Virus record (IMG/VR): IMGVR_UViG_3300042013_000056
Coordinates: 118,860 to 182,859 of that record
Source: a virus
Direction: 5' to 3' (one strand)
Length of the DNA: 64,000 bases
Shown here: one piece after another, positions 1-64,000 of the stretch
Numbering within the stretch: the first letter of the stretch is position 1
Layout of the letters: each line of letters starts with the position of its first letter
Translations under genes and position numbers: made by a program
The notes under the pieces: model-generated
The model's input: the letters and a program-made list of their open reading frames with translations, nothing else
What the model was told of the DNA's origin: nothing
The model's database searches: none

Positions 1-1229
1 TATTTGTCATTCATCAGTTCCAACCGATGTTCACTGACCTTGTTCAGCATTTGTTCCAGTTTAATCAGTTGTTGGCTCACGTCTTTGAACTCTTTCTGCT
101 CAAGGGCAGCAATCGAATTCTGTGTCATTTGAATTGCGGATTCATAATGACGAACGCTTGATTCATCAACGGCTTTCTGACTCTGGACTTCTTGAATCTT
201 GGTCTTGATTTTCTGATCGCGTGTGCGGTCTACTTCTTTGGCGTTGATCCCGGTGACCTTTTCATCCAGTCGCAGCCCAACTTCGTCGATACTCATATCC
301 AGTTCGAAGGTTTTCTTCGATTTGAAGGTTGTATCAATCTTCTGGGTACACACCGGACAGTTATCGTTGTTGGTCAGGAAGTGCAACATCTTTTTGTGTT
401 CTTCGATCTTGGCTTGCAGTTGACCACGTTCCGCATACAAGGCCGGTAAGGCTGTCTGGTATGAACCATCGCTCAACATAGGTGCTAGCTTACCCAAGAC
501 ATTAGTGCCCGCCAGAACGTCTGCTAGAGCGCGATCCAGCTTATGTGCAAGGTCATCCAGCTTGACTTTTTCAGCCTTGATCAATTCGTCAACTTTACCC
601 TTGTCATCAGCCTGTTGTTTTTGCAACATCGACTGTTTTTGGGTCAGCAGTTGAATGTTATGTTCTGCTTGAACAATATCGCTCTGACAGATTGCATGTC
701 GTTCTTTGTTCTTTGCAGCCATGATGCTAAGCAGTTGGATATCCAACAGGTCTTCGATCACTTCACGGCGTTTCGGTGCTGTCAACTGCATGAACGGTGT
801 AAACCCGGCTGTACCAAGAACCACAATTTGCTTGAATGATTTCAAACTCATTTGGAGAATCTTGTTCTCAAGGTAGTCTTGGTAATCACCGGTACTGGCA
901 TCTTCTTCGATCAGTTCAGAATCCTTGCGGATTTCAAATACTTTCGGGCCGATGCCGCGTGTTACTTCATATGGAACACCATCGACTTCAAACTCAAGCT
1001 TGACCACCATACCCTTTTTGTTAGTGGTGTTCACCAACTGGGGCATGTTGATGCTTCGATATGGTTTACCGAACATCGCGTAAGTCAAGGCTTCAATCAG
1101 GATCGTTGATTTACCTGTACCATTCTTGCCGGTAATCAGGTTCTTTTTATGTGTGTCAAGCTCAATGATGATTGGAACATTACCAACGCTCATTAGATTC
1201 TTGATCGTAATCTTTTTCAGATTGATCAC
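1..1229 (-). CDS. gp46: Recombination endonuclease ATPase subunit (SbcC/Rad50-like), 3'-truncated by the window edge
   Basis: GTG start at 1229 overlaps the gp47 stop. It translates MINLKKITIKNLMSVGN...ITGKNGTGKSTILIEALTYAMFGKPYR (Walker A), followed by coiled coil. Adjacent to gp47. Confidence 0.93.
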   Translation of the reverse strand, partial: MINLKKITIKNLMSVGNVPIIIELDTHKKNLITGKNGTGKSTILIEALTYAMFGKPYRSINMPQLVNTTNKKGMVVKLEFEVDGVPYEVTRGIGPKVFEIRKDSELIEEDASTGDYQDYLENKILQMSLKSFKQIVVLGTAGFTPFMQLTAPKRREVIEDLLDIQLLSIMAAKNKERHAICQSDIVQAEHNIQLLTQKQSMLQKQQADDKGKVDELIKAEKVKLDDLAHKLDRALADVLAGTNVLGKLAPMLSDGSYQTALPALYAERGQLQAKIEEHKKMLHFLTNNDNCPVCTQKIDTTFKSKKTFELDMSIDEVGLRLDEKVTGINAKEVDRTRDQKIKTKIQEVQSQKAVDESSVRHYESAIQMTQNSIAALEQKEFKDVSQQLIKLEQMLNKVSEHRLELMNDK

Positions 1230-2263
1230 TGTGTTTCAGCCTCGCGGTATAAGTCCAGAATGAATCGTTTGATTTTCTTCCGATCTTCATCGGTTTCTTC
1301 CAAGGTATCAACGTATTCATCAATGATGTCAGCCGTGGTCAACATGTTATTGAGTGACACAGTTGCAGCCACACCATTACCGGAATCCAACACATCTTTT
1401 ACTTTGACTTCTTTGGCAATAAGAATCAGCTTATCAATCAGCTTATCGAATTTCTTGGTGTCGCCTCGGGATTTGACTTGAATGTTCAAGTTCATTCCTT
1501 TGTATCGATCCAAGTTCTTTTCATCAAATGTTTCATGATCGTAGTAGATGCGCGAAAATCGCGGCATGTTGTTGTTATGGAACTCGAACTTACCGTCATC
1601 TGTATCATAAACCCAGACACCACGATCATCATCCGCATCACCAAACGTCAATTGGTATGGAGTACCAACGTACAGGATATGGTTTGCTTTTGAGATTGTA
1701 TGGAAGTGACCCGACCAAACTTGACTGTAATTTGCCAAGAAGTGTGCGTCTTCGCCCTGTGATGCCATACCACGGTAATACTGGAACCCAGCCAACTCAA
1801 AGTGACCAACTGCAATGTTCCGGTCGCTGTTAGCGATGAACTCAAGGACTTGTTTGCGGTTGTCCCGGCAAATCCACGGAATCATGTCGATTCGAATTCC
1901 ATCAATCTCAAGGACGCCCGGTTCGTTGTAGATCGTGAAGTTGTCGTACCCTGCCAGCAACTCGTTACACGAATTGGGGAAGATCGATTCTTTCAAGTGC
2001 ATATCGTGGTTACCCACCAGCACATGCCATTCTTGACCCTTGGTCTTGGGGATCAGTTTTTCCCGTACAAGTTCCATGGTGTCATGTCGAATAGCTTTGC
2101 GAGCATCAAAGAAGTCGCCGGTTTGAATAACGTGTTTGATTCCGAGTTTGGACATCAACGGGAAAATGAATTCATCAAAAACCCGTATTTGATATTCGGC
2201 GGTTTCTCGGTCGCCACTTCGGTGACCCAAATGTTGGTCACCGATAACCATCAGTTTTGCCAT
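1226..2263 (-). CDS. gp47: Recombination endonuclease nuclease subunit (SbcD/Mre11-like)
   Basis: Metallophosphoesterase motifs GDQH, TGDFFD, VGNHD, GHFE, SGHFH; T4 synteny 55-47-46. Confidence 0.95.
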   Translation of the reverse strand: MAKLMVIGDQHLGHRSGDRETAEYQIRVFDEFIFPLMSKLGIKHVIQTGDFFDARKAIRHDTMELVREKLIPKTKGQEWHVLVGNHDMHLKESIFPNSCNELLAGYDNFTIYNEPGVLEIDGIRIDMIPWICRDNRKQVLEFIANSDRNIAVGHFELAGFQYYRGMASQGEDAHFLANYSQVWSGHFHTISKANHILYVGTPYQLTFGDADDDRGVWVYDTDDGKFEFHNNNMPRFSRIYYDHETFDEKNLDRYKGMNLNIQVKSRGDTKKFDKLIDKLILIAKEVKVKDVLDSGNGVAATVSLNNMLTTADIIDEYVDTLEETDEDRKKIKRFILDLYREAETQ

Positions 2264-2760
2264 TAATCAATAAATTCCGCTAAACCACCTTCCTCTACAG
2301 GTTCAAGTGGCACAATTTTTTTACCCGGTGCTTCTTTCAACTTTTCACCGATATCTTTAAAGAACGAATAATCAATCTGGATGGCGTTTCCGTCATCGTC
2401 GAATTCTTCAAGGTCGGGGATAGCTTGCAGGTAGTATTTGTACTTGATACGGGTTTGCTTGTTTTCTTTCTTTAAACGGTTTACACAAGCCCGTTCACAT
2501 ATCCGAGTGATATATGCATGGACGTTAGTGTATTGGGTGTTGTATTTGTGAAGATATCTGGCACAGACTTCAATCGCGTCCAACGCCATTTCATCACGCC
2601 ATGTGTAGTTCTGGAAGTTCCAGCGCTTGACGAGATTATTAGCAATCAGGATTACCGACTTTGCGGTGTAATCGCCCATCTTTGCGACGGGGTTTGTTTC
2701 ACGACGTTTATGCCATTCGACAATATCTTCGTACAACAGTTTATTGTCAACGTACATCAT
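2263..2760 (-). CDS. gp55: Late-transcription sigma factor
   Basis: YVDNKLLY...IANNL...FQNYTWRDEMALDAIE...YNTQYTNVHAYITRIC resembles T4 gp55; synteny. Confidence 0.92.
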   Translation of the reverse strand: MMYVDNKLLYEDIVEWHKRRETNPVAKMGDYTAKSVILIANNLVKRWNFQNYTWRDEMALDAIEVCARYLHKYNTQYTNVHAYITRICERACVNRLKKENKQTRIKYKYYLQAIPDLEEFDDDGNAIQIDYSFFKDIGEKLKEAPGKKIVPLEPVEEGGLAEFID

Positions 2761-2779
2761 TTCTCCTACTGGTCAGACT

Positions 2780-2812
2780 ATTCTACCAGTGTTTGTATCA
2801 AATATAAACATT
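2780..2812 (-). promoter_or_regulatory. Early/middle-type promoter
   Basis: AATGTTTAT-N18-TAGAAT upstream of gp55; one of 11 copies of the motif. Confidence 0.75.
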
Positions 2813-2824
2813 CCCCAGAAATGC

Positions 2825-2861
2825 AAAAGGCCACTCATCGATTAAAATGAGTGGCCTTTTT
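2825..2861. terminator. Intrinsic terminator
   Basis: AAAAGGCCACTCAT...ATGAGTGGCCTTTT inverted repeat with A/T tails. Confidence 0.8.
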
Positions 2862-2867
2862 GGTGCG

Positions 2868-3143
2868 TCAAGCGCTACTGGATTTCTTGTAAATCTCAAA
2901 GTTCTTATAGAACTCGTCGATGATCATATCAAACGTACCAAAGAACTCTTTGGTTTTTGCATCAAAGGTTCTAAGCCGCATGTTCTGTGTCTCGATGGAT
3001 AGCGTCAACACCTGAGCCAGCAATCGGTTTGATCCAACCACTACACGCTCATAAGTGCCGTCATCCCGTTTGATATATTCCAAAACGTCTCTATCAAACT
3101 CGAACCAGTATGGAGAATCAATTCTCCCATTTGTATTAATCAT
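2868..3143 (-). CDS. Hypothetical protein
   Basis: 91-aa ORF, coupled to the upstream gene. Confidence 0.6.
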   Translation of the reverse strand: MINTNGRIDSPYWFEFDRDVLEYIKRDDGTYERVVVGSNRLLAQVLTLSIETQNMRLRTFDAKTKEFFGTFDMIIDEFYKNFEIYKKSSSA

Positions 3144-3573
3144 GCAACGTTACGATCTTACCAGCCCTGATATCAACTCTACCGTCACCGACAACCACCA
3201 TTTGATAGCGTGAGTCCGGTAGTTCCCTCAGTTCTTTCCAACAGGAACCCCAAGGCCCGGTGATAAGCAGGGTACGGCATCCGTCACTTTTGGTGATACG
3301 ATGATACTCATTCTTTGGAATGTATATCAAACGGCGTCTGTTTCGATCAAGTCGGACGACCTTACCACCATCCTGCACGATTTCTTCAACATAATTGCCC
3401 TTGAGCAAAACGCTGATCGCACCAAATGCATGGGTATGGTATCGGTCTTGACACCCGGTTGATTTATGGAAATGGAACAGTTTGATACTGAACAGTTTCT
3501 TCCATTCCAACAGCGTGATTTCAGTTATTGGTTGATCACCTTGATTGATTAGTTTCTTCTTGAGAAATATCAT
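3136..3573 (-). CDS. Cupin-fold protein
   Basis: Start trimmed to ATG 3573 because the longer ORF runs through tRNAs. Cupin-type motifs YHTHAF...GNYVEE and IPKNEYHRI. Confidence 0.6.
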   Translation of the reverse strand: MIFLKKKLINQGDQPITEITLLEWKKLFSIKLFHFHKSTGCQDRYHTHAFGAISVLLKGNYVEEIVQDGGKVVRLDRNRRRLIYIPKNEYHRITKSDGCRTLLITGPWGSCWKELRELPDSRYQMVVVGDGRVDIRAGKIVTLHD

Positions 3574-3587
3574 TTGGTAACCATAAT

Positions 3588-3673
3588 TGGTGCCGATGGT
3601 GGGATTCGAACCCACGATCCCTTCCGGGCGCCACTTTTTGAGAATGGTGTGTATGCCACTCCACCACATCGGC
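3588..3673 (-). tRNA. tRNA-Leu(CAA)
   Basis: Cloverleaf, loop CT-CAA-AA, long variable arm, encoded CCA. Confidence 0.93.
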
Positions 3674-3680
3674 TTGAAAT

Positions 3681-3758
3681 TGGAAGGACGGGTCGGATTT
3701 GAACCGACGGGTTTACGGATTTGCAATCCGGTGCATTGGGCCTCTCTGCCACCGCCCC
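3681..3758 (-). tRNA. tRNA-Cys(GCA)
   Basis: Cloverleaf, loop TT-GCA-AA, U73, CCA. Confidence 0.93.
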
Positions 3759-3766
3759 TTTGTTAT

Positions 3767-4150
3767 TTAGTGTGAGTTGACAAGAATCTTCAACACATCA
3801 CGCGCTTTTTTGTATTCACCCAGCTTGATCAAACGGGCTGCTGTTCGTTCAAGTTCAACGATTGCAGCATCCCTTGGGGTTTCCACCGGCTCGATATTCG
3901 CAATCAGTGTCGGTGTACCCAGCTTGATCATGACGTTGCTAGTGAGGAAACGAAATTTAATATCCGACTGAGAATCAAGCACCAAGTATGACGCTCGACG
4001 ACCGTTCAGTTCGTAGGTCAGCCAATCGGCTACATCTTTTGATTCTTTCAGACTACATCCGGTTTGTTCCCGGAAATCTTTGATCCAATTGATTTTACGA
4101 TCCGCTACGAACAAGCCGGTTGGGCCGAATGTGGAAACCTTAAATTTCAT
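3767..4150 (-). CDS. Protein with an N-terminal ribosomal bL12 (L7/L12) C-terminal-domain-like segment
   Basis: KINWIKDFREQTGCSLKESKDVAD resembles the bL12 motif KIxVIKxVRxxTGLGLKEAKDLVE. Confidence 0.5.
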   Translation of the reverse strand: MKFKVSTFGPTGLFVADRKINWIKDFREQTGCSLKESKDVADWLTYELNGRRASYLVLDSQSDIKFRFLTSNVMIKLGTPTLIANIEPVETPRDAAIVELERTAARLIKLGEYKKARDVLKILVNSH

Positions 4151-4157
4151 CTAATTC

Positions 4158-4550
4158 TCACTTGTTAGTTAGTACCGCATAAGCTCGAACCACACCAAAC
4201 AACACATACTTGATAACAGGGTTCACTTTGGAAACACCCATTGCTTCAAGGAAGATGTAATCACCTTCTTTACGTGTACAAGTTCTGGTCGAACCATCTT
4301 TCAATGTAATGGTTTTGTAGTCGCACAGATAGTCGTGAACAACAGCAGCTTTACCATAAGTTCCTGTTGGTGGAAATAACCACTTGAACCCTTTGGTTGT
4401 TGCAAAATCGGTCACAAATCCTTTTGGAACAATAACGCGGTCATCGCCTTCCAATTCTCCAATCACATACGTGAATTGTTTGTTGAGAATCCAAAGAGTC
4501 ATTGCATCATTGAACGGCGAAACTTCTAGTACATCTGTATAGCTGCTCAT
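4158..4550 (-). CDS. DUF1353-family phage protein
   Basis: VPKGFVTDFAT...FPPTGTYGKAAVVHDYL motif. Confidence 0.8.
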   Translation of the reverse strand: MSSYTDVLEVSPFNDAMTLWILNKQFTYVIGELEGDDRVIVPKGFVTDFATTKGFKWLFPPTGTYGKAAVVHDYLCDYKTITLKDGSTRTCTRKEGDYIFLEAMGVSKVNPVIKYVLFGVVRAYAVLTNK

Positions 4551-4561
4551 CTGTTTTGTCC

Positions 4562-4894
4562 TTATAGACGTTCGAGGAAAATTTCTTCCTGATGCCTATG
4601 CAGACCATCCGTGTATAAATCAGCAAGCTCCTTTCTCAATGCGACTCGCAGCACGATATCTTTCGACGTGCCAACAATTGCATATGCAGCCCGCGACTTT
4701 TGATCAGCGGTCAGCTTGTTACCACGAATGAATTGCAGTTTGATACATTCCATATTCGGAAAGTATTTTTCAACGATCCATTCCATCAAACTTCGACTGA
4801 ATGAAACGCGATGCAATTTGTTGGTTGCTGGGTCAAAGACACCATAAACCAGATCGGAGGATTTGCAGTTACAACTAATGTTCTACACTTTCAT
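4562..4894 (-). CDS. Hypothetical protein, probably starting at ATG 4894 with an in-frame TAG at codon 4
   Basis: TAAGG RBS, then ATG AAA GTG TAG AAC..., open and in frame with the tracked ORF 4562-4816. Confidence 0.55.
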
Positions 4895-4912
4895 CGGTAT
4901 TACCTTATTTAG

Positions 4913-5170
4913 TTACCATCTTGAATATGCAAGTTCACATGATTGCGACCCTGCAACTAAGCGTTGATTTTTAATCAACACACAAATATCGGCTCTGGTG
5001 AACTTGTACGGCAAGATAGGTGATGACATATGGTCAGGTCGGTGGACCCACATTTCAACCATGTCAGAATCAACCGTATGCCACGACAGTTCACGCACAC
5101 TACCATTGATAAGAAACATACCATTACAACGTCGCAACAGTATGTCTATCAGTTCATTCATCGGGATCAT
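4913..5170 (-). CDS. Hypothetical protein
   Basis: ATG 5170 overlaps the endonuclease stop (ATGA); 85 aa. Confidence 0.6.
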   Translation of the reverse strand: MIPMNELIDILLRRCNGMFLINGSVRELSWHTVDSDMVEMWVHRPDHMSSPILPYKFTRADICVLIKNQRLVAGSQSCELAYSRW

Positions 5171-5835
5171 TGAATTACCATCTTTCGCCCAAGTACCCAC
5201 CCAGACGGCTCATATTCACCGAGTGTTGCTTTCGGTATCTTTTTATTGCCTAGGGTTGGGTGTGTTATCCAACAAGTTCCATATTGACTATTATCGGATG
5301 GCTTAGTATGTCTCGCACGCGCTTTTTCAGAAATCAACCGTTTGGTTTCTTCACGATGTGTTTTACCAGTCCAGTCATAGTCAATCTTCTGCGTATCACC
5401 AACATGGCGGAGTTTCTTTGCTTCTCGGAATCTTTCTTTATTTGCGTCCGTGCTAGACCTAGCTCTGATCACTTTGGTCACAGCACCCCGATACTCAGGG
5501 TTTTCCCAATTCCGTTTAGCAATCTCCGATGACTGCCCACCTTCACCACCAAGCTTTAAATTCAAGCATTGTGGATCGGTTAACGTTTCTGGGTTGACTA
5601 GCTCTGATTCTCTCAAAGCCAATTCATCCCTTGATTCATGATATTCCAAAATCTCAACACTATGGTTTTCCAGCCCATGTTTTCGAATCGAATATCGCAA
5701 TCGTTTACCAGACCCAACATAACCATCGTTTAAATCGTCGGTTGAGTGCATACCGATGTAATATCGGTTTGATACAAGACATGTGGTCTTGTAGATGTAG
5801 TGAAATTTTCGTTTCTCTACTCGAACGTAAGTCAT
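5167..5835 (-). mobile_element. Free-standing GIY-YIG homing endonuclease (Seg-like) with NUMOD3-like segment
   Basis: HYIYKTTCLVSNRYYIGMH (GIY-YIG), YVGSG, and GKTHREETKRLISEK (NUMOD3-like). Late promoter TATAAATA at 5870-5877. Confidence 0.85.
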
Positions 5836-5902
5836 TTTTGCATACCTGTATTTTGTTCATGAACACAGGTATTTATATCAATTGATATGCAAAAATGGTC
5901 AA

Positions 5903-5978
5903 TGGTGCAGCCAACGGGACTCGAACCCGTGCTTGGAGAATTTAGAGTTCCCTGCCTTGCCAACTTGGCTATGGCTGC
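5903..5978 (-). tRNA. Amber suppressor tRNA (anticodon CUA)
   Basis: GCAGCCA/TGGCTGC acceptor stem, anticodon arm GGGAA-CT-CTA-AA-TTCTC, canonical T arm, ACCA end. Confidence 0.9.
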
Positions 5979-5985
5979 TTTAATT

Positions 5986-6062
5986 TGGTGTGGCTGGTGG
6001 GAGTCGAACCCAACATCACCGGTGTCACAAACCAGTATTCTAACCATTAAACTACAACCACC
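5986..6062 (-). tRNA. tRNA-His(GTG)
   Basis: Loop TT-GTG-AC, G-1 present, CCA. Confidence 0.88.
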
Positions 6063-6105
6063 ATCAAGCGTTGTTTGTGCTGCGTTGTTGCTGTGACGTG
6101 AAACA

Positions 6106-6138
6106 ATATTAGCACCAGTTCTGTTCGAAATAAACATT
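6106..6138 (-). promoter_or_regulatory. Early/middle-type promoter
   Basis: AATGTTTAT-N18-TAATAT upstream of tRNA-His and tRNA-CUA. Confidence 0.7.
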
Positions 6139-6338
6139 CATTCGTACAATTTTAGTGCTTCCTGCAATTCTCTTACCAGAGCCTCGGCTTTGTTAGCCCG
6201 CAAAGCCCACTGATGTCTGCTTAGAACCGTGCATGGAAGGCATTCTGTAGGGCACCCCACTTCAAGCATTCTACCCGGCACACCAGCTTCTGGGTGAGGG
6301 TTCACCGACATCGGGAACCCGCATTTGTAACAGATCAA
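6138..6338 (-). CDS. Hypothetical small CxxC protein
   Basis: 66 aa, CYKC and CLPC motifs, TTG start coupled to the upstream stop. Confidence 0.5.
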   Translation of the reverse strand: MICYKCGFPMSVNPHPEAGVPGRMLEVGCPTECLPCTVLSRHQWALRANKAEALVRELQEALKLYE

Positions 6339-6493
6339 TCTAGGATGCTGCCTACAAGGTCACCCACGCCGTCTAAGATCGACCACCATACAAACGCATC
6401 AACTGCATCACCGGCAACCTGTGCGGCGTTCACGTTGGACGTGGTAGGCTTCTGTTTGACCTTCGGTTCTTCTTTCTTTTCAGGTTCTGTCAT
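6335..6493 (-). CDS. Hypothetical 52-aa protein
   Basis: MTEPEKKEEPK...VGSILD; ATGA overlap with the Acb1 stop; below the ORF-track size cutoff. Confidence 0.5.
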   Translation of the reverse strand: MTEPEKKEEPKVKQKPTTSNVNAAQVAGDAVDAFVWWSILDGVGDLVGSILD

Positions 6494-6996
6494 TTGCCTG
6501 TCCACGATGGGTCAATGTCATCGCCGTATTCTTCAACGATCACGATCTTTCTGTCTGATATAAAGGACGTTGGCCCAAGCTCGATTTTCATATCACCGAT
6601 GTCATACGACAGGGTGATGTGTGGAATGAAGCTAGGATGATCCCACGTACCGCCGTGTTCTTTCATCAACTCACTATGACGGTTTGATAGAAAGCTACTT
6701 TCATATGCCAGTACCAATGCGTTCTTCCCGGATGCCGTCTTGAACACCTTTAAATCAAACTGATTTGTGTCTGAGGTTGGTGTGGTCAGGTACATCCCGA
6801 ATGGAACATAATTTGGTAGGGGTTTACGACTATACAGCAATGTGCTATGGAATTTTGCCGGATCAAGTCGATTCGGAAGATTCAGCATGTCTTGCATGAT
6901 CATCAAATCACGCACCGTTAATGGATCAAAACGCACCCCGGCGTATGTTCCATGAATCCCTTCCATCAGGAAGGGAAGCATATCTCTAAAATTCAA
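6490..6996 (-). CDS. 57B: 2H phosphodiesterase, T4 57B/Acb1-like (anti-CBASS nuclease)
   Basis: Two HxT motifs (KFHSTLLYSR, IPHITLSY), with size and layout matching T4 57B; next to tRNAs as in T4. Confidence 0.85.
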   Translation of the reverse strand: MNFRDMLPFLMEGIHGTYAGVRFDPLTVRDLMIMQDMLNLPNRLDPAKFHSTLLYSRKPLPNYVPFGMYLTTPTSDTNQFDLKVFKTASGKNALVLAYESSFLSNRHSELMKEHGGTWDHPSFIPHITLSYDIGDMKIELGPTSFISDRKIVIVEEYGDDIDPSWTGK

Positions 6997-7872
6997 TTAT
7001 TTCTTCCTGCCGACCCAACGACCTTCGGAATCCATAACAAGCGGTTCAAGTACAGGCATCGAATCGATGATTAAAGCTGTACCGATGATTGGGCGTTTGA
7101 TGTTTACGTTGTTGTAGTTGAAAGCCAATGCATCGTCATCGACCAGACAACCGGTCTGTAAGCCCCAGTACAAGCCTGTAGGATTACGCCAGTAGCTAAC
7201 CTTAAAGGTTTCGTGATAGTGGCCCTGAACAGCGTTCATGCCCATCTGCTGGCTAAGTTGAATGACATCGCTCGACTTACCGTGATGGAAGTAGCAATTC
7301 TGACCATTTGGCAGTTTGATAGTAAGTTCAAATGACCATTTCCAGTTCGGACCCACACCAAGAACTTCGTTGTACGATTTGATGTAGTGTTTTGGAATTC
7401 CGTTGGTTTTTGCTTTACGCCATACCAGTGAGCCGTGGTTTGATTCAATGATGTCCATTTTCGGGAACATTTGATACAATTCAGCGATCACTGCTTGGCT
7501 TTGACGCAATTCATCACCGGCACTTGGCAGATCAGGGTCATGGTCGTGGAAGCTCAACGCGTGTTTGTCAAGTTCATCGCCCATTGAGATAATTCGAGTC
7601 GGCTTGTATTTCTTTTTCAGATAAGCCAGAAACTCCAACAGGTCAGGGTGATGATACGGAATGTGCATATCACTGATGACTAAAATTCGATCATTGTTTT
7701 CCGTCGCTGCATCCAGCTTGCGGATGGCGAATTTTGTTCCAACGGGTTTACCGAACTCTTTGCGTAGAAAGTCCGAGACTGTTGACTTTGGTTGCCCTAC
7801 AGTTTCAGAAATACTGCGCCACGATAAGTTCTGTTTGGCTAATTCAACAGCCTTCGATTTCCATTCTTGCAT
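6997..7872 (-). CDS. Calcineurin-like metallophosphoesterase with N-terminal HTH
   Basis: ISDMH, MGDELD, SNHG, HHG and GHYH motifs; N-terminal LSWRSISETVGQPKSTVSDFLRK helix-turn-helix. Confidence 0.8.
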   Translation of the reverse strand: MQEWKSKAVELAKQNLSWRSISETVGQPKSTVSDFLRKEFGKPVGTKFAIRKLDAATENNDRILVISDMHIPYHHPDLLEFLAYLKKKYKPTRIISMGDELDKHALSFHDHDPDLPSAGDELRQSQAVIAELYQMFPKMDIIESNHGSLVWRKAKTNGIPKHYIKSYNEVLGVGPNWKWSFELTIKLPNGQNCYFHHGKSSDVIQLSQQMGMNAVQGHYHETFKVSYWRNPTGLYWGLQTGCLVDDDALAFNYNNVNIKRPIIGTALIIDSMPVLEPLVMDSEGRWVGRKK

Positions 7873-7926
7873 TAGTTATCTCGTTGAGAGGTTGGCCCGG
7901 TGGGCATCACACTTATTTACGGGCGT

Positions 7927-7950
7927 AAAAAAAGGGCCATTCGGCCCTTT
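7927..7950. terminator. Intrinsic terminator
   Basis: AAAAAAAGGGCC-ATTC-GGCCCTTT hairpin. Confidence 0.75.
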
Positions 7951-7964
7951 CATATGATTTTGCA

Positions 7965-8360
7965 TCAGCTACGTGCGATGGTTGAAGCCAGACTTTTATC
8001 AAACTGACCAGCGTAGTTGCCGTTGAGGTATTGCATTACCGCTGGGACACCGACCAAACCATTAGCTGTAATCAAATCACGGATTTGAGATTCACTAAGT
8101 TGTTTCGGCAAAAGTCCAGCGAGAACTTGGTTTTCGGTTTCAAGCTTTGGATTGGCACGGTGTTTCAGACTTTCATCGTTGGACTTGATCAGTTTCTTGA
8201 CCGCATCAACAACTTGAGCTTCTGTGTAAACCTTGCCAGTACGCTTTTCAACTGTTTCGATTTCACCCAAAAGCAGGTTGAGAATCGCAACTTCAATTGC
8301 GCGGGATGGGTCACGTCGGGCATCCAGTTTCTGGGCACCGATTGTTTCAATCAAACTCAT
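7965..8360 (-). CDS. GatB/YqeY-domain protein
   Basis: Helical pattern ILNLLLGEIE...VKKLIKSNDESL...ENQVLAGLLPKQLSESQI typical of YqeY. Confidence 0.75.
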   Translation of the reverse strand: MSLIETIGAQKLDARRDPSRAIEVAILNLLLGEIETVEKRTGKVYTEAQVVDAVKKLIKSNDESLKHRANPKLETENQVLAGLLPKQLSESQIRDLITANGLVGVPAVMQYLNGNYAGQFDKSLASTIARS

Positions 8361-8381
8361 TATGTAATACTCACTAATTAA

Positions 8382-9095
8382 TCAAAGTTCGTGTGAGATT
8401 TCCAACTTGTGGAATACAGCACGACTACCCTCATCGGGTGTGGTTGTGTCGGTTGGGTCTTCTTGGTTGTAAACACCAGCTTTCATGTACAGTTCACGAA
8501 CACCCCAGCTAGGTTCGAACGCCAAGTCTAGTTTTCCATCACGTCGTAGACCGGTTTTATCGGTGTAACTCGCATTGAAAATAACCTTCCCAGATTTGGT
8601 TACGTGGATAACGAATGTGAATCGAGCCCCAAGAGGGATATCTTTCAACAAAGCGTAATCTACAGGATTCGTCTGATCGAATGCCTTACGGAATCCAACA
8701 GTCAGTTGACCAATACCGTCTGCTGCTTTATCAAAAGACAGTTTGACAGGTGGTCTAGTTGAATCTTTAACATGAATCTGACCAATAACAGTTTCGCCAC
8801 CCTTTGGAACTTGATTAACAGTCATTGCTACACGCAGCCAATGGTCACTGAAATCAGCGAACTTCCAATTATACGTGGCACCTTGAGCGGTTACTTCACG
8901 CAGTTCTGTGCGGGTACGACTTGTTGACTTGGATGATGCGCCCTTGGTAGGTGCCCATAGACGGATATCACCATTCGATTCAACTGAAAAGTATTCGTTC
9001 TGTGGGAAAGTACCCGGTGCATATGTAATACATTCATCACTACCGGGGAACTTTGGTTCTGGGGTAGTGAGGTTAAGCAGATTTAACAGAATCAT
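8382..9095 (-). CDS. Polysaccharide lyase family 7 (alginate lyase)
   Basis: All three PL7 motifs: RTELRE, GQIH, YMKAGVYNQ. Confidence 0.88.
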   Translation of the reverse strand: MILLNLLNLTTPEPKFPGSDECITYAPGTFPQNEYFSVESNGDIRLWAPTKGASSKSTSRTRTELREVTAQGATYNWKFADFSDHWLRVAMTVNQVPKGGETVIGQIHVKDSTRPPVKLSFDKAADGIGQLTVGFRKAFDQTNPVDYALLKDIPLGARFTFVIHVTKSGKVIFNASYTDKTGLRRDGKLDLAFEPSWGVRELYMKAGVYNQEDPTDTTTPDEGSRAVFHKLEISHEL

Positions 9096-9144
9096 GAAAA
9101 CACCTTTAAATTTTAGAAATTACAATCAAGGTATATTCATCAAT

Positions 9145-9221
9145 TGGTGCCAACACTGAGCATCGAACTCAAGTCTCATCCTTACCAAAGATGTATTCTA
9201 ACCAATCTGAACTATGTCGGC
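9145..9221 (-). tRNA. tRNA-Thr(GGT)
   Basis: Cloverleaf, TT-GGT-AA, CCA. Confidence 0.9.
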
Positions 9222-9326
9222 TTGATGCCCATTCAAGGGCTTGCTGTATGCGGTATTAGCCGCGTCGCGAAGGGACGTTACAGCTACGACCACTCCACCG
9301 GCACATGGCAACCCATGGCGCTAAGT

Positions 9327-9401
9327 TGGTGTTCCCGGTCGGTAACGATCCGACTACCCGTTGCGTGTAAGGCAACCGCTCTCCCTTTGAGCTACAGGAA
9401 C
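9327..9401 (-). tRNA. tRNA-Val(TAC)
   Basis: GTTGC-CT-TAC-AC-GCAAC, CCA. Confidence 0.9.
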
Positions 9402-9407
9402 TTTTAA

Positions 9408-9462
9408 CAGGTTACAGTTTTGGTTTTCATATGCGAGAAAGTTTGGACTGCTGTTTGTAACC
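9408..9462 (-). ncRNA. AACAGCA-motif stem RNA, copy 1
   Basis: GGTTAC-A-AACAGCAG...AAAACT-GTAACC-TG. Confidence 0.6.
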
Positions 9463-9467
9463 TAAAT

Positions 9468-9541
9468 TGGCAGGGGTAGTAGGAATCGAACCTACGACAA
9501 CGATGTCAAAGACCGTTGTGATACCATTTCACCATACCCCA
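9468..9541 (-). tRNA. tRNA-Gln(TTG)
   Basis: CT-TTG-AC loop, CCA. Confidence 0.9.
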
Positions 9542-9691
9542 ATCTAACATGGTCAGCCGCTGCCTGACCGTAATACTACTTGTTCTTTACGAACTGGCTG
9601 TATCTGCGCTACGCGGGTCTGTTACCGTCATATTTCAACGGCTTGGTGTTTAACGTGCTTGAGACTCATACTCACACGATGCTTGCGCATT

Positions 9692-9781
9692 TGGCGGATA
9701 CAGTAGGTATCGAACCCAAGCCGTATTAACAGCCCAACTGGTTAGCAACCAGCGCTACCAAACCTTGGCAGATCAGTATCC
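9692..9781 (-). tRNA. tRNA-Ser(GCT)
   Basis: TT-GCT-AA, long variable arm, G73, CCA. Confidence 0.88.
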
Positions 9782-10014
9782 AAATCTTCTACAACAGTGC
9801 GGGATTCGAGGTAATCAATGTTTCTCTGATTACACACCAACACAACTCCGTACTTTTCACGTAATTCTTTGCTTGCTGCGATAGCCGCATCCAAACGTTC
9901 TTTCATTTTAGCGCGCTGTTCAGCCCTTTCATCCGGTGACTGTTGCTCATGATAACGCTTGAGCAATTCAGGGCACAGATGGAAGCCTGTATAACCGCAA
10001 TGATCACATTTCAA
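9742..10014 (-). CDS. Hypothetical protein (CxxC N-terminus); 3' end runs into tRNA-Ser
   Basis: 90-aa ORF coupled to 10011-10226. Confidence 0.55.
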   Translation of the reverse strand: MKCDHCGYTGFHLCPELLKRYHEQQSPDERAEQRAKMKERLDAAIAASKELREKYGVVLVCNQRNIDYLESRTVVEDLDTDLPRFGSAGC

Positions 10015-10226
10015 GCCGAAACTACCGGTGCGAGTACCGCTTCGATGAAAAACTTACCATCATCAACAATACCAGCGACCTGATGGCCTTCAACCATGAT
10101 ACCAACACGGCGCATATCGAATTCTTCTGAAGTGTTCCCGAACTTCGAATAGTCTGGAATGTAGCCAAGAGATTCAACACCCAAATCAACTTCAACAGGA
10201 ACTTCTTTCAACGGCAGATTCAACAT
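10011..10226 (-). CDS. Hypothetical protein
   Basis: 71 aa, preceded by TGAGA as in several genes in the array. Confidence 0.55.
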   Translation of the reverse strand: MLNLPLKEVPVEVDLGVESLGYIPDYSKFGNTSEEFDMRRVGIMVEGHQVAGIVDDGKFFIEAVLAPVVSA

Positions 10227-10251
10227 TTGATTCTCACATGGTTATAACAGT

Positions 10252-10342
10252 TGGCAGCGTTAAGAGGTATCGAACCCCAACCGGGATTAGCCGGTCGAAC
10301 TACTTTCCAAGTAGACCCCATCACCATCAAGGATTTAACGCT
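10252..10342 (-). tRNA. tRNA-Ser(GGA)
   Basis: TT-GGA-AA, long variable arm, CCA. Confidence 0.87.
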
Positions 10343-10347
10343 ATATT

Positions 10348-10470
10348 TGGTGCAATGTCGCGGAGTCGAACCACGTTGTATCTCACTGACTGGGCCAATT
10401 TATCCCAGCGTTTAGGAAGCTATCCGTTGGCAACTAAATCAGGTCAACAATACAAGACCATTCACAAAGC
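10348..10470 (-). ncRNA. tRNA-like RNA (T arm, acceptor and CCA, but no D or anticodon arm), ~123 nt
   Basis: 3' end CGTGG-TTCGACT-CCGCG-ACATTGC-A-CCA; 5' GCTTTGT; long internal TTGTAT/ATACAA stem. Confidence 0.6.
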
Positions 10471-10475
10471 ATATT

Positions 10476-10551
10476 TGGTGCGGGCAACAGGACTTGAACC
10501 TGCAACTTCCTGCTTGGCAAGCAGGTACTCTACCAATTGAGCTATGCACGC
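10476..10551 (-). tRNA. tRNA-Gly(GCC)
   Basis: CCTGC-TT-GCC-AA-GCAGG, CCA. Confidence 0.93.
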
Positions 10552-10567
10552 ATTTTGAAACTTAATT

Positions 10568-10644
10568 TGGTGCCCATAGCGAGAATCGAACTCGCTTTTT
10601 ACGGTTGAAAGCCGTATGTCCTAGACCGTGTAGACGATATGGGC
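10568..10644 (-). tRNA. tRNA-Glu(TTC)
   Basis: TACGG-CT-TTC-AA-CCGTA, CCA. Confidence 0.93.
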
Positions 10645-10648
10645 AAAG

Positions 10649-10762
10649 CTGGCTGCATTAACTGTAGTCGCCAGACCAGAGTTAGGATTCTCTGCCGGGA
10701 AATCGAATCCCGGTAATTTTCGTCAAAAGGAAAGTTTAGTTAATTGGTTGCTGTTAGCAGCC
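10649..10762 (-). ncRNA. AACAGCA-motif stem RNA, copy 2, with internal T-arm-like hairpin
   Basis: GGCTGC-T-AACAGCAA...CCGGG-ATTCGATT-TCCCGG, CAGAG/CTCTG...AAT-GCAGCC-AG. Confidence 0.6.
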
Positions 10763-10773
10763 GTTCCTGTTTT

Positions 10774-10879
10774 TGGTTTGATACATCCCTAGTTGCACTT
10801 CCTGAGAAGGAATTTACGCAATTGCAGCAACTTATTGGGATTCGATCAGTTGTCTCGGTTACTCTGACCTTGTATCAAA
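10774..10879 (-). ncRNA. CCA-terminated structured RNA (TTTGA...TCAAA-CCA family)
   Basis: Closing stem TTTGATACA/TGTATCAAA followed by CCA. Confidence 0.55.
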
Positions 10880-10881
10880 TT

Positions 10882-10965
10882 TGGTACGGAATGAGGGATT
10901 CGAACCCTCAAGGGCACGGCTTCTAAGGCCGTTAGCTGTGCCAGATTTGCATTAGCCAATTCCGC
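10882..10965 (-). tRNA. tRNA-Leu(TAG)
   Basis: ACGGC-CT-TAG-AA-GCCGT; large D loop and unusually short variable region; CCA. Confidence 0.85.
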
Positions 10966-10997
10966 ATTGTTTCGTTTTTCTGTTGCTTATACGTTAC

Positions 10998-11030
10998 ATT
11001 CTATATCAAATGTCACACAGAATAAACATT
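10998..11030 (-). promoter_or_regulatory. Early/middle-type promoter
   Basis: AATGTTTAT-N18-TAGAAT. Confidence 0.75.
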
Positions 11031-11043
11031 AGAATCAATTATT

Positions 11044-11118
11044 TGGTGGACCGCAAGGGGATCGAACCCTTACCCCCGACGTGCAAGGCCGGTGTGCTCC
11101 CATTATCACTAGCAGCCC
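11044..11118 (-). tRNA. tRNA-Ala(TGC)
   Basis: CT-TGC-AC loop, G3:U70 pair, CCA. Confidence 0.93.
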
Positions 11119-11128
11119 ATATTGTTAT

Positions 11129-11350
11129 TTAGGCGTACCCAACGAACACATCGTTGATATACATCTTTAATTTCTTTTGTGGTAGCGCCCACTGTGCAGC
11201 ATATTGAATGGCTTCACGGTACGATTTAAACGGCCCGCGACAATCACCCTGCCCACGGCCTGTTCCTACGAACCATTCGCCGTTATCGAGCTTACAGACG
11301 CCACACAAGCCGCGTGCAGCCCGTTGTTTCAGGACTTGCAATCTGGACAT
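11129..11350 (-). CDS. Hypothetical protein
   Basis: 73 aa with a TGAGA-type leader. Confidence 0.55.
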   Translation of the reverse strand: MSRLQVLKQRAARGLCGVCKLDNGEWFVGTGRGQGDCRGPFKSYREAIQYAAQWALPQKKLKMYINDVFVGYA

Positions 11351-11419
11351 ATCATTCTCACAATAGAAGGCTGCAACGTAACAAAGAACCAGTCTAAGCC
11401 AGTGGATGCAGCTCGTTTT

Positions 11420-11494
11420 TGGTAGTTCCGACCGGGAACGATCCGGTGATTTGTCCTTATGAGGGACTTGGTTTACCGATTAGCCTACGGAACT
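11420..11494 (-). tRNA. tRNA with CAT anticodon (elongator Met or Ile2)
   Basis: CT-CAT-AA loop, A1-U72 paired, CCA. Confidence 0.85.
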
Positions 11495-11578
11495 ATATTT
11501 TTGACCTCTTGAGTGGCTTCTCCCCGAAGGTTTCCGCTTATATTGCCACTGGGAGTCACCCCAACGCCCGAAGGTGAT

Positions 11579-11657
11579 TGGTTGCGGGTGCTGGATTCGA
11601 ACCAGCGAGCTTTGGCGTATGAAACCAATGAGATAGGCCAGACTTCTCTAACCCGCA
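11579..11657 (-). tRNA. tRNA-Met(CAT), initiator-like body
   Basis: TGCGGGT...ACCCGCA-ACCA resembles fMet, but it lacks the three G-C pairs in the anticodon stem. Confidence 0.82.
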
Positions 11658-11658
11658 A

Positions 11659-12009
11659 TTATTCTAATCTTAACCGCACATGTTCTTCACGATGGCAGTT
11701 GGCACATAGCATCAAACACTTATCTAACTCCGCCTGTATGACTACCCAAGCTTTGTTATGTGTGTTGGCACCTATGCCGAAGTCTTTCTGTGTTGGGTCT
11801 TTGTGATGGAACTCAAGGGCTTCTACACACTTGTTGTAGCCGCACGTTTCACATCTACCACCCTTGTATGCAATAGCCATCATTTTGACTTTAGCACGCC
11901 GACGTTTTACAGCGTCGTACATACACTTGCGACAGCGCTCATGGTATTTCTGCACCGAATGGACTGTTTCACCATGCTTGGCACAGACCTTGATTACTGT
12001 ATCTACCAC
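11659..12009 (-). mobile_element. HNH endonuclease
   Basis: CETCG...LEFHHKDP...KCLMLCANCHREEH; inserted between tRNA genes. Confidence 0.85.
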
Positions 12010-12024
12010 ATCAGACCTTATATT

Positions 12025-12099
12025 TGGTGCTACTAGCAGGACTCGAACCTACGCCGATCGATTATCGGTCGATTGCACTACCAACTGTGCTATAGTAGC
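12025..12099 (-). tRNA. tRNA-Ile(GAT)
   Basis: ATCGA-CC-GAT-AA-TCGAT (C33), CCA. Confidence 0.88.
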
Positions 12100-12115
12100 T
12101 TTGTATCATTGAATT

Positions 12116-12192
12116 TGGTCACCCTACACAGATTCGAACTGTGTCTTCATCGTCCCAAACGATGTGTGCTAGCCGTTGAACACTATAGGGAG
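12116..12192 (-). tRNA. tRNA-Pro(TGG), copy 1
   Basis: TT-TGG-GA loop, CCA. Confidence 0.9.
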
Positions 12193-12194
12193 AT

Positions 12195-12276
12195 TGGTGG
12201 GTTATTGGTGGAATCGAACCACCGACCGTATCATACGTCCTGTACAAGACAGAATGAACAGCCAAACATGTAACCC
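12195..12276 (-). tRNA. Aberrant tRNA-like gene (Tyr-like, irregular D and anticodon arms)
   Basis: Good T arm, acceptor and ACCA; long variable arm; anticodon register ambiguous (TTGTACA). Confidence 0.5.
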
Positions 12277-12290
12277 ATGAAACTTTAAAT

Positions 12291-12366
12291 TGGTCACCCC
12301 GAACAGATTTGAACTGTTTCTTCATCGTCCCAAACGACGTGTGCTACCGTTGAACACTACGGGGAG
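12291..12366 (-). tRNA. tRNA-Pro(TGG), copy 2
   Basis: Near-duplicate of 12116-12192. Confidence 0.9.
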
Positions 12367-12629
12367 TTAATAGCAGGTTGGCACCCTTTAACTATTGTGT
12401 CTGAGGATAATTTCCGACACGCACACAGTTATATCCCACTGTTCGGTTGCTACTTATTCTCTGTAGCCGATATCCAAGCGAACTTGGCGGTTTGATTGGT
12501 GTATTGTTGTTTGAACGAGTTCGGCAACAATAGTCCTATCTCTCTAGTATTTTTAGAGGTTTGCTGTATTCCAACCTAATTGTGTAGGGTTAGATAGCCC
12601 TACGACCGTGCGGGGAGCAACAGTGTTCT

Positions 12630-12911
12630 TTACTTGTGCATGACATCTAACAGATACTGGAAATCACTATCAGCGGCCTTGTAGGCAGCTTGGCGACGTT
12701 CTTCCAATAACTCTGGTGTCATCACTTTAAGGTCGGCCAATAAAATACTGACACGAACCTTGGAATTTTTGATTACTACGCCTGCTTCGGACATAATCCG
12801 TTTACATCTGGCATCGGATTTACCGGTATACTCAACGACCTTGAACCAGCCGCGTTTGTCTTGGTAAAAACCTTTGTTGGAAAATACCAACGAACCCACT
12901 TGGACTGTCAT
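12630..12911 (-). CDS. Hypothetical protein
   Basis: Start trimmed to ATG 12911 (MTVQVGS) to remove overlap with the upstream gene. Confidence 0.6.
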   Translation of the reverse strand: MTVQVGSLVFSNKGFYQDKRGWFKVVEYTGKSDARCKRIMSEAGVVIKNSKVRVSILLADLKVMTPELLEERRQAAYKAADSDFQYLLDVMHK

Positions 12912-12915
12912 GTAT

Positions 12916-13251
12916 TTAGCGACCCCGATTTGCGAGCAAATGGTTACGAACTGCCTCGGCATGTGCGATTGCATCTTCATACATTTTCTCGACTTGCTGA
13001 ACGCTGATTTTCGTTACCCAAGCAACTTCAATCGGTTTACCCGGCTTTGGGTTGCTGGTGATGTATTCATTGTTGTCAACCAGACGTTTTGCCTTTACAT
13101 GCAAAATACCTTGGATTTCCAATACTTCTGAAACAACACCAATACCATCACGACCTTTGTTGCCGACACGGATTTTGATCAAATCACCAAACTGAATGTC
13201 TTTCGCAAGATCGTCTTGCATTCGCTTTTGCAAATGTGTCATCTGGTTCAA
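12916..13251 (-). CDS. Hypothetical protein (possible SH3/KOW-like beta fold)
   Basis: 111 aa, GDLIKIRVGNKGRDGIGVV. Confidence 0.6.
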   Translation of the reverse strand: MNQMTHLQKRMQDDLAKDIQFGDLIKIRVGNKGRDGIGVVSEVLEIQGILHVKAKRLVDNNEYITSNPKPGKPIEVAWVTKISVQQVEKMYEDAIAHAEAVRNHLLANRGR

Positions 13252-13272
13252 TATATAATTCTCACAATGAAT

Positions 13273-13375
13273 TGTATCTGAATCACCGGGTCAGTTACGC
13301 AACACCCTTTCGGGCACCCAATCTTTCAGGGCTTTACCGGCTAGCTGATTTTAGGGCTTTCGCCTACGATTCAAA
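13273..13375 (-). ncRNA. Structured RNA with GNRA-capped hairpins
   Basis: TTTGAATC/GATTCAGA closing stem; TAGGC-GAAA-GCC and GCCC-GAAA-GGGT hairpins. Confidence 0.5.
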
Positions 13376-13377
13376 TT

Positions 13378-13481
13378 TGGTTTGAACAGTTGGGTACGCA
13401 ATGATTACGTCATTTCACCCTCTCCACTTCGAGGCGACTGACCTAAGCCAGTTGTAATCACCCACAGATGTGTTGTTCAAA
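13378..13481 (-). ncRNA. CCA-terminated structured RNA (TTTGA...TCAAA-CCA family)
   Basis: TTTGAACA/TGTTCAAA plus CCA; shares AGGTCAG and ATTGCGTA with 10774-10879. Confidence 0.55.
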
Positions 13482-13483
13482 TT

Positions 13484-13559
13484 TGGTGCCGCAGAAAGGA
13501 CTCGAACCCTCAACCTTCTCATTACAAGTGAGCTGCACTACCAGTTGTGCTACAGCGGC
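13484..13559 (-). tRNA. tRNA-Thr(TGT)
   Basis: CT-TGT-AA loop, CCA. Confidence 0.9.
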
Positions 13560-13732
13560 TTTTTGTATTCCTGTCTCATAACAAAACGATTCATCAAAGC
13601 ATTAGCCAATGGATCATTGAGTAAATTTTTAATCAAATCCGGGGCCATCGGTTGAACCGATAGAAGTTCTCTTGCGAGTTGTTCCGGGTCAAACTTTGTA
13701 GCCCATTCACTCAACTGTTCTTTGGTCAGCAT
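13550..13732 (-). CDS. Hypothetical protein
   Basis: 60 aa; ends in TAG inside the 5' end of tRNA-Thr. Confidence 0.4.
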   Translation of the reverse strand: MLTKEQLSEWATKFDPEQLARELLSVQPMAPDLIKNLLNDPLANALMNRFVMRQEYKKPL

Positions 13733-14019
13733 GGTTCAGTCCGAAGAAGTGGATACTTCTCTTTGAAGCTTTCATGTTGACCACACCCGGAACACACATG
13801 AATGTATTTCGGTGGGTAAGTCAGGTAAGCTTCACCGGTTGCTACGAACTGCCCAACACAATTATTATGATCGGCGTGTACCTGATACGTTCGAACTTCA
13901 ACCTTGCGTTCTGTTAACAGTGCAGCTCTATTACGCTGAAACCGTTCAATCGCTTCTTCTCGGTTCATCATTTCCCACGTTTCTCCACAAGAGACTTTGC
14001 AAAATTGCAAGGCGAACAC
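13726..14019 (-). CDS. Hypothetical CxxC protein (true start probably near 13971)
   Basis: HVCSGCG zinc-ribbon-like motif. Confidence 0.5.
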   Translation of the reverse strand: MFALQFCKVSCGETWEMMNREEAIERFQRNRAALLTERKVEVRTYQVHADHNNCVGQFVATGEAYLTYPPKYIHVCSGCGQHESFKEKYPLLRTEPC

Positions 14020-14384
14020 ATGGTGGTTGTATTGCTGACATTATCAGCACCACCCGCACTTCTCGCTAACGTATGATCATGAGTAAACAGAATCTCATTG
14101 CCCTTTTTATCTTTGCCCCAGAGGTTCAGATGATATGGAAAATCATCAGTCTCTCTGACAGGACGTTCCACCGCATAGTAAGACGCGTGCAGCCCACATG
14201 CAGAACATTTGGTGCTACGATAAAACGTTCTTAACCGGGTTCCGCGACTGAACAGCTTGACTTGTTTACCAAACAGTTCAGTTCTGGGTTGATCCTTTGG
14301 GGAAGCTCCGACGACAGTTTTCTGTCTAGCCCGAATTTCCTTGATGTCAACAACACCTATACGATGATAATCTTGCGGCTTCAT
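13968..14384 (-). CDS. HNH endonuclease-family protein
   Basis: CSACG...FTHDHTLARSAGGADNVSNTTTMCSPCN; has its own promoter. Confidence 0.8.
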   Translation of the reverse strand: MKPQDYHRIGVVDIKEIRARQKTVVGASPKDQPRTELFGKQVKLFSRGTRLRTFYRSTKCSACGLHASYYAVERPVRETDDFPYHLNLWGKDKKGNEILFTHDHTLARSAGGADNVSNTTTMCSPCNFAKSLVEKRGK

Positions 14385-14414
14385 TGTATCAATCTCTTGC
14401 TTGGTTATGAATCA

Positions 14415-14447
14415 AGCATACCAGCATTGGAACAGAATGTAAACATT
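14415..14447 (-). promoter_or_regulatory. Early/middle-type promoter
   Basis: AATGTTTAC-N18-TATGCT. Confidence 0.75.
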
Positions 14448-14458
14448 TGAATCGAATT

Positions 14459-14655
14459 TGGTCGTGGGGGCCGGACTCGAACCAACGACCTTCGGCTTAG
14501 TTGCCGATGCTCTTAAAAACCGATAACCGCCAATGTGTCATCCGGAAAGCAACGCCCATATCCACAAAACACTTCTACTGGCATCTAGCGTCTACTATAT
14601 CGGTCGCGCACCGATGTTCAACATTCGAAATTTAATCCAACTGAGCTACCCCACG
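14459..14655 (-). ncRNA. tRNA-like RNA with a 123-nt insertion in the D loop and a 6-nt anticodon loop
   Basis: CGTGGGG-TA-GCTC-AGTTGGA[insert 14513-14635]GAGC-A-TCGGC-AACTAA-GCCGA-AGGTC-T arm-CCCCACG-ACCA. Confidence 0.75.
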
Positions 14656-14764
14656 TTGCGCCATGGTTTTAGATTCAGACCCATGAACTGAATATTGCCT
14701 TGCGGCTACCTGATACTAAAGTCGGGGTTCCCATTAAAGGGGTATCCAACAATTGCATCAAATT

Positions 14765-14841
14765 TGGCTGGATATCTTGGAATCGAACCAAGCTCAAGTG
14801 ATTAACAGTCACCCCGCAGCCGCCATGGCGCGTCATATCCA
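14765..14841 (-). tRNA. tRNA-Asn(GTT), copy 1
   Basis: CT-GTT-AA, G73, CCA. Confidence 0.88.
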
Positions 14842-14849
14842 ATTTAATT

Positions 14850-14925
14850 TGGTGGGGTTCTTTGGATTCGCACCAACAACTGCGAAGTCGATGCCACGCC
14901 GCTTTCCTAATTAAGCTACAACCCC
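14850..14925 (-). ncRNA. Aberrant tRNA-like RNA (irregular anticodon arm, TGCGAAT T loop)
   Basis: GGGGTTG acceptor, D stem GCTT/AAGC, ACCA. Confidence 0.6.
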
Positions 14926-14994
14926 TTCGTCACCCGATTCTTTCACTTCGGGTCTAGCGAGTGTTCGTTACCTTAGACATCGGGGTATCGAATT

Positions 14995-15071
14995 TGGCTC
15001 CGGTAGTAGGACTCGAACCTACGACCTGACGGTTAACAGCCGCCTGCTCTACCAACTGAGCTATACACGGA
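14995..15071 (-). tRNA. tRNA-Asn(GTT), copy 2
   Basis: CT-GTT-AA; bulged nucleotide in the acceptor stem; CCA. Confidence 0.87.
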
Positions 15072-15081
15072 ATTGAAATTT

Positions 15082-15172
15082 TGGTGGGGAACAGAAGACT
15101 TGCACTTCCAACCTTGGCTACTGGCCGACTATACCGGCGCTCGCCATGCTCTGCTAATTGAGCTAATTCCCC
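15082..15172 (-). ncRNA. tRNA-like RNA with the anticodon loop replaced by an extended hairpin
   Basis: GGGGAAT/GTTCCCC, GCTC/GAGC, TGGC-GAGC-GCCGG-TATAG-TCGGC-CAGTA-GCCA, T loop TGCAAGT, ACCA. Confidence 0.7.
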
Positions 15173-15228
15173 AGTACCGAATGCAATGATTGGAGTGGCG
15201 TGTACTTAGCCAGCCTCACATTGCATTC

Positions 15229-15308
15229 TGCTCTGTTGTGGATATCCCATTCCCATTGCACGTTCATAACGTCGGTGGAGGCATCGAACCCCGGATAAGA
15301 CAACAGCA
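15229..15308 (-). ncRNA. Circularly permuted tRNA-mimic (YrlA-like topology) candidate
   Basis: Closing stem TGCTGTTGT/ACAAC-AG-AGCA, then T arm GGGG-TTCGATG-CCTC, hairpin ACGT/ACGT, and a D-loop-like AATGGGAAT. Confidence 0.45.
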
Positions 15309-15333
15309 TTCTTTTTGATCGTTAGATCGAATT

Positions 15334-15412
15334 TGGTGGGAAAGGATGGAATTCAACCATCGTATTGCAGTGTCCAATGTTAACTGCTGCTCTTACATTC
15401 AGCCACTTTCCC
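15334..15412 (-). ncRNA. tRNA-like RNA with an 11-nt anticodon loop
   Basis: GGGAAAG/CTTTCCC, GCAGT-TAACATTGGAC-ACTGC, ACCA. Confidence 0.7.
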
Positions 15413-15568
15413 TTTGGTCACCATCTTATAAACCGCTGATGAACGCGGTACAAGCTGCCACCGGTTGTTGCTACACCGATTAGACCTGTTGTCCCGAGAA
15501 GCCGCTAAGCTTCAATTGGAACCATCATACGTGGCCTTACTACGTCTAGTTAGCACTACAGCATTGTT

Positions 15569-15652
15569 TGGTGGATCAGGTAGGGATCGAACCTACTTCG
15601 CCAGCGGCATGGGGTTACAGCCCACTAGGACTACCTGTGTCCCGTCTGATCC
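15569..15652 (-). tRNA. tRNA-Tyr(GTA), copy 1
   Basis: CT-GTA-AC, long variable arm, CCA; CTAAATA late promoter at 15659-15665. Confidence 0.9.
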
Positions 15653-15975
15653 ATGTTCTATTTAGATCGGAGCAAATGGCTCAACAATCTGGAATTAGTA
15701 GCACCCGGTAAAAGGTCACATCATTGATCAATGATGCTAACGTGCAATAGTTAGACACTTTGTCAGTCAAACAGGATTCTTTAACGAATTCCCCCATTAT
15801 ATCTCGGCTGATTGTTTCAAGAACATCCAGCAAATCTTCTACCGATTAACGTCCGGTTGTATCCCGACATGGTTATGTTGTGAACCAGTACACACCAACC
15901 TGTTAACGAACAGCAGGGACAACCGCATGCATTTTACCCAGTGCATGATGGGATGTGCCGTTTACCCGGCAAATT

Positions 15976-16051
15976 TGGTGGGAAAGGATGGACTTGCACC
16001 ACCCCACACCCGCTGTTAGCAGGCAGCTCTAGCTATCTGAGCTACTTTCCC
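15976..16051 (-). ncRNA. Aberrant tRNA-like RNA (loop CTAACAG, nominal anticodon AAC; T loop TGCAAGT)
   Basis: Same GGGAAAG/CTTTCCC acceptor as 15334-15412; the anticodon stem can extend to leave a 3-nt loop. Confidence 0.65.
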
Positions 16052-16052
16052 A

Positions 16053-16185
16053 TGGTGACGATTGAGTTCTATTGGTGATCGTCAAACCGCAAAACCCCTG
16101 AACTTTTGGGGATCAACGCTTATCCCCTTGGGCGTTGACAGAAACCAGTCGATACCCGAAGGCGTTAGAACTGAGGGAGTTTCCA
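16053..16185 (-). ncRNA. CCA-terminated multi-hairpin RNA with a possible pseudoknot
   Basis: 3' hairpin TGACGAT/ATCGTCA-CCA; its loop TAGAACT is complementary to the 5' AGTTCTA. Confidence 0.5.
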
Positions 16186-16187
16186 TT

Positions 16188-16264
16188 TGGTGGGTCGTCT
16201 GGGATTCGAACCCAGAACCTTCCGGTTAAAAGCCGGATATTCTAAACCGTTGAATTAACGACCC
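16188..16264 (-). tRNA. tRNA-Lys(TTT)
   Basis: TCCGG-CT-TTT-AA-CCGGA, CCA. Confidence 0.93.
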
Positions 16265-16279
16265 GGTGAAACTTGAATT

Positions 16280-16355
16280 TGGCGCCCATGAACGGACTCG
16301 AACCGTCAACTTACCGCTAGACAGGCGGTTACTCTACCAATTGAGTTACATGAGC
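16280..16355 (-). tRNA. tRNA-Asp(GTC)
   Basis: ACCGC-CT-GTC-TA-GCGGT, G73, CCA. Confidence 0.92.
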
Positions 16356-16361
16356 TTTTAA

Positions 16362-16426
16362 CTGGATACCATTGGTCTTTTCAAAGATTAAAGGTTTGAA
16401 TGATTTATGGTTTGCTGTTGGTATCC
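16362..16426 (-). ncRNA. AACAGCA-motif stem RNA, copy 3
   Basis: GGATAC-C-AACAGCAAA...AATG-GTATCC-AG. Confidence 0.65.
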
Positions 16427-16432
16427 AAAACT

Positions 16433-16502
16433 TGGTGCAGTAGCTGGATTTGACACCGGCATCAGTCGCTTTAGAGGCGTTGACTTCTTTAGTCGATACT
16501 GC
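16433..16502 (-). tRNA. Degenerate second CUA (amber) tRNA-like gene
   Basis: GCAGTA/TACTGC-ACCA, loop CT-CTA-AA on a 3-bp CGC/GCG stem, 8-nt T loop. Confidence 0.55.
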
Positions 16503-16558
16503 AAATGGGGCCGATCATTCGGTTAAATTCCCCGGTAATTCTGTTTGCTTATACGGTA

Positions 16559-16591
16559 ATTGTATCACAACACAACCACCAAATAAACATT
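16559..16591 (-). promoter_or_regulatory. Early/middle-type promoter
   Basis: AATGTTTAT-N18-TACAAT. Confidence 0.75.
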
Positions 16592-16600
16592 GAAACTTAA

Positions 16601-16658
16601 CTAGTTGCACTTTTGCTTTCAAGCCAATATGAAATTTAAGTGTTTGCTGTTGGCAACT
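16601..16658 (-). ncRNA. AACAGCA-motif stem RNA, copy 4
   Basis: AGTTGC-C-AACAGCAAA...AAAAGT-GCAACT-AG. Confidence 0.65.
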
Positions 16659-16663
16659 AAAAC

Positions 16664-16738
16664 TGGTACATCCGGTTGGACTCGAACCAACATAAGTCGG
16701 CTTAGAAGGCCGATGCACTTCCGTTATACCACGGATGT
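16664..16738 (-). tRNA. tRNA-Arg(TCT)
   Basis: TCGGC-CT-TCT-AA-GCCGA, CCA. Confidence 0.92.
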
Positions 16739-16746
16739 ATTGAAAC

Positions 16747-16825
16747 TGGTGGGCCAAAGCGGGATTCGAACCCTACCCTCATCCACTCTCTGGGATGCGC
16801 TCTATCCGCTAAGCTACTCGGACCC
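16747..16825 (-). ncRNA. Aberrant tRNA-like RNA (8-nt anticodon loop, extended acceptor stem)
   Basis: CATCC-CAGAGAGT-GGATG; canonical T loop; ACCA. Confidence 0.65.
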
Positions 16826-16838
16826 ATTTGATGTAATC

Positions 16839-16871
16839 AATATATCATATCAATCACACAAATTAAACATT
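16839..16871 (-). promoter_or_regulatory. Early/middle-type promoter
   Basis: AATGTTTAA-N18-TATATT. Confidence 0.7.
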
Positions 16872-16885
16872 GAAACTAAATTATT

Positions 16886-16973
16886 TGGCGGGCCACTGAG
16901 GTATCGATCCCCAATCGCGAAACGATCCACTAGTTTTCAAGACTAGGCTACCAGCCATGGCAGTTAATGACCC
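16886..16973 (-). tRNA. tRNA-Ser(TGA)
   Basis: CTAGT-CT-TGA-AA-ACTAG, long variable arm, G73, CCA. Confidence 0.9.
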
Positions 16974-16974
16974 A

Positions 16975-17166
16975 TTAAATCTGTTTGAACACTGGCAGGT
17001 TGTAGGTATGCATTCTTACGAATTCACGACAATCCAATTTAATTGGATTGCCTACAGTGTGTGGTGTACGTTCAGTGAACAATCCACCGTCGTCTTGCTC
17101 TACAAGGTACAACAACATGCAATTGCCGGTTGTGCCTTCCAGTTGTCCTTTAAAATACCGATCCAT
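16975..17166 (-). CDS. Hypothetical protein
   Basis: 63 aa, coupled to neighbours. Confidence 0.5.
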   Translation of the reverse strand: MDRYFKGQLEGTTGNCMLLYLVEQDDGGLFTERTPHTVGNPIKLDCREFVRMHTYNLPVFKQI

Positions 17167-17379
17167 TCAAAGCCCCATTACACTGACCAGAAGGCCATAT
17201 TCTTGGATCATCTGATAGTTACGACCAGCATAGAAGAATTTGATGATACTAGACCCTTCAAACTCGATGCTTGGTTGAAACGAAACCAAATCCATGTGTT
17301 CATCTAATACGCCAATCACTTCATGGAAGTCGCTTGGGTTCAGATTTGTCTGAATGCTTTTCAAGTCTTTTGGAAACAT
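17167..17379 (-). CDS. Hypothetical protein
   Basis: 70 aa. Confidence 0.5.
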   Translation of the reverse strand: MFPKDLKSIQTNLNPSDFHEVIGVLDEHMDLVSFQPSIEFEGSSIIKFFYAGRNYQMIQEYGLLVSVMGL

Positions 17380-17540
17380 TAAGCTGGTTCCTTTGGTATC
17401 ATAAACGCGGGAGTCGGAGTGAATCGTTTCGGATTCCGTCCAGACCCTACGATGGTTAGCACCGGCTTTTGACGCTTAACCGGCTGTGAACCAAGTGTCC
17501 AGAAGCTGTTCAAGCCCCAGAAATTACCACGTTGTTTCAT
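17379..17540 (-). CDS. Hypothetical 53-aa basic protein
   Basis: Start trimmed to ATG 17540 after a TGAGA leader; the longer ORF crosses tRNA-Gly. Confidence 0.45.
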   Translation of the reverse strand: MKQRGNFWGLNSFWTLGSQPVKRQKPVLTIVGSGRNPKRFTPTPAFMIPKEPA

Positions 17541-17562
17541 AATATAAGTCTCACAATGAAAT

Positions 17563-17638
17563 TGGAGCGGACGACGAGACTTGAACTCGCAACAGCCTGC
17601 TTGGAAGGCAGGAACTCTACCAATTGAGTTACGTCCGC
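17563..17638 (-). tRNA. tRNA-Gly(TCC)
   Basis: CCTGC-CT-TCC-AA-GCAGG, U73, CCA. Confidence 0.93.
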
Positions 17639-17758
17639 AAATGGAAAGCACTGTCTCACGACGTTCTCGCCACCGAATACCCAAGGCGCGGGTAATTCGT
17701 TTGTCAAGCACCGGTTAACTTGAAGCTTTTGTTCCGGCTGTGCCTGACTTGTGAATCT

Positions 17759-17791
17759 ACTATAACAGGGTTCTGTTCAATTCTAAACATT
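17759..17791 (-). promoter_or_regulatory. Early/middle-type promoter
   Basis: AATGTTTAG-N18-TATAGT. Confidence 0.75.
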
Positions 17792-17806
17792 GAAACAGAA
17801 ATAATT

Positions 17807-17884
17807 TGGTGTGGATGATCGGACTCGAACCGACTCCTACCGGGTTTCAGGCCCGGTCGCTTCGTCCCTGTTAGCTTCATCTAC
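17807..17884 (-). tRNA. Atypical tRNA, loop CCTGAAA (TGA by register with C33; GAA if shifted)
   Basis: 6-bp ACCGGG/CCCGGT anticodon stem, short variable loop, ACCA. Confidence 0.6.
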
Positions 17885-17889
17885 AGATT

Positions 17890-17965
17890 TGGTGGGTTCA
17901 AACGGTAACGATCCGTTATCTATGGCTTTTCAGACCATCGCTTGTACCATATAAGCTATGAACCC
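17890..17965 (-). tRNA. tRNA-Phe(GAA)
   Basis: CT-GAA-AA, CCA. Confidence 0.92.
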
Positions 17966-17968
17966 ATA

Positions 17969-18089
17969 ACAGAATGCATTTATCTATCGGCACGATTCGA
18001 ACGTGCTTCTCCCTATGCCAAGGGTGGTTTACCTACATAACCTACGCTGCAAAGATTGGTTGCATGAGATTGGTTGCTGTTAGCATTCT
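17969..18089 (-). ncRNA. AACAGCA-motif stem RNA, copy 5, enclosing a tRNA-like core
   Basis: GAATGC-T-AACAGCAA...GGTT/AACC, CCCT/AGGG, GCACG-TTCGAAT-CGTGC...AAAT-GCATTC-TG. Confidence 0.65.
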
Positions 18090-18097
18090 AAGGCATT

Positions 18098-18181
18098 TGG
18101 TGCGTTAGGTAGGGATCGAACCCACTGTGCCATCGGCGCCGCTTTACAGGCGGTTGGGACTACCCTTGTCCCGTCTAACGC
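18098..18181 (-). tRNA. tRNA-Tyr(GTA), copy 2
   Basis: CT-GTA-AA, long variable arm, CCA. Confidence 0.9.
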
Positions 18182-18196
18182 ATTGAAACTAAAATT

Positions 18197-18272
18197 TGGT
18201 GCCCGTAGAGGGATTCGAACCCCCAACCCCTCGGTTCGTAGCCGAGGATTCATCCAGTTGAACTTTACGGGC
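18197..18272 (-). tRNA. tRNA-Arg(ACG)
   Basis: CTCGG-CT-ACG-AA-CCGAG, CCA. Confidence 0.93.
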
Positions 18273-18275
18273 AAT

Positions 18276-18300
18276 AAAAAGGGAGCCAATGGCTCCCTTT
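18276..18300. terminator. Intrinsic terminator
   Basis: AAAAAGGGAGCC-A-TGGCTCCCTTT-type perfect hairpin with A/T tails. Confidence 0.75.
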
Positions 18301-18324
18301 AAGAAAATCGATGCAACAACCGAA

Positions 18325-18453
18325 TCAAATATCCGGGCGTTCGTCTTCTTGGGAACCAATTGTAACGGTTTTGCCGAAATTAAAGGCAAAGCGATCCTGT
18401 ACCGGATATCCAGCATTTTTCAGAGAGCGATTTGTGATAGTCATTGACGACAT
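18325..18453 (-). CDS. Small (42 aa) probable late protein
   Basis: MSSMTITNRSLKNAGYPVQDRF..., between a CTAAATA promoter (18492-18498) and a terminator. Confidence 0.45.
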   Translation of the reverse strand: MSSMTITNRSLKNAGYPVQDRFAFNFGKTVTIGSQEDERPDI

Positions 18454-18537
18454 GGCTTTAATTCCAATTTGTAAAACAGTTGATGTACTTGTATTTAGCG
18501 TTGTGTTTTTGAAAAATCATCGGTTTTCGAAAATAAT

Positions 18538-18810
18538 TCAAAAATAATTTTCACCGGTTGTTTGATACCGTGTCCAATCCATGATCATGTATTCCAGCCT
18601 AGACCGGAACGACCACAGGAAACCATACTCTGCAAAGTCCTCAGACTTCGCTACAGCCATTTGTTGAGTCAGTGTGCGGATTTCCCCGAACACTGACATC
18701 ACAGTCGTCATACCGGCTTGTAGACGGTCTACGATCATTTGTTGCAACCATGCTTCACCCTTGGAACCGTAGTGGTTCGCATAGGCCAGCACAAACTCAT
18801 CAAATGTCAT
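18538..18810 (-). CDS. Hypothetical protein
   Basis: 90 aa with AAGG RBS. Confidence 0.6.
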   Translation of the reverse strand: MTFDEFVLAYANHYGSKGEAWLQQMIVDRLQAGMTTVMSVFGEIRTLTQQMAVAKSEDFAEYGFLWSFRSRLEYMIMDWTRYQTTGENYF

Positions 18811-18823
18811 AGACCACCTTTCC

Positions 18824-20221
18824 TTACCAGTCGTAACGCGGAACGTTCAGAGTGTCCAACATCATAGACAGTGGGGTCACTTCTGGAACATCAGTTGCCG
18901 CCAGAATCGATTTCATGATTGCTGGACTGAATCCAGTAACCATCGCAGTACCACCAACACCGAAGCTAACTGGCACGTTACCGAAACTGGAGTTCATGTT
19001 CCAGAAAATGATGTCCGGGCGTTTGTAGCCAGCGGCTGCATACATACGGTCAATCATTTCGAACGCTGAATCATTTTGGAAACCACGGTCCACGCTATTG
19101 AACTGCATGTCAGACCACAACAGAATCTTGGTCGGCATGTCTTCAACCGGAACTTTGTGTTTCACCGCCGATTTCAGAATCAGTTCGAACGACTTTTGCA
19201 GGTTGGTAGAACCACCCCACGGTGCAGATTTTGTCTTGCGAACACGTTCGGTCAGTGTCTTGCAGTCCGACAGGTCCACCCATGTAGGGTTACTATCAAA
19301 CGTGATGAACTGATCCTTGAAGATGCCCTTGGAACGCTCTGCAACGTAGATACCCAGAGATACCGCCACATCCATACAGGTCAGGCCCGGAGACGCGTTG
19401 TAGTTGCTCATAGAGCCCGACACATCGACGATACCAATCAGGTTCTCTTTCGAGTCTGCAAGGTAATCTGGCAATGCTTTCCACTGCGCATCAGCAACAC
19501 CCTGAACACCATTCAAACCGCGAATGACATCGTAAGGGAAGATCGCACCGGCATTGATGGTGGTTTTGCCTGTAGCAAGACCGTCAACCCATTCTTGGTA
19601 CGCTTCTGGTGCATTACGCTTGAATGCCTTCTGGTAGTTCTTCGACGCAACCGATGGAAGCTTGCTGAAATCGATTTCGTTCCACTGCTGGGCACACATC
19701 TTCTGTTCAACAGTGTTGGACAGCTTGACGATCATTTTGCGGTAGTTGCGTTCGGTCAATTCGAACTGATTCATGAAGAACCGAGAATACTTCTTGCCTT
19801 CACGCGGCATCCACTTCGCACACAGACCGTTATTGTCAAGCAGAGCCTGAGCAACGATTTCAGTGATAACGAAGTCCAGTTGCTCACTGATACCGATCAG
19901 TTGCCACAGGTCATCCCAACGACCAACTTCCGGGATTTTTGCGATGATACGCGCTGTGGTGTGAATGTGTTGTTCACGGGCGATTTGCCCCATCAACGAA
20001 CGGAAAGTCTGACGTTCACCAGCACCACCGCGAATATCACGAACCCACAACAGTTGACGAACTGCCAAATCGGCATCTTCGTTGTACGCAGCACGGAACT
20101 GGCTCGACAGGTCAAGACCACGGGCCGAACCGATCTTGGCGAACAGATCGACGTTTGCATTGAAGCTGGTTTTCTGTGCAGCCATACCGTTGGTGGTACG
20201 AGTCATGTTAGTTTGATTCAT
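18824..20221 (-). CDS. TROVE/Ro60-like RNA-binding protein with C-terminal vWA domain (DUF2828-type)
   Basis: Start trimmed to ATG 20221 (promoter lies at 20260-20292). N-terminus TTNGM...VDLF, RDIRGGAGER, GRWDDL, AKWMPRE; vWA MIDAS DVSGSM. Confidence 0.8.
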   Translation of the reverse strand: MNQTNMTRTTNGMAAQKTSFNANVDLFAKIGSARGLDLSSQFRAAYNEDADLAVRQLLWVRDIRGGAGERQTFRSLMGQIAREQHIHTTARIIAKIPEVGRWDDLWQLIGISEQLDFVITEIVAQALLDNNGLCAKWMPREGKKYSRFFMNQFELTERNYRKMIVKLSNTVEQKMCAQQWNEIDFSKLPSVASKNYQKAFKRNAPEAYQEWVDGLATGKTTINAGAIFPYDVIRGLNGVQGVADAQWKALPDYLADSKENLIGIVDVSGSMSNYNASPGLTCMDVAVSLGIYVAERSKGIFKDQFITFDSNPTWVDLSDCKTLTERVRKTKSAPWGGSTNLQKSFELILKSAVKHKVPVEDMPTKILLWSDMQFNSVDRGFQNDSAFEMIDRMYAAAGYKRPDIIFWNMNSSFGNVPVSFGVGGTAMVTGFSPAIMKSILAATDVPEVTPLSMMLDTLNVPRYDW

Positions 20222-20259
20222 TATGTATTCTCTCACAAGTTGTTCTGATTTATGTGCCC

Positions 20260-20292
20260 ATCGTAGCATGGTTTGATTCTGTTTTAAACATT
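20260..20292 (-). promoter_or_regulatory. Early/middle-type promoter
   Basis: AATGTTTAA-N18-TACGAT upstream of the TROVE-like gene. Confidence 0.7.
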
Positions 20293-20325
20293 GGAACAGA
20301 ATTATTTTCACAAATGTTTAGGCGT

Positions 20326-20352
20326 AAAAAAGCCCCGGCGAACCGAGGCTTT
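20326..20352 (-). terminator. Intrinsic terminator
   Basis: AAAGCCTCGG-TTCG-CCGGGGCTTTTTT on the minus strand. Confidence 0.75.
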
Positions 20353-20358
20353 AGAATG

Positions 20359-20433
20359 TGGCAGGCTACTACGGACTCGAACCGCAAATGAGGGATTTGG
20401 AATCCCTAGTGTTGCCAATTACACCAGTAACCC
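20359..20433 (-). tRNA. tRNA-Trp(CCA)
   Basis: AGGGA-TT-CCA-AA-TCCCT, G73, CCA. Confidence 0.92.
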
Positions 20434-20665
20434 ATAAACCGGCCCTCACACACAAGAGAATGTCTTTACAGACTAGGCCGGGGTCGAAGCGTGGATTAAA
20501 TCCTGCTTCTGTACTTCTATTTAGTGCTTTGATTTTCAAAAATGGTCGTATTTGCAAAAATAATTCACAAACACCCACTTCGGCAGTCATCCTGTTGCCT
20601 TCGTAGAGCTTCCCGCCCAATGAGTATTCATTAAAACACACAATTGGGCGGAAATAAACATTGAA

Positions 20666-21046
20666 TCAGTACCAATCCCACATGCGTTCAGCTTCGTTCA
20701 CACGGGGTGACAGGATTACATCATAATCCTCGGTACGGCTGGCACGGTACATTTCGATCTTGTGCTTACGCTTCTGTCTCATGGTGTCTTCACGGTGGTA
20801 CATGCCGGGGCACTTATTCCATCGTCTGTAGTCCATGTGATATTCACGGATGTTGAATTCTGCGTATGCATCATATTCTTTGAAATCGTCATCCATCCAA
20901 TATGGTTGGTCGAGGATTTCGTTATGCCATCCACCCGGATACGAAATGCACAGATGCGTGCGTTCATTTTCACAGCGCAGAAGACCAAGACCGATGTACT
21001 TGTGGAAGTTCCGGTTAGGGTTACCGCGACGAATTGTTCTTGACAT
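20666..21046 (-). CDS. Hypothetical protein
   Basis: 126 aa, GAGG RBS. Confidence 0.65.
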   Translation of the reverse strand: MSRTIRRGNPNRNFHKYIGLGLLRCENERTHLCISYPGGWHNEILDQPYWMDDDFKEYDAYAEFNIREYHMDYRRWNKCPGMYHREDTMRQKRKHKIEMYRASRTEDYDVILSPRVNEAERMWDWY

Positions 21047-21115
21047 TTTCTTCCCTCATTGAGAAGCCCGGTATTGAGCTTCAATGACGCGAAGATTTGT
21101 CCCAGATGTATTTGA

Positions 21116-21244
21116 TCATTCGTGTGATTTCCCACAACGTAGACATTTGGTGAAATAGAGATAACGAACCGATGGATTGTACCCAAACGGGTATCGTTCT
21201 TTGTAAACCAGTTTGCACCCGAAGATTTTACATATCAGGCTCAT
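21116..21244 (-). CDS. Small Cys-rich protein
   Basis: MSLICKIFGCK...KCLRCG, 42 aa, ATGA-coupled. Confidence 0.45.
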   Translation of the reverse strand: MSLICKIFGCKLVYKERYPFGYNPSVRYLYFTKCLRCGKSHE

Positions 21245-21516
21245 TGAGGCATCCAGTATGGTGCATCAGCCAACCCATATCGAACCATAGCCAGTTTGAA
21301 TGCATCAATCCGGCGTTCCTTGTAGAAGCCATTTGGATCAAATGGTCGAACCACTACATCATTCACATCAGCGAATGTGGTTGCATCAACTACAACATGA
21401 CCAGCCTTGCTACCATCGGCAGCAAGATAAATCTGTCCGTTGGTAATACCGTAGCTTGGTTCAACAACTGGTTTTGGTTGGCGTTTCTGTACAACGATTG
21501 TTGGTTTCGGTTTCAT
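21241..21516 (-). CDS. Hypothetical protein
   Basis: Start trimmed to ATG 21516 (the upstream part of the tracked ORF is tRNA-Leu). Confidence 0.55.
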   Translation of the reverse strand: MKPKPTIVVQKRQPKPVVEPSYGITNGQIYLAADGSKAGHVVVDATTFADVNDVVVRPFDPNGFYKERRIDAFKLAMVRYGLADAPYWMPQ

Positions 21517-21530
21517 GTCATTCTCACATT

Positions 21531-21616
21531 TGGTGCCCGTGGTGGGATTCGAACCCACATGATCTTTCGACCGTCGCATTTTAAGTGCGGTGTGTATACC
21601 GTTCCACCACACGGGC
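21531..21616 (-). tRNA. tRNA-Leu(TAA)
   Basis: CT-TAA-AA, long variable arm, CCA. Confidence 0.93.
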
Positions 21617-21623
21617 GTTTGTA

Positions 21624-21839
21624 TCAAATAAGCAGCGTAAGTTCGCTGTAGCCTTGTTCCTGAACTTCGTTGTAGGTCAACGGGTTCGCTTCAATCAGGT
21701 TTGGTGGCGAATAAATCACTTGAAGCGATTTGTTGTAGTTCGCATATTCAGCCAGTGACTTGAAATGAATATTGCCGATGTAGTTACCGGCGCGTGTGTG
21801 CATCAGCACTTCATAGACTAGATTCATCGACACTCTCAA
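21624..21839 (-). CDS. Hypothetical protein
   Basis: 71 aa. Confidence 0.45.
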   Translation of the reverse strand: MRVSMNLVYEVLMHTRAGNYIGNIHFKSLAEYANYNKSLQVIYSPPNLIEANPLTYNEVQEQGYSELTLLI

Positions 21840-22044
21840 AAAGGACGGTGTTAAAAGACTTGGTTGGGAATTCTTGCAGGGTTACATAAGACATCCAGCC
21901 ACCAACTTCGGTGTGGGATACTGTGTAGATAGCGTTCAGTTCCAGAACTTCGCGAGCGGCTTTGTTTTGTGTTTCATAGCCGCTTCCACCCGGTGTAAAG
22001 CGTACTTTCGTACCTGCACGGGCGTAGATATCCATACTACTCAT
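21811..22044 (-). CDS. Hypothetical protein
   Basis: Start trimmed to ATG 22044 (MSSMDIY). Confidence 0.55.
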   Translation of the reverse strand: MSSMDIYARAGTKVRFTPGGSGYETQNKAAREVLELNAIYTVSHTEVGGWMSYVTLQEFPTKSFNTVLFESVDESSL

Positions 22045-22075
22045 TACGAATTTTTCATTTCTCTTGTTTATAATT

Positions 22076-22153
22076 TGGTGGGCCTTGTCGGACTCGAACC
22101 GATCTATCCTTCGCTTATGAGGCGAACGCATTTACCAATTATGCTAAAGGCCC
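22076..22153 (-). tRNA. tRNA-Ile2 (CAT, probably lysidine-modified)
   Basis: GGGCCTT acceptor and CT-CAT-AA loop; body resembles bacterial Ile2. Confidence 0.8.
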
Positions 22154-22159
22154 GAATGT

Positions 22160-22355
22160 GGTTTGATGGTGTGCTATTACGCCAAAAGAGAGTTATGCCT
22201 TACCGTTTCCGGGGTGCCATCCTACTGCCAGTATTGGGTTCGTCTAACCTGCTTCTGATTGCCGTGACCGGTCAACCCGACATAGTACGAATGATCCAAT
22301 ACCTTGCTCTACTCATTATAAGGTGGCTGCTTCTAAGCCAACTTCCCATCAAACC
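22160..22355 (-). ncRNA. 23S rRNA GTPase-centre (L11-binding, H42-H44) mimic, copy A, with an inserted domain
   Basis: 10-bp closing stem GGTTTGATGG/CCATCAAACC enclosing GTTGGCTTAGAAGCAGCCA (19 nt identical to 23S H43) and GCGTAATAGC (H44 loop). Confidence 0.85.
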
Positions 22356-22375
22356 TACGGGTGTTGCGGGTTAAT

Positions 22376-22685
22376 CGCTGGTGTGTTATGACACCAAATG
22401 CTCTACGGGTCTTGCATGGCGTTAATGGAACGGTATCTGTACTTGCCAGCCTTTTCAGCCCTTATCCGTTTCGGACTGCCATTTTAAGTCGAGGCTTCGC
22501 CCTCTAACATAAGACCCAGATCATCTGCATGCACGGATGTCTATTAGTCTATTACCATACAAATTGCACTTGTTCTTCCCCGGTGGATATACGGATTCAG
22601 CTAGGATCGCCTACACACGTTTAAACTTCTGACGGTTCCACTCGCAACTCATTAAAGATGGCTACCTTTAAGCCAACTTCCAGCG
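22376..22685 (-). ncRNA. 23S rRNA GTPase-centre mimic, copy B, with a larger inserted domain
   Basis: CGCTGG/CCAGCG stem enclosing AAGTTGGCTTAAAGGTAGCCATCTTTAATGAGT and GTGTCATAAC (compensatory change versus copy A). Confidence 0.8.
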
Positions 22686-22689
22686 TTTG

Positions 22690-22842
22690 TTACTCTGCCA
22701 AATCTGACAGTTTAATAGTCGAAGCGTACTTTATAACGATTTCAATTTCGTTAAGTTCCAATTCTTCTTCGAGCATTTCCATTGACACAAAACCCGTAGC
22801 GTAACCACGGGCAAGTGATTTCAATTCTTCGTTGCTGATCAA
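22690..22842 (-). CDS. Hypothetical 50-aa acidic protein
   Basis: TTG start overlapping the upstream stop; MISNEELKSLARG... Confidence 0.45.
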   Translation of the reverse strand: MISNEELKSLARGYATGFVSMEMLEEELELNEIEIVIKYASTIKLSDLAE

Positions 22843-23294
22843 CTCTCAACCTCTTGACTTCCCCACACCAATGCGTGGTTATCCCAAAAATGTTTCGCCT
22901 GCATGTATTCATCTGGTGTACGAATCGATTTATCAAACAGTTCTTTTTCGGCAACTTTGCCAATGAAACTAGTCAACAGTTTGAACCGACGACCAACACG
23001 CTTCATGATCACTGTTACATGACTTGAAGGTTGTTGTGTTCGGTTCAGAACAAATCGAGTCTTACCCGGACGACCCGGACGCTTGGCATACACAATGTCG
23101 TCGTAGGCTGTAGTTTCCACGCAATCAGTTACTCCAATGATCCGGCCCATGTCAATTGCCGTTTTAACAAAAACCTGATCTTCAAGGACCATAGTTGGAA
23201 TAATCTGTTTCAGGAAAGGCATGACCGATTCATGCATTTTCATGTGTTCACGGTCAATGTCTACTACGATGCCATCGGCGGTCTTGATATGCAT
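22839..23294 (-). CDS. Hypothetical protein
   Basis: 151 aa, typical phage composition. Confidence 0.65.
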   Translation of the reverse strand: MHIKTADGIVVDIDREHMKMHESVMPFLKQIIPTMVLEDQVFVKTAIDMGRIIGVTDCVETTAYDDIVYAKRPGRPGKTRFVLNRTQQPSSHVTVIMKRVGRRFKLLTSFIGKVAEKELFDKSIRTPDEYMQAKHFWDNHALVWGSQEVES

Positions 23295-23337
23295 AAATCA
23301 CCATGTGTTCTGTTTGATGGAACACATGGTAATGTAT

Positions 23338-23835
23338 TTAGGCGTTTGCTGCAAGACGTTTGTGAACACCCTTACGGGCTTTCAATGTGTCCCGGTCTGC
23401 AACCGTTGAACCACACCACGCATCTGGTTTCAGCTTCGGTTTGAAACCGAATGTACCCAGAACATAACCAACCGCTTCCTTGACGGCGACGTTTGATTTG
23501 TGCTGTGGGTCTGGGTTCAAATCCAAATGAATTTCGAATGGTCTGCCTTCAAGGTGTTCAACGATTTTGTACGCAACATCAATTGCTTTGTACACTTCGT
23601 TCATCAGACGACCTTTGATATTTCCATACCAAGGTTCGATACTGATTTCCTTGTAGATTTTCCCACCCTTATTTCCATCATAGTGCAAGACAATAACAGT
23701 AACATAAACCACTTTGCCTTTGACTCGTTTGGAATCTGCACCGACATAAACCTTGGTGGTCATAGACGATTCTTGAATCGCCTTGATCACATCAGGGATG
23801 TCCATTGCCTGTACGACTGTGCTTACGTTACTCAT
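23338..23835 (-). CDS. YkuK/DUF458-family RNase H-like protein
   Basis: VYVGADS...YVTVIVLH...RLMNEV...EIHLDLN motifs. Confidence 0.8.
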   Translation of the reverse strand: MSNVSTVVQAMDIPDVIKAIQESSMTTKVYVGADSKRVKGKVVYVTVIVLHYDGNKGGKIYKEISIEPWYGNIKGRLMNEVYKAIDVAYKIVEHLEGRPFEIHLDLNPDPQHKSNVAVKEAVGYVLGTFGFKPKLKPDAWCGSTVADRDTLKARKGVHKRLAANA

Positions 23836-24004
23836 TACTTTTTCCTTAACCTAGATGGTTTCTACGCTATTCGGCTTCATTTTTGTTGCTCCGATTGATA
23901 AATTAGTCGGAACGGTCCTTTTATTATGGTGCCTCACGTTCCAATCGGCACCCGGCCAAAGCCTACTGCCATCATCAAATCCGGTGCAGTCGCCGCTTAG
24001 GGGT

Positions 24005-24175
24005 TTAAACCCCTAAAGAAATCCACCCGAGTTGAGCTGCTGCATAGATCGCAACAAAACAACCAGAGAAGAAAGGGAATGCTTTCAGCATCAATTTGTC
24101 GATTAAACCATTTGTATCAACGGTGAATGCCACAATAACCCACAAAACGCCAACAATAAACATTGCCATCAACAT
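24005..24175 (-). CDS. Small two-TM membrane protein
   Basis: 56 aa, two hydrophobic segments, TAATG overlap with the dNMP kinase stop. Confidence 0.55.
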   Translation of the reverse strand: MLMAMFIVGVLWVIVAFTVDTNGLIDKLMLKAFPFFSGCFVAIYAAAQLGWISLGV

Positions 24176-24825
24176 TAGATATCAACCTGTTCCAGAACAG
24201 AATCGAGCTTATGGAAGAATTCCAGCAGCGTTCCGTTGTTTTCAACGACGAAATCCCCGTTTTCAACGGGTAAACCTTGTTCTGTTATATGGTCGTCAGT
24301 CAAGCCGGTTTCCCGAAGAATATGGATGACGGAACCACCACGTTCACGAACAAATTCGATTTCATGTGTTTGTCTGCAATCGACCATGACAACGGTATCA
24401 TAGACTTCTTCGAGACTAAACATTGCTTTCTCAAATTCTTTGAGCCAGATATTTGTATCAATCTGATTGACGCCTACGTCAGTGCCTACAACCTGCATGA
24501 TTCTGCGAATGGTCCAACCGTTATTGTCGTCTACAACCGACCAATCGATATCCAATTCATCCATACGGTAACCGAAGTCTTCGTAGATGCTTTCAACCCG
24601 TTCAATGAAGTCTGAACGTTCGATATAAATCATGAAACTGTTGCGATCAACACCATAGCCGAACACATCGTCTCTGGTCAGGAAATCGGAAAAATGTGTT
24701 GCGATTGATTCTTTGAAGCATGCAGCCAGTGCATACGAGGTTGAACCGGATAGTTTATCCAAGATATATTGTGCGGCTGTATCTTTGCCACATCTGGCTT
24801 TAGCTGATAATGTAATAATATTCAT
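24175..24825 (-). CDS. gp1: Deoxynucleoside monophosphate kinase
   Basis: P-loop-like SAKARCGKDT; RRIMQVVGTD; VDCRQTHEIEF. Confidence 0.88.
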   Translation of the reverse strand: MNIITLSAKARCGKDTAAQYILDKLSGSTSYALAACFKESIATHFSDFLTRDDVFGYGVDRNSFMIYIERSDFIERVESIYEDFGYRMDELDIDWSVVDDNNGWTIRRIMQVVGTDVGVNQIDTNIWLKEFEKAMFSLEEVYDTVVMVDCRQTHEIEFVRERGGSVIHILRETGLTDDHITEQGLPVENGDFVVENNGTLLEFFHKLDSVLEQVDI

Positions 24826-24850
24826 ATTGCTTTGTAACTCCTATTGGTCC

Positions 24851-24883
24851 AGTATAACAGTCCAACAGGTTTGATTAAACATT
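24851..24883 (-). promoter_or_regulatory. Early/middle-type promoter
   Basis: AATGTTTAA-N18-TATACT. Confidence 0.75.
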
Positions 24884-25567
24884 GGATCAAACTCAGACCA
24901 GATAGCGAAGCTGCTTTGAACGCAGTGAAAAGCCCAATCATGATTTTAGAATCATTTAAAAGCTTTTAGTCGGTTCTAATCATCAACTCACTTCGTTCGT
25001 TGATTCGCTTCGCTCAAATCTTTATTGATTTTTTATCGTTCTTCTAAAAGGTTTAGATAGAATTCACCCATTAAAGGCAAATTCCAGAAACAGTTTTACA
25101 AAAATAGTTTCAATTGAAATACGCTAGTCGCACCTGCAAGGTGGGTGAGGGTCATACTGTTCACACTTTAAACGACTGTTCTTTGGCGGAAGGAAAATGT
25201 ACCCAGCGTATCGAGCGTTCAAAATCCTTGGTGTTGGTTCTGTTTCATTCCAGCGGCACCATCCTATCATATTCATTTGTATCATTCCCTAGAGTGCCGA
25301 TAGAGGTTGCCCGATTCATTTGGTTATGACTTACCCTAGAACCGTTTGATGCAACAATATCGGATAGCATGGACGCCACTCAGTGAAGGTGGGGATTTTG
25401 CTATTCGGCTTGTAATAAAACGCAGGCGAACGAACGCCTTGACCTTACGGCCCAAAATTATTTTTGATTTTAATTAGAATGGTATCGAGAATTGGTCTGG
25501 TACGAGCATTGGGGCCGCCACGCCCCACGTCGCCTACCGGTCAGGTAGGTAATAGAATTTATCAATC

Positions 25568-25600
25568 AATGTAGCACGGGATGGCTACGGAATAAACATT
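25568..25600 (-). promoter_or_regulatory. Early/middle-type promoter firing into a ~670-nt non-coding region
   Basis: AATGTTTAT-N18-TACATT. Confidence 0.7.
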
Positions 25601-25604
25601 TGGA

Positions 25605-26126
25605 TCAAATCGTCACACCGGCCCCAATTTCAAGGTCGTATGTGTCATACACAAAGGTCACGTCACATGACAAAACCTGTGGGCCAGACACGGTGGTATC
25701 GAACTGAATACCCCCTAATCTTACAGGATACAGCCTACGGAAAGTAAACACTTTCCCCATGCTTGAGTGATTATTTGTCAAAATGTGGATCGATGCGGTG
25801 CTTTCAGCTTGGCCGTATAGATTGGTTGGCTGCGGCTTGTAGCCGTCTACCAGTTCCTTGATCCACACATAAATTTCTTGCCAAGCTTCGATGTTTTCAT
25901 CCATCAAGAACCGAACCGTCAGTTTTTCAAAGATCAATGCGGTTCCGGGTAGTTCCCATGACCCGATCTTTGGTGACGATGTTGCCTTGGCTGTACTTAT
26001 ACTTATGTCAGGTAAATCGAAGATTTGGCAGTTCCAGTTGAAAATTTTGGTATCAGGTTTATGCAGCACGAACTTATGGTTCGTGCTTGACATAGTGTTC
26101 TGAATCATGTTGGGTCTTTCGTCCAC
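25605..26126 (-). CDS. gp3: Tail tube terminator / tail completion protein
   Basis: LPDISI...LPGTALIFEKLTVRFLMDEN...EIYVWI, gp3/gp19 tube-family pattern. Confidence 0.8.
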   Translation of the reverse strand: MDERPNMIQNTMSSTNHKFVLHKPDTKIFNWNCQIFDLPDISISTAKATSSPKIGSWELPGTALIFEKLTVRFLMDENIEAWQEIYVWIKELVDGYKPQPTNLYGQAESTASIHILTNNHSSMGKVFTFRRLYPVRLGGIQFDTTVSGPQVLSCDVTFVYDTYDLEIGAGVTI

Positions 26127-26127
26127 A

Positions 26128-27888
26128 TCAATCTCCTAGATTACGTGATTTGCTCACACCACCGGCAGGATCAGCCGATAACGGTTGTGGCACAACGGTT
26201 TGATTATTGTTGTTGACTTGCGAGTTTTGTTGAATGGCTGCTTGTCGTGTTGCTTTCTTGGCTTCTGCTTCGGCTTTCGCATCTTCCAACCCGGCTGATG
26301 CTGGAATCAAATCTTGCCCCGGCAATGCTGGTTGTGCTTGATCCAATTGCCAGTTCTGCATCAGTTGCGCCATTTCTTCTTTCGATTTGGCTCCAACAGA
26401 AGTGCCGAACATGCCACCAGTTAAACCACGGTTTGCAAATACAGAAGGGTCCATTCCCGGAAGGGTGTGGTTCTTACGCACATGATCTTCTGTTGCTGGG
26501 TCCAATTGTCCTAGGCCAGATTGTTGTGCCAGTTCCTGTGCGTAATTAACATACGCTTCGTCGTCTCTGGTTTTAACTCTAGCAATTGCATCAGGATCGC
26601 CCATCTTCGCCAATACGTTATCGAATACATCGAATATTTTGAACATGAAGTTTTCGAAAGTTTTGTTACCTTCAAGGTACTTGTTCAGTTCTTCACCAAT
26701 CGCTTGGCCAATTTCAAATGCACCATAAGCCGCTGCACCAACTAAACCACCCTTGACCATCTTCCCACCCATGGCACCAGCCAAACCACCAGCCGCACCG
26801 CCGAGCATCTTACCAAAGCCACCCATCAGGTTTGTAAGCAACCCCAGAATACCAATGAACTTGGTTTCTTCTTGGGACTCATATTGTTTCTTCTGAACTT
26901 TCAACTGTTCTTTTTCGATATCAATTTCTTTCAATCGATCACCAGCCGCTTTTTTCAGCAAAGCCTCAATACGACCAGCCGAGCCATTAGCTCTAGCCAT
27001 ATGCCATTTGATGTTTGCAACGTCTTTGAACAATATATCAAAGTCCGGCATCTTACCGATACCGTTATCCGCCAATAGCTTTTCAATACGACCAGCCGAG
27101 CCATTAGCTCTAGCCATATGCCATTTGATGTTGCCGATGTCTTTACCAACAGTTTTGCCGGATGACGCCTGAATTTTTTCTACTGTAGCTGCGGTTTCTT
27201 GTGAAAAGAACTCGATTGCGTGTAGATACTCAAGTGCTTGTTCGTCGCGGATTCTATTCGGCCCTTGTTCACCCAATTTTTCAACTACGTCGTTAATCTT
27301 TACAACGATTTCATCAAACGTCTGGATAGCCGGTGTCAACGAGATTGCAGCCGCTTCAAGTTTCTCTGCTGCGTTTGATAGTTTGATTACAGCCGCACTG
27401 GATGCACCAGAACCACCGACACCGCGTGTGCGACTACCCGGTTTAGGGTTGGCTGCATCGATTTCCGATTGTTCTTTTTTCTTACGGGCTTCTTCGTACT
27501 GTTCCATCAGCTTGTGTTCAACTTTACGCTGACGGGTCAATTCTCTTTGGTAGTTCTTCTTGTCTTTCAGCGTAGCTGCGGCTTCTTGACCAATTGCACG
27601 GAAGATGGCACCAACAATTGGGATACCCCCAATCGCGTTGCCGATCCCGCCCATAACAGCCCCTCCGGCCCGCTTGGCGACACGCCCGGAAAACCCACCC
27701 GGACGTTTCATCATTGCCTTACGATTGGCTTTAGAATCGCGGATAATCAACTTATCCGCTTTTGTTGCTAACTTGTTCGACAGAGTTCTTTGTTTCTCTG
27801 ACTTTGTAAATTCTTCCAATAGTTTTTGATTTGGCTCACGAATTCGAGTCGCCAAATCTTCTAGGAAGTCATAATCATTATTGGGCAT
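26128..27888 (-). CDS. Tape-measure / baseplate hub protein (gp29-like)
   Basis: 586 aa, helical, Gly/Ala-rich hydrophobic segments; downstream of gp26/gp51. Confidence 0.6.
   Translation of the reverse strand: MPNNDYDFLEDLATRIREPNQKLLEEFTKSEKQRTLSNKLATKADKLIIRDSKANRKAMMKRPGGFSGRVAKRAGGAVMGGIGNAIGGIPIVGAIFRAIGQEAAATLKDKKNYQRELTRQRKVEHKLMEQYEEARKKKEQSEIDAANPKPGSRTRGVGGSGASSAAVIKLSNAAEKLEAAAISLTPAIQTFDEIVVKINDVVEKLGEQGPNRIRDEQALEYLHAIEFFSQETAATVEKIQASSGKTVGKDIGNIKWHMARANGSAGRIEKLLADNGIGKMPDFDILFKDVANIKWHMARANGSAGRIEALLKKAAGDRLKEIDIEKEQLKVQKKQYESQEETKFIGILGLLTNLMGGFGKMLGGAAGGLAGAMGGKMVKGGLVGAAAYGAFEIGQAIGEELNKYLEGNKTFENFMFKIFDVFDNVLAKMGDPDAIARVKTRDDEAYVNYAQELAQQSGLGQLDPATEDHVRKNHTLPGMDPSVFANRGLTGGMFGTSVGAKSKEEMAQLMQNWQLDQAQPALPGQDLIPASAGLEDAKAEAEAKKATRQAAIQQNSQVNNNNQTVVPQPLSADPAGGVSKSRNLGD
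26966..27132. repeat. Exact 50-bp direct repeat (26966-27015 and 27083-27132), 117-bp period
   Basis: Encodes NIKWHMARANGSAGRIE twice. Confidence 0.9.
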
Positions 27889-28066
27889 TTCTTCTATCCT
27901 GCTTATGCTTTTCTTCCTGCAACCAATTCATCAGCAACGCCAATTCAATTTTGCGTTCCCATGGATACATGAGTTCAAGTTCAGTTATGGAATATTGGTG
28001 ATATTTGTGCAGACCGAAGTTTGTCTTCATGTAATTTGCAAGAGTCTCATCGGCCTGCGTGATTAG
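27878..28066 (-). CDS. gp51: gp51-like baseplate hub assembly protein (probable -1 frameshift extension of gp26)
   Basis: LANYMKTNFGLHKYHQYSITELELMYPWERKIELALL in the -1 frame, open from the T-TTT-TTC run; the first ATG (28030) lies inside the conserved region. Confidence 0.7.
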   Translation of the reverse strand, partial: LITQADETLANYMKTNFGLHKYHQYSITELELMYPWERKIELALLMNWLQEEKHKQDRRNAQ

Positions 28067-28860
28067 AAAAAATCTTCTAACCCACGCAGTTTAAGTTCAG
28101 CCTCGTTGCCACAGGTCTTGCATTTAAATTCAACATTCGCGGTAATGGTTGGTGCTTCGTTGAAGAACTCAGTGATTTTCTCAAACACTTCGCCCGACAT
28201 GTATTCCAAGAACTCAACTGCATCATCAACGTCATAATCTTCACCGGCTGCAAGCATGGTGCCGTTTTTCTTGTAGATCGCTTGCAAACACTTGGCGTAG
28301 ATTTGAAACGCTGCATCAATGTTGTCACTTGCCAAAGATGATTCAATTTTGGTCATTTGATCAAACGATGGGTATGTAAAAATCATCTTGTCGATGGTTT
28401 CACTGTTAACTGTAATCACACCATCTTTGATATCAGCAACTGGAATTTTCGCAGTTGACAGATCGATCTTGACTTTGTTGATATCGTTACATAGAACTGG
28501 GTTACCATGTTCATCGATAATGTCTTGACCGGTTTCATCTTTCTTATGGGCTTTACATTGGTAATGCGCAAATGATGATTTAGACGCAGACGAGTTCATG
28601 AACAGTTGTACGAACATGTATTCAACGTCAAAACTTGGTAGAGTTGAGATATCGAGGTCGTCTTTTACACAGTTTTGAATCAGTTGTGTTACTGCGTTGA
28701 TAATAGCTTCACCCGAATCATTCTCGGCTTCTTTTGCCATCAGCAACAGTTTTTGTTCCTTGACCAAGAAAGACCGTACTTTGACGGTCTTCCCTTTGCT
28801 TGGAATCAGACATTTGAATTGTGGTGCGGAGCTAACCGCTAATTCCTGCAACTTACCCAT
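28063..28860 (-). CDS. gp26: Baseplate hub assembly chaperone
   Basis: Start trimmed to ATG 28860; VRSFLVKEQKLLL, LPSFDVEY, CxxC, C-terminal LRGLEDFF. Confidence 0.85.
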   Translation of the reverse strand: MGKLQELAVSSAPQFKCLIPSKGKTVKVRSFLVKEQKLLLMAKEAENDSGEAIINAVTQLIQNCVKDDLDISTLPSFDVEYMFVQLFMNSSASKSSFAHYQCKAHKKDETGQDIIDEHGNPVLCNDINKVKIDLSTAKIPVADIKDGVITVNSETIDKMIFTYPSFDQMTKIESSLASDNIDAAFQIYAKCLQAIYKKNGTMLAAGEDYDVDDAVEFLEYMSGEVFEKITEFFNEAPTITANVEFKCKTCGNEAELKLRGLEDFF

Positions 28861-28873
28861 TAATATAATCTCA

Positions 28874-29659
28874 TTAGTTACGTGCGGTACTGATAAGTCG
28901 TTTGCCAACTTCGTACCAGTGTTTAGCTTCTGTGAACACGTTGTTATCGCTGCTATCATCGTCAGTCGATTCTTTGGTCACAGCTCTCTTGAATTTGAAT
29001 GTTACGTCAAAAGTTGCAAGTTCATTGTTTGTATCATAACTCAACACCAACTCCGAAACTTTAATCGGGAAGGCTTCTGCGATTTCACAGATGCTGGTTT
29101 GATTACCCTGACGGTTGTAGTACCTGACAAGAATGTTTGCAACATAGCTGTCATAGAACCCAAATTTGTTGTTGTCCATATTGTTGGCTTTGTTCATCCA
29201 GTCCAAGAAGAACTGACGTTCCTTTTGTGAAGGTGTCATGATGAACGTACAAACGAATGGTTCGAACTCACTACCGGTTACGATAGCGTGAGACACTTGG
29301 TCTTGAACGGTATCTGTGGTTTGTAATGTACGTCCGGGAACGCCTACAGCTTTAACATACATACCCAAATCGTATGGATACTGTAGGTATTTATCAAGCA
29401 TACTCCCCAGCCCAACAGCCCGAAGAATTTCCGGGGAGAAAAAGCCCGTCAAATGACGCGCCGGTTCTACGCGGGACAAAACTTCTTTCGTCACCGCGTC
29501 GGTTACTGATCTAAAGAGACTTGACCCAAAAAGCCCACCGGATTTGGAACCTGTATTTGATGTGCCGATCTTCTGTGGGAATTCGACCTTGAACAAGTTT
29601 GTTCGCCCAAGGTCTTCTTTCAACACAGCCGCTCGAAACTTGTCGATGTCGATTGTCAT
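28874..29659 (-). CDS. gp54: Baseplate-tail tube initiator
   Basis: Start trimmed to ATG 29659; DLGRTNLFKVEF, YVKAVGVPG, AFPIKV tube-family motifs. Confidence 0.8.
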   Translation of the reverse strand: MTIDIDKFRAAVLKEDLGRTNLFKVEFPQKIGTSNTGSKSGGLFGSSLFRSVTDAVTKEVLSRVEPARHLTGFFSPEILRAVGLGSMLDKYLQYPYDLGMYVKAVGVPGRTLQTTDTVQDQVSHAIVTGSEFEPFVCTFIMTPSQKERQFFLDWMNKANNMDNNKFGFYDSYVANILVRYYNRQGNQTSICEIAEAFPIKVSELVLSYDTNNELATFDVTFKFKRAVTKESTDDDSSDNNVFTEAKHWYEVGKRLISTARN

Positions 29660-30261
29660 TAGTGTGTTTTTCCATCTGCCCAGACTTTTCGAGCGGAGTA
29701 ACGCTTGCCTTCTTTGTCGAGGAATTGTTGTGTTGGTAGATAAATTGTGTTCGCCCATTGTGTCGGACTGATTTCGATCATCTTCCCTTTTACACGGGAT
29801 CGAATGTACAACTTGATCATCTTGTCTGCACCCGGATATTTCTTAACCGCTGCCCAGTTGATTTTAAACTTGGCTCTAGGGCCAATAGTCTTCTGGTTCA
29901 ACAGGCTTGGATTAGCCGCTAGAAGCTTCTCCAAGAACATCTGGCGCATTTTTGGTGCGATGTAGTGTAGGTTTAAACCTAATTGGTATTCAGCGTTCAC
30001 ATCGAGGATCACGACCAATGGGAACTTGTCCCAATATGGCAGAGTCTTTTTGTATTTCGCATCATACACATAGGTATACATTTTCCCGACTTCTGGTTTA
30101 GCACCAACTTTCATCAGGGGGATATTTCTCACGGTCGCGTCAAACCATTTAACGCTCTTGTTGTTCTTTTGAGCGTTTGGCATTGGTGCCATTGCGGTCA
30201 TTTGAGCCCGGAATTGTTCCACCAATGTTGGTTCTTTGCGTATTCTTTGCTTAACGGGCAT
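29659..30261 (-). CDS. gp2: DNA end protector
   Basis: YDAKYKKTLPYWDKFPLV...GLNLHY. Confidence 0.9.
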   Translation of the reverse strand: MPVKQRIRKEPTLVEQFRAQMTAMAPMPNAQKNNKSVKWFDATVRNIPLMKVGAKPEVGKMYTYVYDAKYKKTLPYWDKFPLVVILDVNAEYQLGLNLHYIAPKMRQMFLEKLLAANPSLLNQKTIGPRAKFKINWAAVKKYPGADKMIKLYIRSRVKGKMIEISPTQWANTIYLPTQQFLDKEGKRYSARKVWADGKTH

Positions 30262-30712
30262 GGATCATTCCGTATTTGACTAACGCTTTTTCGGTAAGGA
30301 CTTTGAAAATCCAGCCACGTTCTTTGGCGAACTTGTCAGCGGCATCCCATTTAGCCCGGTTCTTTTGGTAAGTGAACATTGCTTCTCTGAACCGAACTTT
30401 TGTTGCTGGAGTTAGACGTTTCGGTTCTTTTGGAAGTTGTGTTTCATCGTAGGGTTTAATTTCCCACAGATATGTAATTCCATTTTCAAGTTCGACATAG
30501 AAGTCAATGAAGTATCGGTGTGTTCTTTGGTCATTTGGATCGCGATATGGAACAACAATTTCTTCGGAACTCCATTTCTTGACATTTGGTGTGTAGTCGC
30601 AATATTTCATTACGGCTAATTCCCAAGAACTGCGATAGGTGATTTTCTCTACGTTCCCCTTGTACTTGTGCTTATTGTGAGGCACGTAACCACCTCTATA
30701 TGTTCCTGCCAT
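30251..30712 (-). CDS. gp4: Head completion nuclease
   Basis: YKGN...YRSSWE...WSSEE...HRYFIDF...EIKP. Confidence 0.92.
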   Translation of the reverse strand: MAGTYRGGYVPHNKHKYKGNVEKITYRSSWELAVMKYCDYTPNVKKWSSEEIVVPYRDPNDQRTHRYFIDFYVELENGITYLWEIKPYDETQLPKEPKRLTPATKVRFREAMFTYQKNRAKWDAADKFAKERGWIFKVLTEKALVKYGMIHAR

Positions 30713-30722
30713 ATATCAACCT

Positions 30723-30761
30723 CATAAATACATCATATCACTTATTTACTAAGGTATTTAT
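30723..30761. promoter_or_regulatory. Divergent late promoters (CATAAATA on +; GTAAATA and ATAAATA on -)
   Basis: T4-type late -10 boxes at the switch point between gp4 and gp48. Confidence 0.7.
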
Positions 30762-30763
30762 TC

Positions 30764-31669
30764 ATGTCTGTAATCAGCAATCTACTCGACAAGGGTAAAA
30801 ACTTTGTCACAAGTACAGGGTCCGATATCGCAAATGGCGCATCATCCCTGAACAAAAAATTTAACGCATATGCTGGTAGTGGCAATACCGGTGGTACTAC
30901 CCGTGGTAACTGGAAATATCCACTGACCCTGCAAGCATCACAGCACACATCCCGACTAGCATTTACCGCAACAAACGCAATTTCCGGTGATGAACCTGAT
31001 GCTGGCCGCTCTAAAGCGTTCGGTGAATTCAAACGAATGATGTTCCGTGATGTCGGCTCTGTGTTCCTGTATATGCCAAAACTCCAACAATCCTACACAC
31101 AGAACTATTCTGATGACGGAAGGGGGCTAATATGGCAGATGGTTAACGCGTTCCAAGCCGCTGGGGGTGTCGATAAGTTTGGTGATGCCAGTGCCGCTGC
31201 TTTGAAAACTGGTGTGGCTCAAGTTGCCAACACAGCAGCACCCGGATTGGTCCGTGACTTCTCTCAAGTGGTTAAGAACCAACACATGTCGTCCCACTTC
31301 ACCGGCACGCAATTGCGCAGACAGAAGTTTGATTTTGAATTGCGTCCGCGCAATGAAGATGAATTGATTCAGATCGCCGGGATTATCCAGTTCTTTGCTG
31401 CGAACTCTGCTACTAACTTGAGTTCCGGTGACACCATGGGTACTCCATGCCGTTGGATCATTGAAGAAATCACAACCGATAGTGCCAACCGCCATATCAA
31501 ACCTTTTAGATTTGGTCCAGCGTTCTTGGCTGATGTATCGATTGATAAAACGCCTGATGGTTCGTGGAAAACATTCGAGTCCGGTGACCCAATTGGGATT
31601 AACCTGACACTTGAATTCGTTGAAATCACCATTGTTACGAAACAAGATATCGAGGATTTGGGTCTGTGA
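30764..31669 (+). CDS. gp48: Baseplate tail-tube cap
   Basis: YPL...FLYMP...NQHM...LRRQKFDFELRPRN...FVEITIVTK. Confidence 0.8.
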   Translation: MSVISNLLDKGKNFVTSTGSDIANGASSLNKKFNAYAGSGNTGGTTRGNWKYPLTLQASQHTSRLAFTATNAISGDEPDAGRSKAFGEFKRMMFRDVGSVFLYMPKLQQSYTQNYSDDGRGLIWQMVNAFQAAGGVDKFGDASAAALKTGVAQVANTAAPGLVRDFSQVVKNQHMSSHFTGTQLRRQKFDFELRPRNEDELIQIAGIIQFFAANSATNLSSGDTMGTPCRWIIEEITTDSANRHIKPFRFGPAFLADVSIDKTPDGSWKTFESGDPIGINLTLEFVEITIVTKQDIEDLGL

Positions 31670-32223
31670 TTCTAAATAGATTCCCTTCGATCACTTATGA
31701 CGGTTACAAAATCCCAAACTTGATGATAAATTTGGGGTTGACCTACGATTTGATCAAGGCACAGTTTACACACCGTAGTTTTACAATCATCGGGGCACCA
31801 CGCCCGGAACAACTATCATACGGCATCTATGGATCACCCGATTATGAATGGGTTCTGTTGTTGATCAACGGGGTTATCGATCCATGGTATGGTTGGATCA
31901 AAGAAGATGACGTTGTTCGGGAATATGCGGAAAAGAAGTATGAAAAGTTTGGTGGTGCGGATGGTGTACATCACTATTACGATCCAATTACCGAAGAAGA
32001 ATACTTTAACGTTGTGCGACCCGATCCATTGATTAACAAATGGTACAACACATTGGACATCGACAAACTGGCATTACAGTTTGAGGGTCAGTTGATTCCT
32101 GTAACAAACGTTGAATATGAAATTAACGAAAATGAGACACTTCGCAAAATTTCTATCATACCCCCAAATGAAATTCGTGCGTTTGTAGATACATTTGAGA
32201 GAGTACAGAATGGGCGTAGTTAA
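31666..32223 (+). CDS. gp53: Baseplate wedge subunit
   Basis: RPEQLSYGIYGSPDYEWVLLLINGVIDPW (LysM-like). Confidence 0.88.
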   Translation: MILNRFPSITYDGYKIPNLMINLGLTYDLIKAQFTHRSFTIIGAPRPEQLSYGIYGSPDYEWVLLLINGVIDPWYGWIKEDDVVREYAEKKYEKFGGADGVHHYYDPITEEEYFNVVRPDPLINKWYNTLDIDKLALQFEGQLIPVTNVEYEINENETLRKISIIPPNEIRAFVDTFERVQNGRS

Positions 32224-33433
32224 TTCGATTCAAACACCATCGAATAGCCATATCATCAACTACATGACTCTGATCAACTACAATGGTCAGAAGTATGATG
32301 TAACGCAGATTATGCAGAAGTTGATTATCTATGAAGATTTGATTAGCAAGGGTTACCAGCATGGATCGATTTCTATGCTGGATGACAACGCATTACATTT
32401 AAACCTTCCAATCATTGGACAAGAATTTTTGGAAGTGTCGTTCAAAACCCGTACAAACGGTGGTTATGTTGGCCAAACTGAATACGTCAAGAAGTACAAG
32501 ATTGTTTCCGTGGAAGATTTATCAAAACAGAAAGATTCTGGCAACCAAGTTCTAGTTTTAAACTTTGTGTCGGAAGGATACTGGCTATCGGAAACGCATT
32601 TGTTCTCCAAGTCGTACAAAAGTACACTGACATCGGATTTGGTATTGGATTTGATGCAAACCGCATTGGGTCTAACAGTTCAGGTTGAACCGACATTGTA
32701 CCCGCGTGATTGGGTAATCCCAAACATTCAGGCATTTGACTTCATCTATCGTTTGACGAACGAATCGACCAGCAAAGAAAACCTGTCTTCCGATTATAGA
32801 TTCTTTGAAAACATTGATGGTTTCCACTTCAAATCGTTGTATACCTTATCCCAAGCCGATTTCAAACAACGGTTGACTGCTGGTCCTGCTAACGTGGTTG
32901 AATATGACCGCATGCAAATCAGCGATCAAAAGAAAGATGTTCATTTTGATATAGAACGTCAATCACGCGGTGGTATCCAAGTAACGATTGATGAACTTGA
33001 TACAATTCAGAAACGAACCATCCGATCACAATTAGATTACAAGGGATACCGTACCGCATATACCGGTATGAATCCATCCCCGCTATATCTGGGTAACCTA
33101 GATTACCCAACTGATATGTACTACCGCATTAGTTCTGGTAACCAAGCCTATCAATCCAACCGCGAAACTGACATCAACCAACGTGTAAAGCGTGTGATGA
33201 ACAGAACTCTACTGGATTCTTCACAACATACATTGAAGATTCCCGGAAGCATTGACTTGAAACTTGGTGAAACCATTTGGCTTGACTTTGAATACAACGG
33301 CCAGCTTGACCAAACTACTACTGGTAAGTATTTGATATGCAAAATCAAACATGAAATTGCACAAAATGAATATACGATGACTATGAATATCCGCAAGGAT
33401 TCTAATGTCCAAGGTGATAAAGTTGAAAGCTGA
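32210..33433 (+). CDS. Baseplate hub (gp27-like)
   Basis: IYEDL...LPIIGQEFLEVSF, YRFFENIDGFHFKSL, GKYLICKIKH; between gp53 and gp5. Confidence 0.7.
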   Translation: MGVVNSIQTPSNSHIINYMTLINYNGQKYDVTQIMQKLIIYEDLISKGYQHGSISMLDDNALHLNLPIIGQEFLEVSFKTRTNGGYVGQTEYVKKYKIVSVEDLSKQKDSGNQVLVLNFVSEGYWLSETHLFSKSYKSTLTSDLVLDLMQTALGLTVQVEPTLYPRDWVIPNIQAFDFIYRLTNESTSKENLSSDYRFFENIDGFHFKSLYTLSQADFKQRLTAGPANVVEYDRMQISDQKKDVHFDIERQSRGGIQVTIDELDTIQKRTIRSQLDYKGYRTAYTGMNPSPLYLGNLDYPTDMYYRISSGNQAYQSNRETDINQRVKRVMNRTLLDSSQHTLKIPGSIDLKLGETIWLDFEYNGQLDQTTTGKYLICKIKHEIAQNEYTMTMNIRKDSNVQGDKVES

Positions 33434-34685
33434 TAATATTTTTGATTTGTTTTGGTTTTTTGGTAAGGTTGAAGACCGTAATGACCCGATGGAACTTGGC
33501 AGACTCCGAGTTCGTGTGTATGGCATCCATACCCCGGATAAGGTAAAGGACCAGTTCAAAGGTATTCCAACAGATGAACTTCTGTGGTCGCAGCCGGTAA
33601 TGGGTATTCGGTCTGCTGCAATGAACGGTATTGGTGACTCTCCAAGCGGCGCTGTTGAGGGTACGATGGTTTTCGGGTTCTTCCTTGATGGTCGTCTGGC
33701 TCAAGACCCATTCGTCCTAGGCACGCTTGCAGGGATTCCTGTAGATGGTGCCGACCCAACCCAAGGGTTCAACGATCCAAAGGGTGTGTACCCAAAGTAC
33801 CTGAATGAATCTGATGTTAGCCGTCTGGCTCGAACTGCGTATATGACGCATCCGGGTTTATCCGCCAAGTTCAACAACATGGTCAAAGACATTCCATCGG
33901 GTGCAGATGAAATTGCAAACACTGGTGTTCCCGGAAGTTCGGATACACCCGGAACTAAATGGAGTGAGCCAGCACCAGCCAATTCCCCACGATATCCATA
34001 CAACAAAGTTCGTGAAACAGAAGCTGGTCATATCGAAGAATACGATGATTCACCGGGTGCAGAGCGTATGCACTGGATGCATGGACCATCTGGAACTTAT
34101 GAAGAATGGCGACCAGACGGTTCGAAGTCGGCAAAGACCAACGGTGATGAAGTTTATATCATTATCGGTAACAAGAAACATATGGTCAGTGGCGATTCTC
34201 AAATTACAATCGTAGGCAATGCGAAAATTCTGGTTCAAGGCAACTTAAATGAACAAGTAAATGGAAACGTACAGCGGTTTGTGAAGGGTAACGTAGTTGA
34301 AAAGATCGAGGGTAACTTCTCCCGTGATGTTTTGGGTGAAAGCTTTACCAACGTTCAGGGCAACGTGGTTCAACGTGATGGTTCTAACAGAACCAACTTT
34401 ACAGCCATCAACAAAACAACAACTGTCGGTGCAAACAACAGCGAAACTATCAACGGTAAAAACGCAGTGCAATGTTTGGGCGACTGGACTGTAACATCTG
34501 CGGCCAAGTTCACACACATTACCGGTGGTAATCACGCACAACTGATTAGCGGTAACTACAGCATCAACGTAGCTTCGGCATACGGTTTGGCTACTGCTCA
34601 ATTTAGTGTCGGTGTTGCTGGTTCTGCAACTATTGATGCAACTGGCCCAGCGACCATTATGGGTTCGCGGGTTGATCTTAACTAA
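33405..34685 (+). CDS. gp5: Central spike gp5 (OB fold plus beta-helix), no lysozyme domain
   Basis: WFFGKVEDRNDPMELGRLRVRV; YPYNKV...GHIEEYDDSPGAER; VxGN repeats. Confidence 0.9.
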   Translation: MSKVIKLKADNIFDLFWFFGKVEDRNDPMELGRLRVRVYGIHTPDKVKDQFKGIPTDELLWSQPVMGIRSAAMNGIGDSPSGAVEGTMVFGFFLDGRLAQDPFVLGTLAGIPVDGADPTQGFNDPKGVYPKYLNESDVSRLARTAYMTHPGLSAKFNNMVKDIPSGADEIANTGVPGSSDTPGTKWSEPAPANSPRYPYNKVRETEAGHIEEYDDSPGAERMHWMHGPSGTYEEWRPDGSKSAKTNGDEVYIIIGNKKHMVSGDSQITIVGNAKILVQGNLNEQVNGNVQRFVKGNVVEKIEGNFSRDVLGESFTNVQGNVVQRDGSNRTNFTAINKTTTVGANNSETINGKNAVQCLGDWTVTSAAKFTHITGGNHAQLISGNYSINVASAYGLATAQFSVGVAGSATIDATGPATIMGSRVDLN

Positions 34686-34693
34686 GGTGATGT

Positions 34694-35368
34694 ATGCCCG
34701 ATCTACCAGAACTGCCTAATTGGCAGGATATGGAATCCGCATGTCCCGGTTTGGGGGAATTGGTCGATAAGGTCACTTCCGCCGCGAACCGGGCGGTTGA
34801 TTCCATTGTAAGTACCATTACAGACAGCCCAACCGCTGGTACAGCCGGTGGTATTGCTGCAAAAATCAGTGCTGCTGTTTCTGCTGTAACCGCCGAAGCC
34901 GAAGAACTGATGGAAACTGCGAAAGGTGCAGTTGCCGAAATCGAACAGACGCTACAAGACTTTGCCATGGAAGTTCAAGGGAAAATCGAAGAATTCCAAG
35001 CCCAGATTGAGGGGTGGATGGTTGAACTAGAAACTGCTGTAGGTGAAGCCCGTGAAGAACTGTTGCGTAAGATTGCAGAAGCCGAAGGGTTTATACAAGA
35101 CCAAATTGCAGAACTCCAAGCGGCATTGCCCGCGTGGTTGCAGAAGTCTCCACAAGAACTATTGGATGATGTAATCAATGGTATTTGTGACCCCGATGTA
35201 AGCGAGCTAGGGAAGCCTGTAGAGGGCACCGCGAAGAAAGTCGTACCATCGGAAGCCCCAACGGCTAACCCGGCTGCAACAGAAGTAGAGGTCTTTGTAC
35301 CACCAGCAAAACCACCACTTCAAACCAATCCAATACAAGTTGATCCAGAAACAGGCGTAACCCCTTAA
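34694..35368 (+). CDS. Hypothetical acidic helical protein in the spike cluster
   Basis: 224 aa, coiled-coil-like. Confidence 0.65.
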   Translation: MPDLPELPNWQDMESACPGLGELVDKVTSAANRAVDSIVSTITDSPTAGTAGGIAAKISAAVSAVTAEAEELMETAKGAVAEIEQTLQDFAMEVQGKIEEFQAQIEGWMVELETAVGEAREELLRKIAEAEGFIQDQIAELQAALPAWLQKSPQELLDDVINGICDPDVSELGKPVEGTAKKVVPSEAPTANPAATEVEVFVPPAKPPLQTNPIQVDPETGVTP

Positions 35369-36373
35369 ATGACAAACGTAACCAGAGTAGGTGATACCTG
35401 CGTACCCGGTCCAAGTGGTGGTATTTCAACAAATGCCGCTACTGGGTCACCAAACGTGTTTGCAAACCACCTACCAGTACACCGGGTCACCGACTCATGG
35501 GTACTGCCAAATGCTGCACACAAGACGGTAACCGGTTCACCAGATGTTTTTATCAATAACTTACAGGTTGCTAGAGTCTTTGATACAACTAACACAGGGT
35601 CGATTATCAACGTCGGTTCACCGAATGTGTTTGCGAATGAATCATTCATGACTGTTGCGGGTGTAACCATCCCATCAAATCAGAATTCATTCAAAAACGC
35701 AGAGCCATTGATTGATAACGTTGGACATTCTGGGATTGATGATGAATTTGAAGTGAATTCCGGGTCGGGTGTTTACCCACCGTTGCCTCAAACAACACCA
35801 CCAACACCGATTCCACCGAAAGAAATTGAACATGAAGACGATGTGCCACCACCAGAACCACCGGCCCCACCAGTTTCCGACTGTTCGATGATCACACTTC
35901 CGATTAATTATGACTTCCAGCTAAGCCCAAACTTCAAACTTCGCAACTTTTCGATCAATTGTATCTTTCCTCACACGATTAAAGCGCAAAACGGTCTAAC
36001 CGAAGCTGAAATTGTTTGTAATTTGAAAGCACTTGCGGCCAACGTGGTTGAACCAATGCGTGCGCAGTTCGGTACGTTCCGTATCAACTCTGGTTTCAGA
36101 ACAAGACAGAATGGTCGAAGTCAACATGAAAAAGGTCAGGCGTGTGACATTCAGTTCCCAAACATGAGTTACAACCAGATGTTCGCGGTTGCTCAATGGG
36201 TAAAGGATAATATCAATTACGATCAACTCCTATGGGAACATGGTAACCGACCATGGATACATGTGTCATTCAATCGTGCGGGTAACCGTCCAAAGAGTGC
36301 ATCTAATTCGGTGATGACAATGTATCAAAACCACTTTTCACCGGGTTTGAAAAAAATCGCTGGATATAGTTGA
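35369..36373 (+). CDS. PAAR-like spike tip fused to a peptidase M15 domain
   Basis: N-terminal RVGD/RVTD/RVFD and TGSPNVF repeats; Pro-rich linker; INSGFR...SQHEKGQACDI...WIHVSF. Confidence 0.82.
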   Translation: MTNVTRVGDTCVPGPSGGISTNAATGSPNVFANHLPVHRVTDSWVLPNAAHKTVTGSPDVFINNLQVARVFDTTNTGSIINVGSPNVFANESFMTVAGVTIPSNQNSFKNAEPLIDNVGHSGIDDEFEVNSGSGVYPPLPQTTPPTPIPPKEIEHEDDVPPPEPPAPPVSDCSMITLPINYDFQLSPNFKLRNFSINCIFPHTIKAQNGLTEAEIVCNLKALAANVVEPMRAQFGTFRINSGFRTRQNGRSQHEKGQACDIQFPNMSYNQMFAVAQWVKDNINYDQLLWEHGNRPWIHVSFNRAGNRPKSASNSVMTMYQNHFSPGLKKIAGYS

Positions 36374-36395
36374 TAAATAATAAAACAGAGGAACC

Positions 36396-36797
36396 ATGAT
36401 GACTACCGCCATCTATGCAGACATTAGAAAAAACATGTTGATGGATTCACTGACATCCGACGTATCGGTTGCAGTGAATGATCAAGCTATTAAAGATTCG
36501 GTAATGAACTTAGTCATGACCACCCGTGGTGAAAGGTTATATCAACCCGAAATCGGGGGTGATATTTCGACTTTGCTATTCGAATTGATGTCACCGGAAA
36601 CAACATATCTGCTGCAAAGAGCTATTCAGGAAGTGATTACCAACTGGGAGCCTAGAGCGGTATTGGATCGAGTTGATATCATACCTGATTATGATAACAA
36701 CCATTACTCAATCACGATCCGTTTCTACACTAAATATAACCTTGAGGTTTCACAATCCGTGAATTTGAACCTTACATCTAAGGCACAAGCTACATGA
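36396..36797 (+). CDS. gp25: Baseplate wedge / sheath nucleator
   Basis: AIKDSVMNLVMTTRGERLYQPEIG...NWEPRA. Confidence 0.92.
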   Translation: MMTTAIYADIRKNMLMDSLTSDVSVAVNDQAIKDSVMNLVMTTRGERLYQPEIGGDISTLLFELMSPETTYLLQRAIQEVITNWEPRAVLDRVDIIPDYDNNHYSITIRFYTKYNLEVSQSVNLNLTSKAQAT

Positions 36798-38641
36798 TCA
36801 ACACAGACTTCTCAGCTCTAACTTTCCAAGAAGTTAAAGCACGCATCATTAACCACTTTAAGAACAGTGATGCTTTCAAGGATTATGATTTCGTTGGGTC
36901 GCGACTGAACACATTGATCGACGGTCTGGCCTACGCGGCATTGTATCAAGGTACATTTGCAAACGCGGCATTGTTTGAAAGCTTCCTTCAATCCGCCAGA
37001 ACACGCGGTGCTGTTGTATTGGCGGCACAGAATTTGGGTTATCTGCCAGCTTCTATGCGCGGTTCGACGGTGAATCTTCCTATCACAATGACATACAACC
37101 AACCGGGCACCAAACCATTGTCGGTTAAACTCCCTTTCGGGTTTAAATTCTTCGGTACAATTGGTGATTCGAAATATGAATTTGTAACATTCAAAGAAAA
37201 CATTTTACCACGTAACAGTGCGGGTACATACACAGGCGTTATTGTTCCGGTTCAGGGTAAGCTAGTTCGACAACAATACACATGGTCAAGCGATTTGCGC
37301 ATTTTTATTCGCGACCAGACAATTGATCGTCGTTATATCCGCGTTCTAGTGAACGGTGTAGAGTATACAAAAGCCGGTAACGCCGCTCGCGTTTCGTCTC
37401 TTGACCCGGTTTACTACTTCCGTGAAACACTTGAAGGTTACACCGAACTGTACTTTGGTGCAGGTGAACTTGAAGTGATTGAAGGTCAACCAGATTTGGA
37501 AGCGTATGTTGGTGGATTAAAACCATCCGTAGGCCAACCGATTGTCGTTGAGTACCTTTCCGTGAAGGGTGCCGAAGCAAACGGCGTTAAGACATTTAAA
37601 TCTGTTGACTCAGTTCCAAATTTTGATGTTGCTATTACATTGCCAGCCGATGAACAATCAACTGGTGGTGGGGATAAAGAAGACATCGACCGTATCCGTA
37701 TCGTAGCCCCAAAGGTCTATGAGGCACAAGGTCGTTGCGTAACCGCCCAAGACTACGAAGCATTCGTTCTGCGTGAGTTTGGATCAATCGTTGATGCAAT
37801 TCGCTGTTGGGGTGACAACACTAAGCCGGGTTATGCGTTTATCGCAATCAAACCTGTTGGTGCGTTGGCTATGAGCAAAGCCCAGAAAGATGCGATTGAA
37901 GAATCATTGAAACAATACAACATTGTGACTATCAGTCCGAAGGTTGTAACGCCGGATTATCTGTTCATTGAACATACGATTGATGTTGACTACAAAGTAA
38001 CCGAGTTGAACGTTTCAGAAGATGAACTGTTCAATGCGATTCTGGGTCAGGTTGCATCGTACTACAATACAAATATCACTGCATTTGCGTCCAGTTTCCA
38101 CGTTTCTAAATTGTTGGCTTACATCGACAATACAAATTCTGCGATTCTAGGTTCTGCGTGTGGCATTCGTATGGTTAAGGAAGTTGAAGACAACTATCTT
38201 ACACCAGCATCTGGGGTTAACTTCCTGAACGTCATTACTACCAGAGAGTTTGAAAGCTCTGATATTTCGTTCAAAAAAGACCCAGCCAATGTCTACAACG
38301 TGAAATTGAAAGGTACTGATTCTGGTAAAGTTGTAATCGGTCCATTTAAAAACACATCCGGTATTGCGATTGATCCATATATCGGTACTGATTTTAATAG
38401 ACTTGGTACAGCACCAGACGATAAATATTTCGAGGTTGGTACTATCAACTATGTTACCGGGAATGTTTATTACAACCTAGCAGCGTTGGGTCAAAGTCGT
38501 GACTATTTCAACGTATCGATCCTTCGATTGTACGCAACCCCAAACGAAAGCGATATTTACACCAAAAATGGTTCGTTGATTGTATATGAACCACTGTTAA
38601 GACCAGATTATATTGCTTTGAATATTAACCCAATTCTGTAA
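36794..38641 (+). CDS. gp6: Baseplate wedge subunit
   Basis: FKDYDFVGSRLNTLID...ESFLQSARTR; EAQGRCVTAQDY. Confidence 0.93.
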   Translation: MINTDFSALTFQEVKARIINHFKNSDAFKDYDFVGSRLNTLIDGLAYAALYQGTFANAALFESFLQSARTRGAVVLAAQNLGYLPASMRGSTVNLPITMTYNQPGTKPLSVKLPFGFKFFGTIGDSKYEFVTFKENILPRNSAGTYTGVIVPVQGKLVRQQYTWSSDLRIFIRDQTIDRRYIRVLVNGVEYTKAGNAARVSSLDPVYYFRETLEGYTELYFGAGELEVIEGQPDLEAYVGGLKPSVGQPIVVEYLSVKGAEANGVKTFKSVDSVPNFDVAITLPADEQSTGGGDKEDIDRIRIVAPKVYEAQGRCVTAQDYEAFVLREFGSIVDAIRCWGDNTKPGYAFIAIKPVGALAMSKAQKDAIEESLKQYNIVTISPKVVTPDYLFIEHTIDVDYKVTELNVSEDELFNAILGQVASYYNTNITAFASSFHVSKLLAYIDNTNSAILGSACGIRMVKEVEDNYLTPASGVNFLNVITTREFESSDISFKKDPANVYNVKLKGTDSGKVVIGPFKNTSGIAIDPYIGTDFNRLGTAPDDKYFEVGTINYVTGNVYYNLAALGQSRDYFNVSILRLYATPNESDIYTKNGSLIVYEPLLRPDYIALNINPIL

Positions 38642-38651
38642 TGAGATATAC

Positions 38652-41600
38652 ATGTCACAGTCACCATCAGTAGAACAGATTCGAATCAAAAATGTTGCCG
38701 GTACATATGTCCAATTGGAATGGGATGATATCGGTGGATTGTTTACATATGAGATTCAAAAATCGGCCAATGGGGGTGCATTCATCCCCGCCGATTTTTC
38801 CACCAAACCATCCTATTTTGATCAAAATGCAACCATAAGCACGGTTTATATTTACCGCGTTCGTTCTGTGTCAACTGAATACACACCAAGTGAGTGGGCA
38901 TACACAGAACAGTTCACAACATTTGAAACCAACTCATATGCGGTTGTGTCTCAAAGTTCGGTAAATATTTACAAAAATTTCATTGACCAAAAACTAACAT
39001 ACGCTGATGACTTCATTAATTTCAATCGTGATGACATCGAAGCTGTATTGATCCGTGAGGGTTACAAATACAGCAGCGTGGATAAAAATCTTTCCGATAT
39101 AGACCAATATGTTCTATTTGAAGAAGAATCCCTGAAAATTTACGGGGATGTTTCGGCTGCGTGTGATAAACCAGTAAATTTGATCCCTGCATTTTTCAAC
39201 GATACGTTGTTTATGTTTGAAAGGTTTCAACAAATTGTACGATACTCAACAAACGGTGCGCAATCTTGGAAGACACATCACGGCGTACAAGGTCGTGTGG
39301 GTGCCCCTGTTGGTAACCAAGTAGCCGTATGTTCAGATTCATCAATGTATATCCTAGGTTATGATGGCATCTACGCGATGACATACAACACTGATGTTCG
39401 TTGGTCGTCTAACACTGATAGATTCAGTGCAAATGCGTCTTCTTTTACATCTGGTAAAGTTGGTGAATTTAGATTTATCAAACTTATTGATTTACCGTCT
39501 GGTGTTGCATATGGTTCGCTGGAAGCAATTGGCATTTCGGAAGATCATTCCAAACTGTTTGTTGCCGCGTTTGATACACTGTATACACTGAAACTCACTG
39601 ACGCTACTATTGATGTTGATGGGCATCGTCTATGGGAATCAAATTCGGTTAGAATCACCGGTAATGCAAATGCTAAAGTCAAAAACCTAGTCGGTTATAA
39701 AGATAGCGTTTATGCATATGTATACGGTTTGTTAGATACTCGAATTTCAATTAACCCGGAACTGGTTGTAGTTGATGGCCTTTTAGGTCTAGAATCAATC
39801 AACTCCGAAATCATTGTTATTGATCCTGCAAGTGGCCTTACAGTCGAACGCACTACATTGGATGGGGTTTACAAAGTTCCTAACGATGTTAGTTCTGTTT
39901 CAAGAGTATATGGCAACACAGTTACAGAGCGTGCGTTGTTGGACCCAAAAATCTCCAACCTGTCTCGTTCGTCAACCAGTTTGATCATTGATACAATAAA
40001 CATCCACTACATGGTAACTGATGATATCGATAGTGTTGAGCCACCTACACCGGGTTACGGTGACAACGATGTTGACCCAGAACGTGTTGATATCGCATCG
40101 ATGTATGTAATCGATCCATTGATTGTTACAAATATCAGATCGTTCCGTCGTCCATTGAAATCTATCGATGGTTTGGTTTGGTTCAGCCAAGAAGAAAACT
40201 ACCACTACGAATCACAATACCAGTGGTTTGCAGGTAACCGAGTTTGGGTGAACTACCACAACAAAATCTGTGTGATCGGTAAACGCAAAGACTTTGAACA
40301 TCAACTAACCAATACATCAGAAGTTTTGGTGGATGGTAAATTTACATTCTACGCTGATAACTTTGTAATCAAAGATTATCCGGGTTATGCAATTGGTGTT
40401 GTGTTCTACCGTAAAGATACCAAAGATTTGATTGGGTACTTTGCATTGGGGTACAGAACCAGAGATATTGCAACATTCACATGGATTCCTGATCGCACTG
40501 TTCTGACTGCAATTTTGGCGTCAAACGAAGTTGATATCGTAGTACCAGAACCAGAACCGGATAGTGAGTTTGATATTATCCCACCACTGGAACCACTGGC
40601 GTATCAATTCTTGCCGTCGCACTTCATTCAGACAGAGCCGCTGTATGTTGATTTTGTCAGTGAATACTTGAAGTTTCTATCAAGTGATGTCGATTCCGAC
40701 TATGGGCAGTTGCATAGTCTGTTGAGAAACCACGACGTGAACGAAACTGCGTATTTGGATATGTTTAAAAACGACTTGTCCAAGCGTAATGTGTATTTGG
40801 ATAAATCCAAGTGGGTTGAATTGTTGAAATTGACGAACAACCGTTCGTTCGATATTTACTCAATCAAAGGTATTAAAGACGCCTACACATTCTTGTTTAA
40901 GCTGCTTTACAATGAGGAAGTAATTGTTTCCACCGAAGCCGATTCTAAGTATGAATTCGATATCATTATGGATTCTTCGACATTGACATCAGATTTGGTT
41001 GGTAACAGAATCAGAACTGCGAATAATTCTGGTCAAGCGGATGTTGTTTATTATGAGCGATACTTCGATAGTGCTGGTAAAGCCTATTGGCAGGTTACTC
41101 TAAATAACATCATAGGTGAATTCGTTGTTGGTGATGTGTTGGATTCCGACGTAGATACATCGTTCACGGGTGTTGTATACCGTGGGGTTGCGGGTAAAGA
41201 GAAACCGCTAAATAACGATGAATACCTACAACGTGGGCCGACGTATTATGCGATTTCGGTACAATCTACACTACAAGTTTCCAAATACAAGGATGATGTG
41301 ATTCGATTCATTCACCCTGTAGGATTTGGATTTATCGGTATTCTGCTGATTTCGATGTTTATTAATTCTGGTGTGTCAACAACCCACCAAGAAACTATCA
41401 TTGATTTGTTGCAATCTGTTAAATGGGATACTGGGTTGCCAAGAGTTTACCCAGCGGAAATTCCAGACTTGAATGTTGATGGGTCGTACAAACGTGATCA
41501 ATATGGAGTGATTCAATACAAGGCGCATCCACAGGCCGGATTGGATTTCCCATTAACACCAACATATATGATCGATAACCCAACATTGGTTAACAATTTG

Positions 41601-41723
41601 AATGCCGCGCAGAGACGTAAAGAATCTTATCTGTTTGACTCGTCAAATATGAGATTTATTGAAACGCGGAAACTAGTTAAAGGTCGTCTAAAAGACGGTT
41701 TAAGTCAAAGGAAAGATTCTTAA
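38652..41723 (+). CDS. gp7: Baseplate wedge initiator
   Basis: 1023 aa after gp6; YSIKGIKDAYTFLFKLLYNE, FIHPVGF. Confidence 0.88.
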   Translation: MSQSPSVEQIRIKNVAGTYVQLEWDDIGGLFTYEIQKSANGGAFIPADFSTKPSYFDQNATISTVYIYRVRSVSTEYTPSEWAYTEQFTTFETNSYAVVSQSSVNIYKNFIDQKLTYADDFINFNRDDIEAVLIREGYKYSSVDKNLSDIDQYVLFEEESLKIYGDVSAACDKPVNLIPAFFNDTLFMFERFQQIVRYSTNGAQSWKTHHGVQGRVGAPVGNQVAVCSDSSMYILGYDGIYAMTYNTDVRWSSNTDRFSANASSFTSGKVGEFRFIKLIDLPSGVAYGSLEAIGISEDHSKLFVAAFDTLYTLKLTDATIDVDGHRLWESNSVRITGNANAKVKNLVGYKDSVYAYVYGLLDTRISINPELVVVDGLLGLESINSEIIVIDPASGLTVERTTLDGVYKVPNDVSSVSRVYGNTVTERALLDPKISNLSRSSTSLIIDTINIHYMVTDDIDSVEPPTPGYGDNDVDPERVDIASMYVIDPLIVTNIRSFRRPLKSIDGLVWFSQEENYHYESQYQWFAGNRVWVNYHNKICVIGKRKDFEHQLTNTSEVLVDGKFTFYADNFVIKDYPGYAIGVVFYRKDTKDLIGYFALGYRTRDIATFTWIPDRTVLTAILASNEVDIVVPEPEPDSEFDIIPPLEPLAYQFLPSHFIQTEPLYVDFVSEYLKFLSSDVDSDYGQLHSLLRNHDVNETAYLDMFKNDLSKRNVYLDKSKWVELLKLTNNRSFDIYSIKGIKDAYTFLFKLLYNEEVIVSTEADSKYEFDIIMDSSTLTSDLVGNRIRTANNSGQADVVYYERYFDSAGKAYWQVTLNNIIGEFVVGDVLDSDVDTSFTGVVYRGVAGKEKPLNNDEYLQRGPTYYAISVQSTLQVSKYKDDVIRFIHPVGFGFIGILLISMFINSGVSTTHQETIIDLLQSVKWDTGLPRVYPAEIPDLNVDGSYKRDQYGVIQYKAHPQAGLDFPLTPTYMIDNPTLVNNLNAAQRRKESYLFDSSNMRFIETRKLVKGRLKDGLSQRKDS

Positions 41724-42724
41724 TGGCAGTTATCTACAGAGGCATTGTTACACCACAGTTCCGAACAAAAGCAATGCTAAACTTCATTGACGGAATTGGT
41801 GATACCGATGACAAAAACACGTACTACATGTCGTTCGGGAGGAAGACCCCATGGTCTTCCTTTGAACAAAATTCATATTTCAAGCCACCATACCCGATAA
41901 CTGATAACGTTGGGGTGGCGGCCTTATGGGATGATATGTTAGGTCTTATGAAGATTCCAAAAATTTCATGGATTCCTGTCATTCCAAGAAAAGATTGGGG
42001 CAATCCAGAGTTAGGCGTTCCCGGTAGAACTTTTCAAGTTAATGATGTAGTTGTCGTAAACTCGCTGACTGGGGTTAACGAATACGACACATCTGATCCG
42101 GGTTACATGGTATATCGTTGTGTGCAAATCCCAGAGACTGGGGTATGTAGTATTTCAACTATTACAGGCAGAACCGAATGTGTTAAATCTGGTGGTCTAT
42201 GGACCCCAACCGCCACACCGGGTGATGCTTCTAATATTCCGATGGGGAAACAGTCTGCGATTGATACCAATGATGGTTACCTATGGGATTTCCTATATAC
42301 AATTCCACCCGATGAAGTTATTAACTCAACATCGGTTGATTTTATTGTAGTTCCAACACCAGAAGAAATTGAATCCGATCCGGCTAAATGGGGTGTAAAT
42401 AACGTAAACCCATCAAACCAAGTCAACCGAATCATTTATGATGTAAGTTGTAGTTCATTGATGGGGTATGTAAGACTTACAGACCGAGATTTTACAGACA
42501 CCAACCGTCCGGGTAATACCGGATATCGTCAGTTGTCTATTCTGGTTAACCCTCTAAAAGCTAAAGCGCATAATGGTGATGCTGATGTGAAAGCAACTGC
42601 ATATTCCTATTACCCGACTGAGCTATTAGTTGAATCTGGTGAAGTTCTTTACATTGAAAACAGACCACCTATTTTTCGCTCTAGCGATCAGACCGAACAA
42701 ATCCGTATAATTTTGAGTTTCTAA
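41723..42724 (+). CDS. gp8: Baseplate wedge subunit
   Basis: VIPRKDW, VYRC, DGYLWDFLYTIP, SGEVLYIENR. Confidence 0.92.
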   Translation: MAVIYRGIVTPQFRTKAMLNFIDGIGDTDDKNTYYMSFGRKTPWSSFEQNSYFKPPYPITDNVGVAALWDDMLGLMKIPKISWIPVIPRKDWGNPELGVPGRTFQVNDVVVVNSLTGVNEYDTSDPGYMVYRCVQIPETGVCSISTITGRTECVKSGGLWTPTATPGDASNIPMGKQSAIDTNDGYLWDFLYTIPPDEVINSTSVDFIVVPTPEEIESDPAKWGVNNVNPSNQVNRIIYDVSCSSLMGYVRLTDRDFTDTNRPGNTGYRQLSILVNPLKAKAHNGDADVKATAYSYYPTELLVESGEVLYIENRPPIFRSSDQTEQIRIILSF

Positions 42725-42725
42725 A

Positions 42726-43553
42726 ATGAGTAAAGATTTAATTAATACAGGCGTTGTCGGTGATTCATCTACCGGCGACAGCCTTTTCACTGGCGGTGGA
42801 AAAATCAACGCCATGTTTGAAGAAATTTACGATGCGTTTGGTTTGAATGGTGCTAACCCACAAAATATCCATGCAACCGGATACTTCCAAACACCGGCAA
42901 GAACATACTTCACATTCCCAGTCCAACCGGGTGCGCAGTTGAACGTTGACACCAGAAATGGTGATTTAACTGTAAAACTACCTAACGGTAAAATTGGTGA
43001 AATGGTAAGGCTACGTGATATCCACGGATCGTGGTTTAACTCCCCTGTAACTGTCCAACCAGATGGCCTTGAAACCATCAATGGGGTGATTGGTGGGTTG
43101 GTCCTTAACGTTGCATTAACCGAAGTCGTATTCGTTTGTATCAATGACACACCCGGTTCTGTGAACTGGACTTACTCGATTAGCAGTATTTCGAGTCGTG
43201 ATATTATCAAATCCGCAACCGGGATCATTGACCGTGATTTTGTACTAGCACCATCCACGCCGATTTCACATCTGGTGTGCCCAGTGAATGCTATTACCAC
43301 AGTTAAACTACTTGTGTCTGGTCTTCAATCATCTGGTGGGGTGTCTGCGACATCATCCGAAATCCATTTGGTTACCGATGGTGTGACTCATGCATTCAGT
43401 GAATTTTCAGTGTTAAATACAGGCACAGACCGCGTATACGATATTGATTTTTCTGTGGTGTCTGGAAATCTGATGATGGCAATAACCACCACGTTGACTG
43501 GGGCTAGAGTTCATGTGCAAGCGACTGATTACACTAAAATTCTTATCTCATAA
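42726..43553 (+). CDS. gp9: Baseplate wedge, long-fibre attachment
   Basis: INTGVVGDSSTGDSLFTGGGKIN; gp9/10 N-terminal domain. Confidence 0.85.
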   Translation: MSKDLINTGVVGDSSTGDSLFTGGGKINAMFEEIYDAFGLNGANPQNIHATGYFQTPARTYFTFPVQPGAQLNVDTRNGDLTVKLPNGKIGEMVRLRDIHGSWFNSPVTVQPDGLETINGVIGGLVLNVALTEVVFVCINDTPGSVNWTYSISSISSRDIIKSATGIIDRDFVLAPSTPISHLVCPVNAITTVKLLVSGLQSSGGVSATSSEIHLVTDGVTHAFSEFSVLNTGTDRVYDIDFSVVSGNLMMAITTTLTGARVHVQATDYTKILIS

Positions 43554-43572
43554 ATAAGGTAAGAGGATAAAA

Positions 43573-45342
43573 ATGAAACAGACAATTAATTTGGGTTCTG
43601 CGGTTGATGATTCTACTGGCGACTACTTGCGTCAGGGTGGATTAAAGATCAATGAGAACTTTGAAAACGTATTTGAGGAACTGGGTGATGGGTCTGCACT
43701 TCACCCAGCCGGTGCATGGCACACACATACATATGCCAATGGTGCTAGTTTCACACCAGAATTGGGTGGTCAATACAACCTGAATTCACTTGGTGGTGGT
43801 ATCACTGTAACATTACCAAAGGGTTCCCCGGCTGATTATGGTCGCGTGATTAAACTGCGTGATGTGCATGCATCATGGGGTACTAATTCAATCGCAATTA
43901 AACCAACCTCCGGGGATTCTCTTGGGGGTTCAACCAACCCAGTATTGTTCGGCGTAGACTTCACAACTCTAGAATTTGTATATAGCTCTCCTGCTACTTG
44001 GAGATATATTTCAAATATGAAGCTGGATAGTTTGCCAAAAGCGGATGGTGCTGGTGTTATTGTCGCTACGTTTAGAGTTACAACTACAAACTATGCCAAC
44101 GGTTTCTTCACAAACATTAGTGCCACTGGTTACAACGCAACTGCCGTTCAGGTATATCGAAATGGTTCCCTGCTAACGTACAACTCGGACTTGGCAAATA
44201 CCGACTACGGTTCTAGATCAACTACTGGTAATACATTAGTTGCATTGAATGGTGTTGATATCTTCATTCCATATGTAATTGATGGTGATGTTATCACTGT
44301 CATCAGTTACACCAGAGACGTTGCCGCCGCCCCTGTGTCTTATGTTAGATATGATATTCAGATGTTGGCAGTTGACAACCCACAAGCTGCTGTACTTGGT
44401 CAGAGTTTGAAGATCAAGGCCAACGGTATATACACACTGACAGATTTGGGTAGATCGGACGCAGAGGAATATAACCCTAACGCAACTCAGTTGTTGTTGA
44501 ATGGTACGCTATTGGTTCCTGCTGGTTCTGCTGGTCTTAACCCCGGTGCTACCGAAGATTATAAACTCACTTCTGATGTTATTGGTGCATGGAATACATT
44601 CACTATTTCACCAGTCTTGAACGATGGTGATATTCTAAGCTTCATCTACTTCAATAACGAACTTGGTTCGGTGTTAGAGTGGGATGGTGTGGATGGTATC
44701 AAAGCCAGAGCTGCACAACTTTTCCTGAACACGGAATTTAGATTCAACAGATCATCGAAAATTCGTTATTCAAATATTGATAGCCCTAGTGCGGCAACCG
44801 TAACTACAGTTCCGGGTACTGAAACTAACATTCGATTTGAAAACGTGGTTCAACTGTTGGAGTCTATCTACCCAATTGGTTCGATTTACATCAACGCAAA
44901 CAATGCGGCAAACCCATCAACTTACATGGGATTTGGTACATGGAACCGTTACGGTGCTGGACGTGCAATCTTTGGTTTCTCGCCAGTTCTTGATAGTCAG
45001 GGTAATCCAGATTCTCTGTTTGGTATAAACACTTCCGTAGTTGACGATCTAGGTAATCCACTGCGTGTGGCTGGTAATGAATTTGGATCGAAACAATTCC
45101 AGTTGTCCAAGGAAAATATCCCAGAGCTGGAAAGCAGCATTCCTTATATGCGTGCGGCAACCGAAGGTGAAATCAACTTGTCTGGATGTCTACCACTTCC
45201 GGGTGCTGGTACTAGTCCACTGGCGACATATGAATTGGCTAACGTCAAAGTTAACTCTCCAGAAGTTGCTGGTCAGGAACCAACTGACATTACAACAATC
45301 CCACCGGGTATTACTGCCTACATGTGGGTAAGGACTTCATAA
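43573..45342 (+). CDS. gp10: Baseplate wedge / tail pin
   Basis: MKQTINLGSAVDDSTGDYLRQGGLKINENF; IYPIGSIY...NPSTYMGFGTW. Late promoter CATAAATA at 43549. Confidence 0.92.
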   Translation: MKQTINLGSAVDDSTGDYLRQGGLKINENFENVFEELGDGSALHPAGAWHTHTYANGASFTPELGGQYNLNSLGGGITVTLPKGSPADYGRVIKLRDVHASWGTNSIAIKPTSGDSLGGSTNPVLFGVDFTTLEFVYSSPATWRYISNMKLDSLPKADGAGVIVATFRVTTTNYANGFFTNISATGYNATAVQVYRNGSLLTYNSDLANTDYGSRSTTGNTLVALNGVDIFIPYVIDGDVITVISYTRDVAAAPVSYVRYDIQMLAVDNPQAAVLGQSLKIKANGIYTLTDLGRSDAEEYNPNATQLLLNGTLLVPAGSAGLNPGATEDYKLTSDVIGAWNTFTISPVLNDGDILSFIYFNNELGSVLEWDGVDGIKARAAQLFLNTEFRFNRSSKIRYSNIDSPSAATVTTVPGTETNIRFENVVQLLESIYPIGSIYINANNAANPSTYMGFGTWNRYGAGRAIFGFSPVLDSQGNPDSLFGINTSVVDDLGNPLRVAGNEFGSKQFQLSKENIPELESSIPYMRAATEGEINLSGCLPLPGAGTSPLATYELANVKVNSPEVAGQEPTDITTIPPGITAYMWVRTS

Positions 45343-45950
45343 TGAGTATTAATAGACAAGCGGCTGATGTAACAGAACACAATGCCGCGTTCATCGTATT
45401 TGATCAGTTGAAAACCGGTGGTGTAATTGGTACTGCTACCGCCGAACAAATTTCGAATGGCTATAGTTTGCCCAACATTCAACAAGCGATTGATGATATG
45501 TGGGCAATTGCTCTAGTTATTCCGGGGTCTGTGTATCAATCTTTAAGTGCAACCGACCCTTCGGTTTCACCTACCGTTACACAATCACAGACTGTACAAT
45601 TAACGGTTACTGGCACACCAACTGCAAACGGTACAATAACCGTTGCGAACATCAACGTTTCTGTACTAACAACCGATACCGCAACTACTGTTGCTACCAA
45701 AATTGCAGCGGCTATGACTGCACAAACGTTTATTTCATCTGCATCTGCACTGTCTGGGGTTGTAACATATTCATATGTCGATTCTGGTACGCACCCAGTT
45801 GATAATAAAGTTCAGAATGGTATTACCATGTCATCGAAAACAACCACCCTAGGTGGTAAACCGGGGTACTTGGGGTATGGTTCTTGGGAATTGCTAGGGT
45901 CTGAAACTAAATTTACCAGAACCATATATAGCTGGTTGAGGATTGCGTAA
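45342..45950 (+). CDS. gp11: Baseplate wedge / short-fibre connector
   Basis: Follows gp10; NIQQAID, GYGSWEL...YSWLRIA. Confidence 0.72.
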   Translation: MSINRQAADVTEHNAAFIVFDQLKTGGVIGTATAEQISNGYSLPNIQQAIDDMWAIALVIPGSVYQSLSATDPSVSPTVTQSQTVQLTVTGTPTANGTITVANINVSVLTTDTATTVATKIAAAMTAQTFISSASALSGVVTYSYVDSGTHPVDNKVQNGITMSSKTTTLGGKPGYLGYGSWELLGSETKFTRTIYSWLRIA

Positions 45951-46474
45951 TGGCAAATAGTAGAGCTAAAGAGGTTTCTGAATCTTACAAAGGTTCAGAA
46001 ATCACATTTGATAAAACCACTGCCGGTGCGGTTGCCAAGGGTTATGCTGCAACAACGGTTCAAGGCGCTCTAGAAGAAGCCAAACCGGTAGCATCAACCC
46101 AAACGGTTGCTGGTATCGTCAGAAACGCTACAGACGTTGAAGCGGCCAATGGAGCTGGTGTTCTTGCATATGTTCGACCAGATCAAGTTGCAAACAAGAT
46201 TGCTGTATGGACGGTAGCATATATCAACGCTAACGTAATTCCACTTATTCCACCTGCGGTGACTTTGCCGACCATTACATACGGTGGTCAGGGTTCGGCG
46301 GATCAGATGGTTGCCATTTACAATGGTTTACCGGCTGGATCATTCGTAGTATTTGATGAATATTACACTTATGTGGTTGGTTGGGGTAATGGTTCATCGA
46401 CGGTTGGTGCATATCGCAGACGTACTATTACAAAAACAAACAATGCTGGATGGCAATTCCTGCACTTCGCATAA
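45950..46474 (+). CDS. Short tail-fibre-like protein (gp12 N-terminal-like, only 174 aa)
   Basis: TTVQGALEE and AGIVRNATDVEA fibre repeat; gp12 position. Confidence 0.55.
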   Translation: MANSRAKEVSESYKGSEITFDKTTAGAVAKGYAATTVQGALEEAKPVASTQTVAGIVRNATDVEAANGAGVLAYVRPDQVANKIAVWTVAYINANVIPLIPPAVTLPTITYGGQGSADQMVAIYNGLPAGSFVVFDEYYTYVVGWGNGSSTVGAYRRRTITKTNNAGWQFLHFA

Positions 46475-46483
46475 TGGTGAAAT

Positions 46484-47083
46484 ATGACTACTGAACAAAC
46501 TGTACTCCAACAAGCTGCGTCGTTGATGAACACCTTGGATTCTGTTGTTCCTAACGGACAACAAAAAATGCTTGCTGTTTTTAACGCAGTGTCGGGTGCT
46601 TATGTAAATTGTATTGGATTGGTGCCATTGAGCGTCTTGAATACAGACAACTACACATATGTTGAAGTTGAGATTGACATTAATACACAACGCATCGAAG
46701 GTGTATTGTCAAACTTCAAGGTTGTTGATATTGCAACGTCGGCTACAAAAATTTATGAAACACAAGTAAACAATTTGTGTAAAGACAAAATTTATAAACG
46801 ATTCCAACTAGAAGTTCAATTGGATATTCTGCGCACAGCGGTTGCTGAACTGTGTGAAAAAGCTGGTGTTGTTAATGAAGCATTGCTTGACATGAATGAT
46901 TACATTGATGATGTAAAAGCTGCGAACAAAAAGATCAAAGCTGCTTATATCGCAAACCCGGATTTCCAATTCATTACCATTGAAGAAGAACAAGCCGAGC
47001 ATGAAGCCAAGCTGGATGGTGGGTTGCATGAATTGTTGGGGCCAGCCAACCTTGTTGGTCTTGGCTTGACGCTTGACAAATGA
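46484..47083 (+). CDS. Hypothetical protein (virion operon)
   Basis: 199 aa. Confidence 0.65.
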   Translation: MTTEQTVLQQAASLMNTLDSVVPNGQQKMLAVFNAVSGAYVNCIGLVPLSVLNTDNYTYVEVEIDINTQRIEGVLSNFKVVDIATSATKIYETQVNNLCKDKIYKRFQLEVQLDILRTAVAELCEKAGVVNEALLDMNDYIDDVKAANKKIKAAYIANPDFQFITIEEEQAEHEAKLDGGLHELLGPANLVGLGLTLDK

Positions 47084-47574
47084 CACTCCAAATAATTGAG
47101 TGCCCACAGTTCACACAAGAGTTTTGTGATGAAATTGTGGGTGCATTCGATGTCTTCGAAAACAGACGATTCACCGACCGATCAGAGGGAACCACCCTGT
47201 ACCGAACTGTAGATCGTGTAAAAGCGAAATACCGTTCGATGATCAACTTGGATATCCCGAAAGACCTAAGAGAGAAACTGATTCGAGCTGCACCGAAATG
47301 TGGGAACTTCCTTGAAGAAGTGATTGTGAATAAATATGAGCCGGGTGATTATATCCCGAAACATCTGGATTCACATCAATACCCAAAATTCTGTGTAGTT
47401 CCATTGGTTGAATCTGGTGATGGATTTTCTGCTTACTTTGATGGTCCAAAAGGTGAAGAATCGTTCTATGAAGATGTATTAGGCACCGGCATACTCGTAA
47501 CTGGAAATAAACTGGTTCATGAAGTGAAGCCCGTAAAACATAAACGCTACATTGTTTTGTACCTATATCTATGA
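47080..47574 (+). CDS. 2OG-Fe(II) oxygenase
   Basis: NKYEPGDYIPKHLD (HxD), LVHEV (His), and the distal R in KRY. Confidence 0.8.
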   Translation: MTLQIIECPQFTQEFCDEIVGAFDVFENRRFTDRSEGTTLYRTVDRVKAKYRSMINLDIPKDLREKLIRAAPKCGNFLEEVIVNKYEPGDYIPKHLDSHQYPKFCVVPLVESGDGFSAYFDGPKGEESFYEDVLGTGILVTGNKLVHEVKPVKHKRYIVLYLYL

Positions 47575-48047
47575 CAATTCATATTAAACGCAAACATCTG
47601 ACGAAAAAAGCTGTTTCTGCTCTAACCGAGATTACAACAACTGCATCGTGGGATGAATCAACATCCATTCGAAGAAGAATGGGTGCAAATGGCATGGCAA
47701 ACCCGTCCATGTACAAAACGTGGAAGTGGTACAAGATACCGCGTGCCTCAAGATCAACAATTATTGAACTGAGTCCAAAGGGTGCTTGGGAAAAAACATT
47801 CCTGTTTTTCTTCCGCAAGTATGACAAGGATGTTGGTTTACTCGACAAAATGACTAACTGGGTTGGCACCAAGAACACAATGAGTTTCATTGCTGTTTCC
47901 CTTGGCGTTAATCAGCAAATCATTATCGATGGTGAACTATTCATGCTTGAACCGGGTGATTCAATTAAATTCAACATCACTCACGAACATGAAGTTCCGA
48001 AGGTCAAAGAAGATAATCTTTGGGCTATCTGGATGGTCGCAGAGTAA
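47571..48047 (+). CDS. Degenerate 2OG-Fe(II)/cupin-fold protein
   Basis: LEPGDSIKFNITHEHEV; the first HxD is not evident. Confidence 0.5.
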   Translation: MTIHIKRKHLTKKAVSALTEITTTASWDESTSIRRRMGANGMANPSMYKTWKWYKIPRASRSTIIELSPKGAWEKTFLFFFRKYDKDVGLLDKMTNWVGTKNTMSFIAVSLGVNQQIIIDGELFMLEPGDSIKFNITHEHEVPKVKEDNLWAIWMVAE

Positions 48048-48048
48048 T

Positions 48049-48072
48049 AAAAGGGCCAATTGGCCCTTTTTT
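48049..48072. terminator. Intrinsic terminator
   Basis: AAAAGGGCCAATTGGCCCTTTTTT. Confidence 0.75.
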
Positions 48073-48117
48073 CGTTTCTAAATAGCGCTAAATACTTGTA
48101 TCAATTGGGGAACTATA

Positions 48118-49044
48118 ATGGCAACAGCAAATACACCCACACAACTTAAAAACATCATTCTACAAAGACTGGGTTCCCCTGTTAATACGATTAACGTAAC
48201 AGAGCCCCAACTGTATGAATGTATCGACCGTGCATTAGACCTGTACATCGACTACCACTTTGATGGGGTCAACAAAATGTATCTGGTTCGCACACTAACA
48301 GAAACCGAGGCTAATACTGGCCTGATCGATACTGGCGTGAGACTGCAATCAGTATCCCGTGTATTCCGCAACTCAATGTCTATCGGTGGTGGTTGGACCG
48401 ATGGTTCGATCTATGACGCTGGTTGGCACACCGGGGCAGACCTGTTGAAAAACATGTCAGGTTCGCTTGGTGGTTCATGCAGTGGTGGGATTTTCGGCGG
48501 TGGTGGCTACGGACTTGCGATGTATGACTCATTCCATCAATACATGGAACTGTTGAACCGCTTTTTCAGCCCCGAGTTTCAGTTCTGGTTCAACACAGAT
48601 TCCAATACGCTGAAAATTCTCAACGAAGGCAATCTGCGTGAGGGATCAATCGTTATCATCGAATGCTACGTGGCAGCCGGGGTTTACGTCGATCAGAGTT
48701 ATATCAATCAACCAGACGCCACTAGCGGCCAGTTTGTGACCCGTGCGACTGCGAACTACCATGACCCGTACTCGTACACCGTTCAAGCCACATCCACTGA
48801 CCCACAAGCCGCCGCTGTGTTCTTCAATCAGGGCGTATACAACAACCGCTGGTTAAAAGAAATGGCAACCGCGTACACCAAACAACAATGGGGCCAGAAT
48901 TTGAAAAAGTTCGGTGGTCAACCTTTGCCGGGTGGTGTATCGATCAACGGTCAACAACTGTTTGATGAAGCGAACGCCGAGATTGAAACACTGCGTAAAG
49001 AGCTGCTGTTGCTATCAGAGCCTTTGCCGTTCTACTTGGAGTAA
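48118..49044 (+). CDS. gp13: Neck protein
   Basis: IILQRLGSPVNTINVTEPQLYECIDRAL...KQQWGQNLKKF...GGVSING. Confidence 0.93.
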   Translation: MATANTPTQLKNIILQRLGSPVNTINVTEPQLYECIDRALDLYIDYHFDGVNKMYLVRTLTETEANTGLIDTGVRLQSVSRVFRNSMSIGGGWTDGSIYDAGWHTGADLLKNMSGSLGGSCSGGIFGGGGYGLAMYDSFHQYMELLNRFFSPEFQFWFNTDSNTLKILNEGNLREGSIVIIECYVAAGVYVDQSYINQPDATSGQFVTRATANYHDPYSYTVQATSTDPQAAAVFFNQGVYNNRWLKEMATAYTKQQWGQNLKKFGGQPLPGGVSINGQQLFDEANAEIETLRKELLLLSEPLPFYLE

Positions 49045-49046
49045 TC

Positions 49047-49790
49047 ATGGCACTCTGGAATAACATTCAGTGGGCATCGGTAGAGGCTGACGATCCTAGA
49101 TCGTTGGACCATATCCGAAACCCACACTTCAATCACTTTACGGTGCAAACTGAAAAGGACTTGCTCAACGATTTGGTTGCCGAGTCCATTCAGTTCTCCG
49201 GGTTGGAATTCTATTATATCAAACGTGAAATCGCGAACCTTGACCGTATCTTCGGTGAAGACCCGACCAACACATTTGGTGATTACTGGAAAGTTGCGAT
49301 GTACCTTGAGTCGTACAACGGCTGGCAGGGACAACAAGACTTCTATTCCAAGTTCGGTGTATCCGTATCTGATGAAGTTGACCTAGTGATTCAACCTAAT
49401 CTATTCGCATATCAAACCGGTGGGTACTTCCCAAAGCCGGGTGATTTGATTATGTGGGAACGTCAGTCACAAACAAATCAGCCGACCCTATTTGAAATCA
49501 TTTGGGTTGAAGCTGATAACCCATTCCACCCGAATGGAACACTGCCAATGCGCAGAATAACCGCACAGAAGTTCGCAGCTAGCCGTGAGAAGATGCCGTT
49601 GATCAACAGATCGACTGTACCAGACCCAGCCGGAACCGATCTACCAGCCGATATCTTGGATGAATTGATCCAACTTGAAATGATTGGTGATATTGACATT
49701 GTTCAATATGGTGAAACTGATCAAATTCAAGCCGAAGCTGATCAGATTGTTGTGTTCGATGAACAAGACCCATTCAGAGCTGATTACTAA
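49047..49790 (+). CDS. gp14: Neck protein
   Basis: LVAESIQFSGLEFYYIKRE...IFGED...FYSKFG. Confidence 0.92.
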   Translation: MALWNNIQWASVEADDPRSLDHIRNPHFNHFTVQTEKDLLNDLVAESIQFSGLEFYYIKREIANLDRIFGEDPTNTFGDYWKVAMYLESYNGWQGQQDFYSKFGVSVSDEVDLVIQPNLFAYQTGGYFPKPGDLIMWERQSQTNQPTLFEIIWVEADNPFHPNGTLPMRRITAQKFAASREKMPLINRSTVPDPAGTDLPADILDELIQLEMIGDIDIVQYGETDQIQAEADQIVVFDEQDPFRADY

Positions 49791-50570
49791 TGTTCAAAGG
49801 AAGACATTTCTACAACAAATCTATTCGTAGTTATGTTGTACTGTTTGGCACGCTGTTCAACGAAATGTTGATTCAGCGTGCTAACCAAGACTCGACATTC
49901 AAAGTACCGCTGACATATCAGATGAAAGAGAAGTTCATTGCGAACCTCATGAACCGAAATGGTGTCAACGGTGAGCCCGGAACACCGGAACTTGAGATTA
50001 TCTTGCCACGTATGAGTTATTACATGGTCAAGCCGATCTATGACAATGCGCGCAAGATTAACACCCAGCAATACGGTATGAACGTTGTTGTAGATGATCA
50101 AGGGAACAAAACCTATCAGAAACAGTTAGCACCGGTTCCCTATACATTCGCCTTTGACCTATCGGTTTATACCAGATACGAAGACGACATGTTGCAGATC
50201 ATCGAACAGATTCTACCGTACTTCCAACCACACTTCAACGCCAAGATCAAAGAAGCTTCGGTTACTGGCGTTGTTGATCGTGACATTATGATCAACTTGG
50301 TTGATGTTGAACCGGCTGAACAAGTAGTTGGGTTGATGATCGATGGTCGTCGAATTGTGCAATGGGATTTGAAGTTCGAACTATACGGTTACCTGTACCC
50401 ACAAGTACAAGAAGCCAAACTGATTAAACGCACAATCGTCAATTTTGTAGGTGAAGTAAAAGACCTACTCGATGAAGAAGCCGCAATGTTCCGGGTAACT
50501 GATGAAGTTGATCCGTGGACTGCTGGCAAAGACGATCCATGGACCGTTAAAGAAACACAAGAGTATCCAC

Positions 50571-50584
<14 letters not shown>
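49790..50584 (+). CDS. gp15: Tail sheath stabiliser / terminator
   Basis: FYNKSIRSYVVLFGTLFN...LPRMSY...QIIEQILPYFQP. Confidence 0.93.
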
Positions 50585-52821
<2,237 letters not shown>

Positions 52822-52854
52822 TATCCCCGACGAATTTTCACAGAGTAAAGCGCA

Positions 52855-53199
52855 ATGAGCATACCACCTCCAAACGCCCTTTGGGATAAGTTGGTAACCC
52901 CTGTGATTATTATGGTTTTGGCCTTTATGGCAACGTGGGTATTCAACATTAATTCTGACGTGGCAATTATGAAACAATCATTGAGTAAAGTTGACGCCAT
53001 TGTTATGGATCAACGTACCGCTGAGAAGATGATTGTACTATTGGAAGCCCAGAACAAAAACAATGCTGAACTGGCGACCGAAGTTAAAAATAATCAGAAA
53101 GAAATGACCAATGCGATAATTGAATTGCGGATGTCAGTTATGAAGTTGAGTTCTATGTTACCCGATACACCGCGTTCTGAAATTAAAGCGCCGAGGTAA
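52855..53199 (+). CDS. Membrane-anchored coiled-coil protein (possible lysis accessory)
   Basis: N-terminal TM segment followed by coiled coil. Confidence 0.5.
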   Translation: MSIPPPNALWDKLVTPVIIMVLAFMATWVFNINSDVAIMKQSLSKVDAIVMDQRTAEKMIVLLEAQNKNNAELATEVKNNQKEMTNAIIELRMSVMKLSSMLPDTPRSEIKAPR

Positions 53200-53202
53200 G
53201 GC

Positions 53203-53544
53203 ATGATAAAACTTCTGTTAATTATATGGCAGGTAGTGCAGGCGGTTATGATGAGTGCCCCAGAAGACGAAAAGAAAGAAGAAGCCCCGGTACAGAAATG
53301 TGAAGCACCAGAGAAAGATACAGTAGGATTTAGGGATGACCTAATCCTACTGTTGTTTTTGGTTCCGGTTATTGGTGTGTTCCTACCTTGGACTAGCGAT
53401 GCTGTGAAAAATGGGCTAGAGATTTTGAAAGACTTACCAGACTGGTTTTCGTTCATTATCGTCCTTGGCGTCGTAAGTATGTTTGGTTTGAGAAAACAAT
53501 TGACTGATATTTTATCAAATTTCACCAATTTTCGCAAAAAATAA
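53203..53544 (+). CDS. Putative holin-like membrane protein
   Basis: DDLILLLFLVPVIGVFLP...LPDWFSFIIVLGVVSMFGLRK resembles the C-terminus of GTA-type 3TM holins. Confidence 0.5.
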   Translation: MIKLLLIIWQVVQAVMMSAPEDEKKEEAPVQKCEAPEKDTVGFRDDLILLLFLVPVIGVFLPWTSDAVKNGLEILKDLPDWFSFIIVLGVVSMFGLRKQLTDILSNFTNFRKK

Positions 53545-53634
53545 GAAGAACTTGATTCTTACTTACATAAATAGAATTAGATATTGGGTTGTATAACTCA
53601 AAACAGAATTTTTAACACTTAGAGGAACACAAAA

Positions 53635-55611
53635 ATGACTCTGCTGTCTCCGGGTATTGAGATCAAGGAAATTGATCTTAGCACTACCATTGCGAACGCA
53701 TCTACAGGCCGTGCGGCCACTGTAGGTAAAGCGCAATGGGGGCCAGCGTTCCAAATTGCACAAATCGTTGATGAAACAGATTTGGTGCGTAGATTTGGTG
53801 CGCCAAATGATTACACAGCGGCTTCGTTCTTCTCTGCGGCCAACTTCTTGAAATACGGTAACGATCTTCGTTTTGTTCGTATTGTTGATAGAACTGTTGC
53901 AAAGAACGCAAGCCCGCTATACAACGCCGTAATTGCAAATATCACCGCTGGTGGTACTGGTTATGTTGTTGGTGAAAGTTACGATGTAAAAATCGGAACT
54001 ACTGTTATTTCTACTGCGGTAGTTAATAAAGTCTCCGCGACTGGTGTATTGGAACGACTTCAAGTTGCATCCGCTGGCATTCTTGCTGCGATTGCTGCTG
54101 GTCTAACCACATCTGCACTTGGCGGTGTAACACTAGCTCTTACTGGTCATGCTGGTACTGGTGCTACTGCAACACTTGCTCTGAAAACAGAATCTGGTGT
54201 GTTCATGGCAAGCGACGATGAATTGCATTCGGCTTTCACAGTTGAATTCATCGAATCAATGACCAAAGCATCGATTCCAACCATCATTGCAAAATATGCT
54301 GGTGAATACGGTAACAACATTCAAGTCGATATTATCAACTATGTGGATTTCATCGCACGTACTGGTAACATTGATGTTTACCCAACTGGTGGCACTCGTT
54401 CTGCGAAGTCGATTGCTCAATTGTTCGAATACGGCCCACAAAACACAGACCAATTCGGTATTGTTGTAAGCATTGGTGGTGTTGCATTGGAAACCTTCGT
54501 TGTTTCGACATTGGAAGGCGATAAAGACATCTTCGGTTCTAACATCTATCTGGATGAGTTCTTTGAGAAAGGCCCAAGTCAATACATTACCGCAACTTCT
54601 GATTCGTGGATCGGCGTAACCGCTGGTGATTCGATTTCGTTGGCATTCGGTGGTGGTCTAGATTCTGGTGCCGGTGCTGATGAATACTTGCTAGGTTGGG
54701 ATGAGTTTGCTGACAAAGAAAACATCTACGTGAACTTGCTGATCGGCGGTGCTGCTTCTGATGAACCAACTCCGGTTGCTTCTACAGTTCTAAAATACGT
54801 CGTGCAAGACATTGCGGCAACCCGTGCAGATTGTGTTGCGTTCGTTAGCCCGCCTAAAGGCGTTGTGGTTAACCTGAAAACTCCTGACGCAATCGATTCG
54901 ATTGTCAACTGGCGTAACGGTGTTGACTCGGCTGGTAGCCCTGTTGAAGATAACTTGAACGTTAACACTTCGTTCGGTTTCATCGACGGTAACTACAAGT
55001 TCCAATACGACAAATACAACGACAAAAACCGTTGGATTCCGTTGTCTGCTGATATCGCTGGCCTGTGTGCATACACCGACCAAGTGGCACAGGCATGGTA
55101 CTCGCCGGGTGGTTTGAACCGTGGTCAGATCAAGGGTGTTGTTAAACTCGCGATTGCACCGAAACAAGCACACCGTGACCGTCTGTATGAAGCCCAAGTA
55201 AACCCAGTAGTTAGTTTTGCTGGTCAAGGTTTCTTCCTGTACGGCGACAAAACCGCAACAAGCAAGCCTTCTGCATTCAGCCGCATTAACGTGCGTCGTC
55301 TGTTCAACTTGCTGGAAAAAGCAATCTCGGATGCTGCGAAATACCGTTTGTTCGAATTGAACGATGAGTTTACACGTAACTCGTTCAGAACAGAAGTTAA
55401 CGCATATCTTGAAGGTATCAGAGCGCAACGCGGTGTTTACGAATACTACGTTGAATGTTCCGAACGCAACAACACAGGGCAAGTAATTGATGCCAACGAG
55501 TTCCGTGCAGCGATCATGATCAAGCCAGCCCGTTCCATCAACTTCATCACTCTGAGCTTCGTTGCTACCAGAACAGATGCAAACTTCGAAGAACTGCTAG
55601 GTTCGTTCTAA
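53635..55611 (+). CDS. gp18: Tail sheath protein
   Basis: MTLLSPGIEIKE...; WYSPGGLNRG; RINVRRLF. Late promoter at 53566. Confidence 0.97.
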   Translation: MTLLSPGIEIKEIDLSTTIANASTGRAATVGKAQWGPAFQIAQIVDETDLVRRFGAPNDYTAASFFSAANFLKYGNDLRFVRIVDRTVAKNASPLYNAVIANITAGGTGYVVGESYDVKIGTTVISTAVVNKVSATGVLERLQVASAGILAAIAAGLTTSALGGVTLALTGHAGTGATATLALKTESGVFMASDDELHSAFTVEFIESMTKASIPTIIAKYAGEYGNNIQVDIINYVDFIARTGNIDVYPTGGTRSAKSIAQLFEYGPQNTDQFGIVVSIGGVALETFVVSTLEGDKDIFGSNIYLDEFFEKGPSQYITATSDSWIGVTAGDSISLAFGGGLDSGAGADEYLLGWDEFADKENIYVNLLIGGAASDEPTPVASTVLKYVVQDIAATRADCVAFVSPPKGVVVNLKTPDAIDSIVNWRNGVDSAGSPVEDNLNVNTSFGFIDGNYKFQYDKYNDKNRWIPLSADIAGLCAYTDQVAQAWYSPGGLNRGQIKGVVKLAIAPKQAHRDRLYEAQVNPVVSFAGQGFFLYGDKTATSKPSAFSRINVRRLFNLLEKAISDAAKYRLFELNDEFTRNSFRTEVNAYLEGIRAQRGVYEYYVECSERNNTGQVIDANEFRAAIMIKPARSINFITLSFVATRTDANFEELLGSF

Positions 55612-55663
55612 TCCGCAATAGGGGTCGAAAGACCCCTTCTAAATACACAGAGGAAATGATCCA

Positions 55664-56164
55664 ATGGCTCTAGAGCTTAACATTGGTGCAATTATCGGTG
55701 ATGCCGCCCGCGCAAACTTGTTCGAGGTTGAAATCCCATTCCTAGGCCGTGATTTTCGATTCAAATGTAAATCCGCTTCTTTGCCAGCCTCTACGGTTGA
55801 GAAAGTGCCGGTAAGTTACCAGAACCGTAAGATCAATCTAGGTGGTGATAGAGAGTTTGAAGACTGGGTTGTCTCGGTATACAACGACACCAATCACACC
55901 GTCCGTGACCAGTTCTTGAGTTGGTCCCGCATGGTTCATCAACAAGACCGTAACATTTACGGTGACGCACCAGAAGACTACAAAAAAGATGGATATGTTC
56001 GTCAGTTTGACCGTAAGGGTAATCAAACTGTTCAGTACCTATTGAAAGGCATTTGGCCAACTAACGTTGGTGAAGTTGCACTGGACTGGGATACTAACAA
56101 CGAAGTTGAAGTTTTTGAAGTGACTCTCGCTATTGACTGGTGGGAACCGTCTTCCGCAATTTAA
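55664..56164 (+). CDS. gp19: Tail tube protein
   Basis: ARANLFEV...ASLPAS...GGDREFEDW...WPTNVGEVALDWD. Confidence 0.95.
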   Translation: MALELNIGAIIGDAARANLFEVEIPFLGRDFRFKCKSASLPASTVEKVPVSYQNRKINLGGDREFEDWVVSVYNDTNHTVRDQFLSWSRMVHQQDRNIYGDAPEDYKKDGYVRQFDRKGNQTVQYLLKGIWPTNVGEVALDWDTNNEVEVFEVTLAIDWWEPSSAI

Positions 56165-56213
56165 TCCAATCATTGGGGTCACATGACCCCTTTGGTTTAA
56201 ATGGGAACATATA

Positions 56214-57833
56214 ATGGCAGGTTTGAGAGACGCTTGGAACAAAATCTTCGGAAATGATGAAGAATTCGTTCCTACTATTGCTGCACCAGAAAACACAGAC
56301 GGTGCTATTGAGCATGAAGTATTAGATGCTGGTAACCTGAACAACATTTGGCGGTCGTATGGTCTGAACCTAGACCCAGAATACAAGTCCTTACCAGATT
56401 TGATCAACATGTACCGTGAAATCGCTGGACATCACGAAGTTGCATCGGGCGTTACAGACATTTGCGATCAAGCAATTGTTATGGAAGATGACCCAATTCT
56501 ATTGAATCTGCAAAAGACTAAATTCAGTCCTGCAATTCAAACCAAAATTCAAGCGGAATTTGAAGGGGTCGTGAACCTCCTTGAATATCGTGAAAAAGGC
56601 TACGAATACTTCCGTCAGTGGTACATCGACGGTCGTAAAATCTTCTTCAAGGTTGTCGATCCAAAGAAACCACAAGAAGGTATCAAAGAACTGCGTGCGC
56701 TTGACCCACGATATGTGATCAAGGTTCGTGAAGTTCAGAAACAAACAATTGATGGTGAAGATATTGTAACTGGTTACAAAGACTTCTTCGTCTATCGTCC
56801 GGCTGATAAAAAGGATGGTGCGTTCATTGGTTACGGTGTGAAGAAAGATTTTGTTCTTCCGGTCGATTCCGTTGTCTATGCCCACTCTGGTTTGCTTGAT
56901 TGCGCTGGTAAGCACATTATCTCTTACCTGCACCAAGCTATCAAACCGGCGAACATGATCAAAATGCTGGAAGACGCTGCACTCATTTACATGATTGTAC
57001 GTGCCCCAGAACGCCGTGTGTTTTATATCGACACCGGTAACTTGCCGAAGACCAAAGCAGAATCCTATGTACGTGGGATCATGAACGGCTTCAAGAACAA
57101 GATGACGTTTGATGCAACTACCGGCAAGGTAAAGAACGGATACAACACGCAAAGCATGCTGGAAGACTTCTGGTTGCCCCGTAGAGAAGGTTCTAAGGGT
57201 ACAGAGATTACTACCCTACCGGGTGGACAGAACATGGACGCTACAGACCTGCTGAACTACTACAAGCAGAACCTGTACGATGCGTTGCAAGTGCCTAAGT
57301 CCCGAGCTGATTCGGGTGCCATGATCGATTTCGGTCAAGGTGGTACAGAAATTACAAGAGACGAATTGAAGTTTGATAAGTTTGTTCACAGACTGCAATC
57401 TAGATTCGCAACGATCTTCTTGGAACCATTGAAAACGAACTTGATTCTTAAACGAATCATCACCGAAGAAGAATGGGACGAAAACAAGAACTCAATCATT
57501 GTTGACTTCGCACTAGACTCTTACTTTGCAGAACGTAAGAAAGCCGAAATGCTGCAACTGCGTTTGAGCAACTACACCCAAGTAGAACCAATTATCGGAG
57601 TTCACGTTTCGTATAAATGGGCAGCTTTGGAAGTGTTGAAACTTACCCAAGAAGTTATCGACGAAGAACGCAAGACAATTTTGGAAGAACAGAAAGACCC
57701 GATTTACCAACTTGCTGCACAACGAGCTGCACAGCAGAACGGCGCAATGGAACCGGACCCGTCTTTTAACGATCCTGAATTCGGTGGCGGTGGTCCACCA
57801 ACACCAGCACCAAATCAACAACCAAATCTATAA
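56214..57833 (+). CDS. gp20: Portal protein
   Basis: ISYLHQAIKPAN...RAPERRVFYIDTGNLPK...EDFWLPRREG. Confidence 0.97.
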   Translation: MAGLRDAWNKIFGNDEEFVPTIAAPENTDGAIEHEVLDAGNLNNIWRSYGLNLDPEYKSLPDLINMYREIAGHHEVASGVTDICDQAIVMEDDPILLNLQKTKFSPAIQTKIQAEFEGVVNLLEYREKGYEYFRQWYIDGRKIFFKVVDPKKPQEGIKELRALDPRYVIKVREVQKQTIDGEDIVTGYKDFFVYRPADKKDGAFIGYGVKKDFVLPVDSVVYAHSGLLDCAGKHIISYLHQAIKPANMIKMLEDAALIYMIVRAPERRVFYIDTGNLPKTKAESYVRGIMNGFKNKMTFDATTGKVKNGYNTQSMLEDFWLPRREGSKGTEITTLPGGQNMDATDLLNYYKQNLYDALQVPKSRADSGAMIDFGQGGTEITRDELKFDKFVHRLQSRFATIFLEPLKTNLILKRIITEEEWDENKNSIIVDFALDSYFAERKKAEMLQLRLSNYTQVEPIIGVHVSYKWAALEVLKLTQEVIDEERKTILEEQKDPIYQLAAQRAAQQNGAMEPDPSFNDPEFGGGGPPTPAPNQQPNL

Positions 57834-57843
57834 GGGTAACAAG

Positions 57844-58350
57844 ATGAGCGAGATTCTAACCGCTGCTCTTACCCAGAACCCAATCGATTTCAAGGCTAAG
57901 TTTGACGAAGCCTTGAAAGCGGCGGTACTGGCTAAGGCTGCGCAAGTTCAAGTTGCTTTGACAGAAGCTTTCGGTAAGAAAGACGATGAAAAAGATGACG
58001 ATGAAAAAGACGACGAAAAAGAAAAGTCTGATAAGTCCAAAGATGACGATGAGTCTGATGAAAAAGATGATTCCGATGACAAGGATGACAAAGACGGAAA
58101 AAAGTCTGAACTGACCGAACGTACACTGTCGTTTGAAGTAGGTAACCCTTCTTCTGCGTCAAAACAGCTTCGTAGCAAGGGTGTTGCAGCCGCTTCGGAA
58201 CCGGGTGACGGTAAGGTCGTTAAAGTCAAAGTTGCAACGCCTGACGATGGCCGTAAGGTTGCCGCATGGCTTGCCGATCAGGGCTGGTCTGATAAAGACA
58301 TCAAGCAAAAATACCCTGAACTTTCACGCCTAGCCAAACAAAAGGCTTGA
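57844..58350 (+). CDS. gp67: Prohead core protein (gp67-like) with acidic tract and C-terminal extension
   Basis: Start trimmed to ATG 57844; position after portal; D/E/K-rich. Confidence 0.6.
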   Translation: MSEILTAALTQNPIDFKAKFDEALKAAVLAKAAQVQVALTEAFGKKDDEKDDDEKDDEKEKSDKSKDDDESDEKDDSDDKDDKDGKKSELTERTLSFEVGNPSSASKQLRSKGVAAASEPGDGKVVKVKVATPDDGRKVAAWLADQGWSDKDIKQKYPELSRLAKQKA

Positions 58351-58766
58351 TCATGATTTCAATGAGTCTGAATGACTTATTGGGAACTGTGTCGGAATCT
58401 AGCGAATACTCATACCAACTGACCCAAGATGAACTTAATTGGGTTCTTGGTCAGTTGGATATGCAGGTAAAACCAAATGGTGACGTTTCAGACAACGACG
58501 ATCAAGAAGACAACCCGGTTTTGGGTAAGTATTCGGATGGTACGTTGACTACAAGTGTGAAGATTCAAGATTTTGTGGATATCAAACTCTACAGAAGCCT
58601 TAAAGAGTCGCATATCAAGAAAAACGGAACATTAGACTTTCGCAGATTGATTGGCAAAGCGACCAAGAAGTATCAAGCATTGCTTGCGGCGCAAGGAACT
58701 TACGGTAGCCCGGTAGCGGGTGATGTTGCTGGTTCACCAACACAACCTGATAGTTCGTCAAATTAA
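58347..58766 (+). CDS. Probable prohead core protein (gp68 position)
   Basis: Synteny between gp67 and gp21 only. Confidence 0.5.
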   Translation: MIMISMSLNDLLGTVSESSEYSYQLTQDELNWVLGQLDMQVKPNGDVSDNDDQEDNPVLGKYSDGTLTTSVKIQDFVDIKLYRSLKESHIKKNGTLDFRRLIGKATKKYQALLAAQGTYGSPVAGDVAGSPTQPDSSSN

Positions 58767-58795
58767 GCGGTATAAATACTATCAGAGAGGTTAAC

Positions 58796-59599
58796 ATGAC
58801 TGATTTTACCTTGTTCACCGAGGATCAGGAATCGCCGGAATATCTTTTCACAGAAGTTGAAGACTTCAAAGTTGAAATGATTACCGAAGTTTCCAAAAGC
58901 GGTGATAAAAATTTGTATGTTGAAGGTATTGCGATGCAAGCCGAGACATTGAACGGAAACGGTAGAGTATACCCGACCCGCGTAATGACCGAAGCTGTGG
59001 ATCAATATACAAGCAACTACGTTTCAAAGAACCAAGCTTTAGGTGAGTGTGACCACCCACCACGACCAAACGTGCTACTTGCAGAAGCTAGCCATTTGAT
59101 CCAAAAGATTTGGACCGAAGGAAACAACATCTGTGCCCGTGCCATCGTTTTGAACAGCCACAAGGGTCAACAAGTCCGCGCATTGATCGAGGGCGGTTGG
59201 ACTCCGACTGTTTCAACCCGTGGTCTTGGTAAAGCGATTCAAATTAATGAATCCAAATCCAAGTACGGACGCAGCTACACAGAAATTACCAAATTCCAGC
59301 TAACTGCCGGATTTGACTTTGTGCATAACCAATCCGCTCCCGGTGCTGTAATGGCTGGTGTATATGAATCCATTGGACATCAATACATTCCGGTTTCACA
59401 GAAAGAATCGGTTGATTGGAATAAGGTTGCATTTCGTTTGAAGCAACTGGTCGGAGTTTCAGAATCTTTGGTTCTGGAAAATACCAACCCTGCCGAAAGC
59501 GGCCTGAAACTTACCGTCGTAGGAAGTGTACTGGTTATTGAAGCCAACACCCACGAATGGAAAGTTCCATTGAAAGAACTGAAAAAATATCTAGGTTAA
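58796..59599 (+). CDS. gp21: Prohead protease
   Basis: NGNGRVYP, ALGECDHP, VSTRGLG, FDFVHNQSAPGA. TATAAATA at 58771. Confidence 0.93.
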   Translation: MTDFTLFTEDQESPEYLFTEVEDFKVEMITEVSKSGDKNLYVEGIAMQAETLNGNGRVYPTRVMTEAVDQYTSNYVSKNQALGECDHPPRPNVLLAEASHLIQKIWTEGNNICARAIVLNSHKGQQVRALIEGGWTPTVSTRGLGKAIQINESKSKYGRSYTEITKFQLTAGFDFVHNQSAPGAVMAGVYESIGHQYIPVSQKESVDWNKVAFRLKQLVGVSESLVLENTNPAESGLKLTVVGSVLVIEANTHEWKVPLKELKKYLG

Positions 59600-59655
59600 A
59601 GCTGGAACGCCAGCACAATTGATATAAATACATCAAACAATCTTGGAGGTCTTTA

Positions 59656-60465
59656 ATGACTGGTACTACAAAAGTTCAGCTAGACGCCACAGAAGTGAAG
59701 GCGTTGTTTGAACAAGTTGGCGCTCCCGCTGATGCTATTGACAGCTTTGTCGAAATTTTCGAATCTGCTGTTGCAACTAACACCGCTGCACAAGTAGAAA
59801 TCGCTCTGGCTGAAAAAGTTTCCGAACTTGAAGCTAAAGCAGAAGCTCATATCACTTTCTTGAATGAAAAATCGGAAGAACATAAAACTCTGATTGAACA
59901 AGAAGCTGATGCTAAGCTGACCGCCTACATGGAACACTTCGCGGCTGAGTTCGTGGAAGATAACAAACCAGTTATCGAATCGAATATCAAATCCACCATG
60001 TTTACTTCCCTGATGGAAGGTATGCAGAAACTGTTTGTTGAACACAACCTTGCGTTGTCCGACGAACAAACTGATGTACTTGCTGTTACCGAATCTAAAT
60101 TGGTTGAAACCCAAACTGCATTGTCTGATGTTCAATCGCAAGTAATTGCCCTGACTCAAACAATCAATGAAGGTAAGCGTGTAGAAATCATCGACACCGC
60201 TGTTGCCAAACTTACCGAATCGCAAGCTGAAAAAGTTCGTGAACTAGTTTCCGATATTGCATTTTCTGATTTGTTCGAAGCGAAAGTTCAACGTGTTGTA
60301 GAAGCATTCTCGAATGTTCCGGTTGTTAAACCATCTGAAACTACCGACGTAGTAACAGAAGTGACCAATCCTGATGCGCTAAATACACCAGAAGCTAAGC
60401 AAGTTTCCCCAGCAATGGACTTGTATATCAAGGCCGCTGGTTCTCAAGCTAAAAAATTCCGTTAA
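59656..60465 (+). CDS. gp22: Prohead scaffold protein
   Basis: IFESAV...LTESQAEKV; position before gp23. TATAAATA at 59623. Confidence 0.9.
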   Translation: MTGTTKVQLDATEVKALFEQVGAPADAIDSFVEIFESAVATNTAAQVEIALAEKVSELEAKAEAHITFLNEKSEEHKTLIEQEADAKLTAYMEHFAAEFVEDNKPVIESNIKSTMFTSLMEGMQKLFVEHNLALSDEQTDVLAVTESKLVETQTALSDVQSQVIALTQTINEGKRVEIIDTAVAKLTESQAEKVRELVSDIAFSDLFEAKVQRVVEAFSNVPVVKPSETTDVVTEVTNPDALNTPEAKQVSPAMDLYIKAAGSQAKKFR

Positions 60466-60580
60466 TTCCGAATTATTTTCGCTAATTTGAAAAATAATTA
60501 GCGAAAATGCTCAATTTTCGAAACTAACAACACTAAATACATATATCTAAACTTTTAAACTTTTCCATCTGGAGAAAAAG

Positions 60581-62089
60581 ATGACTGTTCTATCTGAAAA
60601 ATGGCAAGCGCTTTTGGAAGCCGAAGACCTGCCTGCGATTGCTACCACAAAACGTGGTGATATCGTTGCACAAATTCTGGAAAACCAAGAACGTGACCTG
60701 ATCACCGAAGGCCACTTGACCGAAGCCCAAATTCAGGGTGACTATACAGGCGGTGCAACTGGTGTTGCTGCTGGTACAACTTCTGGCGGTATCGTCGGTG
60801 TTGCTCCAACCGTTATGGGTCTTGTCCGTCGTATCGTTCCACAACTGATGGCTTTTGACACCGTTGGTGTTCAGCCTCTGACCGGTCCTTCTGGTCAAGT
60901 GTTCTACCTTCGTTCCGTTTACGGTTCTGATCCTCGCGCTGCTGGCTTCACCGAAGCTTTCGCACCGGGTAAAGCTCCGCAAGTAGGTTGGTCTGGTAGC
61001 CTTGGTGGTACTGGTATCGGTGCATTGCAAATCCCTAACGCTGTAGCTTATGTTGCTGCTGCTGTTATTGCTCCAAACGACTTCGTGAAGTTTACCGGTG
61101 CAAACAACTCTACCGAATACATGCAATACGTTGGTGTAGCTAACCGTACCGTTGGTGCTGATGCTGCTGTTGACTTTACTGCTGCTGTTACTGCAAACCT
61201 GTTGATTCCAGTTGGTGAAGGTCTGTTGACTTCCATTGCTGAAACCATGGAAAACTTCAACGGTACTTCGGGTAACCCATACGCTGAAATGTCGTTCCGT
61301 ATCGACAAACAAACTGTTACTGCAAAATCTCGTCAACTGAAAGCCCAATACTCGTTGGAACTTGCACAAGACTTGCGCGCTGTACACGGTCTGGATGCTG
61401 ATAGCGAACTGAGCAACATTCTGGCTACAGAAATTCTGGTTGAAATCAACCGTGAAACCGTTAACACCGTTCTGACTCAAGCTCAAACTGGTGCTGCTGG
61501 TCAAACTGCTGGTACAACTGTTCCGGGCGTGTTCAACTTGGCCGACGCTAACGACGTTAAAAACGCTCGTTGGGCTGGTGAAGCTTACAAAGCTCTGATG
61601 ATTCAAATCGAAAAAGAAGCAAACGAAATCGGTCGTCAAACCGGTCGCGGCAACGGTAACTTCATTATCGCTTCCCGTAACGTTGTTTCTGCTCTGGCAA
61701 TGACCGATGCGTTGGTTAGCTGGGGTCAACAAGGTCTGCAAAATGGCAGCCTGAACACTGATACAAATAACTCTGTATTCGCTGGTGTTCTGGGTGGTCG
61801 TTTCAAAGTGTACATTGACCAATACTCGCAATTCGATTACTTCGTAGTTGGATACAAAGGTGCTAACGAAATGGACGCTGGTGTTTACTACAGCCCATAC
61901 GTTCCGTTGACCACCCTGCGCGGCCAAAACCCTGCGAACATGCAGCCTGTAATGGCAATGAAAACTCGTTACGCGATGAGCGTTAACCCGTTTGCTCTGC
62001 CACAAGAAGCACAAATCATCGACGGTTCGCCTCTGCGCACCATCGGTAAAAACCCTTACTACCGTCGTGTACTGGTTAAAGGTCTGTAA
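60581..62089 (+). CDS. gp23: Major capsid protein
   Basis: VGVQPLTGPSGQVF, KSRQLKAQYSLELAQDLRAVHGLDA, YYSPYVPL. CTAAATA at 60533. Confidence 0.98.
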   Translation: MTVLSEKWQALLEAEDLPAIATTKRGDIVAQILENQERDLITEGHLTEAQIQGDYTGGATGVAAGTTSGGIVGVAPTVMGLVRRIVPQLMAFDTVGVQPLTGPSGQVFYLRSVYGSDPRAAGFTEAFAPGKAPQVGWSGSLGGTGIGALQIPNAVAYVAAAVIAPNDFVKFTGANNSTEYMQYVGVANRTVGADAAVDFTAAVTANLLIPVGEGLLTSIAETMENFNGTSGNPYAEMSFRIDKQTVTAKSRQLKAQYSLELAQDLRAVHGLDADSELSNILATEILVEINRETVNTVLTQAQTGAAGQTAGTTVPGVFNLADANDVKNARWAGEAYKALMIQIEKEANEIGRQTGRGNGNFIIASRNVVSALAMTDALVSWGQQGLQNGSLNTDTNNSVFAGVLGGRFKVYIDQYSQFDYFVVGYKGANEMDAGVYYSPYVPLTTLRGQNPANMQPVMAMKTRYAMSVNPFALPQEAQIIDGSPLRTIGKNPYYRRVLVKGL

Positions 62090-62120
62090 TAGACTTTTAC
62101 CCAGAGGGTTGAAACAAATC

Positions 62121-62150
62121 AAAGGGAATCCAGCAATGGGTTCCCTTTTT
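62121..62150 (+). terminator. Intrinsic terminator after gp23
   Basis: AAAGGGAATCC...GGGTTCCCTTTTT. Confidence 0.8.
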
Positions 62151-62605
62151 TGTTGCCTAAAATTTTTGAATGGGATAGAATGGGTCATCTTAAATCGAAG
62201 GTGGTTGAAATGAAACGACATCTATTCCCTTTAAAACTCCATGGAATTGTACATCGACTGATCGATTCTGATGCGATCAAACGCCGACTGCCCCCACCTG
62301 ACATTACTAAATCCCCTGACGATGGTAAACTGCGGTATATGTTGTTTTCGTCAGAACTGAATGCCAGCCTTCCAGAGATTGAAGGTTATCCGAATCATCA
62401 GCTTCGCAAGCGAATTGCGATCCCCAAAGACTACACCTTTATTGCAGGGATCGAGGATGTGATGTTCGAGATTTACGATATCAAAGGTGATTTGATCTAT
62501 TCAGAGCCGGTTGTGCGGGTGTCTGGTTATATGTCTGCTGCGATTGAAGTTGAATTGCTTCTGTTGCTTCTGGAAGTTCAGGGCGTCAAAATCGACACAA
62601 TGTAA
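62150..62605 (+). CDS. Hypothetical protein (start uncertain)
   Basis: Up to 151 aa, ending before a bidirectional terminator. Confidence 0.55.
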   Translation: MLPKIFEWDRMGHLKSKVVEMKRHLFPLKLHGIVHRLIDSDAIKRRLPPPDITKSPDDGKLRYMLFSSELNASLPEIEGYPNHQLRKRIAIPKDYTFIAGIEDVMFEIYDIKGDLIYSEPVVRVSGYMSAAIEVELLLLLLEVQGVKIDTM

Positions 62606-62618
62606 AAATCCAGACAAT

Positions 62619-62645
62619 AAAAAAGGGACCATTTGGTCCCTTTTT
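62619..62645. terminator. Bidirectional terminator
   Basis: AAAAAAGGGACC-ATTT-GGTCCCTTTTT between convergent genes. Confidence 0.8.
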
Positions 62646-62648
62646 GTT

Positions 62649-62909
62649 TTATGCAGTCTGCCAGTCATCGGCAAGGATATCTGTCTGGGAGGCGAGCCAC
62701 GGCACGCATTTCCCATCAGCGGTACGCATATCAATATGCGGTGAATAATCAATCTCTGTGCCTTCTGGGAAGATTCCCAGCAATGGCGCACGACTTACGG
62801 TAAATTTGGAACCTGCAACCAAGTACAGGAACATTCCTTTACCATTCCATCCGGCACGCTGTACCAGACCACCAGCTTTCAATGTTTCGAGTGCTTGTCC
62901 AAAATTCAT
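62649..62909 (-). CDS. DUF2829 protein (Tad2-like anti-Thoeris sponge family)
   Basis: Start trimmed to ATG 62909; MNFGQAL...RAGWNGKGMF...VPWLASQTDILADDW. Confidence 0.85.
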   Translation of the reverse strand: MNFGQALETLKAGGLVQRAGWNGKGMFLYLVAGSKFTVSRAPLLGIFPEGTEIDYSPHIDMRTADGKCVPWLASQTDILADDWQTA

Positions 62910-63553
62910 TAGACAACATCCGCAAATCTGGAACTGGATTGGCAACGAACTTTTACAGTACCGTTGATGTTTTGCCAATGTAGAACGGATTTCAGACCAG
63001 CTTTGATATGTGCCGGTTGATCATCGATCAAATCTTGCCAGCCTTCGACCTGAACCAACTGAAACACATCTTTCGGGCATGGGATATGACCCTTACGTTC
63101 ATCACCTACCATTGTTGGTACAAGGATTGGTGTGAAGGCGTCTTCATCGAACTTGACATTGAATTTGGTTTCAAGCGATTCGTCTACCGGTTCATCGGTC
63201 AATGTAACCCCGAACAGTTCCGCCAATTCTTCGCGTGTTGCACCTTCTGGCAATTCGGTAACTTCTGTACCACTGGTGCCTTGCACTTCGCCACTGAATG
63301 TCTCAACAAGCTCGCCAGATTCGATTACAGGGGTTTCCGGGGTTGTGTTGGTAACGTCGCCTAGGTCTTCGCCGTCAGCGTCAACAGAGAGCGTTACAGG
63401 AGCTTTGGAAACAGGCTCTAGATCGGTAACGACCTTTTCACCATCGATTACTTCGACTTTCGCCAGTTCTTGGGTTTTTGCTGCTTCGGTGGCTGCAATT
63501 GCGGCCAATTCTGCGTTGGACTTACGACCGGGTTTTTTGACTTGGGTAGTCAT
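62909..63553 (-). CDS. inh: Inhibitor of prohead protease (Inh-like)
   Basis: Acidic; C-terminal KSVLHWQNING.VKVR; divergent from uvsW; late promoter TATAAATA at 63591-63598. Confidence 0.65.
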   Translation of the reverse strand: MTTQVKKPGRKSNAELAAIAATEAAKTQELAKVEVIDGEKVVTDLEPVSKAPVTLSVDADGEDLGDVTNTTPETPVIESGELVETFSGEVQGTSGTEVTELPEGATREELAELFGVTLTDEPVDESLETKFNVKFDEDAFTPILVPTMVGDERKGHIPCPKDVFQLVQVEGWQDLIDDQPAHIKAGLKSVLHWQNINGTVKVRCQSSSRFADVV

Positions 63554-63603
63554 TTTTCACTCCATAAATAGATAATAATCATTACTTGAATATTTATACC
63601 ACT

Positions 63604-64000
63604 ATGTATGACGTGAAAATTGCGGCTTATGATGAGTCCTTTGTCTTGGTTGCTGGTGAACCATCTGTTCGCTACGACCTACACGACAAATTCAAATTCT
63701 ATGTTGACGGCTCCGAATTCAGCCCCAAGGTCAAATATGGCGTGTGGGATGGATATATCAGACTGTACAACATTCAAAAACAACTTTTGCCAAAAGGCTT
63801 GCTGCTTGAACTGTTGCAATACTGCAAACAGGAAGGTTACAGCGTAGAATTTGACAAAACCCTGATCCCACAAAAGATCGACAAAGAACATTATGATGCT
63901 TGGTTGGATTCAAAAACCATTCTAGCCAAGGGTAATAGTATCAAACCACACTGGTATCAGTATGATGCGGTTCTGCATGGTCTGAATAAACAACGTGCGT
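63604..64000 (+). CDS. uvsW: UvsW helicase, 5' part
   Basis: ATG 63604: ...FSPKVKYGVWDGYIRLY...PHWYQYDAV; CATAAATA at 63563. Confidence 0.9.
   Translation, partial: MYDVKIAAYDESFVLVAGEPSVRYDLHDKFKFYVDGSEFSPKVKYGVWDGYIRLYNIQKQLLPKGLLLELLQYCKQEGYSVEFDKTLIPQKIDKEHYDAWLDSKTILAKGNSIKPHWYQYDAVLHGLNKQRA

What the first reader, a model, noticed from the sequence alone, without database searches (positions are those of the whole stretch)
9408..18089. Dispersed family of AACAGCA stem RNAs next to a Ro60/TROVE-like gene: candidate phage Y-RNA system
Seen: five intergenic elements (9408-9462, 10649-10762, 16362-16426, 16601-16658, 17969-18089) share a 6-bp stem of different sequence each time (GGTTAC, GGCTGC, GGATAC, AGTTGC, GAATGC, all with perfect partners), then N-AACAGCA(A), a variable loop of ~30-95 nt, an AA-rich...T segment, the partner strand and (A/T)G. 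Partial copies occur near 6080, 9240 and 12560. Two loops carry tRNA T-arm modules. A TROVE/vWA gene with its own promoter lies at 18824-20221. Known: bacterial Ro60 binds a bulged helix in Y RNAs that tethers variable, often tRNA-like, effector domains, and ro60 loci co-occur with RNA repair and decay genes. Inference: the stem plus AACAGCA is the binding site for the phage TROVE protein, and the array is a set of Y-like adaptors or decoys. The motif differs from the GNCGAA Y-RNA consensus, so it may be a new class.
Basis: partly seen in the sequence, partly recalled or inferred. Interest (0 to 1): 0.8.

Follow-up and report, generated by a model that had tools for sequence, protein, structure and literature searches.

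The report
Phage Ro60-like protein's partner RNAs
This 183-kb Pseudomonas-type phage carries six small RNA genes, scattered among its tRNA genes, that share one conserved "handle"; the same handle travels with a Ro60-shaped protein gene (DUF2828) in every distant phage I tested, so they are most likely that protein's partner RNAs, a branch of the Ro60/Y-RNA particle that I found in neither Rfam nor the papers searched.

Summary
On the minus strand of the tRNA island there are six closed RNA elements, not five. Each has a 7-bp terminal stem (6 bp in one), three spacer bases (four in one copy), unpaired CAGCA(A), a variable 30-180 nt cargo, the partner strand and an invariant G. Shuffled windows give 0.8 such elements.

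The stem covaries perfectly. In 24 copies from 8 phages all 167 cells pair and all 7 pairs show compensatory changes.

The gene at 18824-20221 is DUF2828 + DUF7788. Its AlphaFold model matches only Ro60 structures at full length.

A covariance model found the RNA in 15 of 15 DUF2828 phages (Pseudomonas, E. coli, Aeromonas, Vibrio, Campylobacter, Rhizobium, Yersinia, Listeria, Enterococcus, Bacillus, Staphylococcus, Fusobacterium, Mycobacterium). In most it lies within 1 kb on the gene's strand. Of 10 other large phages chosen without knowing their gene content, only the one carrying the gene had the RNA. Phages with canonical Ro60 had none.

The handle is not the Y-RNA GNCGAA motif. It closely resembles Dictyostelium Class I RNAs.

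Binding is inferred, not shown. This scan has already reported the same pairing on other DNA (at least 274 genomes).

The parts
9408..9463 (-). CAGCA-handle RNA E1, short form (56 nt). Lies between tRNA-Gln and tRNA-Val. P1 is AGGTTAC/GTAACCT followed by G. The cargo is a hairpin, TTTC-UCGCAUAU-GAAA.
   Evidence: R2 E-value 7.7e-8. The Astolliot orthologue has a compensatory A>G / T>C change in the stem.
10649..10763 (-). CAGCA-handle RNA E2, long form (115 nt), upstream of tRNA-Glu. P1 is GGCTGC/GCAGCC (6 bp). The cargo runs: hairpin, T-arm (TTCGATT loop), closed hairpin, small D-like hairpin. The T-arm-then-closed-hairpin order is that of YrlA.
   Evidence: This type is conserved in Bas63 and in Rhizobium phage RHph_I1_18, with compensatory changes in the T-stem.
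12374..12577 (-). CAGCA-handle RNA E6, long form (204 nt), downstream of tRNA-Pro. P1 is AGGTTGG/CCAACCT followed by G, with a 4-nt spacer (aata).
   Evidence: Orthologues in L003, L004 and L005 have AGGATGG/CCATCCT.
16362..16427 (-). CAGCA-handle RNA E3, short form (66 nt), just upstream of tRNA-Asp. P1 is TGGATAC/GTATCCA followed by G. The cargo is a hairpin, TTCAAA-CCUUUAAUC-UUUGAA.
   Evidence: R2 E-value 1.8e-7. A similar AUUUAAU loop occurs in Bas63 copy L007 11337-11405.
16601..16659 (-). CAGCA-handle RNA E4, short form (59 nt), just downstream of tRNA-Arg(TCT). P1 is TAGTTGC/GCAACTA followed by G. The cargo is a hairpin, TTTCA-UAUUGGCU-UGAAA.
   Evidence: R2 E-value 4.0e-9.
17970..18089 (-). 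CAGCA-handle RNA E5, long form (120 nt), between tRNA-Tyr and tRNA-Phe, 735 nt downstream of the DUF2828 gene. P1 is AGAATGC/GCATTCT followed by G. The cargo runs: hairpin with a CCAAUCU loop, D-arm-like stem, short anticodon-like stem, perfect T-arm.
   Evidence: Orthologues are aligned.
18824..20221 (-). Gene for a 465-aa DUF2828 + DUF7788 (vWA) protein with the Ro60 fold. This is the proposed protein partner. The MIDAS residues D266, S268, S270, T339 and D371 are invariant among 20 homologues.
   Evidence: Pfam DUF7788 2.3e-48 and DUF2828 2.4e-23. AlphaFold2 pLDDT 80.5, pTM 0.77. Foldseek: the 12 best entries are all Ro60, E 2.6e-9 to 1.8e-6, TM 0.45-0.57. Invariant columns.
20285..20296 (-). 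Copy of the island's repeated promoter-like motif TTYCAATGTTTA, 64 nt upstream of the DUF2828 start codon.
   Evidence: 10 matches in the window, 8 of them on the minus strand between 11 and 25 kb, against 1.7 expected. This is a motif match only.
9240..9252 (-). Stemless ACAGCAAG fragment between tRNA-Val and tRNA-Thr. Possibly a decayed copy.
   Evidence: No partner strand was found (one search gives only a 6/7 match inside an ORF).
6087..6099 (-). Stemless ACAGCAAC fragment in the leader of the tRNA-His / tRNA(CUA) unit.

Best explanation
The six elements are the RNA subunits of a phage Ro60-like ribonucleoprotein.

Inferred biogenesis: they are transcribed with the tRNAs from the phage's own promoters on the minus strand. 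They are released when the host tRNA-processing enzymes cut out the flanking tRNAs, and are trimmed to the stem plus G(U).

Shown by comparative evidence only: the shared handle travels with the DUF2828 gene. The handle is a 7-bp terminal stem whose ends are conserved (5' W-R-R ... Y-Y-W 3'), an unpaired NNN-CAGCA(A) on the 5' strand only, and a G after the 3' strand.

Inferred function: the handle is the docking site for the DUF2828 protein at 18824-20221, a HEAT-repeat ring plus a vWA/MIDAS domain. The variable middle of each RNA is cargo. In three copies it is a short hairpin whose loop type is conserved across very distant phages. In the others it is a tRNA-like elbow (T-arm, D-arm).

By analogy with Rsr-YrlA-PNPase, the cargo presents tRNA-like surfaces to host RNA enzymes. 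It would either tether one to the ring or soak up tRNA-directed defence nucleases, which helps the phage early in infection.
For: The RNA is real. P1 pairs in 119 of 119 cells in 17 copies and in 167 of 167 cells in 24 copies from 8 phages. All 7 pairs show compensatory changes, while slid controls pair in 26-44% of cells. CAGCA is invariant.

The protein has the Ro60 fold.

Linkage:
- Model R1, built only from this phage group, hits copies beside the DUF2828 gene in Lumos (9.5e-5), Listeria P200 (1.2e-4), Campylobacter NCTC12673 (4.4e-4) and an Aeromonas-type contig (4.8e-4).
- Model R2 hits 15 of 15 DUF2828 phages. In 12 the hit lies on the gene's strand and close by: within about 1 kb in 10 of them, and in the adjoining tRNA array in Bas63 and Astolliot. 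Six of these 12 phages were not used to build the model.
- Among 10 other large phages, only GAP32 has the gene and only GAP32 has hits.
- In Aeromonas LAh_6 and contig L006, six copies in tandem, with no tRNA between them, end 14 nt before the gene's ATG.

The architecture parallels Y RNAs: a terminal stem plus a conserved bulge motif near the 5' end, and tRNA-like cargo. The Lumos long copy scores 39 bits on Rfam YrlA through its T-arm, closed hairpin and D-arm.

Published work on homologues:
- Bas63 gp130 (40% identical) is Ro60-like and counters the ppl defence system. The authors guessed that some Bas63 'tRNA genes' are Y RNAs (PMC11482910).
- The Listeria phage CKA15 homologue lies within 2 kb downstream of highly transcribed non-coding regions that the authors suspected to be Y RNAs (PMC12282133).
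Against: There is no binding, expression or end-mapping data for this phage or for any CAGCAA RNA.

In three T4-like or jumbo phages the RNAs lie 9-205 kb from the gene, and about 200 kb away in GAP32, so adjacency is not universal.

The handle lacks the GNCGAA/CGAA motif that canonical Ro60 contacts.

In Dictyostelium, the one protein known to bind the look-alike Class I RNAs directly is an RRM protein, Rnp1A, not a Ro-like protein (PMC7919456).

The most heavily transcribed CKA15 region (26,236-26,727) is not the CAGCAA array, which lies at 25,290-25,552.

The co-occurrence sample is 25 phages. The 15 positives were chosen because they have the gene.
Confidence: 0.72

Rival explanations
1. 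The handle is recognised by some other protein, either a host factor or another phage protein that happens to travel with DUF2828. The DUF2828 link is then indirect.
For: Dictyostelium Class I RNAs, which have almost the same handle, are directly bound by the RRM protein Rnp1A. In jumbo and T4-like phages the RNAs are far from the gene.
Against: Co-occurrence is 16 of 16 against 0 of 9, and the negatives include tRNA-rich phages. Copies abut the gene's ribosome-binding site in Aeromonas, Campylobacter and Vibrio phages. The protein has the fold of a known RNA-binding ring. No other gene was seen to be shared by all the loci listed.
Confidence: 0.12
2. The protein does bind these elements, but they are regulatory operators or a titrating sponge that sets the level of free DUF2828 protein and its translation, rather than working subunits with cargo.
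For: In several phages the last copy sits in the gene's 5' leader. L006 9913-9964 ends 14 nt before the ATG. In the Vibrio phi-Grn1 copy the 3' stem strand overlaps the start codon. The second Campylobacter copy ends 20 nt before the ATG.
Against: In this window no copy lies in the gene's leader, 20222-20358. In Lumos and Staphylococcus phage S-CoN_Ph3 the copies lie downstream of the gene. Cargo types (T-arm module, specific hairpin loops) are conserved between phages of different phyla, which a mere operator would not need.
Confidence: 0.1
3. The elements are only punctuation or stabilising hairpins for processing the long tRNA transcripts. They are degraded after tRNA maturation.
For: In this window every copy sits in a 'tRNA slot', 4-7 nt from the neighbouring tRNAs, and has an acceptor-stem-sized helix.
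Against: Tandem arrays occur without tRNAs in Aeromonas, Listeria and Staphylococcus phages. tRNA-rich phages without DUF2828 (T4, T5, Vi01, K, SPO1, LP65, Bxz1, CcrColossus) have none. The invariant unpaired CAGCA and the trailing G are not needed for a spacer.
Confidence: 0.05

Closest known systems
Bacterial and phage Ro60 (Rsr, TROVE + vWA) with Y RNAs: YrlA/YrlB, Yrn1, and Thermus phage phiLo Yrl1/Yrl2 (Rfam RF02553; Chen et al. 2014, PMC4201824; PMC12135203)
   Same: The protein is a ring-shaped HEAT-repeat fold plus a vWA/MIDAS domain. There are several small RNAs per genome, on the gene's strand and usually close to it. Each RNA is closed by a 5'-3' terminal stem with a conserved unpaired motif near the 5' end. 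The variable domain often mimics tRNA, in the order T-arm, closed hairpin, D-arm. One relative's long copy scores 39 bits on YrlA.
   Different: The protein belongs to another sequence family. Pfam gives DUF2828/DUF7788, with no TROVE match at E <= 0.01 and no Ro60 hit by phmmer against PDB sequences. The handle motif is CAGCA(A), not GNCGAA/CGAA. The window copies give no Y_RNA or YrlA match even at E <= 5. Phages with canonical Ro60 (Bxz1, CcrColossus) lack the CAGCAA RNA. Half of the copies are minimal 55-66 nt RNAs with only one hairpin as cargo.
Class I RNAs of dictyostelid social amoebae (Rfam RF01414; Kjellin et al. 2021, PMC7919456)
   Same: The layout is almost identical: 42-65 nt, a short covarying terminal stem, a conserved roughly 11-nt motif directly after the 5' stem strand (Rfam consensus CUUACAGCAA), a variable A-rich middle, a start of (A)AG and an end of CUGU. 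The Rfam model aligns end to end with five phage copies at 25.7-29.8 bits.
   Different: All scores are below the family's gathering score of 41.5. The window's own copies (CAA/TAA-CAGCA) give no match. Class I RNAs were reported as unique to Dictyostelia, have their own Pol promoter element (DUSE), and are known to bind the RRM protein Rnp1A. Whether amoebae pair them with a DUF2828 protein was not tested here.
Small stable RNAs encoded in phage tRNA clusters, such as T4 species 1 and 2 RNAs (from memory, not checked here)
   Same: They are non-tRNA structured RNAs that sit in tRNA arrays and are released by tRNA processing.
   Different: T4 has neither the DUF2828 gene nor any match to the model. 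No shared motif is known.

Membership tests
Ro60 / TROVE protein family | Sequence match to the TROVE domain (Pfam PF05731) or to solved Ro60 proteins | tested here: not met
   Pfam at E <= 0.01 gives only DUF7788, DUF2828 and a weak VWA_CoxE. phmmer against all PDB sequences finds no Ro60.
Ro60 / TROVE protein family | Fold: HEAT-repeat ring followed by a vWA domain with MIDAS residues | tested here: met
   The AlphaFold2 model (pLDDT 80.5) has all 12 best Foldseek entries in Ro60 structures at full length, E 2.6e-9 to 1.8e-6, TM 0.45-0.57. DxSxS...T...D is invariant in 20 homologues.
Ro60 / TROVE protein family | Binds Y RNA or misfolded RNA | not testable with these tools
   This needs EMSA, CLIP or a structure.
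Y RNA / YrlA (Rfam RF00019, RF02553) | Score at or above the Rfam gathering threshold | tested here: not met
   No match in the window at the gathering score or at E <= 5. The best relative, the Lumos long copy, scores 39.3 bits against 69.
Y RNA / YrlA (Rfam RF00019, RF02553) | GNCGAA(N0-1)G / CGAA motif in the Ro-binding stem region | tested here: not met
   All copies have NNN-CAGCA(A) instead. The motif definition comes from PMC4201824 and PMC12135203.
Y RNA / YrlA (Rfam RF00019, RF02553) | Terminal 5'-3' stem plus a tRNA-like module, encoded within about 4 kb of the Ro gene on the same strand | tested here: met
   E5 lies 0.7 kb from the gene and E4 and E3 lie 2.2-2.4 kb away, on the same strand. 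E1, E2 and E6 lie 6-9 kb away. T-arms are present in E2 and E5.
Dictyostelium Class I RNA (Rfam RF01414) | Score at or above the gathering threshold (41.5 bits) | tested here: not met
   The window gives no match at E <= 5. Copies in relatives score 25.7-29.8 bits.
Dictyostelium Class I RNA (Rfam RF01414) | Short terminal stem, conserved motif next to the 5' stem strand, 3' end CUG(U) | tested here: met
   7-bp stem, (N)NN-CAGCAA, partner strand ending in CT/CA, then G-T in E1, E3, E4 and E5. Consensus comparison.
CAGCA-handle RNAs that accompany DUF2828 genes (working family of this scan; not in Rfam) | 7-bp covarying terminal stem, 3 (rarely 4) nt, unpaired CAGCA(A/C), variable cargo, partner strand, G | tested here: met
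   Six copies in the window. The three short ones score E 4e-9 to 2e-7 with the cross-phylum model R2.
CAGCA-handle RNAs that accompany DUF2828 genes (working family of this scan; not in Rfam) | A DUF2828/DUF7788 gene in the same genome | tested here: met
   Gene at 18824-20221. Across phages, 16 of 16 with the gene have the RNA and 0 of 9 without it do.

The most novel reading that the evidence does not exclude
The CAGCA handle and the DUF2828 ring would form an ancient, cross-domain ribonucleoprotein family, parallel to Ro60/Y RNA. It is present in phages of at least five bacterial phyla and, as the unexplained Class I RNAs, in social amoebae. In phages the handle would act as a universal adaptor onto which interchangeable tRNA parts are grafted (anticodon-loop-like hairpins, T/D elbows, whole tRNA bodies). 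That would give a programmable set of decoys or tethers aimed at tRNA-directed host immunity and RNA decay.
Probability: 0.35. Interest if true: 0.9.

Novelty: new variant of a known kind. Interest (0 to 1): 0.77.

Why it matters
DUF2828 is a large family of unknown function. By tblastn it occurs in 710 of 50,697 phage records, and there are thousands of metagenomic relatives. The DUF2828 literature hits are papers on plants and a tardigrade, so the family also occurs in eukaryotes.

Two recent papers guessed that a phage homologue works with Y-like RNAs but could not name them (PMC11482910, PMC12282133). A defined handle with a searchable model gives the family a concrete RNA ligand. That makes several things directly testable:
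- EMSA, CLIP and cryo-EM of the complex.
- How Bas63 gp130 counters a defence system.
- Why phage tRNA islands hold 'non-tRNA' genes.
- Whether Dictyostelium Class I RNAs, open since 2004, are Y-like RNAs.

It also shows that phage genome annotation is missing a recurrent class of RNA genes, which are often mis-called as small ORFs.

Tried and rejected
- The plain MAFFT alignment of copies from all phyla (A4) misaligned the 3' strands. I used the model-guided alignment A6 instead.
- Models R1 and R2 miss or barely reach the long forms (E2, E5, E6). Those rest on the descriptor scan and on orthologues.
- Rfam gave no Y_RNA or YrlA match in the window.
- I considered MITE, REP, attC-like DNA hairpins and self-cleaving ribozymes. 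I dropped them because of the single-strand bias, the RNA-type covariation, the tRNA-like cargo and the absence of any Rfam match.
- I expected the top-transcribed CKA15 region to be the CAGCAA array. It is not. That paper supports expression near the gene only loosely.
- The PHROG label 'RNA ligase' for 6490-6996 would have suggested an RNA-repair neighbour. Pfam shows it is Acb1, an anti-CBASS protein.
- The identity of the CUUUUAA hairpin with the host tRNA-Lys anticodon arm is from memory and could not be checked. That copy is absent from this window.
- Whether Dictyostelium has a DUF2828 gene was not tested, because no eukaryotic genomes are on hand.

Full report
**Setting.** The window is the last 64 kb of a complete 182,859-bp phage genome. 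Its nearest public relatives are Pseudomonas phages Astolliot and Milchi, at about 75% nucleotide identity over short stretches. Between 3.5 and 22 kb everything is read from the minus strand. ARAGORN tRNA genes and Rfam adds a few more. Small ORFs and HNH endonucleases are interspersed among them.

**Observation.** Their common plan is more regular than reported. Each has a 7-bp stem P1 (6 bp in 10649-10763), three spacer bases, CAGCA(A), a variable middle, the partner strand and then G. The 'partial copy' near 12560 is a full sixth member, 12374-12577, with a 4-nt spacer. Its orthologues in three related contigs carry AGGATGG/CCATCCT in place of AGGTTGG/CCAACCT. The copies near 9240 and 6080 keep ACAGCAA but I found no closing stem for either. 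A strict descriptor gives 6 hits in the window against 0.8 +/- 0.9 in shuffles. No copy lies elsewhere in the genome.

**Structure.** In 17 short copies from this phage group P1 is never broken (119 cells), and four of its pairs show double changes. G3, U5 and C7 and the AACAGCA are invariant. RNAfold leaves the CAGCA stretch unpaired. It predicts a short inner helix that stacks directly on the 3' strand of P1, and then a hairpin whose 3' side is GAAA followed by an A-rich run. The handle is therefore a one-sided bulge on the 5' strand. The three long copies carry tRNA parts. E2 has a T-arm, then a closed hairpin, then a small D-like hairpin. E5 has a D-arm, a short anticodon-like stem and a perfect T-arm.

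**The gene.** The ORF 18824-20221 encodes 465 residues that match DUF7788 (2.3e-48) and DUF2828 (2.4e-23). It does not match TROVE or any solved Ro60 by sequence. An AlphaFold2 model from 20 homologues (pLDDT 80.5, pTM 0.77) has its 12 best Foldseek matches in Ro60 structures at full length: Thermus phage phiLo, Deinococcus Rsr, Xenopus and human. These have E 2.6e-9 to 1.8e-6 and TM 0.45-0.57. Isolated vWA domains come next. The MIDAS residues are invariant. It is therefore Ro60-like in fold but a separate sequence family.

**Co-occurrence.** tblastn finds the gene in 710 phage records from many hosts. I examined thirteen of those lineages beyond the window's own group.
- In the first looked at, an Aeromonas-type contig and phage LAh_6 (protein 44% identical), model R1 hit a cluster just upstream of the gene. 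R1 was built only from the window's phage group. There are nine same-strand copies with the variant handle TTN-CAGCAA. Six of them stand in tandem with no tRNA between them, and the last ends 14 nt before the ATG.
- Reading the intergenic DNA next to the gene in Bas63, Campylobacter NCTC12673, Listeria P200, mycobacteriophage Lumos and Vibrio phi-Grn1 showed the same handle each time.
- With filters off, R1 scores these copies at E 1e-4 to 1e-3. Sixteen of its 17 hits at E <= 2 are such copies.
- A model-guided alignment of 24 copies from 8 phages has 100% paired cells and compensatory changes at all seven pairs, against 26-44% pairing when the partner is slid. That alignment was fitted to the model, so the percentage paired leans its way.
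- Model R2, built from that alignment, finds the RNA in 15 of 15 DUF2828 phage records. This includes six phages that contributed nothing to the model (Vibrio MS02, Staphylococcus S-CoN_Ph3, Rhizobium RHph_I1_18, Enterococcus EF1, Bacillus MrDarsey, Fusobacterium Fnu1). In those six the best hits lie 20-550 nt from the gene on its strand.
- In three T4-like or jumbo phages the hits are 9, 10.5 and 205 kb away.

**Control.** I took ten other large, mostly tRNA-rich phages without knowing whether they carry the gene. R2 gave significant hits only in GAP32 (five at E < 0.01). PF25043 was found only in GAP32. T4, T5, phiKZ, K, SPO1, Vi01 and LP65 had neither. Neither did Bxz1 and CcrColossus, which carry canonical Ro60. 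The tally is 16 of 16 against 0 of 9.

**Comparison with known RNAs.**
- Rfam has no family for the window copies.
- The Lumos long copy matches YrlA at 39 bits, below the 69-bit cut-off. The match lies in the T-arm, closed hairpin and D-arm, not in the handle. Canonical Y RNAs carry GNCGAA/CGAA. These RNAs carry CAGCA(A).
- Following a lead in this scan's earlier notes, I checked Rfam's Dictyostelium Class I RNA model. Its consensus is stem-CUUACAGCAA-(A-rich)-stem-UG. It aligns end to end with five phage copies at 26-30 bits, below the 41.5-bit cut-off.
- The published description fits the phage RNAs closely: 42-65 nt, a covarying terminal stem, a motif beside the 5' strand, a start of AAG and an end of CUGU. 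Those RNAs were thought to be unique to Dictyostelia, and they bind an RRM protein. Whether a DUF2828 protein is involved there was not tested.

**Literature.** I found no description of this handle. Two papers come close. PhageMaP shows that Bas63 gp130, a homologue, is Ro60-like and counters the ppl defence, and it guesses that some Bas63 'tRNA genes' are Y RNAs. A Listeria CKA15 study finds the homologue in virions and suspects that nearby highly transcribed regions are Y RNAs. The CAGCAA copies of CKA15 lie at 25,290-25,552, next to but not inside the region that study names.

**Mechanism.** Shown: a conserved, covarying RNA family; a Ro60-fold protein; tight phyletic and positional linkage between the two. 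Inferred: the protein binds the handle; the RNAs are freed by tRNA processing; the cargo engages host tRNA-binding enzymes. The island also encodes Acb1 (anti-CBASS) and a suppressor tRNA, which suits an anti-defence setting. I put the partner-RNA reading at about 0.7. The specific tether-or-decoy role is much less certain.

**Earlier work in this scan.** The same pairing has been reported from at least 274 other genomes. This window is a further instance, in a Pseudomonas-type phage where the RNAs occupy tRNA slots.

Noticed in passing
window 6490-6996 (-): A 168-aa protein matching Pfam Acb1, anti-CBASS protein 1 (2.1e-32). PHROGs labels the family 'RNA ligase'. It is followed by a metallophosphoesterase (6997-7872) and a YqeY-like protein (7965-8360).
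   Followed up: partly
window 11023-24887 (-): The motif TTYCAATGTTTA occurs 8 times on the minus strand of the tRNA island, with 1.7 expected in the whole window. It stands ahead of tRNA groups and of the DUF2828 gene, so it is a likely phage-specific promoter element.
   Followed up: partly
L002 18779-18843; L001 19133-19197; L006 9602-9665; L021 970-1029; L012 2656-2711: Some copies in relatives carry a 5-bp hairpin with a 7-nt loop shaped like an anticodon loop. CUUUUAA occurs in Pseudomonas and Aeromonas phages with an identical 20-nt stretch. CUGCUAA occurs in a Vibrio phage and a mycobacteriophage. From memory, the first looks like the tRNA-Lys(UUU) anticodon arm. This window lacks that copy.
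   Followed up: partly
L009 940-983 (Vibrio phage phi-Grn1): A single handle copy lies in the 5' leader of the DUF2828 gene, and its 3' stem strand overlaps the start codon. This may allow the protein to regulate its own translation.
   Followed up: no
L013 3237-3728 (Listeria phage cka15, record 26,236-26,727): The most heavily transcribed, non-coding region of cka15 reported in PMC12282133 is a separate RNA of about 490 nt. It lies between tRNA-Pro and tRNA-Met, upstream of the CAGCAA array, and has no handle.
   Followed up: no
L021 1135-1378 (Vibrio phage MS02): A 244-nt handle-closed element encloses tRNA-like bodies. Rfam calls a tRNA at 1210-1323 at 52 bits, with a long insertion that itself contains AACAGCAAACC.
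   Followed up: no
window 5903-5978 (-): ARAGORN calls a tRNA with anticodon CUA, an amber suppressor, next to tRNA-His. Other notes of this scan deal with it.
   Followed up: no
window 15549-15742 (+): This is the only descriptor hit on the plus strand (GTTAGCA cta CAGCATT ... TGCTAAC G). It lies antisense to the tRNA-Tyr region and is probably chance.
   Followed up: no
window 2263-2760 (-) and 1226-2263 (-): A late sigma-factor-like protein (phrog_234, 2.2e-40) and an SbcD-like nuclease subunit (phrog_100, 9.3e-102) sit at the edge of the island.
   Followed up: no

Follow-up and report, generated by a model that had tools for sequence, protein, structure and literature searches.

Related RNAs in phages and other organisms

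In its tRNA cluster, beside the homing endonuclease gene segB, phage T4 carries the genes of two small stable RNAs, RNA C and RNA D (species 1 and 2; 139 and 119 nt). RNA C has a T-arm-like end, CCGGG-TTCGAAT-CCCGG, and no function is known for either RNA. The bacterial and phage Y RNAs of the Ro60/Rsr system, YrlA and Yrn1 (RF02553), are non-decoding mimics of the D, T and acceptor parts of tRNA combined with a second module, their genes lie near a Ro60-type gene, and in Deinococcus radiodurans Yrn1 a 5-bp 'anticodon' stem carries a 6-nt loop (PMC4201824). A tRNA-like acceptor/T-arm body with a large extra domain is also found in tmRNA, which has G3:U70, a tag frame and pseudoknots and lacks a D stem and an anticodon arm. 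Intervening sequences outside position 37/38 are known from archaeal tRNA genes, where introns at non-canonical sites, including the D arm, are removed at bulge-helix-bulge motifs (PMC4090602), and the tRNA genes of Lak megaphages contain unexplained, highly conserved 'enigmatic introns' on the anticodon side, which were recognised via eukaryotic tRNAscan settings and leave normal tRNAs (PMC6784885).

The RNA gene described here resembles each of these systems in part. It lies in a phage tRNA cluster beside an endonuclease gene as do RNA C and RNA D, whereas those RNAs have no complete cloverleaf, D-loop graft or anticodon arm and no sequence similarity to it. It combines tRNA parts with a second module as the Y RNAs do, but the ends of Y RNAs pair into the Ro-binding stem, while the present RNA closes with a true acceptor stem and CCA and carries the module in its D loop. 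Unlike tmRNA, it retains both the D stem and the anticodon arm. In contrast to the archaeal introns, the host is bacterial, inspection of the junctions allows no bulge-helix-bulge and the joined 'exons' would not give a tRNA able to decode; in contrast to the Lak introns, the insert occupies the D loop, and what is left without it could not decode. Neither Rfam nor the literature searched contained a natural tRNA, or an RNA resembling one, whose D-loop variable pocket carries a grafted structured domain.

Architecture of the RNA gene

The window, that is, the whole stretch of 64,000 nt that was analysed, is the final 64 kb of a 182,859-bp IMG/VR virus record. It carries a co-oriented array of tRNA genes on the minus strand, from about 3.5 to 22 kb of the window, in which ARAGORN predicted 32 tRNAs. 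The RNA gene lies in this array and is present as a single copy in the whole virus record. Its parts are as follows.

14459-14655, minus strand: tRNA-shaped RNA gene of 197 nt with encoded CCA (identified from the sequence, by a purpose-built scanner, and by covariance model R1 with 202 bits)
14649-14655, minus strand: acceptor stem 5' strand CGTGGGG, whose partner CCCCACG is at 14463-14469 (7/7 paired in every member)
14636-14646, minus strand: D stem 5' strand GCTC (14643-14646) and start of the D loop, AGUUGGA, with A20 as its last base (14636-14642); invariant in 8/8 members
14514-14635, minus strand: inserted domain of 122 nt between A20 and A21 (121-125 nt in 8/8 homologs)
14616-14635, minus strand: J1, the conserved leader of the insert, UUAAAUUUCGAAUGUUGAAC (near-invariant across type A)
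14599-14615, minus strand: hairpin Pa, ATCGGT/ACCGAT, with a palindromic loop containing GCGC (stem covaries; GCGC in 8/8)
14514-14587, minus strand: long hairpin Pb of about 25 bp with internal loops and the apical sequence GGGCGUUGCUUUCC (supported by covariation)
14508-14512, minus strand: D stem 3' strand GAGC (14509-14512) and A26 (14508), from the sequence layout
14492-14507, minus strand: anticodon arm TCGGC-AACTAA-GCCGA with a 6-nt loop (stem 5/5 paired in every member)
14459-14491, minus strand: variable loop AGGTC, T arm GTTGG-TTCGAGT-CCGGC, acceptor 3' strand, A73 and CCA (unique within the window)

U8 and A9 are present between the acceptor and D stems, and U8, A14, G18, G19, A21, C48, the T loop and the four tRNA stems are all there, being either invariant or covarying; A20 is kept alongside G18 and G19 in all eight members. 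The insert runs from the conserved 5' leader through the short hairpin Pa to the long hairpin Pb, the base of which is formed by CUAGAUGCC and GGUUUUUA. The acceptor stem, the D stem (GCTC/GAGC), the anticodon stem, the T arm, the ACCA end and the 6-nt anticodon loop AACTAA had all been read from the letters in the initial annotation, and each of them was borne out, on the minus strand. The D-loop insertion itself also stood, although its size becomes 122 nt (14514-14635) instead of 123 if A21 is counted as part of the D loop. The helices ATCGGT/ACCGAT and GTGT/ACAC of the insert proved to be real and to covary across homologs. The proposed closing helix TTAAA/TTTAA was not upheld: the comparative model pairs the 3' U-run with the conserved CUAGA..GCC at the base of the long hairpin, and the 5' TTAAA is missing from phage contig L009. 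Since the single-sequence fold of the 197-nt RNA is not unusually stable (z -1.39), the case rests on comparative evidence.

Homologs and distribution

Eight distinct homologs of the RNA were collected from two cultured phages, IMG/VR and metagenome contigs. The nearest cultured relatives are the Pseudomonas phages Milchi (host P. poae), in which a syntenic 194-nt gene is annotated 'tRNA-OTHER', and Astolliot (host P. syringae), which has the same sequence unannotated; pattern scans added the IMG/VR contigs L003, L004 and L006 and the metagenome contigs L009 and L010, while L013 repeats L004 and was not counted as a separate member. The purpose-built scanner, which looks for a T arm, an acceptor stem, a D stem and an anticodon stem together with a long D loop, recovered the layout at 14459-14655 and, overall, exactly the eight members and one false positive formed by adjacent tRNAs. 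In each member the D loop is 129-133 nt long. Absence of conserved homologs had been named in the initial annotation as what a pseudogene with a random insertion would show; instead, all eight homologs carry an insert of 121-125 nt in the same place.

The same pattern run over 185,579 prokaryote genomes returned adjacent-tRNA false positives only. Covariance model R1, which was built from five members with an effective sequence number of 1.11, found no further insert-bearing or 6-nt-loop copy in 55 loci around related genes or in five related phages with complete genomes of 149-209 kb, and members sought through relatives of the neighbouring HNH protein came from the same clade only. The D-loop-insert RNA is confined to one clade of large Pseudomonas-type phages of about 175-183 kb, which occur in rhizosphere, plant and food metagenomes.

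Conservation and covariation of the fold

Among the five type A members (the insert types are described below), 91.6% of cells pair. Double compensatory changes were found in 17 of the 50 pairs, as compared with 7.0±1.9 after shuffling and 1-7 in slid-partner controls. When the type B member L009 was threaded on the model, the number of double-change pairs was 25 versus 11.9±2.1 for shuffled sequences, a count that is favoured because the alignment of L009 was fitted to the model; furthermore, the covariation counts are partly phylogenetic, because the sequences come from a single phage clade with the effective sequence number given above. Compensatory changes occur in 3/7 pairs of the acceptor stem and, across the family, in 4/5 pairs of the anticodon stem, which appears as TCGGC/GCCGA, TCACC/GGTGA, CCGGC/GCCGG, TGGCC/GGCCA and TGGTC/GACCA. 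Within the insert, the Pa stem exists as CCGG/CCGG, TCAG/CTGA and GGC/GCC, and in Pb double changes affect 9 of the 21 pairs within type A and 13 once L009 is included. Many of the pairs are G-U, and therefore the fold is that of the minus-strand transcript and not of duplex DNA. Between phages, the tRNA body is 85-100% identical, as against 62-81% for the flanks, about 71% for the HNH genes and 73-79% for the insert. This conservation, together with the covariation, rules out a pseudogene with a random insertion.

In textbook tRNA structure, position 20/21 is the variable pocket on the outer side of the tRNA elbow. A domain placed there can exit the L shape with the contacts between G18/G19 and the T loop unbroken, and the contact nucleotides are invariant.

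Several other ideas about the insert were rejected. It is not a mobile MITE-like element, being single copy in the 183-kb genome with an empty site found neither in four metagenome DNA runs nor in the 55 loci and five phages. Pairings between the anticodon loop and the insert, UCUA:UAGA in type A and GCGA:UCGC in type B, were noticed post hoc and are not significant, and a loop-E/sarcin-ricin-like GAA/AGUA internal loop around Pa does not hold up in 3 of the 8 members.

Comparison with known RNA classes

Of the 32 tRNAs predicted by ARAGORN in the window and the 29 found with Rfam, none is at 14459-14655, where the Rfam tRNA model RF00005 gave no match even at E up to 10, while the same model tolerates inserts of 42-45 nt elsewhere, in tRNAs of gut phages. 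Rfam searches with gathering and lenient thresholds over the window and four homolog loci assigned the RNA to no known family; group I/II intron and ribozyme models and the YrlA/Y RNA model RF02553 were likewise without match (E up to 10 in the window, up to 5 in the homolog loci). A group I intron needs at least about 200 nt. The view that group I/II introns do not fit, taken in the initial annotation, is thus supported by the 122-nt length of the insert, its position in the D loop and not in the anticodon loop, and the lack of an Rfam match, and the same view of tmRNA holds as well, with an anticodon arm present and no tmRNA called by ARAGORN. For an intron of the bulge-helix-bulge type, the junctions GGA|UUAAA and UUUUUA|AGAGC were inspected: the exon ends are not complementary, and no arrangement of a 3-nt bulge, a 4-bp helix and a 3-nt bulge can be drawn at them.

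A tmRNA-like tag was also considered and rejected. The ATG frames in type A have 8-10 codons and encode differing peptides (MLNIGARPI, MLKAGERTGD, MSKAGERTGE, MLKRQKAR) without a ribosome-binding site, and an ATG is missing from type B. An amber suppressor was dismissed too, as CUA would require a 4-bp stem with an 8-nt loop, a reading that works neither for L004 (CUG) nor for type B.

The 3' half had been likened to E. coli initiator tRNA. The likeness is genuine, with 85% identity over 41 nt to enterobacterial tRNA-Met, and each E. coli genome contains four of the matched genes, a number consistent with the initiator type. It does not extend to identity as an initiator, which was rejected because the hallmarks are missing: 1:72 is the pair C1-G72, 11:24 is C11:G24, and three consecutive G-C pairs are lacking.

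The window contains further tRNA-like genes of its own. At 5903-5978 on the minus strand, ARAGORN places an amber-suppressor tRNA (anticodon CUA), which it labels tRNA-Pyl; the long structural ORFs of the window nonetheless stay open when read with the standard bacterial code. Three matches on the minus strand were made by Rfam and missed by ARAGORN (14853-14925, 10885-10965 and 14999-15070), the first of which reaches no more than 30 bits and shows an irregular anticodon arm. Degenerate tRNA-like genes cluster beside the 197-nt RNA gene.

Anticodon loop and arginine features

A canonical decoding tRNA has an anticodon loop of 7 nt, with U33 and a purine at 37. In the RNA described here the loop has 6 nt in 5/5 members of type A; in type B it has 7 nt, with C33, in the two cultured phages and 8 nt in L009. 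Under equally strict rules, 342 of 343 ordinary tRNAs from the same loci have a 7-nt loop and none has a 6-nt loop; off-size anticodon loops are limited to the members of the D-loop-insert family. Because the loop is off-size, the RNA should be unable to decode, and non-decoding is, on the sequences compared, quite likely.

The identity set of bacterial tRNA-Arg consists of A20, C35, U/G36 and A/G73, with A20 being the main arginine determinant in E. coli (PMC9976931, Table 1). In the phage loci compared, an A directly after G18G19 is found in 50 of 59 tRNA-Arg and in 41 of 667 other tRNAs; it is present in 8/8 of the D-loop-insert RNAs, as is A73. The type A loops read A(U/A)CU(A/G)A, where the tRNA-Arg(UCU) loop of these phages is always CUUCUAA, and the type B loops read C(C)CGCGAA, where the tRNA-Arg(ACG) loop of the window is CUACGAA. 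The loop ends UCUAA and CGCGAA match those of the two tRNA-Arg isoacceptors of these phages, but, unlike tRNA-Arg, they have 6 nt, or C33, or 8 nt, and a 122-nt domain follows A20 directly on its 3' side. The loop of the window is AACUAA and not AUCUAA, and the numbering of C35/U36 is uncertain because 'position 35' is ill-defined in a 6-nt loop.

Among ordinary tRNAs, R1 matched initiator-like tRNA-Met best and tRNA-Arg(UCU) genes next, and the tRNA body has no clear closest paralog (55/75 for tRNA-Asn, 53/75 for tRNA-Arg(UCU)). Mimicry of the stem of the phage's own tRNA-Arg was rejected, as the anticodon stems do not track each other. The arginine resemblance, which was drawn post hoc from sequence comparison, is suggestive.

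Two insert alleles and strain-level exchange

The inserts fall into two types, type A in the window, L003, L004, L006 and L010, and type B in Milchi, Astolliot and L009. The types are alike in position, in length (121-125 nt), in the GCGC hairpin and in the long 3' hairpin, and the sequence similarity between them is weak (z 1.5-4.0); homology of the A and B inserts rests mainly on common position, length and fold. When L009 (type B) was compared with L004 and L016 (type A), the flanks were 78-94% identical, and positions 21-169 of the element, comprising the insert and the anticodon arm, were swapped for the other allele, with break points that fall in conserved tRNA sequence.

An allele free of the insert was found neither among the eight homologs nor as an insert-skipping contig in four metagenome DNA runs from three studies; the only RNA runs contained under 10% of the sampled words. 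The only joints in the DNA runs lie upstream, from 14658 onward, 3 bases off the 5' end of the RNA. The segment at 14658-14839, which holds an upstream hairpin and tRNA-Asn, is replaced by about 188 other bases in three of the runs, and in the fourth run 138 bases stand in place of 14710-14839; the segment borders are strain-level recombination joints. The hairpin, which is conserved and lies at 14662-14692 on the minus strand with the stem CATGG/CCATG, is unique in the window. Its stem covaries (CGTGG/CCACG in Milchi, CCGGG/CCCGG in L003 and L010), and its 5' TTCAG is complementary to the loop CTGAA, with which a pseudoknot is possible. It has no Rfam match and is missing upstream of L004 and L009.

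Neighbouring genes

Three features lie around the RNA gene.

13968-14384, minus strand: HNH endonuclease ORF of 138 aa directly downstream of the RNA gene (Pfam HNH/HNH_5)
14415-14443, minus strand: promoter-like site TTTACA-17-TATGCT with TG, facing the HNH ORF (from a consensus scan only)
18824-20311, minus strand: 495-aa ORF for a DUF2828 + DUF7788 (vWA) protein, 4.2 kb from the RNA gene (domain matches)

The HNH ORF is located 60-95 nt downstream of the RNA in 8/8 homolog loci, with 48-89% amino acid identity, and a stretch similar to the promoter-like site, GTTTAGA...TATGAT, is found at the same place in L004 and L006. The ORF is linked to the RNA gene and is probably not part of the RNA. 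More distant HNH relatives occur in unrelated contexts and not beside tRNA-like genes, and because they sit in unrelated places the enzyme seems to be a homing endonuclease that has settled next to a conserved gene, an arrangement that, by analogy, resembles the T4 tRNA cluster with segB. In Pseudomonas phage pf16 (L120:303-1718), an HNH homolog with 42% identity lies near a tRNA cluster, and a hypothetical protein of 471 aa, similar in size to the DUF2828 protein, is encoded about 800 bp upstream of it, separated by two small ORFs; a D-loop-insert RNA is neither annotated nor visible at that locus.

As for the DUF2828 protein, weak Ro60-vWA matches were obtained in 8 of 25 relatives. The 495-aa ORF is probably over-extended at its GTG start, as matches to homologs start at residues 28-36 and a stop interrupts the corresponding leader of the L015 homolog.

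Interpretation and alternative explanations

It is very likely that the gene encodes a real, functional structured RNA, and the insert is probably retained in the mature molecule. The best reading, which we give about an even chance, is a stable, non-decoding tRNA-Arg-like RNA that displays a cargo domain. The RNA gene would be transcribed along with the phage tRNA array, and the acceptor/T-arm stack, the D/T-loop contacts and the encoded CCA would lead RNase P and the 3' trimming enzymes to release the 197-nt RNA. The L-shaped core would remain intact, and the 122-nt two-hairpin domain, grafted at the exposed 20/21 elbow, would project outward as cargo. Because the body appears to match the bacterial arginine identity set, with A20, A73 and what may count as C35 and U/G36, and has a mis-sized loop, the RNA may act as a mimic of tRNA-Arg that engages a protein recognising it, either ArgRS or a nuclease or modifier directed at tRNA-Arg, while the extra domain could block, tether or recruit something, making the RNA a decoy or an adaptor. 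That it is specifically an arginine mimic or decoy is possible but somewhat doubtful, and the decoy reading gives no reason for the 122-nt domain.

Of the two suggestions made in the initial annotation, a tRNA chassis displaying cargo and a removable intervening sequence, the former fits the data: the core and its tertiary contacts are conserved, the insert is at the exposed 20/21 position, and the covarying two-hairpin domain is found in every member. The latter gained no support. Removal by proteins that excise the 122 nt and rejoin the ends, giving a new kind of phage tRNA intron and a tRNA-like product of about 75 nt, seems quite improbable to us. The insert does lie between intact halves of the D arm, its removal would restore a normal 8-nt D loop, and other unexplained inserts exist in phage tRNAs, namely the Lak 'enigmatic introns' (PMC6784885) and the 42-45-nt cassettes in anticodon stems of gut phages. 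Splicing, however, would rescue no decoder, because the product would still have a loop of 6 nt, 7 nt with C33, or 8 nt; in addition, the insert has conserved blocks and covarying helices of its own, no intron, ribozyme or other Rfam model matched at E up to 10, inspection of the junctions allowed no bulge-helix-bulge, and, at the gene level, no insert-free paralog or allele was found in the four DNA runs, the 55 loci, the five phages and the 343 tRNAs. A selfish DNA insert that travels with the HNH gene by 'collaborative homing', interrupts the target of the enzyme in a tRNA gene, thereby shielding its carrier, and leaves the RNA jobless would agree with the constant presence of the HNH ORF, with the mobility of this HNH family into unrelated contexts, with the exchange of alleles between similar phages at breaks in conserved tRNA sequence, and with the strain replacement at the 5' edge of the RNA (14658). 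A functionless gene would decay, and the maintenance of all four tRNA stems and the insert helices by compensatory changes therefore speaks against such an insert, as do the invariance of all tertiary-contact nucleotides, the failure to find an empty site in the same runs, loci and phages, and the G-U pairs, which are strand-specific and point to RNA rather than DNA; we consider this explanation just as improbable.

A role as a Y-RNA-like partner of the Ro60-like DUF2828/vWA protein, with the D-loop domain as docking site, would draw together the nearby gene and the weak Ro60-vWA matches of its relatives, the presence of the DUF2828 protein on all three IMG/VR contigs that carry the RNA, the cassette-bearing tRNA-shaped genes that distant phages have directly before the DUF2828 gene, and the tRNA mimicry of Yrn1 with its 5-bp stem and 6-nt loop (PMC4201824). 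Co-occurrence is inseparable from shared ancestry, though, and the five complete related phages have the DUF2828 protein without the RNA. The topology also differs, with ends that pair as a tRNA acceptor and carry CCA, the YrlA model gave no match, and the ACAGCAA cassette, the mark of RNAs adjacent to DUF2828 genes, is missing from 14459-14655. There is, in our judgement, an equally small chance that this account is correct. If, instead, the cargo-displaying RNA is made as predicted, a tRNA elbow would carry a large cargo with the L shape kept, which would extend the growing collection of tRNA-shaped non-coding RNAs of phages by a new architecture, and its carriage by two cultured phages, Milchi and Astolliot, makes direct testing possible. 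A more specific proposal, which is unlikely on present sequence comparisons, is that the RNA is a tRNA-Arg mimic that binds ArgRS or can be aminoacylated and that bears an elbow effector directed against a host system sensing or cutting tRNA-Arg, the UCU- and GCG-type alleles being the product of an arms race; if true, a tRNA frame would underlie a new class of anti-defence RNA.

tRNA-like genes near DUF2828 genes in other phages

The motif (A/T)ACAGCA(A/G) occurs 27 times in the window as compared with 8.7 expected and not at all in 14459-14655; seven copies on the minus strand, between 9241 and 18081, lie between genes of the tRNA array. In gut-phage contigs (L052-L094; for example, L066:8630-9330 and L064:5383-5497), one to four tRNA genes of 112-128 nt stand directly before the DUF2828 gene, and each contains in the 5' strand of its anticodon stem a 42-45-nt cassette made up of a closing stem, a hairpin and ACAGCAA. 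Removal of the cassette yields a perfect 5-bp stem with a 7-nt loop, for instance that of tRNA-Val(UAC) in L064, and Rfam scores these cassette-bearing genes as tRNA with 42-45 bits. Another gene, called 'tRNA-???' by ARAGORN and starting with CCTACGATAGCATAACTGGAAATGCC, was found at L066:6835-6908 and at 15 other gut-phage loci; with its oversized anticodon loop and an A after G18G19, it appears to represent a further non-canonical family of tRNA-like genes in the vicinity of DUF2828 genes.

Follow-up and report, generated by a model that had tools for sequence, protein, structure and literature searches.

An apparently undescribed family of tRNA-shaped phage RNAs with a conserved domain in the D loop

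A 197-nt RNA gene in a phage tRNA array

The stretch of DNA analysed here (the window, 64,000 nt) comprises positions 118,860 to 182,859 of the viral record IMGVR_UViG_3300042013_000056, that is, the last third of a single contig of 182,859 nt. The contig belongs to a 183-kb T4-like phage, and the minus strand of the window carries an array of more than 32 tRNA genes. Within this array, between a tRNA-Asn gene and an HNH endonuclease gene, lies a 197-nt RNA gene that runs from position 14655 to 14459 and occurs as a single copy in the genome, based on a check of the whole record. The ACCA encoded at its 3' end is directly followed by AATT, as are the true tRNAs of the array. The nearest cultured relatives, judged from a neighbouring protein (60% identity), are the Pseudomonas phages Milchi and Astolliot, which form a genus of large myoviruses (PMC11780129), and from this kinship we infer a Pseudomonas host for the phage of the window. 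Neither ARAGORN nor Rfam made a call on the 197-nt RNA, with no Rfam match at the gathering cut-off or at loose E-values; in GenBank, the homologue in Milchi is labelled 'tRNA-OTHER' and that in Astolliot bears no label. The main features of the locus are the following.

14459..14655, minus strand: whole gene of the putative tRNA-mimic RNA, type A, 197 nt, ending in the encoded ACCA before AATT (sequence, 17-member family, single copy)
14637..14655, minus strand: 5' part of the tRNA frame, with the acceptor strand (C1), U8-A9, the D-stem strand GCTC, and A14-G15 to G18-G19 (sequence; acceptor covariation; compensated 15-48 pair)
14513..14636, minus strand: D-loop insert, which exceeds a standard loop by about 122 nt and whose exact borders are arbitrary (D loop of 127-133 nt in 17/17)
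14459..14512, minus strand: 3' part of the frame, with the D-stem strand GAGC, anticodon arm, variable loop, T arm, acceptor strand, A73 and CCA (sequence, covariation)
14497-14502, minus strand: 6-nt non-decoding anticodon loop
14662..14692, minus strand: H-type pseudoknot in the 5' leader, which stops 6 nt before the RNA (helix 2 covaries)
13968..14384, minus strand: HNH endonuclease gene, 138 aa (linked to the RNA, not co-evolving with it)
14415-14443, minus strand: sigma70-like promoter motif of the HNH gene
18824..20218, minus strand: gene for a DUF2828/DUF7788 (phrog_850) protein with a Ro60 fold (predicted structure)

The leader pseudoknot was matched by a regular expression in 11 of the 19 loci scanned, with its helix 2 in five sequence versions, and was seen by eye in L232 and L097; in most members it lies 4-7 nt ahead of the 5' end of the RNA. 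A late-promoter-like CTAAATA motif is found 1.0 kb upstream of the RNA in the window and 65-430 nt upstream in several of the homologues.

The array contains a number of other unusual elements. Aberrant tRNA-like genes with odd anticodon loops or D arms occupy positions 14853-14925, 15104-15172, 15334-15412, 16750-16823, 12198-12270 and 10348-10430 of the minus strand, with counterparts in Milchi and in loci L003-L005. An amber-suppressor tRNA (CUA anticodon; 5903-5978, minus strand) is present in Milchi and Astolliot as well; TAG ends 14 of the 178 long ORFs, which gives no clear sign of recoding. Small conserved structured spacers stand between tRNAs at 14697-14760 (minus strand), in the leaders of L004, L252 and L314, in the trailers of L097 and L316, and upstream both of L316 and of the L234 HNH gene; they include a long-stemmed GNRA hairpin, alternative pseudoknots and a candidate HDV-like (theta) ribozyme. 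A short ORF at ~18290-18500 (minus strand) follows a late-promoter-like motif; its core is conserved in nucleotide sequence, a terminator-like hairpin stands ahead of tRNA-Arg, and the arrangement is conserved in L001 and L003-L005. Genes for an alginate lyase (PF08787; 8382-9095, minus strand) and a YqeY-like protein (7965-8360, minus strand) also lie inside the array.

A family of 17 RNAs in two types

We found 16 distinct homologues of the RNA, Milchi and Astolliot included, in loci around the Ro-like gene, in contigs with relatives of the HNH gene and by DNA pattern scans; with the window copy, the family has 17 members. All of them are 196-202 nt long with a D loop of 127-133 nt. Because 16 distinct homologues keep both the frame and the length of the insert, the 197-nt RNA is not a product of chance. 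The members split, with full support in a tree, into type A (nine members, including the window copy) and type B (eight members, including Milchi and Astolliot). Identity between the types is 0.76 in the frame and 0.55 in the insert, compared to 0.51 for a shuffled control of the latter. Both types share one locus, where they have been swapped between phages beside near-identical HNH genes. Cassette exchange of divergent alleles at one locus is common among conflict genes.

The distribution of the family is narrow. Searching 50,697 phage records by blastn gave no full-length match to the window copy, and the type B search returned Milchi and Astolliot only. The DNA pattern scans recovered three true members in IMG/VR, one new and two known members in JGI metagenomes, and no member in 185,579 prokaryote genomes. 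No RNA of the family was seen beside ~45 further, more distant loci that encode the Ro-like protein, nor in the tRNA region of phage pf16. Based on its absence from the prokaryote genomes, from these distant loci and from pf16, the family looks confined to a clade of phages, that of large T4-like Pseudomonas phages. Among the matches listed, a loose type-B pattern and a pattern with a 61-91-nt gap both gave only chance or tandem-tRNA matches. Two matches to the core motif of type B alone proved unrelated to the family. The literature search returned no description of the family; an unnamed earlier listing is possible among the 10,006 viral RNA candidates of PMC10690425, to which no comparison at the level of sequence extended. 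The 17 sequences represent a real and conserved family of phage RNAs, apparently undescribed in the RNA catalogues and literature searched.

Read on the minus strand, the window copy has a tRNA frame that is complete, as the sequence-only reading had claimed, and that is kept in the 16 homologues. A perfect 7-bp acceptor stem (C1-G72) is followed by U8-A9 and by a GCTC/GAGC D stem that encloses a 130-nt D loop in place of the standard 8-9 nt, leaving ~121-123 extra nucleotides, in agreement with the 123-nt insertion first proposed; its length is conserved in the family. The anticodon stem has 5 bp and, as described earlier, a 6-nt loop, AACTAA; the variable loop is AGGTC (5 nt), the T-arm loop is TTCGAGT and ACCA is encoded. 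The family has the cloverleaf of a tRNA (7-bp acceptor; D, anticodon and T stems; CCA), and two-sided, compensatory changes are found in the acceptor, anticodon and T stems of both types. The tertiary core is likewise present, with U8-A14, G18/G19 with the T loop, and the 15-48 pair. U8, A9, G10, A14, the D-loop GG and the core of the T loop are kept across the members as invariant columns, while the Levitt pair G15-C48 has changed to A15-U48 twice, in L313 (type A) and in L095 (type B), a switch indicative of a folded L shape. Sixteen of the 17 members have C1-G72 and A73, and 15 have a G-U wobble at 50-64. These patterns of substitution indicate that the tRNA frame is under selection. In a free minimum-energy fold, the window copy loses the D stem, and the cloverleaf costs 4.1 kcal/mol.

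The anticodon loop and the D loop set these RNAs apart from decoding tRNAs (RF00005), in which the anticodon is conserved and lies in a 7-nt loop that has U33, and the D loop has 7-11 nt. The anticodon loop is 6, 7 or 8 nt long in seven, seven and three members, respectively, and U33 occurs in 2/17; the D loop is 127-133 nt. Since the anticodon loop is 6-8 nt long, mostly lacks U33 and has no conserved anticodon, the RNA is not a decoder. The resemblance of the 3' half to initiator tRNA that had been noted earlier is not specific: in a comparison of isotypes, Pro, Met and Ile tRNAs tie at 41 of 58 positions.

The insert is a conserved domain, as judged from its covarying helices, and has the following elements.

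14617..14629, minus strand: hairpin H1 (TTCGA/TTGAA) with a CGAA motif, in type A only, weakly supported
14599..14615, minus strand: hairpin H2, whose GCGCR loop is invariant in 17/17 and whose 3-6-bp stem has changed pairs
14587..14590, minus strand: linker CGCT, which may form a pseudoknot of 3-4 bp with the loop of H2 in type A
14519..14582, minus strand: long irregular helix H3, base GCC/GGT (covariation)
14543-14558, minus strand: GGG/YCC hairpin capping H3

The insert is not unusually stable: relative to shuffled sequences, its folding energy has a z of -0.47 in the window copy and a mean z of -0.29 over the 17 members. Since it is no more stable than shuffles, the word 'structured', which the sequence-only reading had applied to it, rests on covariation. 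The fold of the domain probably depends on tertiary contacts or on a protein. H2 is present in every member with differing pairs, its loop ending in GCGCR, and the hairpin originally read as ATCGGT/ACCGAT is supported by different pairs in the homologues. After H2 comes a linker with GTA and then the long irregular helix, which starts with CC and ends with GG just before the D stem. The GTGT/ACAC pairing proposed earlier is a stretch of this long helix and not a conserved helix of its own. The TTAAA/TTTAA closing helix is invariant in seven type-A members but absent in the other 10, and has no support from covariation. The evidence for H3 is stronger in type B, in which 5/5 pairs of the inner helix have changed on both sides and 97.5% are paired, than in type A, in which 3/9 basal pairs have changed on both sides and 80% are paired. 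Two further pairings are candidates. The H2 loop and the CGCT linker of type A are paired in 86% of cells with no two-sided change. In all eight type-B members, the H3 tip (TCGCG) and the anticodon loop (CGCGA) are complementary, with five invariant pairs and no two-sided change; this complementarity is not kept in type A. No antisense target of at least 13 nt for the insert was found in the phage genome.

Neighbouring genes, rival readings and a proposed function

Two neighbouring genes offer possible partners for the RNA. The HNH gene is adjacent in 16 of the 17 members, even after swaps of gene order, as would be expected if the RNA were a guide, cofactor or antitoxin of the nuclease, although 11 members were found by way of this gene. 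However, the RNA types are scattered on the HNH tree (five changes, compared to a shuffled mean of 5.9), and the RNA gene has therefore been exchanged as a cassette; types A and B are found in pairs beside near-identical HNHs, no such RNA occurs at distant HNH homologues, and the HNH gene has its own promoter motif. A guide matched to its HNH is thus unlikely on the sequence evidence, and the whole set of HNH-linked roles extremely so. The second candidate is the DUF2828 protein, whose gene lies 4.2 kb upstream of the RNA and whose alignment-based predicted fold (pLDDT 91) resembles Ro60 with a TM of 0.63-0.65 (E 3e-10). If the RNA were a Y-RNA-like partner of this protein, the insert would be the Ro-binding module and the tRNA frame the effector. 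The proximity of a Ro60-fold gene, the lack of any YrlA or YrlB above cut-off in the genome and a CGAA in the 5' portion of 15/17 inserts are in line with such a partnership. By inspection, however, the full motif GNCGAAN(0-1)G is present in only 2/17 inserts and does not lie in a terminal helix, and the 197-nt RNA is absent beside ~45 other loci of the DUF2828 family, which carry RNAs with a stem and ACAGCAA instead. We consider this partnership improbable. Because ACAGCAA is enriched in the array of the window (seven sites compared to 1.8 expected, p 0.003) and missing from all 17 family RNAs, the Ro60-fold protein probably has other partners, namely separate ACAGCAA RNAs.

The intergenic ACAGCAA sites of the window (one of them ACAGCAG) lie on the minus strand at 16602-16659 and 16363-16427 and at sites 18080, 12567, 10754, 9454, 9247 and 6094; several adjoin a 7-8-bp stem closing a small RNA, and they are conserved in L003-L005. 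Beside the DUF2828 genes of other phages, we noted tRNA frames of 113-131 nt with a hairpin and a CAGCA module at the anticodon arm (L006:11886-12009, L009:4278-4393, L040 with four copies, L047-L082 and L088:21954-22191).

Other explanations concern the RNA itself. It might be a scaffold or tether with a housekeeping role in infection, for example by self-assembly through the palindromic GCGC loop or by joining two proteins of phage or host; its tRNA frame would then be only a tag for processing and stability, as by analogy may also hold for T4 species 1 RNA. In accord with this, the 4-nt palindrome GCGC is invariant in the hairpin loop in 17/17, the H3 tip of type B could reach the anticodon loop in all eight, and the RNA is present beside 13/13 of the closest HNH-marked loci looked up. 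Yet the GCGC and tip-loop pairings, being invariant, carry no covariation information, the second is confined to one type, and the conserved elbow and acceptor identity suggest that a partner reads the frame itself; a scaffold seems to us rather unlikely. That same acceptor end, with C1-G72 and A73 in most members and an encoded CCA, could instead mark an aminoacylated carrier, with Pro likeliest (in the loci retrieved, tRNA-Pro accounts for 36 of the 48 tRNAs so marked), which would feed a non-ribosomal enzyme docked by the insert. Bacterial ProRS also requires G35/G36. These determinants are absent here, as are the G3-U70 of Ala and any conserved transferase neighbour, which makes a carrier decidedly improbable. 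The earlier suggestion of a novel, removable intervening sequence fares no better; on this view a nuclease would excise it and the RNA ligase of the phage would seal the ends. Removal of ~122 nt would restore a normal D loop, the phage encodes a T4 Rnl1-type ligase, and a loose, mostly G-U bulge-helix-bulge pattern fits seven type-A members; the pattern is missing at that place in the other 10, however, the D stem would not be rebuilt, the product would keep a non-decoding loop of 6-8 nt, and the constant length of the insert and the motifs within it are in keeping with a working domain. The group I model (RF00028; core P3-P7) has no match in the phage genome at E<=1, and the ends of the insert are U/A-rich where group I needs a terminal G; neither group II (RF00029) nor a domain 5/6 was found in the phage genome, which also lacks an EndA-type splicing endonuclease (PF01974) and RtcB. 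The PF01974 splicing endonuclease is not known from bacteria. Among the 50,697 phage records there is no intron-less allele (the best match is 80%). Without an intron core, a conserved bulge-helix-bulge, a splicing endonuclease or such an allele, a removable sequence is very unlikely; the first reading's view that neither a group I/II intron nor a tmRNA fits is borne out, since no intron model matched and no tmRNA was called. Finally, the aberrant anticodon loop and the unexceptional stability of the insert might suggest a pseudogene with a random insertion, which the sequence-only reading had tied to a lack of conserved homologues. The 16 homologues, their fixed length, the compensatory changes in frame and insert and the intact CCA refute this, and a pseudogene is scarcely conceivable.

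Instead, the RNA is most likely kept intact as a stable tRNA mimic that carries a functional domain, judging from the conservation of its sequence. The earlier proposal of a tRNA chassis with a cargo domain agrees with what we found: frame and insert each show conservation and covariation in 17 phages, the insert has a fixed length and the loop is non-decoding. The RNA would be transcribed within the phage tRNA operon, considering its position and the CTAAATA motifs. Host RNase P and 3' nucleases would then excise it like the neighbouring tRNAs, as in established tRNA processing, because it still has a 7-bp acceptor stem, a T arm, the elbow nucleotides and an encoded CCA. The frame should fold as the tRNA L, with the 120-nt domain predicted to project from its D-loop corner; given the loop sizes, it translates no codons. 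A host factor that binds or attacks tRNAs may recognise the frame, and the inserted domain could add grip or tether a second partner, giving a decoy or inhibitor. Phage tRNAs are established agents of counter-defence, in which the known mode is the replacement of a cleaved decoding tRNA, and Milchi has many putative anti-defence genes (PMC11464382, PMC11780129, respectively); we found no precedent in the literature for a non-decoding phage tRNA decoy. Of the readings weighed, a counter-defence job for the tRNA mimic, in the conflict over tRNA between phage and host, is the likeliest, with a chance in our estimate somewhat short of even. More broadly, phages may use the D loop of tRNA to present folded effector domains made of RNA, with the 197-nt RNA a non-decoding, CCA-ended inhibitor or decoy of tRNA-targeting defence that has two interchangeable alleles and is the founding cultured example of a wider class; we offer this tentatively and, taken as a whole, regard it as rather doubtful.

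For T4 RNA C and RNA D, tRNA-like stable RNAs of T-even tRNA clusters, the function is listed as unknown (PMC9697503); two cultured phages (Milchi, which infects Pseudomonas poae, and Astolliot), two natural alleles and covariation make the question directly testable. If the RNA is a decoy, it would represent an RNA-only mechanism of counter-defence distinct from tRNA replacement. The family also shows that 120 nt of extra domain can be accommodated at the elbow of a natural tRNA frame, which matters for tRNA-scaffold engineering. Annotation tools miss or mislabel the family RNA.

Comparison with known systems

Several known RNAs share features with the family. Like tmRNA, the family RNA has a CCA-bearing tRNA-like domain with a large inserted region, but tmRNA has its anticodon arm replaced, has no D stem, and carries G3-U70 and a tag frame, none of which applies to the family RNA. 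Membership of tmRNA was rejected for want of a tmRNA call, G3-U70 and a tag reading frame. As in tRNAs with introns (bacterial group I/II, archaeal bulge-helix-bulge), removal of the interruption would restore a cloverleaf, and archaeal bulge-helix-bulge introns can occur in the D loop; in contrast to these, the family RNA has no ribozyme core, conserved bulge-helix-bulge or endonuclease, and the product would be non-decoding. YrlA and YrlB (RF02553, RF02565) similarly combine a tRNA-shaped module with a second module near a gene for a Ro60-fold protein. However, YrlA is circularly permuted, without a free CCA and with the Ro-binding stem at the anticodon arm (PMC4201824, 10.1101/312249), whereas the family RNA is a linear tRNA with an encoded CCA and the module in the D loop. 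With no match to the family model and a different architecture, YrlA/YrlB were set aside as relatives. The tRNA-Lys of T5 that acts against PARIS (PMC11464382) is, like the family RNA, a tRNA-array gene with an altered anticodon loop, but counter-defence tRNAs of the T5 type are of standard size, decode, and replace a cleaved host tRNA, while the family RNA is non-decoding with a 120-nt domain.

The placement of an insert in the D loop is not confined to the family, as unrelated tRNA frames with D-loop inserts of 30-60 nt were found in a scan of IMG/VR, so that the design recurs. Such frames are present in L328, L334, L343, L344, L345, L349, L353, L358, L363 and L364, and further in L381, L385, L393, L403, L405 and L406; some keep a normal anticodon (Phe, Gly, Ile).

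The closest analogue is T4 species 1 RNA (rnaC, about 140 nt, NC_000866), a late RNA of unknown function (PMC9697503). No match of the family model R1 to rnaC was obtained and its D-arm anatomy differs, and thus we do not count it as a member. Both are small RNAs encoded at a T4-type tRNA cluster, rnaC being stable and the family RNA predicted to be so. In each, the 5' and 3' ends form an acceptor-like stem that starts with C, a T arm is present, a stem with a 6-nt loop takes the anticodon position, and the D-arm position holds a large additional domain. However, rnaC has no GCUC/GAGC D stem, no D-loop GG and a mismatched acceptor, whereas the family RNA keeps the whole cloverleaf and holds its domain inside the D loop.

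Follow-up and report, generated by a model that had tools for sequence, protein, structure and literature searches.

A stretch of about 530 nt on the minus strand of the window (the whole 64,000-nt piece of viral DNA analysed here, read with the standard genetic code) holds two tandem modules, B (22685–22376) and A (22355–22160). The stretch is flanked on one side by the stop codon of a 50-codon ORF (22692–22690) and on the other by a tRNA gene with anticodon CAT (22153–22076). This gene opens an array of 32 tRNA genes that share the strand of the modules, with the ncRNA at the head of the array. In each module a closing helix encloses one hairpin like H43 and one like H44, along with a domain inserted at rRNA positions 1089/1090; when the complete 182,859-bp virus record was searched, A and B were the only two modules in it. 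In the 5′ to 3′ order of the RNA, the features are as follows, with rRNA positions given in 23S numbering.

22680–22685, minus strand: module B closing helix, 5′ strand CGCUGG, equivalent to the top of H42, pairing with 22381–22376
22657–22679, minus strand: module B H43-like hairpin, loop UUAAAGGUA, with the A1067 equivalent kept and U at 1072
22649–22656, minus strand: module B junction UUUAAUGA, the equivalents of 1082–1088 including G1087 and A1088
22396–22648, minus strand: module B insert, 253 nt, class beta, starting GU-UGC and ending GCA-UUU
22383–22395, minus strand: module B H44-like hairpin GGU-GUCAUA-ACAC, closed by U-A, the A1095 equivalent (22390) being C
22376–22381, minus strand: module B closing helix, 3′ strand CCAGCG, pairing with 22685–22680
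22356–22375, minus strand: linker between the modules, 20 nt, not conserved in relatives
22346–22355, minus strand: module A closing helix, 5′ strand GGTTTGATGG (RNA GGUUUGAUGG), pairing with 22169–22160
22320–22344, minus strand: module A H43-like hairpin, in which 22334 corresponds to A1067 and 22329 to C1072
22313–22319, minus strand: module A junction AUAAUGA, the equivalents of 1082–1088, with A1082-U1086 as one covarying form
22184–22312, minus strand: module A insert, 129 nt, class alpha, starting GU-AGAG and ending CUCU-UUU
22171–22183, minus strand: module A H44-like hairpin GGC-GUAAUA-GCAC, in which 22178 corresponds to A1095
22160–22169, minus strand: module A closing helix, 3′ strand CCATCAAACC (RNA CCAUCAAACC), pairing with 22355–22346
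22076–22153, minus strand: tRNA with anticodon CAT, opening the 32-tRNA array and lying 6 nt downstream of module A

Two rRNA-like modules at the head of a tRNA array

The stretch does not read as protein. Its longest stop-free run is 70 codons, neither strand holds a conserved ORF, and tblastn against relatives of the locus returned only fragments in mixed frames. Small CDSs annotated here in the Pseudomonas phage Milchi are missing from the annotation of the phage Astolliot, and we rejected a protein-coding reading. We infer a single ncRNA transcript from the stretch, or two if it is processed. A search just upstream of the modules revealed no sigma-70-type promoter. The original prediction, made from the letters of the window, had described some 530 ORF-free nucleotides on the minus strand with two related modules, and the strand read together with the ORF and tblastn checks bears this out. 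Both closing helices that it had proposed are present in the minus-strand read, and the inserts that it had put at about 128 nt in A and 250 nt in B measure 129 and 253 nt. The CAT tRNA that it had labelled Ile2 is called Met by ARAGORN, and Rfam confirms it as a tRNA only.

The fragment of E. coli 23S rRNA from 1051 to 1108, which comprises the top of H42, H43 and H44, is the minimal fragment that binds uL11 and thiostrepton. We compared the modules with this fragment as it stands in the actual E. coli rrlH gene, with which the sequence given in the original prediction agrees. Module A is identical to rrl 1059–1077 over 22342–22324 (19/19) and to rrl 1091–1100 over 22182–22173 (10/10), as had been claimed, and two copies of the H43 motif are present in the window and none in 100 shuffles. 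The H43-like hairpin of module A carries a 9-nt loop, UUAGAAGCA, on a GGC/GCC stem with the outer pairs 1057:1081 and 1058:1080, and its H44-like hairpin has a GUAAUA hexaloop closed by 1092-1099 and 1091-1100 and containing G1093.A1098. The H43 stem of module B has one pair fewer. Where A closes its H44 loop with C-G, B does so with U-A, a change noticed from the start, and position 1072 shifts from C to U alongside it, giving a core subtype with a U/U-A triple. Retention of the A1067 and A1095 equivalents, which had been stressed, holds for both residues in module A and for A1067 alone in module B.

A 23S gene or a piece of one would run as continuous 23S sequence with no insertion at 1088–1091. 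The modules are instead self-closed and interrupted by their inserts. Rfam 15 searched at gathering level over the whole window matches tRNAs only, with no LSU match, and at E values up to 10 between 22000 and 22900 it matches nothing other than tRNA, with neither GOLLD nor ROOL among the matches. The modules of 12 relatives, searched with Rfam 15 at E values up to 10, give tRNAs and one sub-threshold touch of the LSU model, at 21.8 bits, by module A of Milchi. A full-length match to a described family, which the original prediction had named as the result that would remove novelty, was thus not found in Rfam 15.

A phage RNA family that covaries like the rRNA domain

To retrieve relatives, we searched viral contigs with three patterns. 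An 18-mer taken from the 3′ half found 102 viral contigs, a variant pattern for the U-A form found 72 (about one-third of them with true modules) and a pattern from the 5′ half only found at least 119. Together the three patterns retrieved at least about 190 related modules, and the family is larger still. From an alignment of 29 short members, with the rRNA-derived structure written on, we made a covariance model, R1, which detects full-length modules in almost all of the contigs retrieved. Module A scores 138.7 bits (match spanning 22155–22357) and module B 65.4 bits (E 3e-18, match spanning 22367–22691); both are full-length matches, and both modules have the GU...UUU junction and the A at 1101 that mark the family. 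R1 was made only from phage RNAs, and it gives the genuine 23S centre of Paenibacillus 57.7 bits.

One module per genome is usual and tandem pairs are rare. Milchi and Astolliot, both Pseudomonas phages of the genus Otagovirus, hold both modules in synteny, and the unrelated jumbo phages XbC2 and Kaldavass have a single module each. Among cultured phages, carriers include the Pseudomonas phages Astolliot, Milchi and pf16 and Aeromonas phage 4_4572, as well as Rak2-like and other jumbo phages: Cronobacter phage GAP32, CBB, Serratia phage BF, XacN1 and several Erwinia and Yersinia jumbo phages. The records of pf16, 4_4572, GAP32, CBB, BF, XacN1 and the Erwinia and Yersinia jumbo phages contain no annotation of the RNA. 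Modules also occur in Clostridia isolate assemblies, including Flintibacter muris, where they presumably sit on prophages, and in metagenome-assembled genomes of Bacteroidales, Bdellovibrio, Thioploca and Patescibacteria. The hosts of the family thus span Proteobacteria, Clostridia, Bacteroidales and Patescibacteria.

Base pairing is conserved throughout this collection. In a hand-aligned set, 89.9% of cells are paired, compared with 68.6% in shuffles and 34–50% in slid controls; a set retrieved by the 5′-half pattern alone gives 93.7%, 72.7% and 30–53%. In either set, none of 500 shuffles reached the observed pairing. The pair 1057:1081 is A-U or C-G across the family and 1058:1080 takes four Watson–Crick types, and the closing helix covaries family-wide. 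In Milchi and Astolliot the closing helix of module B reads AACAGG/CCUGUU at the same place, a compensatory change. The covariation that was to be absent from homologues if the original prediction were wrong is therefore present, in helices and in tertiary contacts alike.

The tertiary contacts of the rRNA domain covary as well. Contacts of C1072 with C1092 and with G1099 are listed for the ribosome (PMC2952862). In the first set, whose retrieval fixed only 1092 and 1099 and left 1072 unconstrained, 74 distinct cores have the triple 1072/(1092-1099) as C/C-G and 16 as U/U-A, and no core mixes the two. The second set gives, among the matches listed, 76 C/C-G cores and 1 exception, so that overall, in about 167 distinct cores among the matches listed, there are 150 C/C-G, 16 U/U-A and 1 mixed. 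Since module A carries the C form and module B the U form, the covariation of the triple can be seen within this single locus. Position pair 1082:1086 is U:A in 41 cases, C:G in 29 and A:U in 10. G1087 and A1088 are invariant in the family, as is G1093.A1098, and U1060-A1088 is invariant across the aligned family cores. In the ribosome, U1060-A1088 is the pair that Gly130-Thr131 of uL11 hydrogen-bonds (PMC2175356).

In the set for which retrieval left the 3′ half unconstrained, G1093, U1094 and A1098 are about 100% conserved and 1097 is free; the A1067 equivalent is A in 84% of cores and the A1095 equivalent is A in 88%. Constraint is thus tighter on the residues that determine the fold, which are near 100% conserved, than on the loops that meet translation factors and thiostrepton. 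This difference fits recognition by uL11 of the fold rather than of the loops, and mutagenesis from the Draper laboratory is said to be consistent with uL11 recognising the fold in this way.

Mimicry of the fold is strongly supported by this family-wide covariation of helices and rRNA tertiary contacts, and we have little doubt that each module folds like the GTPase-associated centre. The proposal of a ribosome-mimic RNA, a tandem pair of copies of the centre whose inserts lie at the H44 base, stands on helix and tertiary covariation and on the recognition of 23S by a phage-only model. Each module is probably a replica of the 23S rRNA domain that binds uL11, closed on itself and folding autonomously, in which an accessory domain takes the place of 1089/1090.

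Inserted domains, genomic context and candidate partners

Every member of the family has an insert at 1089/1090, lying between the A1088 equivalent and the 1090 equivalent, and all inserts begin with GU and end with UUU. They fall into discrete, individually conserved classes. Alpha, the commonest with 42 of 185 distinct inserts, includes module A and carries a conserved 3′ motif, CACCCC-GGAAAC-GGUAAGG, that covaries as two pairs, a CA bulge, CC, a 3-bp tetraloop hairpin, a UAA bulge and GG. Beta, with about 21, includes module B, XbC2, Kaldavass and other contigs; there are several smaller classes, and the shortest inserts, of 28–40 nt, form a simple hairpin. An internal loop at the base of the beta insert (GAGU/GUAGA) bears a loose resemblance to a bulged-G module and no more than that. 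We considered and rejected the idea that the inserts mimic other parts of rRNA: none has significant similarity to E. coli 16S or 23S rRNA, the sarcin–ricin loop included.

The insert of module B is highly conserved in Milchi, Astolliot and a further relative, L110. The beta insert is almost unchanged in Milchi and Astolliot, yet the module B core of these phages has drifted at sites that do not otherwise vary: it has C at 1060 and no A1088 equivalent, and R1 gives it only 17–18 bits. This decay of the core with the insert kept is the main evidence that inserts are selected in their own right, and it suggests that in some lineages selection acts on the insert rather than on the uL11 site.

Family members often, though not always, lie in or next to phage tRNA arrays on the same strand. 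A tRNA gene is no more than 200 nt away from 43 of 102 modules; many modules abut a tRNA at 0–9 nt on one side or on both, and no tRNA identity is favoured. For 38 modules no tRNA was present within the few kilobases fetched around them. In all 64 loci that hold a tRNA, the nearest one is on the strand of the module. Milchi, Astolliot, L110 and another relative, L027, share the arrangement seen here, a module followed by tRNA(CAT). No protein-coding neighbour is constant. When 1,808 neighbouring ORFs were clustered all-against-all, the top cluster, of HNH endonucleases, reached 13 of 100 loci, and a conserved partner gene was rejected. A link to stop-codon recoding through amber-suppressor tRNAs was likewise rejected: the code is standard, and suppressor tRNAs occur in 6 of 62 tRNA-bearing loci. 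The 183-kb phage genome has neither a uL11 gene nor a RelA/SpoT gene. Given this and the lack of a constant protein neighbour, a partner of the RNA would be a host molecule, and the breadth of the hosts suggests that the target should be universal, as uL11 is.

Among the partners named in the original prediction, uL11 appears best supported because U1060-A1088, the pair that it contacts, is invariant. Binding of uL11 is plausible since the preserved features are those that define the fold it recognises, and from that preservation we consider it somewhat more likely than not that the modules bind host uL11. By contrast, uL10–bL12 is an unlikely partner, since its site in lower H42 is absent and the sequence of the closing helix is free. 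Docking of translation factors or RelA is weakened as a proposal by the incomplete conservation of the A1067 and A1095 equivalents and by the C at 1095 in module B. Several features may also weigh against the predicted binding of uL11 and the role proposed for it: the universal insert, the A at 1101, the non-Watson–Crick 1090.1101 and the drift of the module B core in Milchi and Astolliot.

In the mechanism that we prefer, the RNA would be co-transcribed with the tRNA array and freed by tRNA-processing nucleases, RNase P at the tRNA 5′ end setting the 3′ end of the RNA; given how modules abut tRNAs, co-transcription and nuclease release are the simplest reading. The excised RNA would accumulate as a stable species, and its core would bind the C-terminal domain of host uL11 off the ribosome, either drawing uL11 from the exchangeable ribosomal pool or forming a free stalk-base ribonucleoprotein. 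Processes that depend on uL11, such as RelA activation and RF1 or EF-G function, would then fall to the advantage of the phage, and the variable inserts may add stability or a second specificity. That a phage benefits from depletion of uL11 is conjecture, and the chain as a whole, in which the excised RNA acts as a uL11 decoy or sponge that affects RelA activation and factor function, we place slightly short of an even chance. A broader version seems possible but somewhat unlikely: phages infecting many phyla would deploy free replicas, as abundant as tRNAs, that capture uL11 or the factors that read its site and thereby rewire translation and the stringent response. The accessory domains would make each replica an adaptor with a second target, and the tandem pair, with both core subtypes and two insert classes, would be a two-headed form of it.

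The inserts invite an alternative in which the rRNA-like core is mainly a very stable, nuclease-resistant scaffold, perhaps stabilised further by the abundant uL11, and the functional part is the insert, each class having a target of its own and a tandem pair two activities. The discreteness and conservation of the alpha and beta classes, the covariation of their internal motifs, the different classes carried by modules A and B, and the near-invariant beta insert above a decayed core in Milchi and Astolliot all favour such a division of labour. However, the core is the sole feature common to all members, no insert is universal, and some inserts shrink to the simple hairpin described above; further, a scaffold need not keep the A1067 and A1095 equivalents, which are of little use in folding and are nevertheless kept in most cores. 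We judge this alternative unlikely. Alternatively, the free domain, with or without uL11, could bind EF-G, the EF-Tu ternary complex, IF2, RF3, RelA or the tRNA elbow, titrating or chaperoning its ligand, and the location in the array would reflect a tRNA-related role. Retention of those two residues in most members favours this reading. H43 and uL11 bind the tRNA elbow in the A/T state, and the strong same-strand association with tRNA genes agrees with such a role. Yet the RNA has no sarcin–ricin loop partner and inserts unlike rRNA; the loops that contact factors are the least conserved part of the core, with 1097 free and C at 1095 in module B; no tRNA identity is preferred and over a third of modules have no tRNA nearby. 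Some carriers, moreover, are contigs from assemblies of Patescibacteria, which often have no RelA. Taken together, these points make docking of factors or tRNA improbable.

That most members keep the nucleotides of the thiostrepton site would equally suit a decoy that soaks up an attacker of the GTPase centre, be it a host defence effector, a competitor toxin or a thiopeptide-type antibiotic that recognises H43/H44, and thereby shields the ribosomes of the infected cell. Phage tRNA arrays are reportedly thought to counter tRNA-targeting defences, and a counter-defence RNA within one would fit that theme. This idea is pure inference, the literature searched yielded no defence system or toxin that targets H43/H44, and the very broad host range speaks against a niche antibiotic; we hold it to be quite improbable. 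Finally, the 19-nt identity to enterobacterial 23S, and the true rRNA contamination present in some 'phage' records, might suggest an inert relic: a fragment of host 23S rDNA, perhaps with an intron, caught by chance, or else a mis-assembly. True contamination looks different from the modules, whose halves are closed by a covarying helix of their own amid abundant compensatory changes. The same insertion point and GU...UUU junction recur across unrelated phages, in at least about 190 modules, departures from the rRNA sequence (A1101, for example) are consistent, synteny is kept in cultured phages, and at Rfam gathering level there is no intron or LSU match. An intron of group I or II within an rRNA fragment was rejected on the lack of an intron model match and on family inserts as short as 28 nt. 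The relic reading can be regarded as effectively excluded.

Novelty and comparison with known systems

These observations point to a very large phage RNA family that matches no Rfam 15 family and no description that we found, and that probably imitates the uL11 site off the ribosome. In the literature searched, which did not include the supplement of a survey of 10,006 candidate phage RNAs, no phage mimic of this rRNA domain is described. New here are the rare tandem architecture, with both triple types and two insert classes in one predicted transcript, the list of cultured carriers, and the decay of the module B core with persistence of its insert in Otagovirus isolates. If the reading is right, this would be the first known virus to copy a whole functional rRNA domain as a separate molecule and a new route by which phages manipulate translation or the stringent response. 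The family would also rank among the largest structured-RNA families missing from Rfam, two patterns alone each finding more than 100 viral contigs (one at least 119). Cultured carriers exist for laboratory hosts, making the question directly testable, and the natural C/C-G and U/U-A variants of the triple are ready compensatory controls for binding work. As dozens of natural grafts on a well-studied RNA tertiary fold, the family should be useful for RNA structural biology and design.

The closest comparison is the bacterial 23S GTPase centre itself. The phage RNA shares its secondary structure, the near-identical sequence of H43 and H44, the contacts U1060-A1088, 1082:1086 and G1093.A1098, and the triple 1072/(1092-1099) in both isosteric forms; at 1087–1090 it has GAGU, as in Firmicute rRNA and unlike E. 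coli. It differs in being free-standing, with a short closing helix of free sequence, and in being split at 1089/1090 by a domain of 28–370 nt with GU and UUU flanks. Position 1101, which is U in rRNA, is always A in the family, position 1090 is G or A, and a non-Watson–Crick G.A or A.A replaces the 1090-1101 pair. The lower part of H42 with its uL10 site is missing, and the phage RNA is encoded by phages among tRNA genes.

GOLLD and ROOL are likewise large structured ncRNAs of obscure function, frequent in phages and found beside tRNA genes. The architecture of the phage mimic is different, however, and it matches neither model; to our knowledge, neither GOLLD nor ROOL resembles rRNA. Species 1 and 2 of phage T4 (rnaC and rnaD) are similar in being stable RNAs within a phage tRNA cluster that are processed with the tRNAs. 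We rejected a kinship: R1, run unfiltered on the T4 tRNA region, gives at most 8.4 bits, with its best match elsewhere in that region, and the rnaC and rnaD sequences have neither the H43 nor the H44 motif.

In its proposed logic, that of an RNA imitating a nucleic-acid site to capture a protein, the phage RNA is comparable to 6S RNA, phage pseudo-ToxI and viral tRNA-like structures, from which it differs in the molecule imitated; no decoy RNA built on a ribosomal domain is described in the literature searched. The leaders of ribosomal-protein mRNAs (L10_leader, RF00557, and the L1-binding leader of the L11 operon) provide a precedent for extra-ribosomal RNA that copies the site of a ribosomal protein. 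The present locus is not such a leader: a tRNA lies downstream, the neighbouring ORFs do not encode ribosomal proteins, and none of the Rfam leader models gives a match. Such leaders act in cis, as regulatory 5′ UTRs of ribosomal-protein operons, and copy a local motif only, whereas the phage RNA appears to copy the whole tertiary domain.

Setting of the RNA and its neighbouring genes

Modules A and B, the two tandem copies of the RNA that mimic the uL11-binding site of 23S rRNA, sit at the upstream end of a tRNA array, in which three of the 32 genes carry the anticodon CAT. The array includes an amber-suppressor tRNA, and tRNAs with the same CUA anticodon are present in five further module-bearing loci. 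Recoding of TAG was not seen in the window: its ORFs are normal under the standard code, and TAG is the stop codon of 6 of the 62 long ORFs. Approximately 650 nt upstream of the RNA is an RNase H-like gene, and farther upstream a 216-codon ORF lies at the position corresponding to that of the annotated dNMP kinase of the Pseudomonas phage Astolliot.

Features of the window
3588–22153, minus strand: array of 32 tRNA genes, all on a single strand (~18.6 kb)
5903–5978, minus strand: amber-suppressor tRNA (anticodon CUA), labelled Pyl by ARAGORN
23338–23835, minus strand: RNase H-like protein (Pfam PF04308, E 1.6e-24)
24175–24825, minus strand: 216-codon ORF

The annotation of Pseudomonas phage Milchi places three hypothetical CDSs of 36–43 codons antisense to the RNA (L001 1519–1989). 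That of Astolliot has no CDSs at this site, and the three in Milchi are probably spurious gene calls across non-coding RNA.

Repeated modules, second insertions and genuine 23S rRNA

In a small number of other genomes there is more than one module: two or three per genome, which are dispersed or separated by a few hundred nucleotides. Some family members have a second insertion immediately 3′ of the 3′ strand of H43, where the sequence reads GCAGCCA followed by GG..., GA... or UUCG..., such that the core is broken into three pieces.

Family members in other retrieved loci
Multi-module genomes: G012 (loci L030 and L067); L016 3761–4089 and 4719–4945; L189 3992–4351 and 5200–5393
Second insertion: L026 4104–4400; L038 483–778; L070 13282–13581; L046 11536–11941; L089 514–1215; L101 10309–10647

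Paenibacillus phage Pd_22F (L303), deposited as a 'complete phage genome', is not a family member. The sequence near one end of its record (83577–84412) is genuine, uninterrupted 23S rRNA, which reflects either a chimeric assembly or host DNA that was packaged. In that collection, several short records labelled 'phage' consist simply of contaminating rRNA.

Beta inserts

Module B of Milchi and Astolliot (L001 and L002, both 1484–1816) scores only 17–18 bits with R1, the covariance model built from 29 family members. Its core has drifted, with C at the 1060 equivalent, a U-A pair at 1059:1079 and no A1088 equivalent, and its beta insert is almost identical to that of the window. The insert may thus be able to outlive the uL11-site mimic into which it is grafted.

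At their base, beta-class inserts form a covarying 3-bp helix followed by a conserved internal loop, 5′-GAGU / 5′-(G/U)UAGA (window 22641–22646 with 22399–22410; likewise in L003, L004, L058, L133 and L140), which loosely resembles a bulged-G module of the loop E or sarcin-ricin type.
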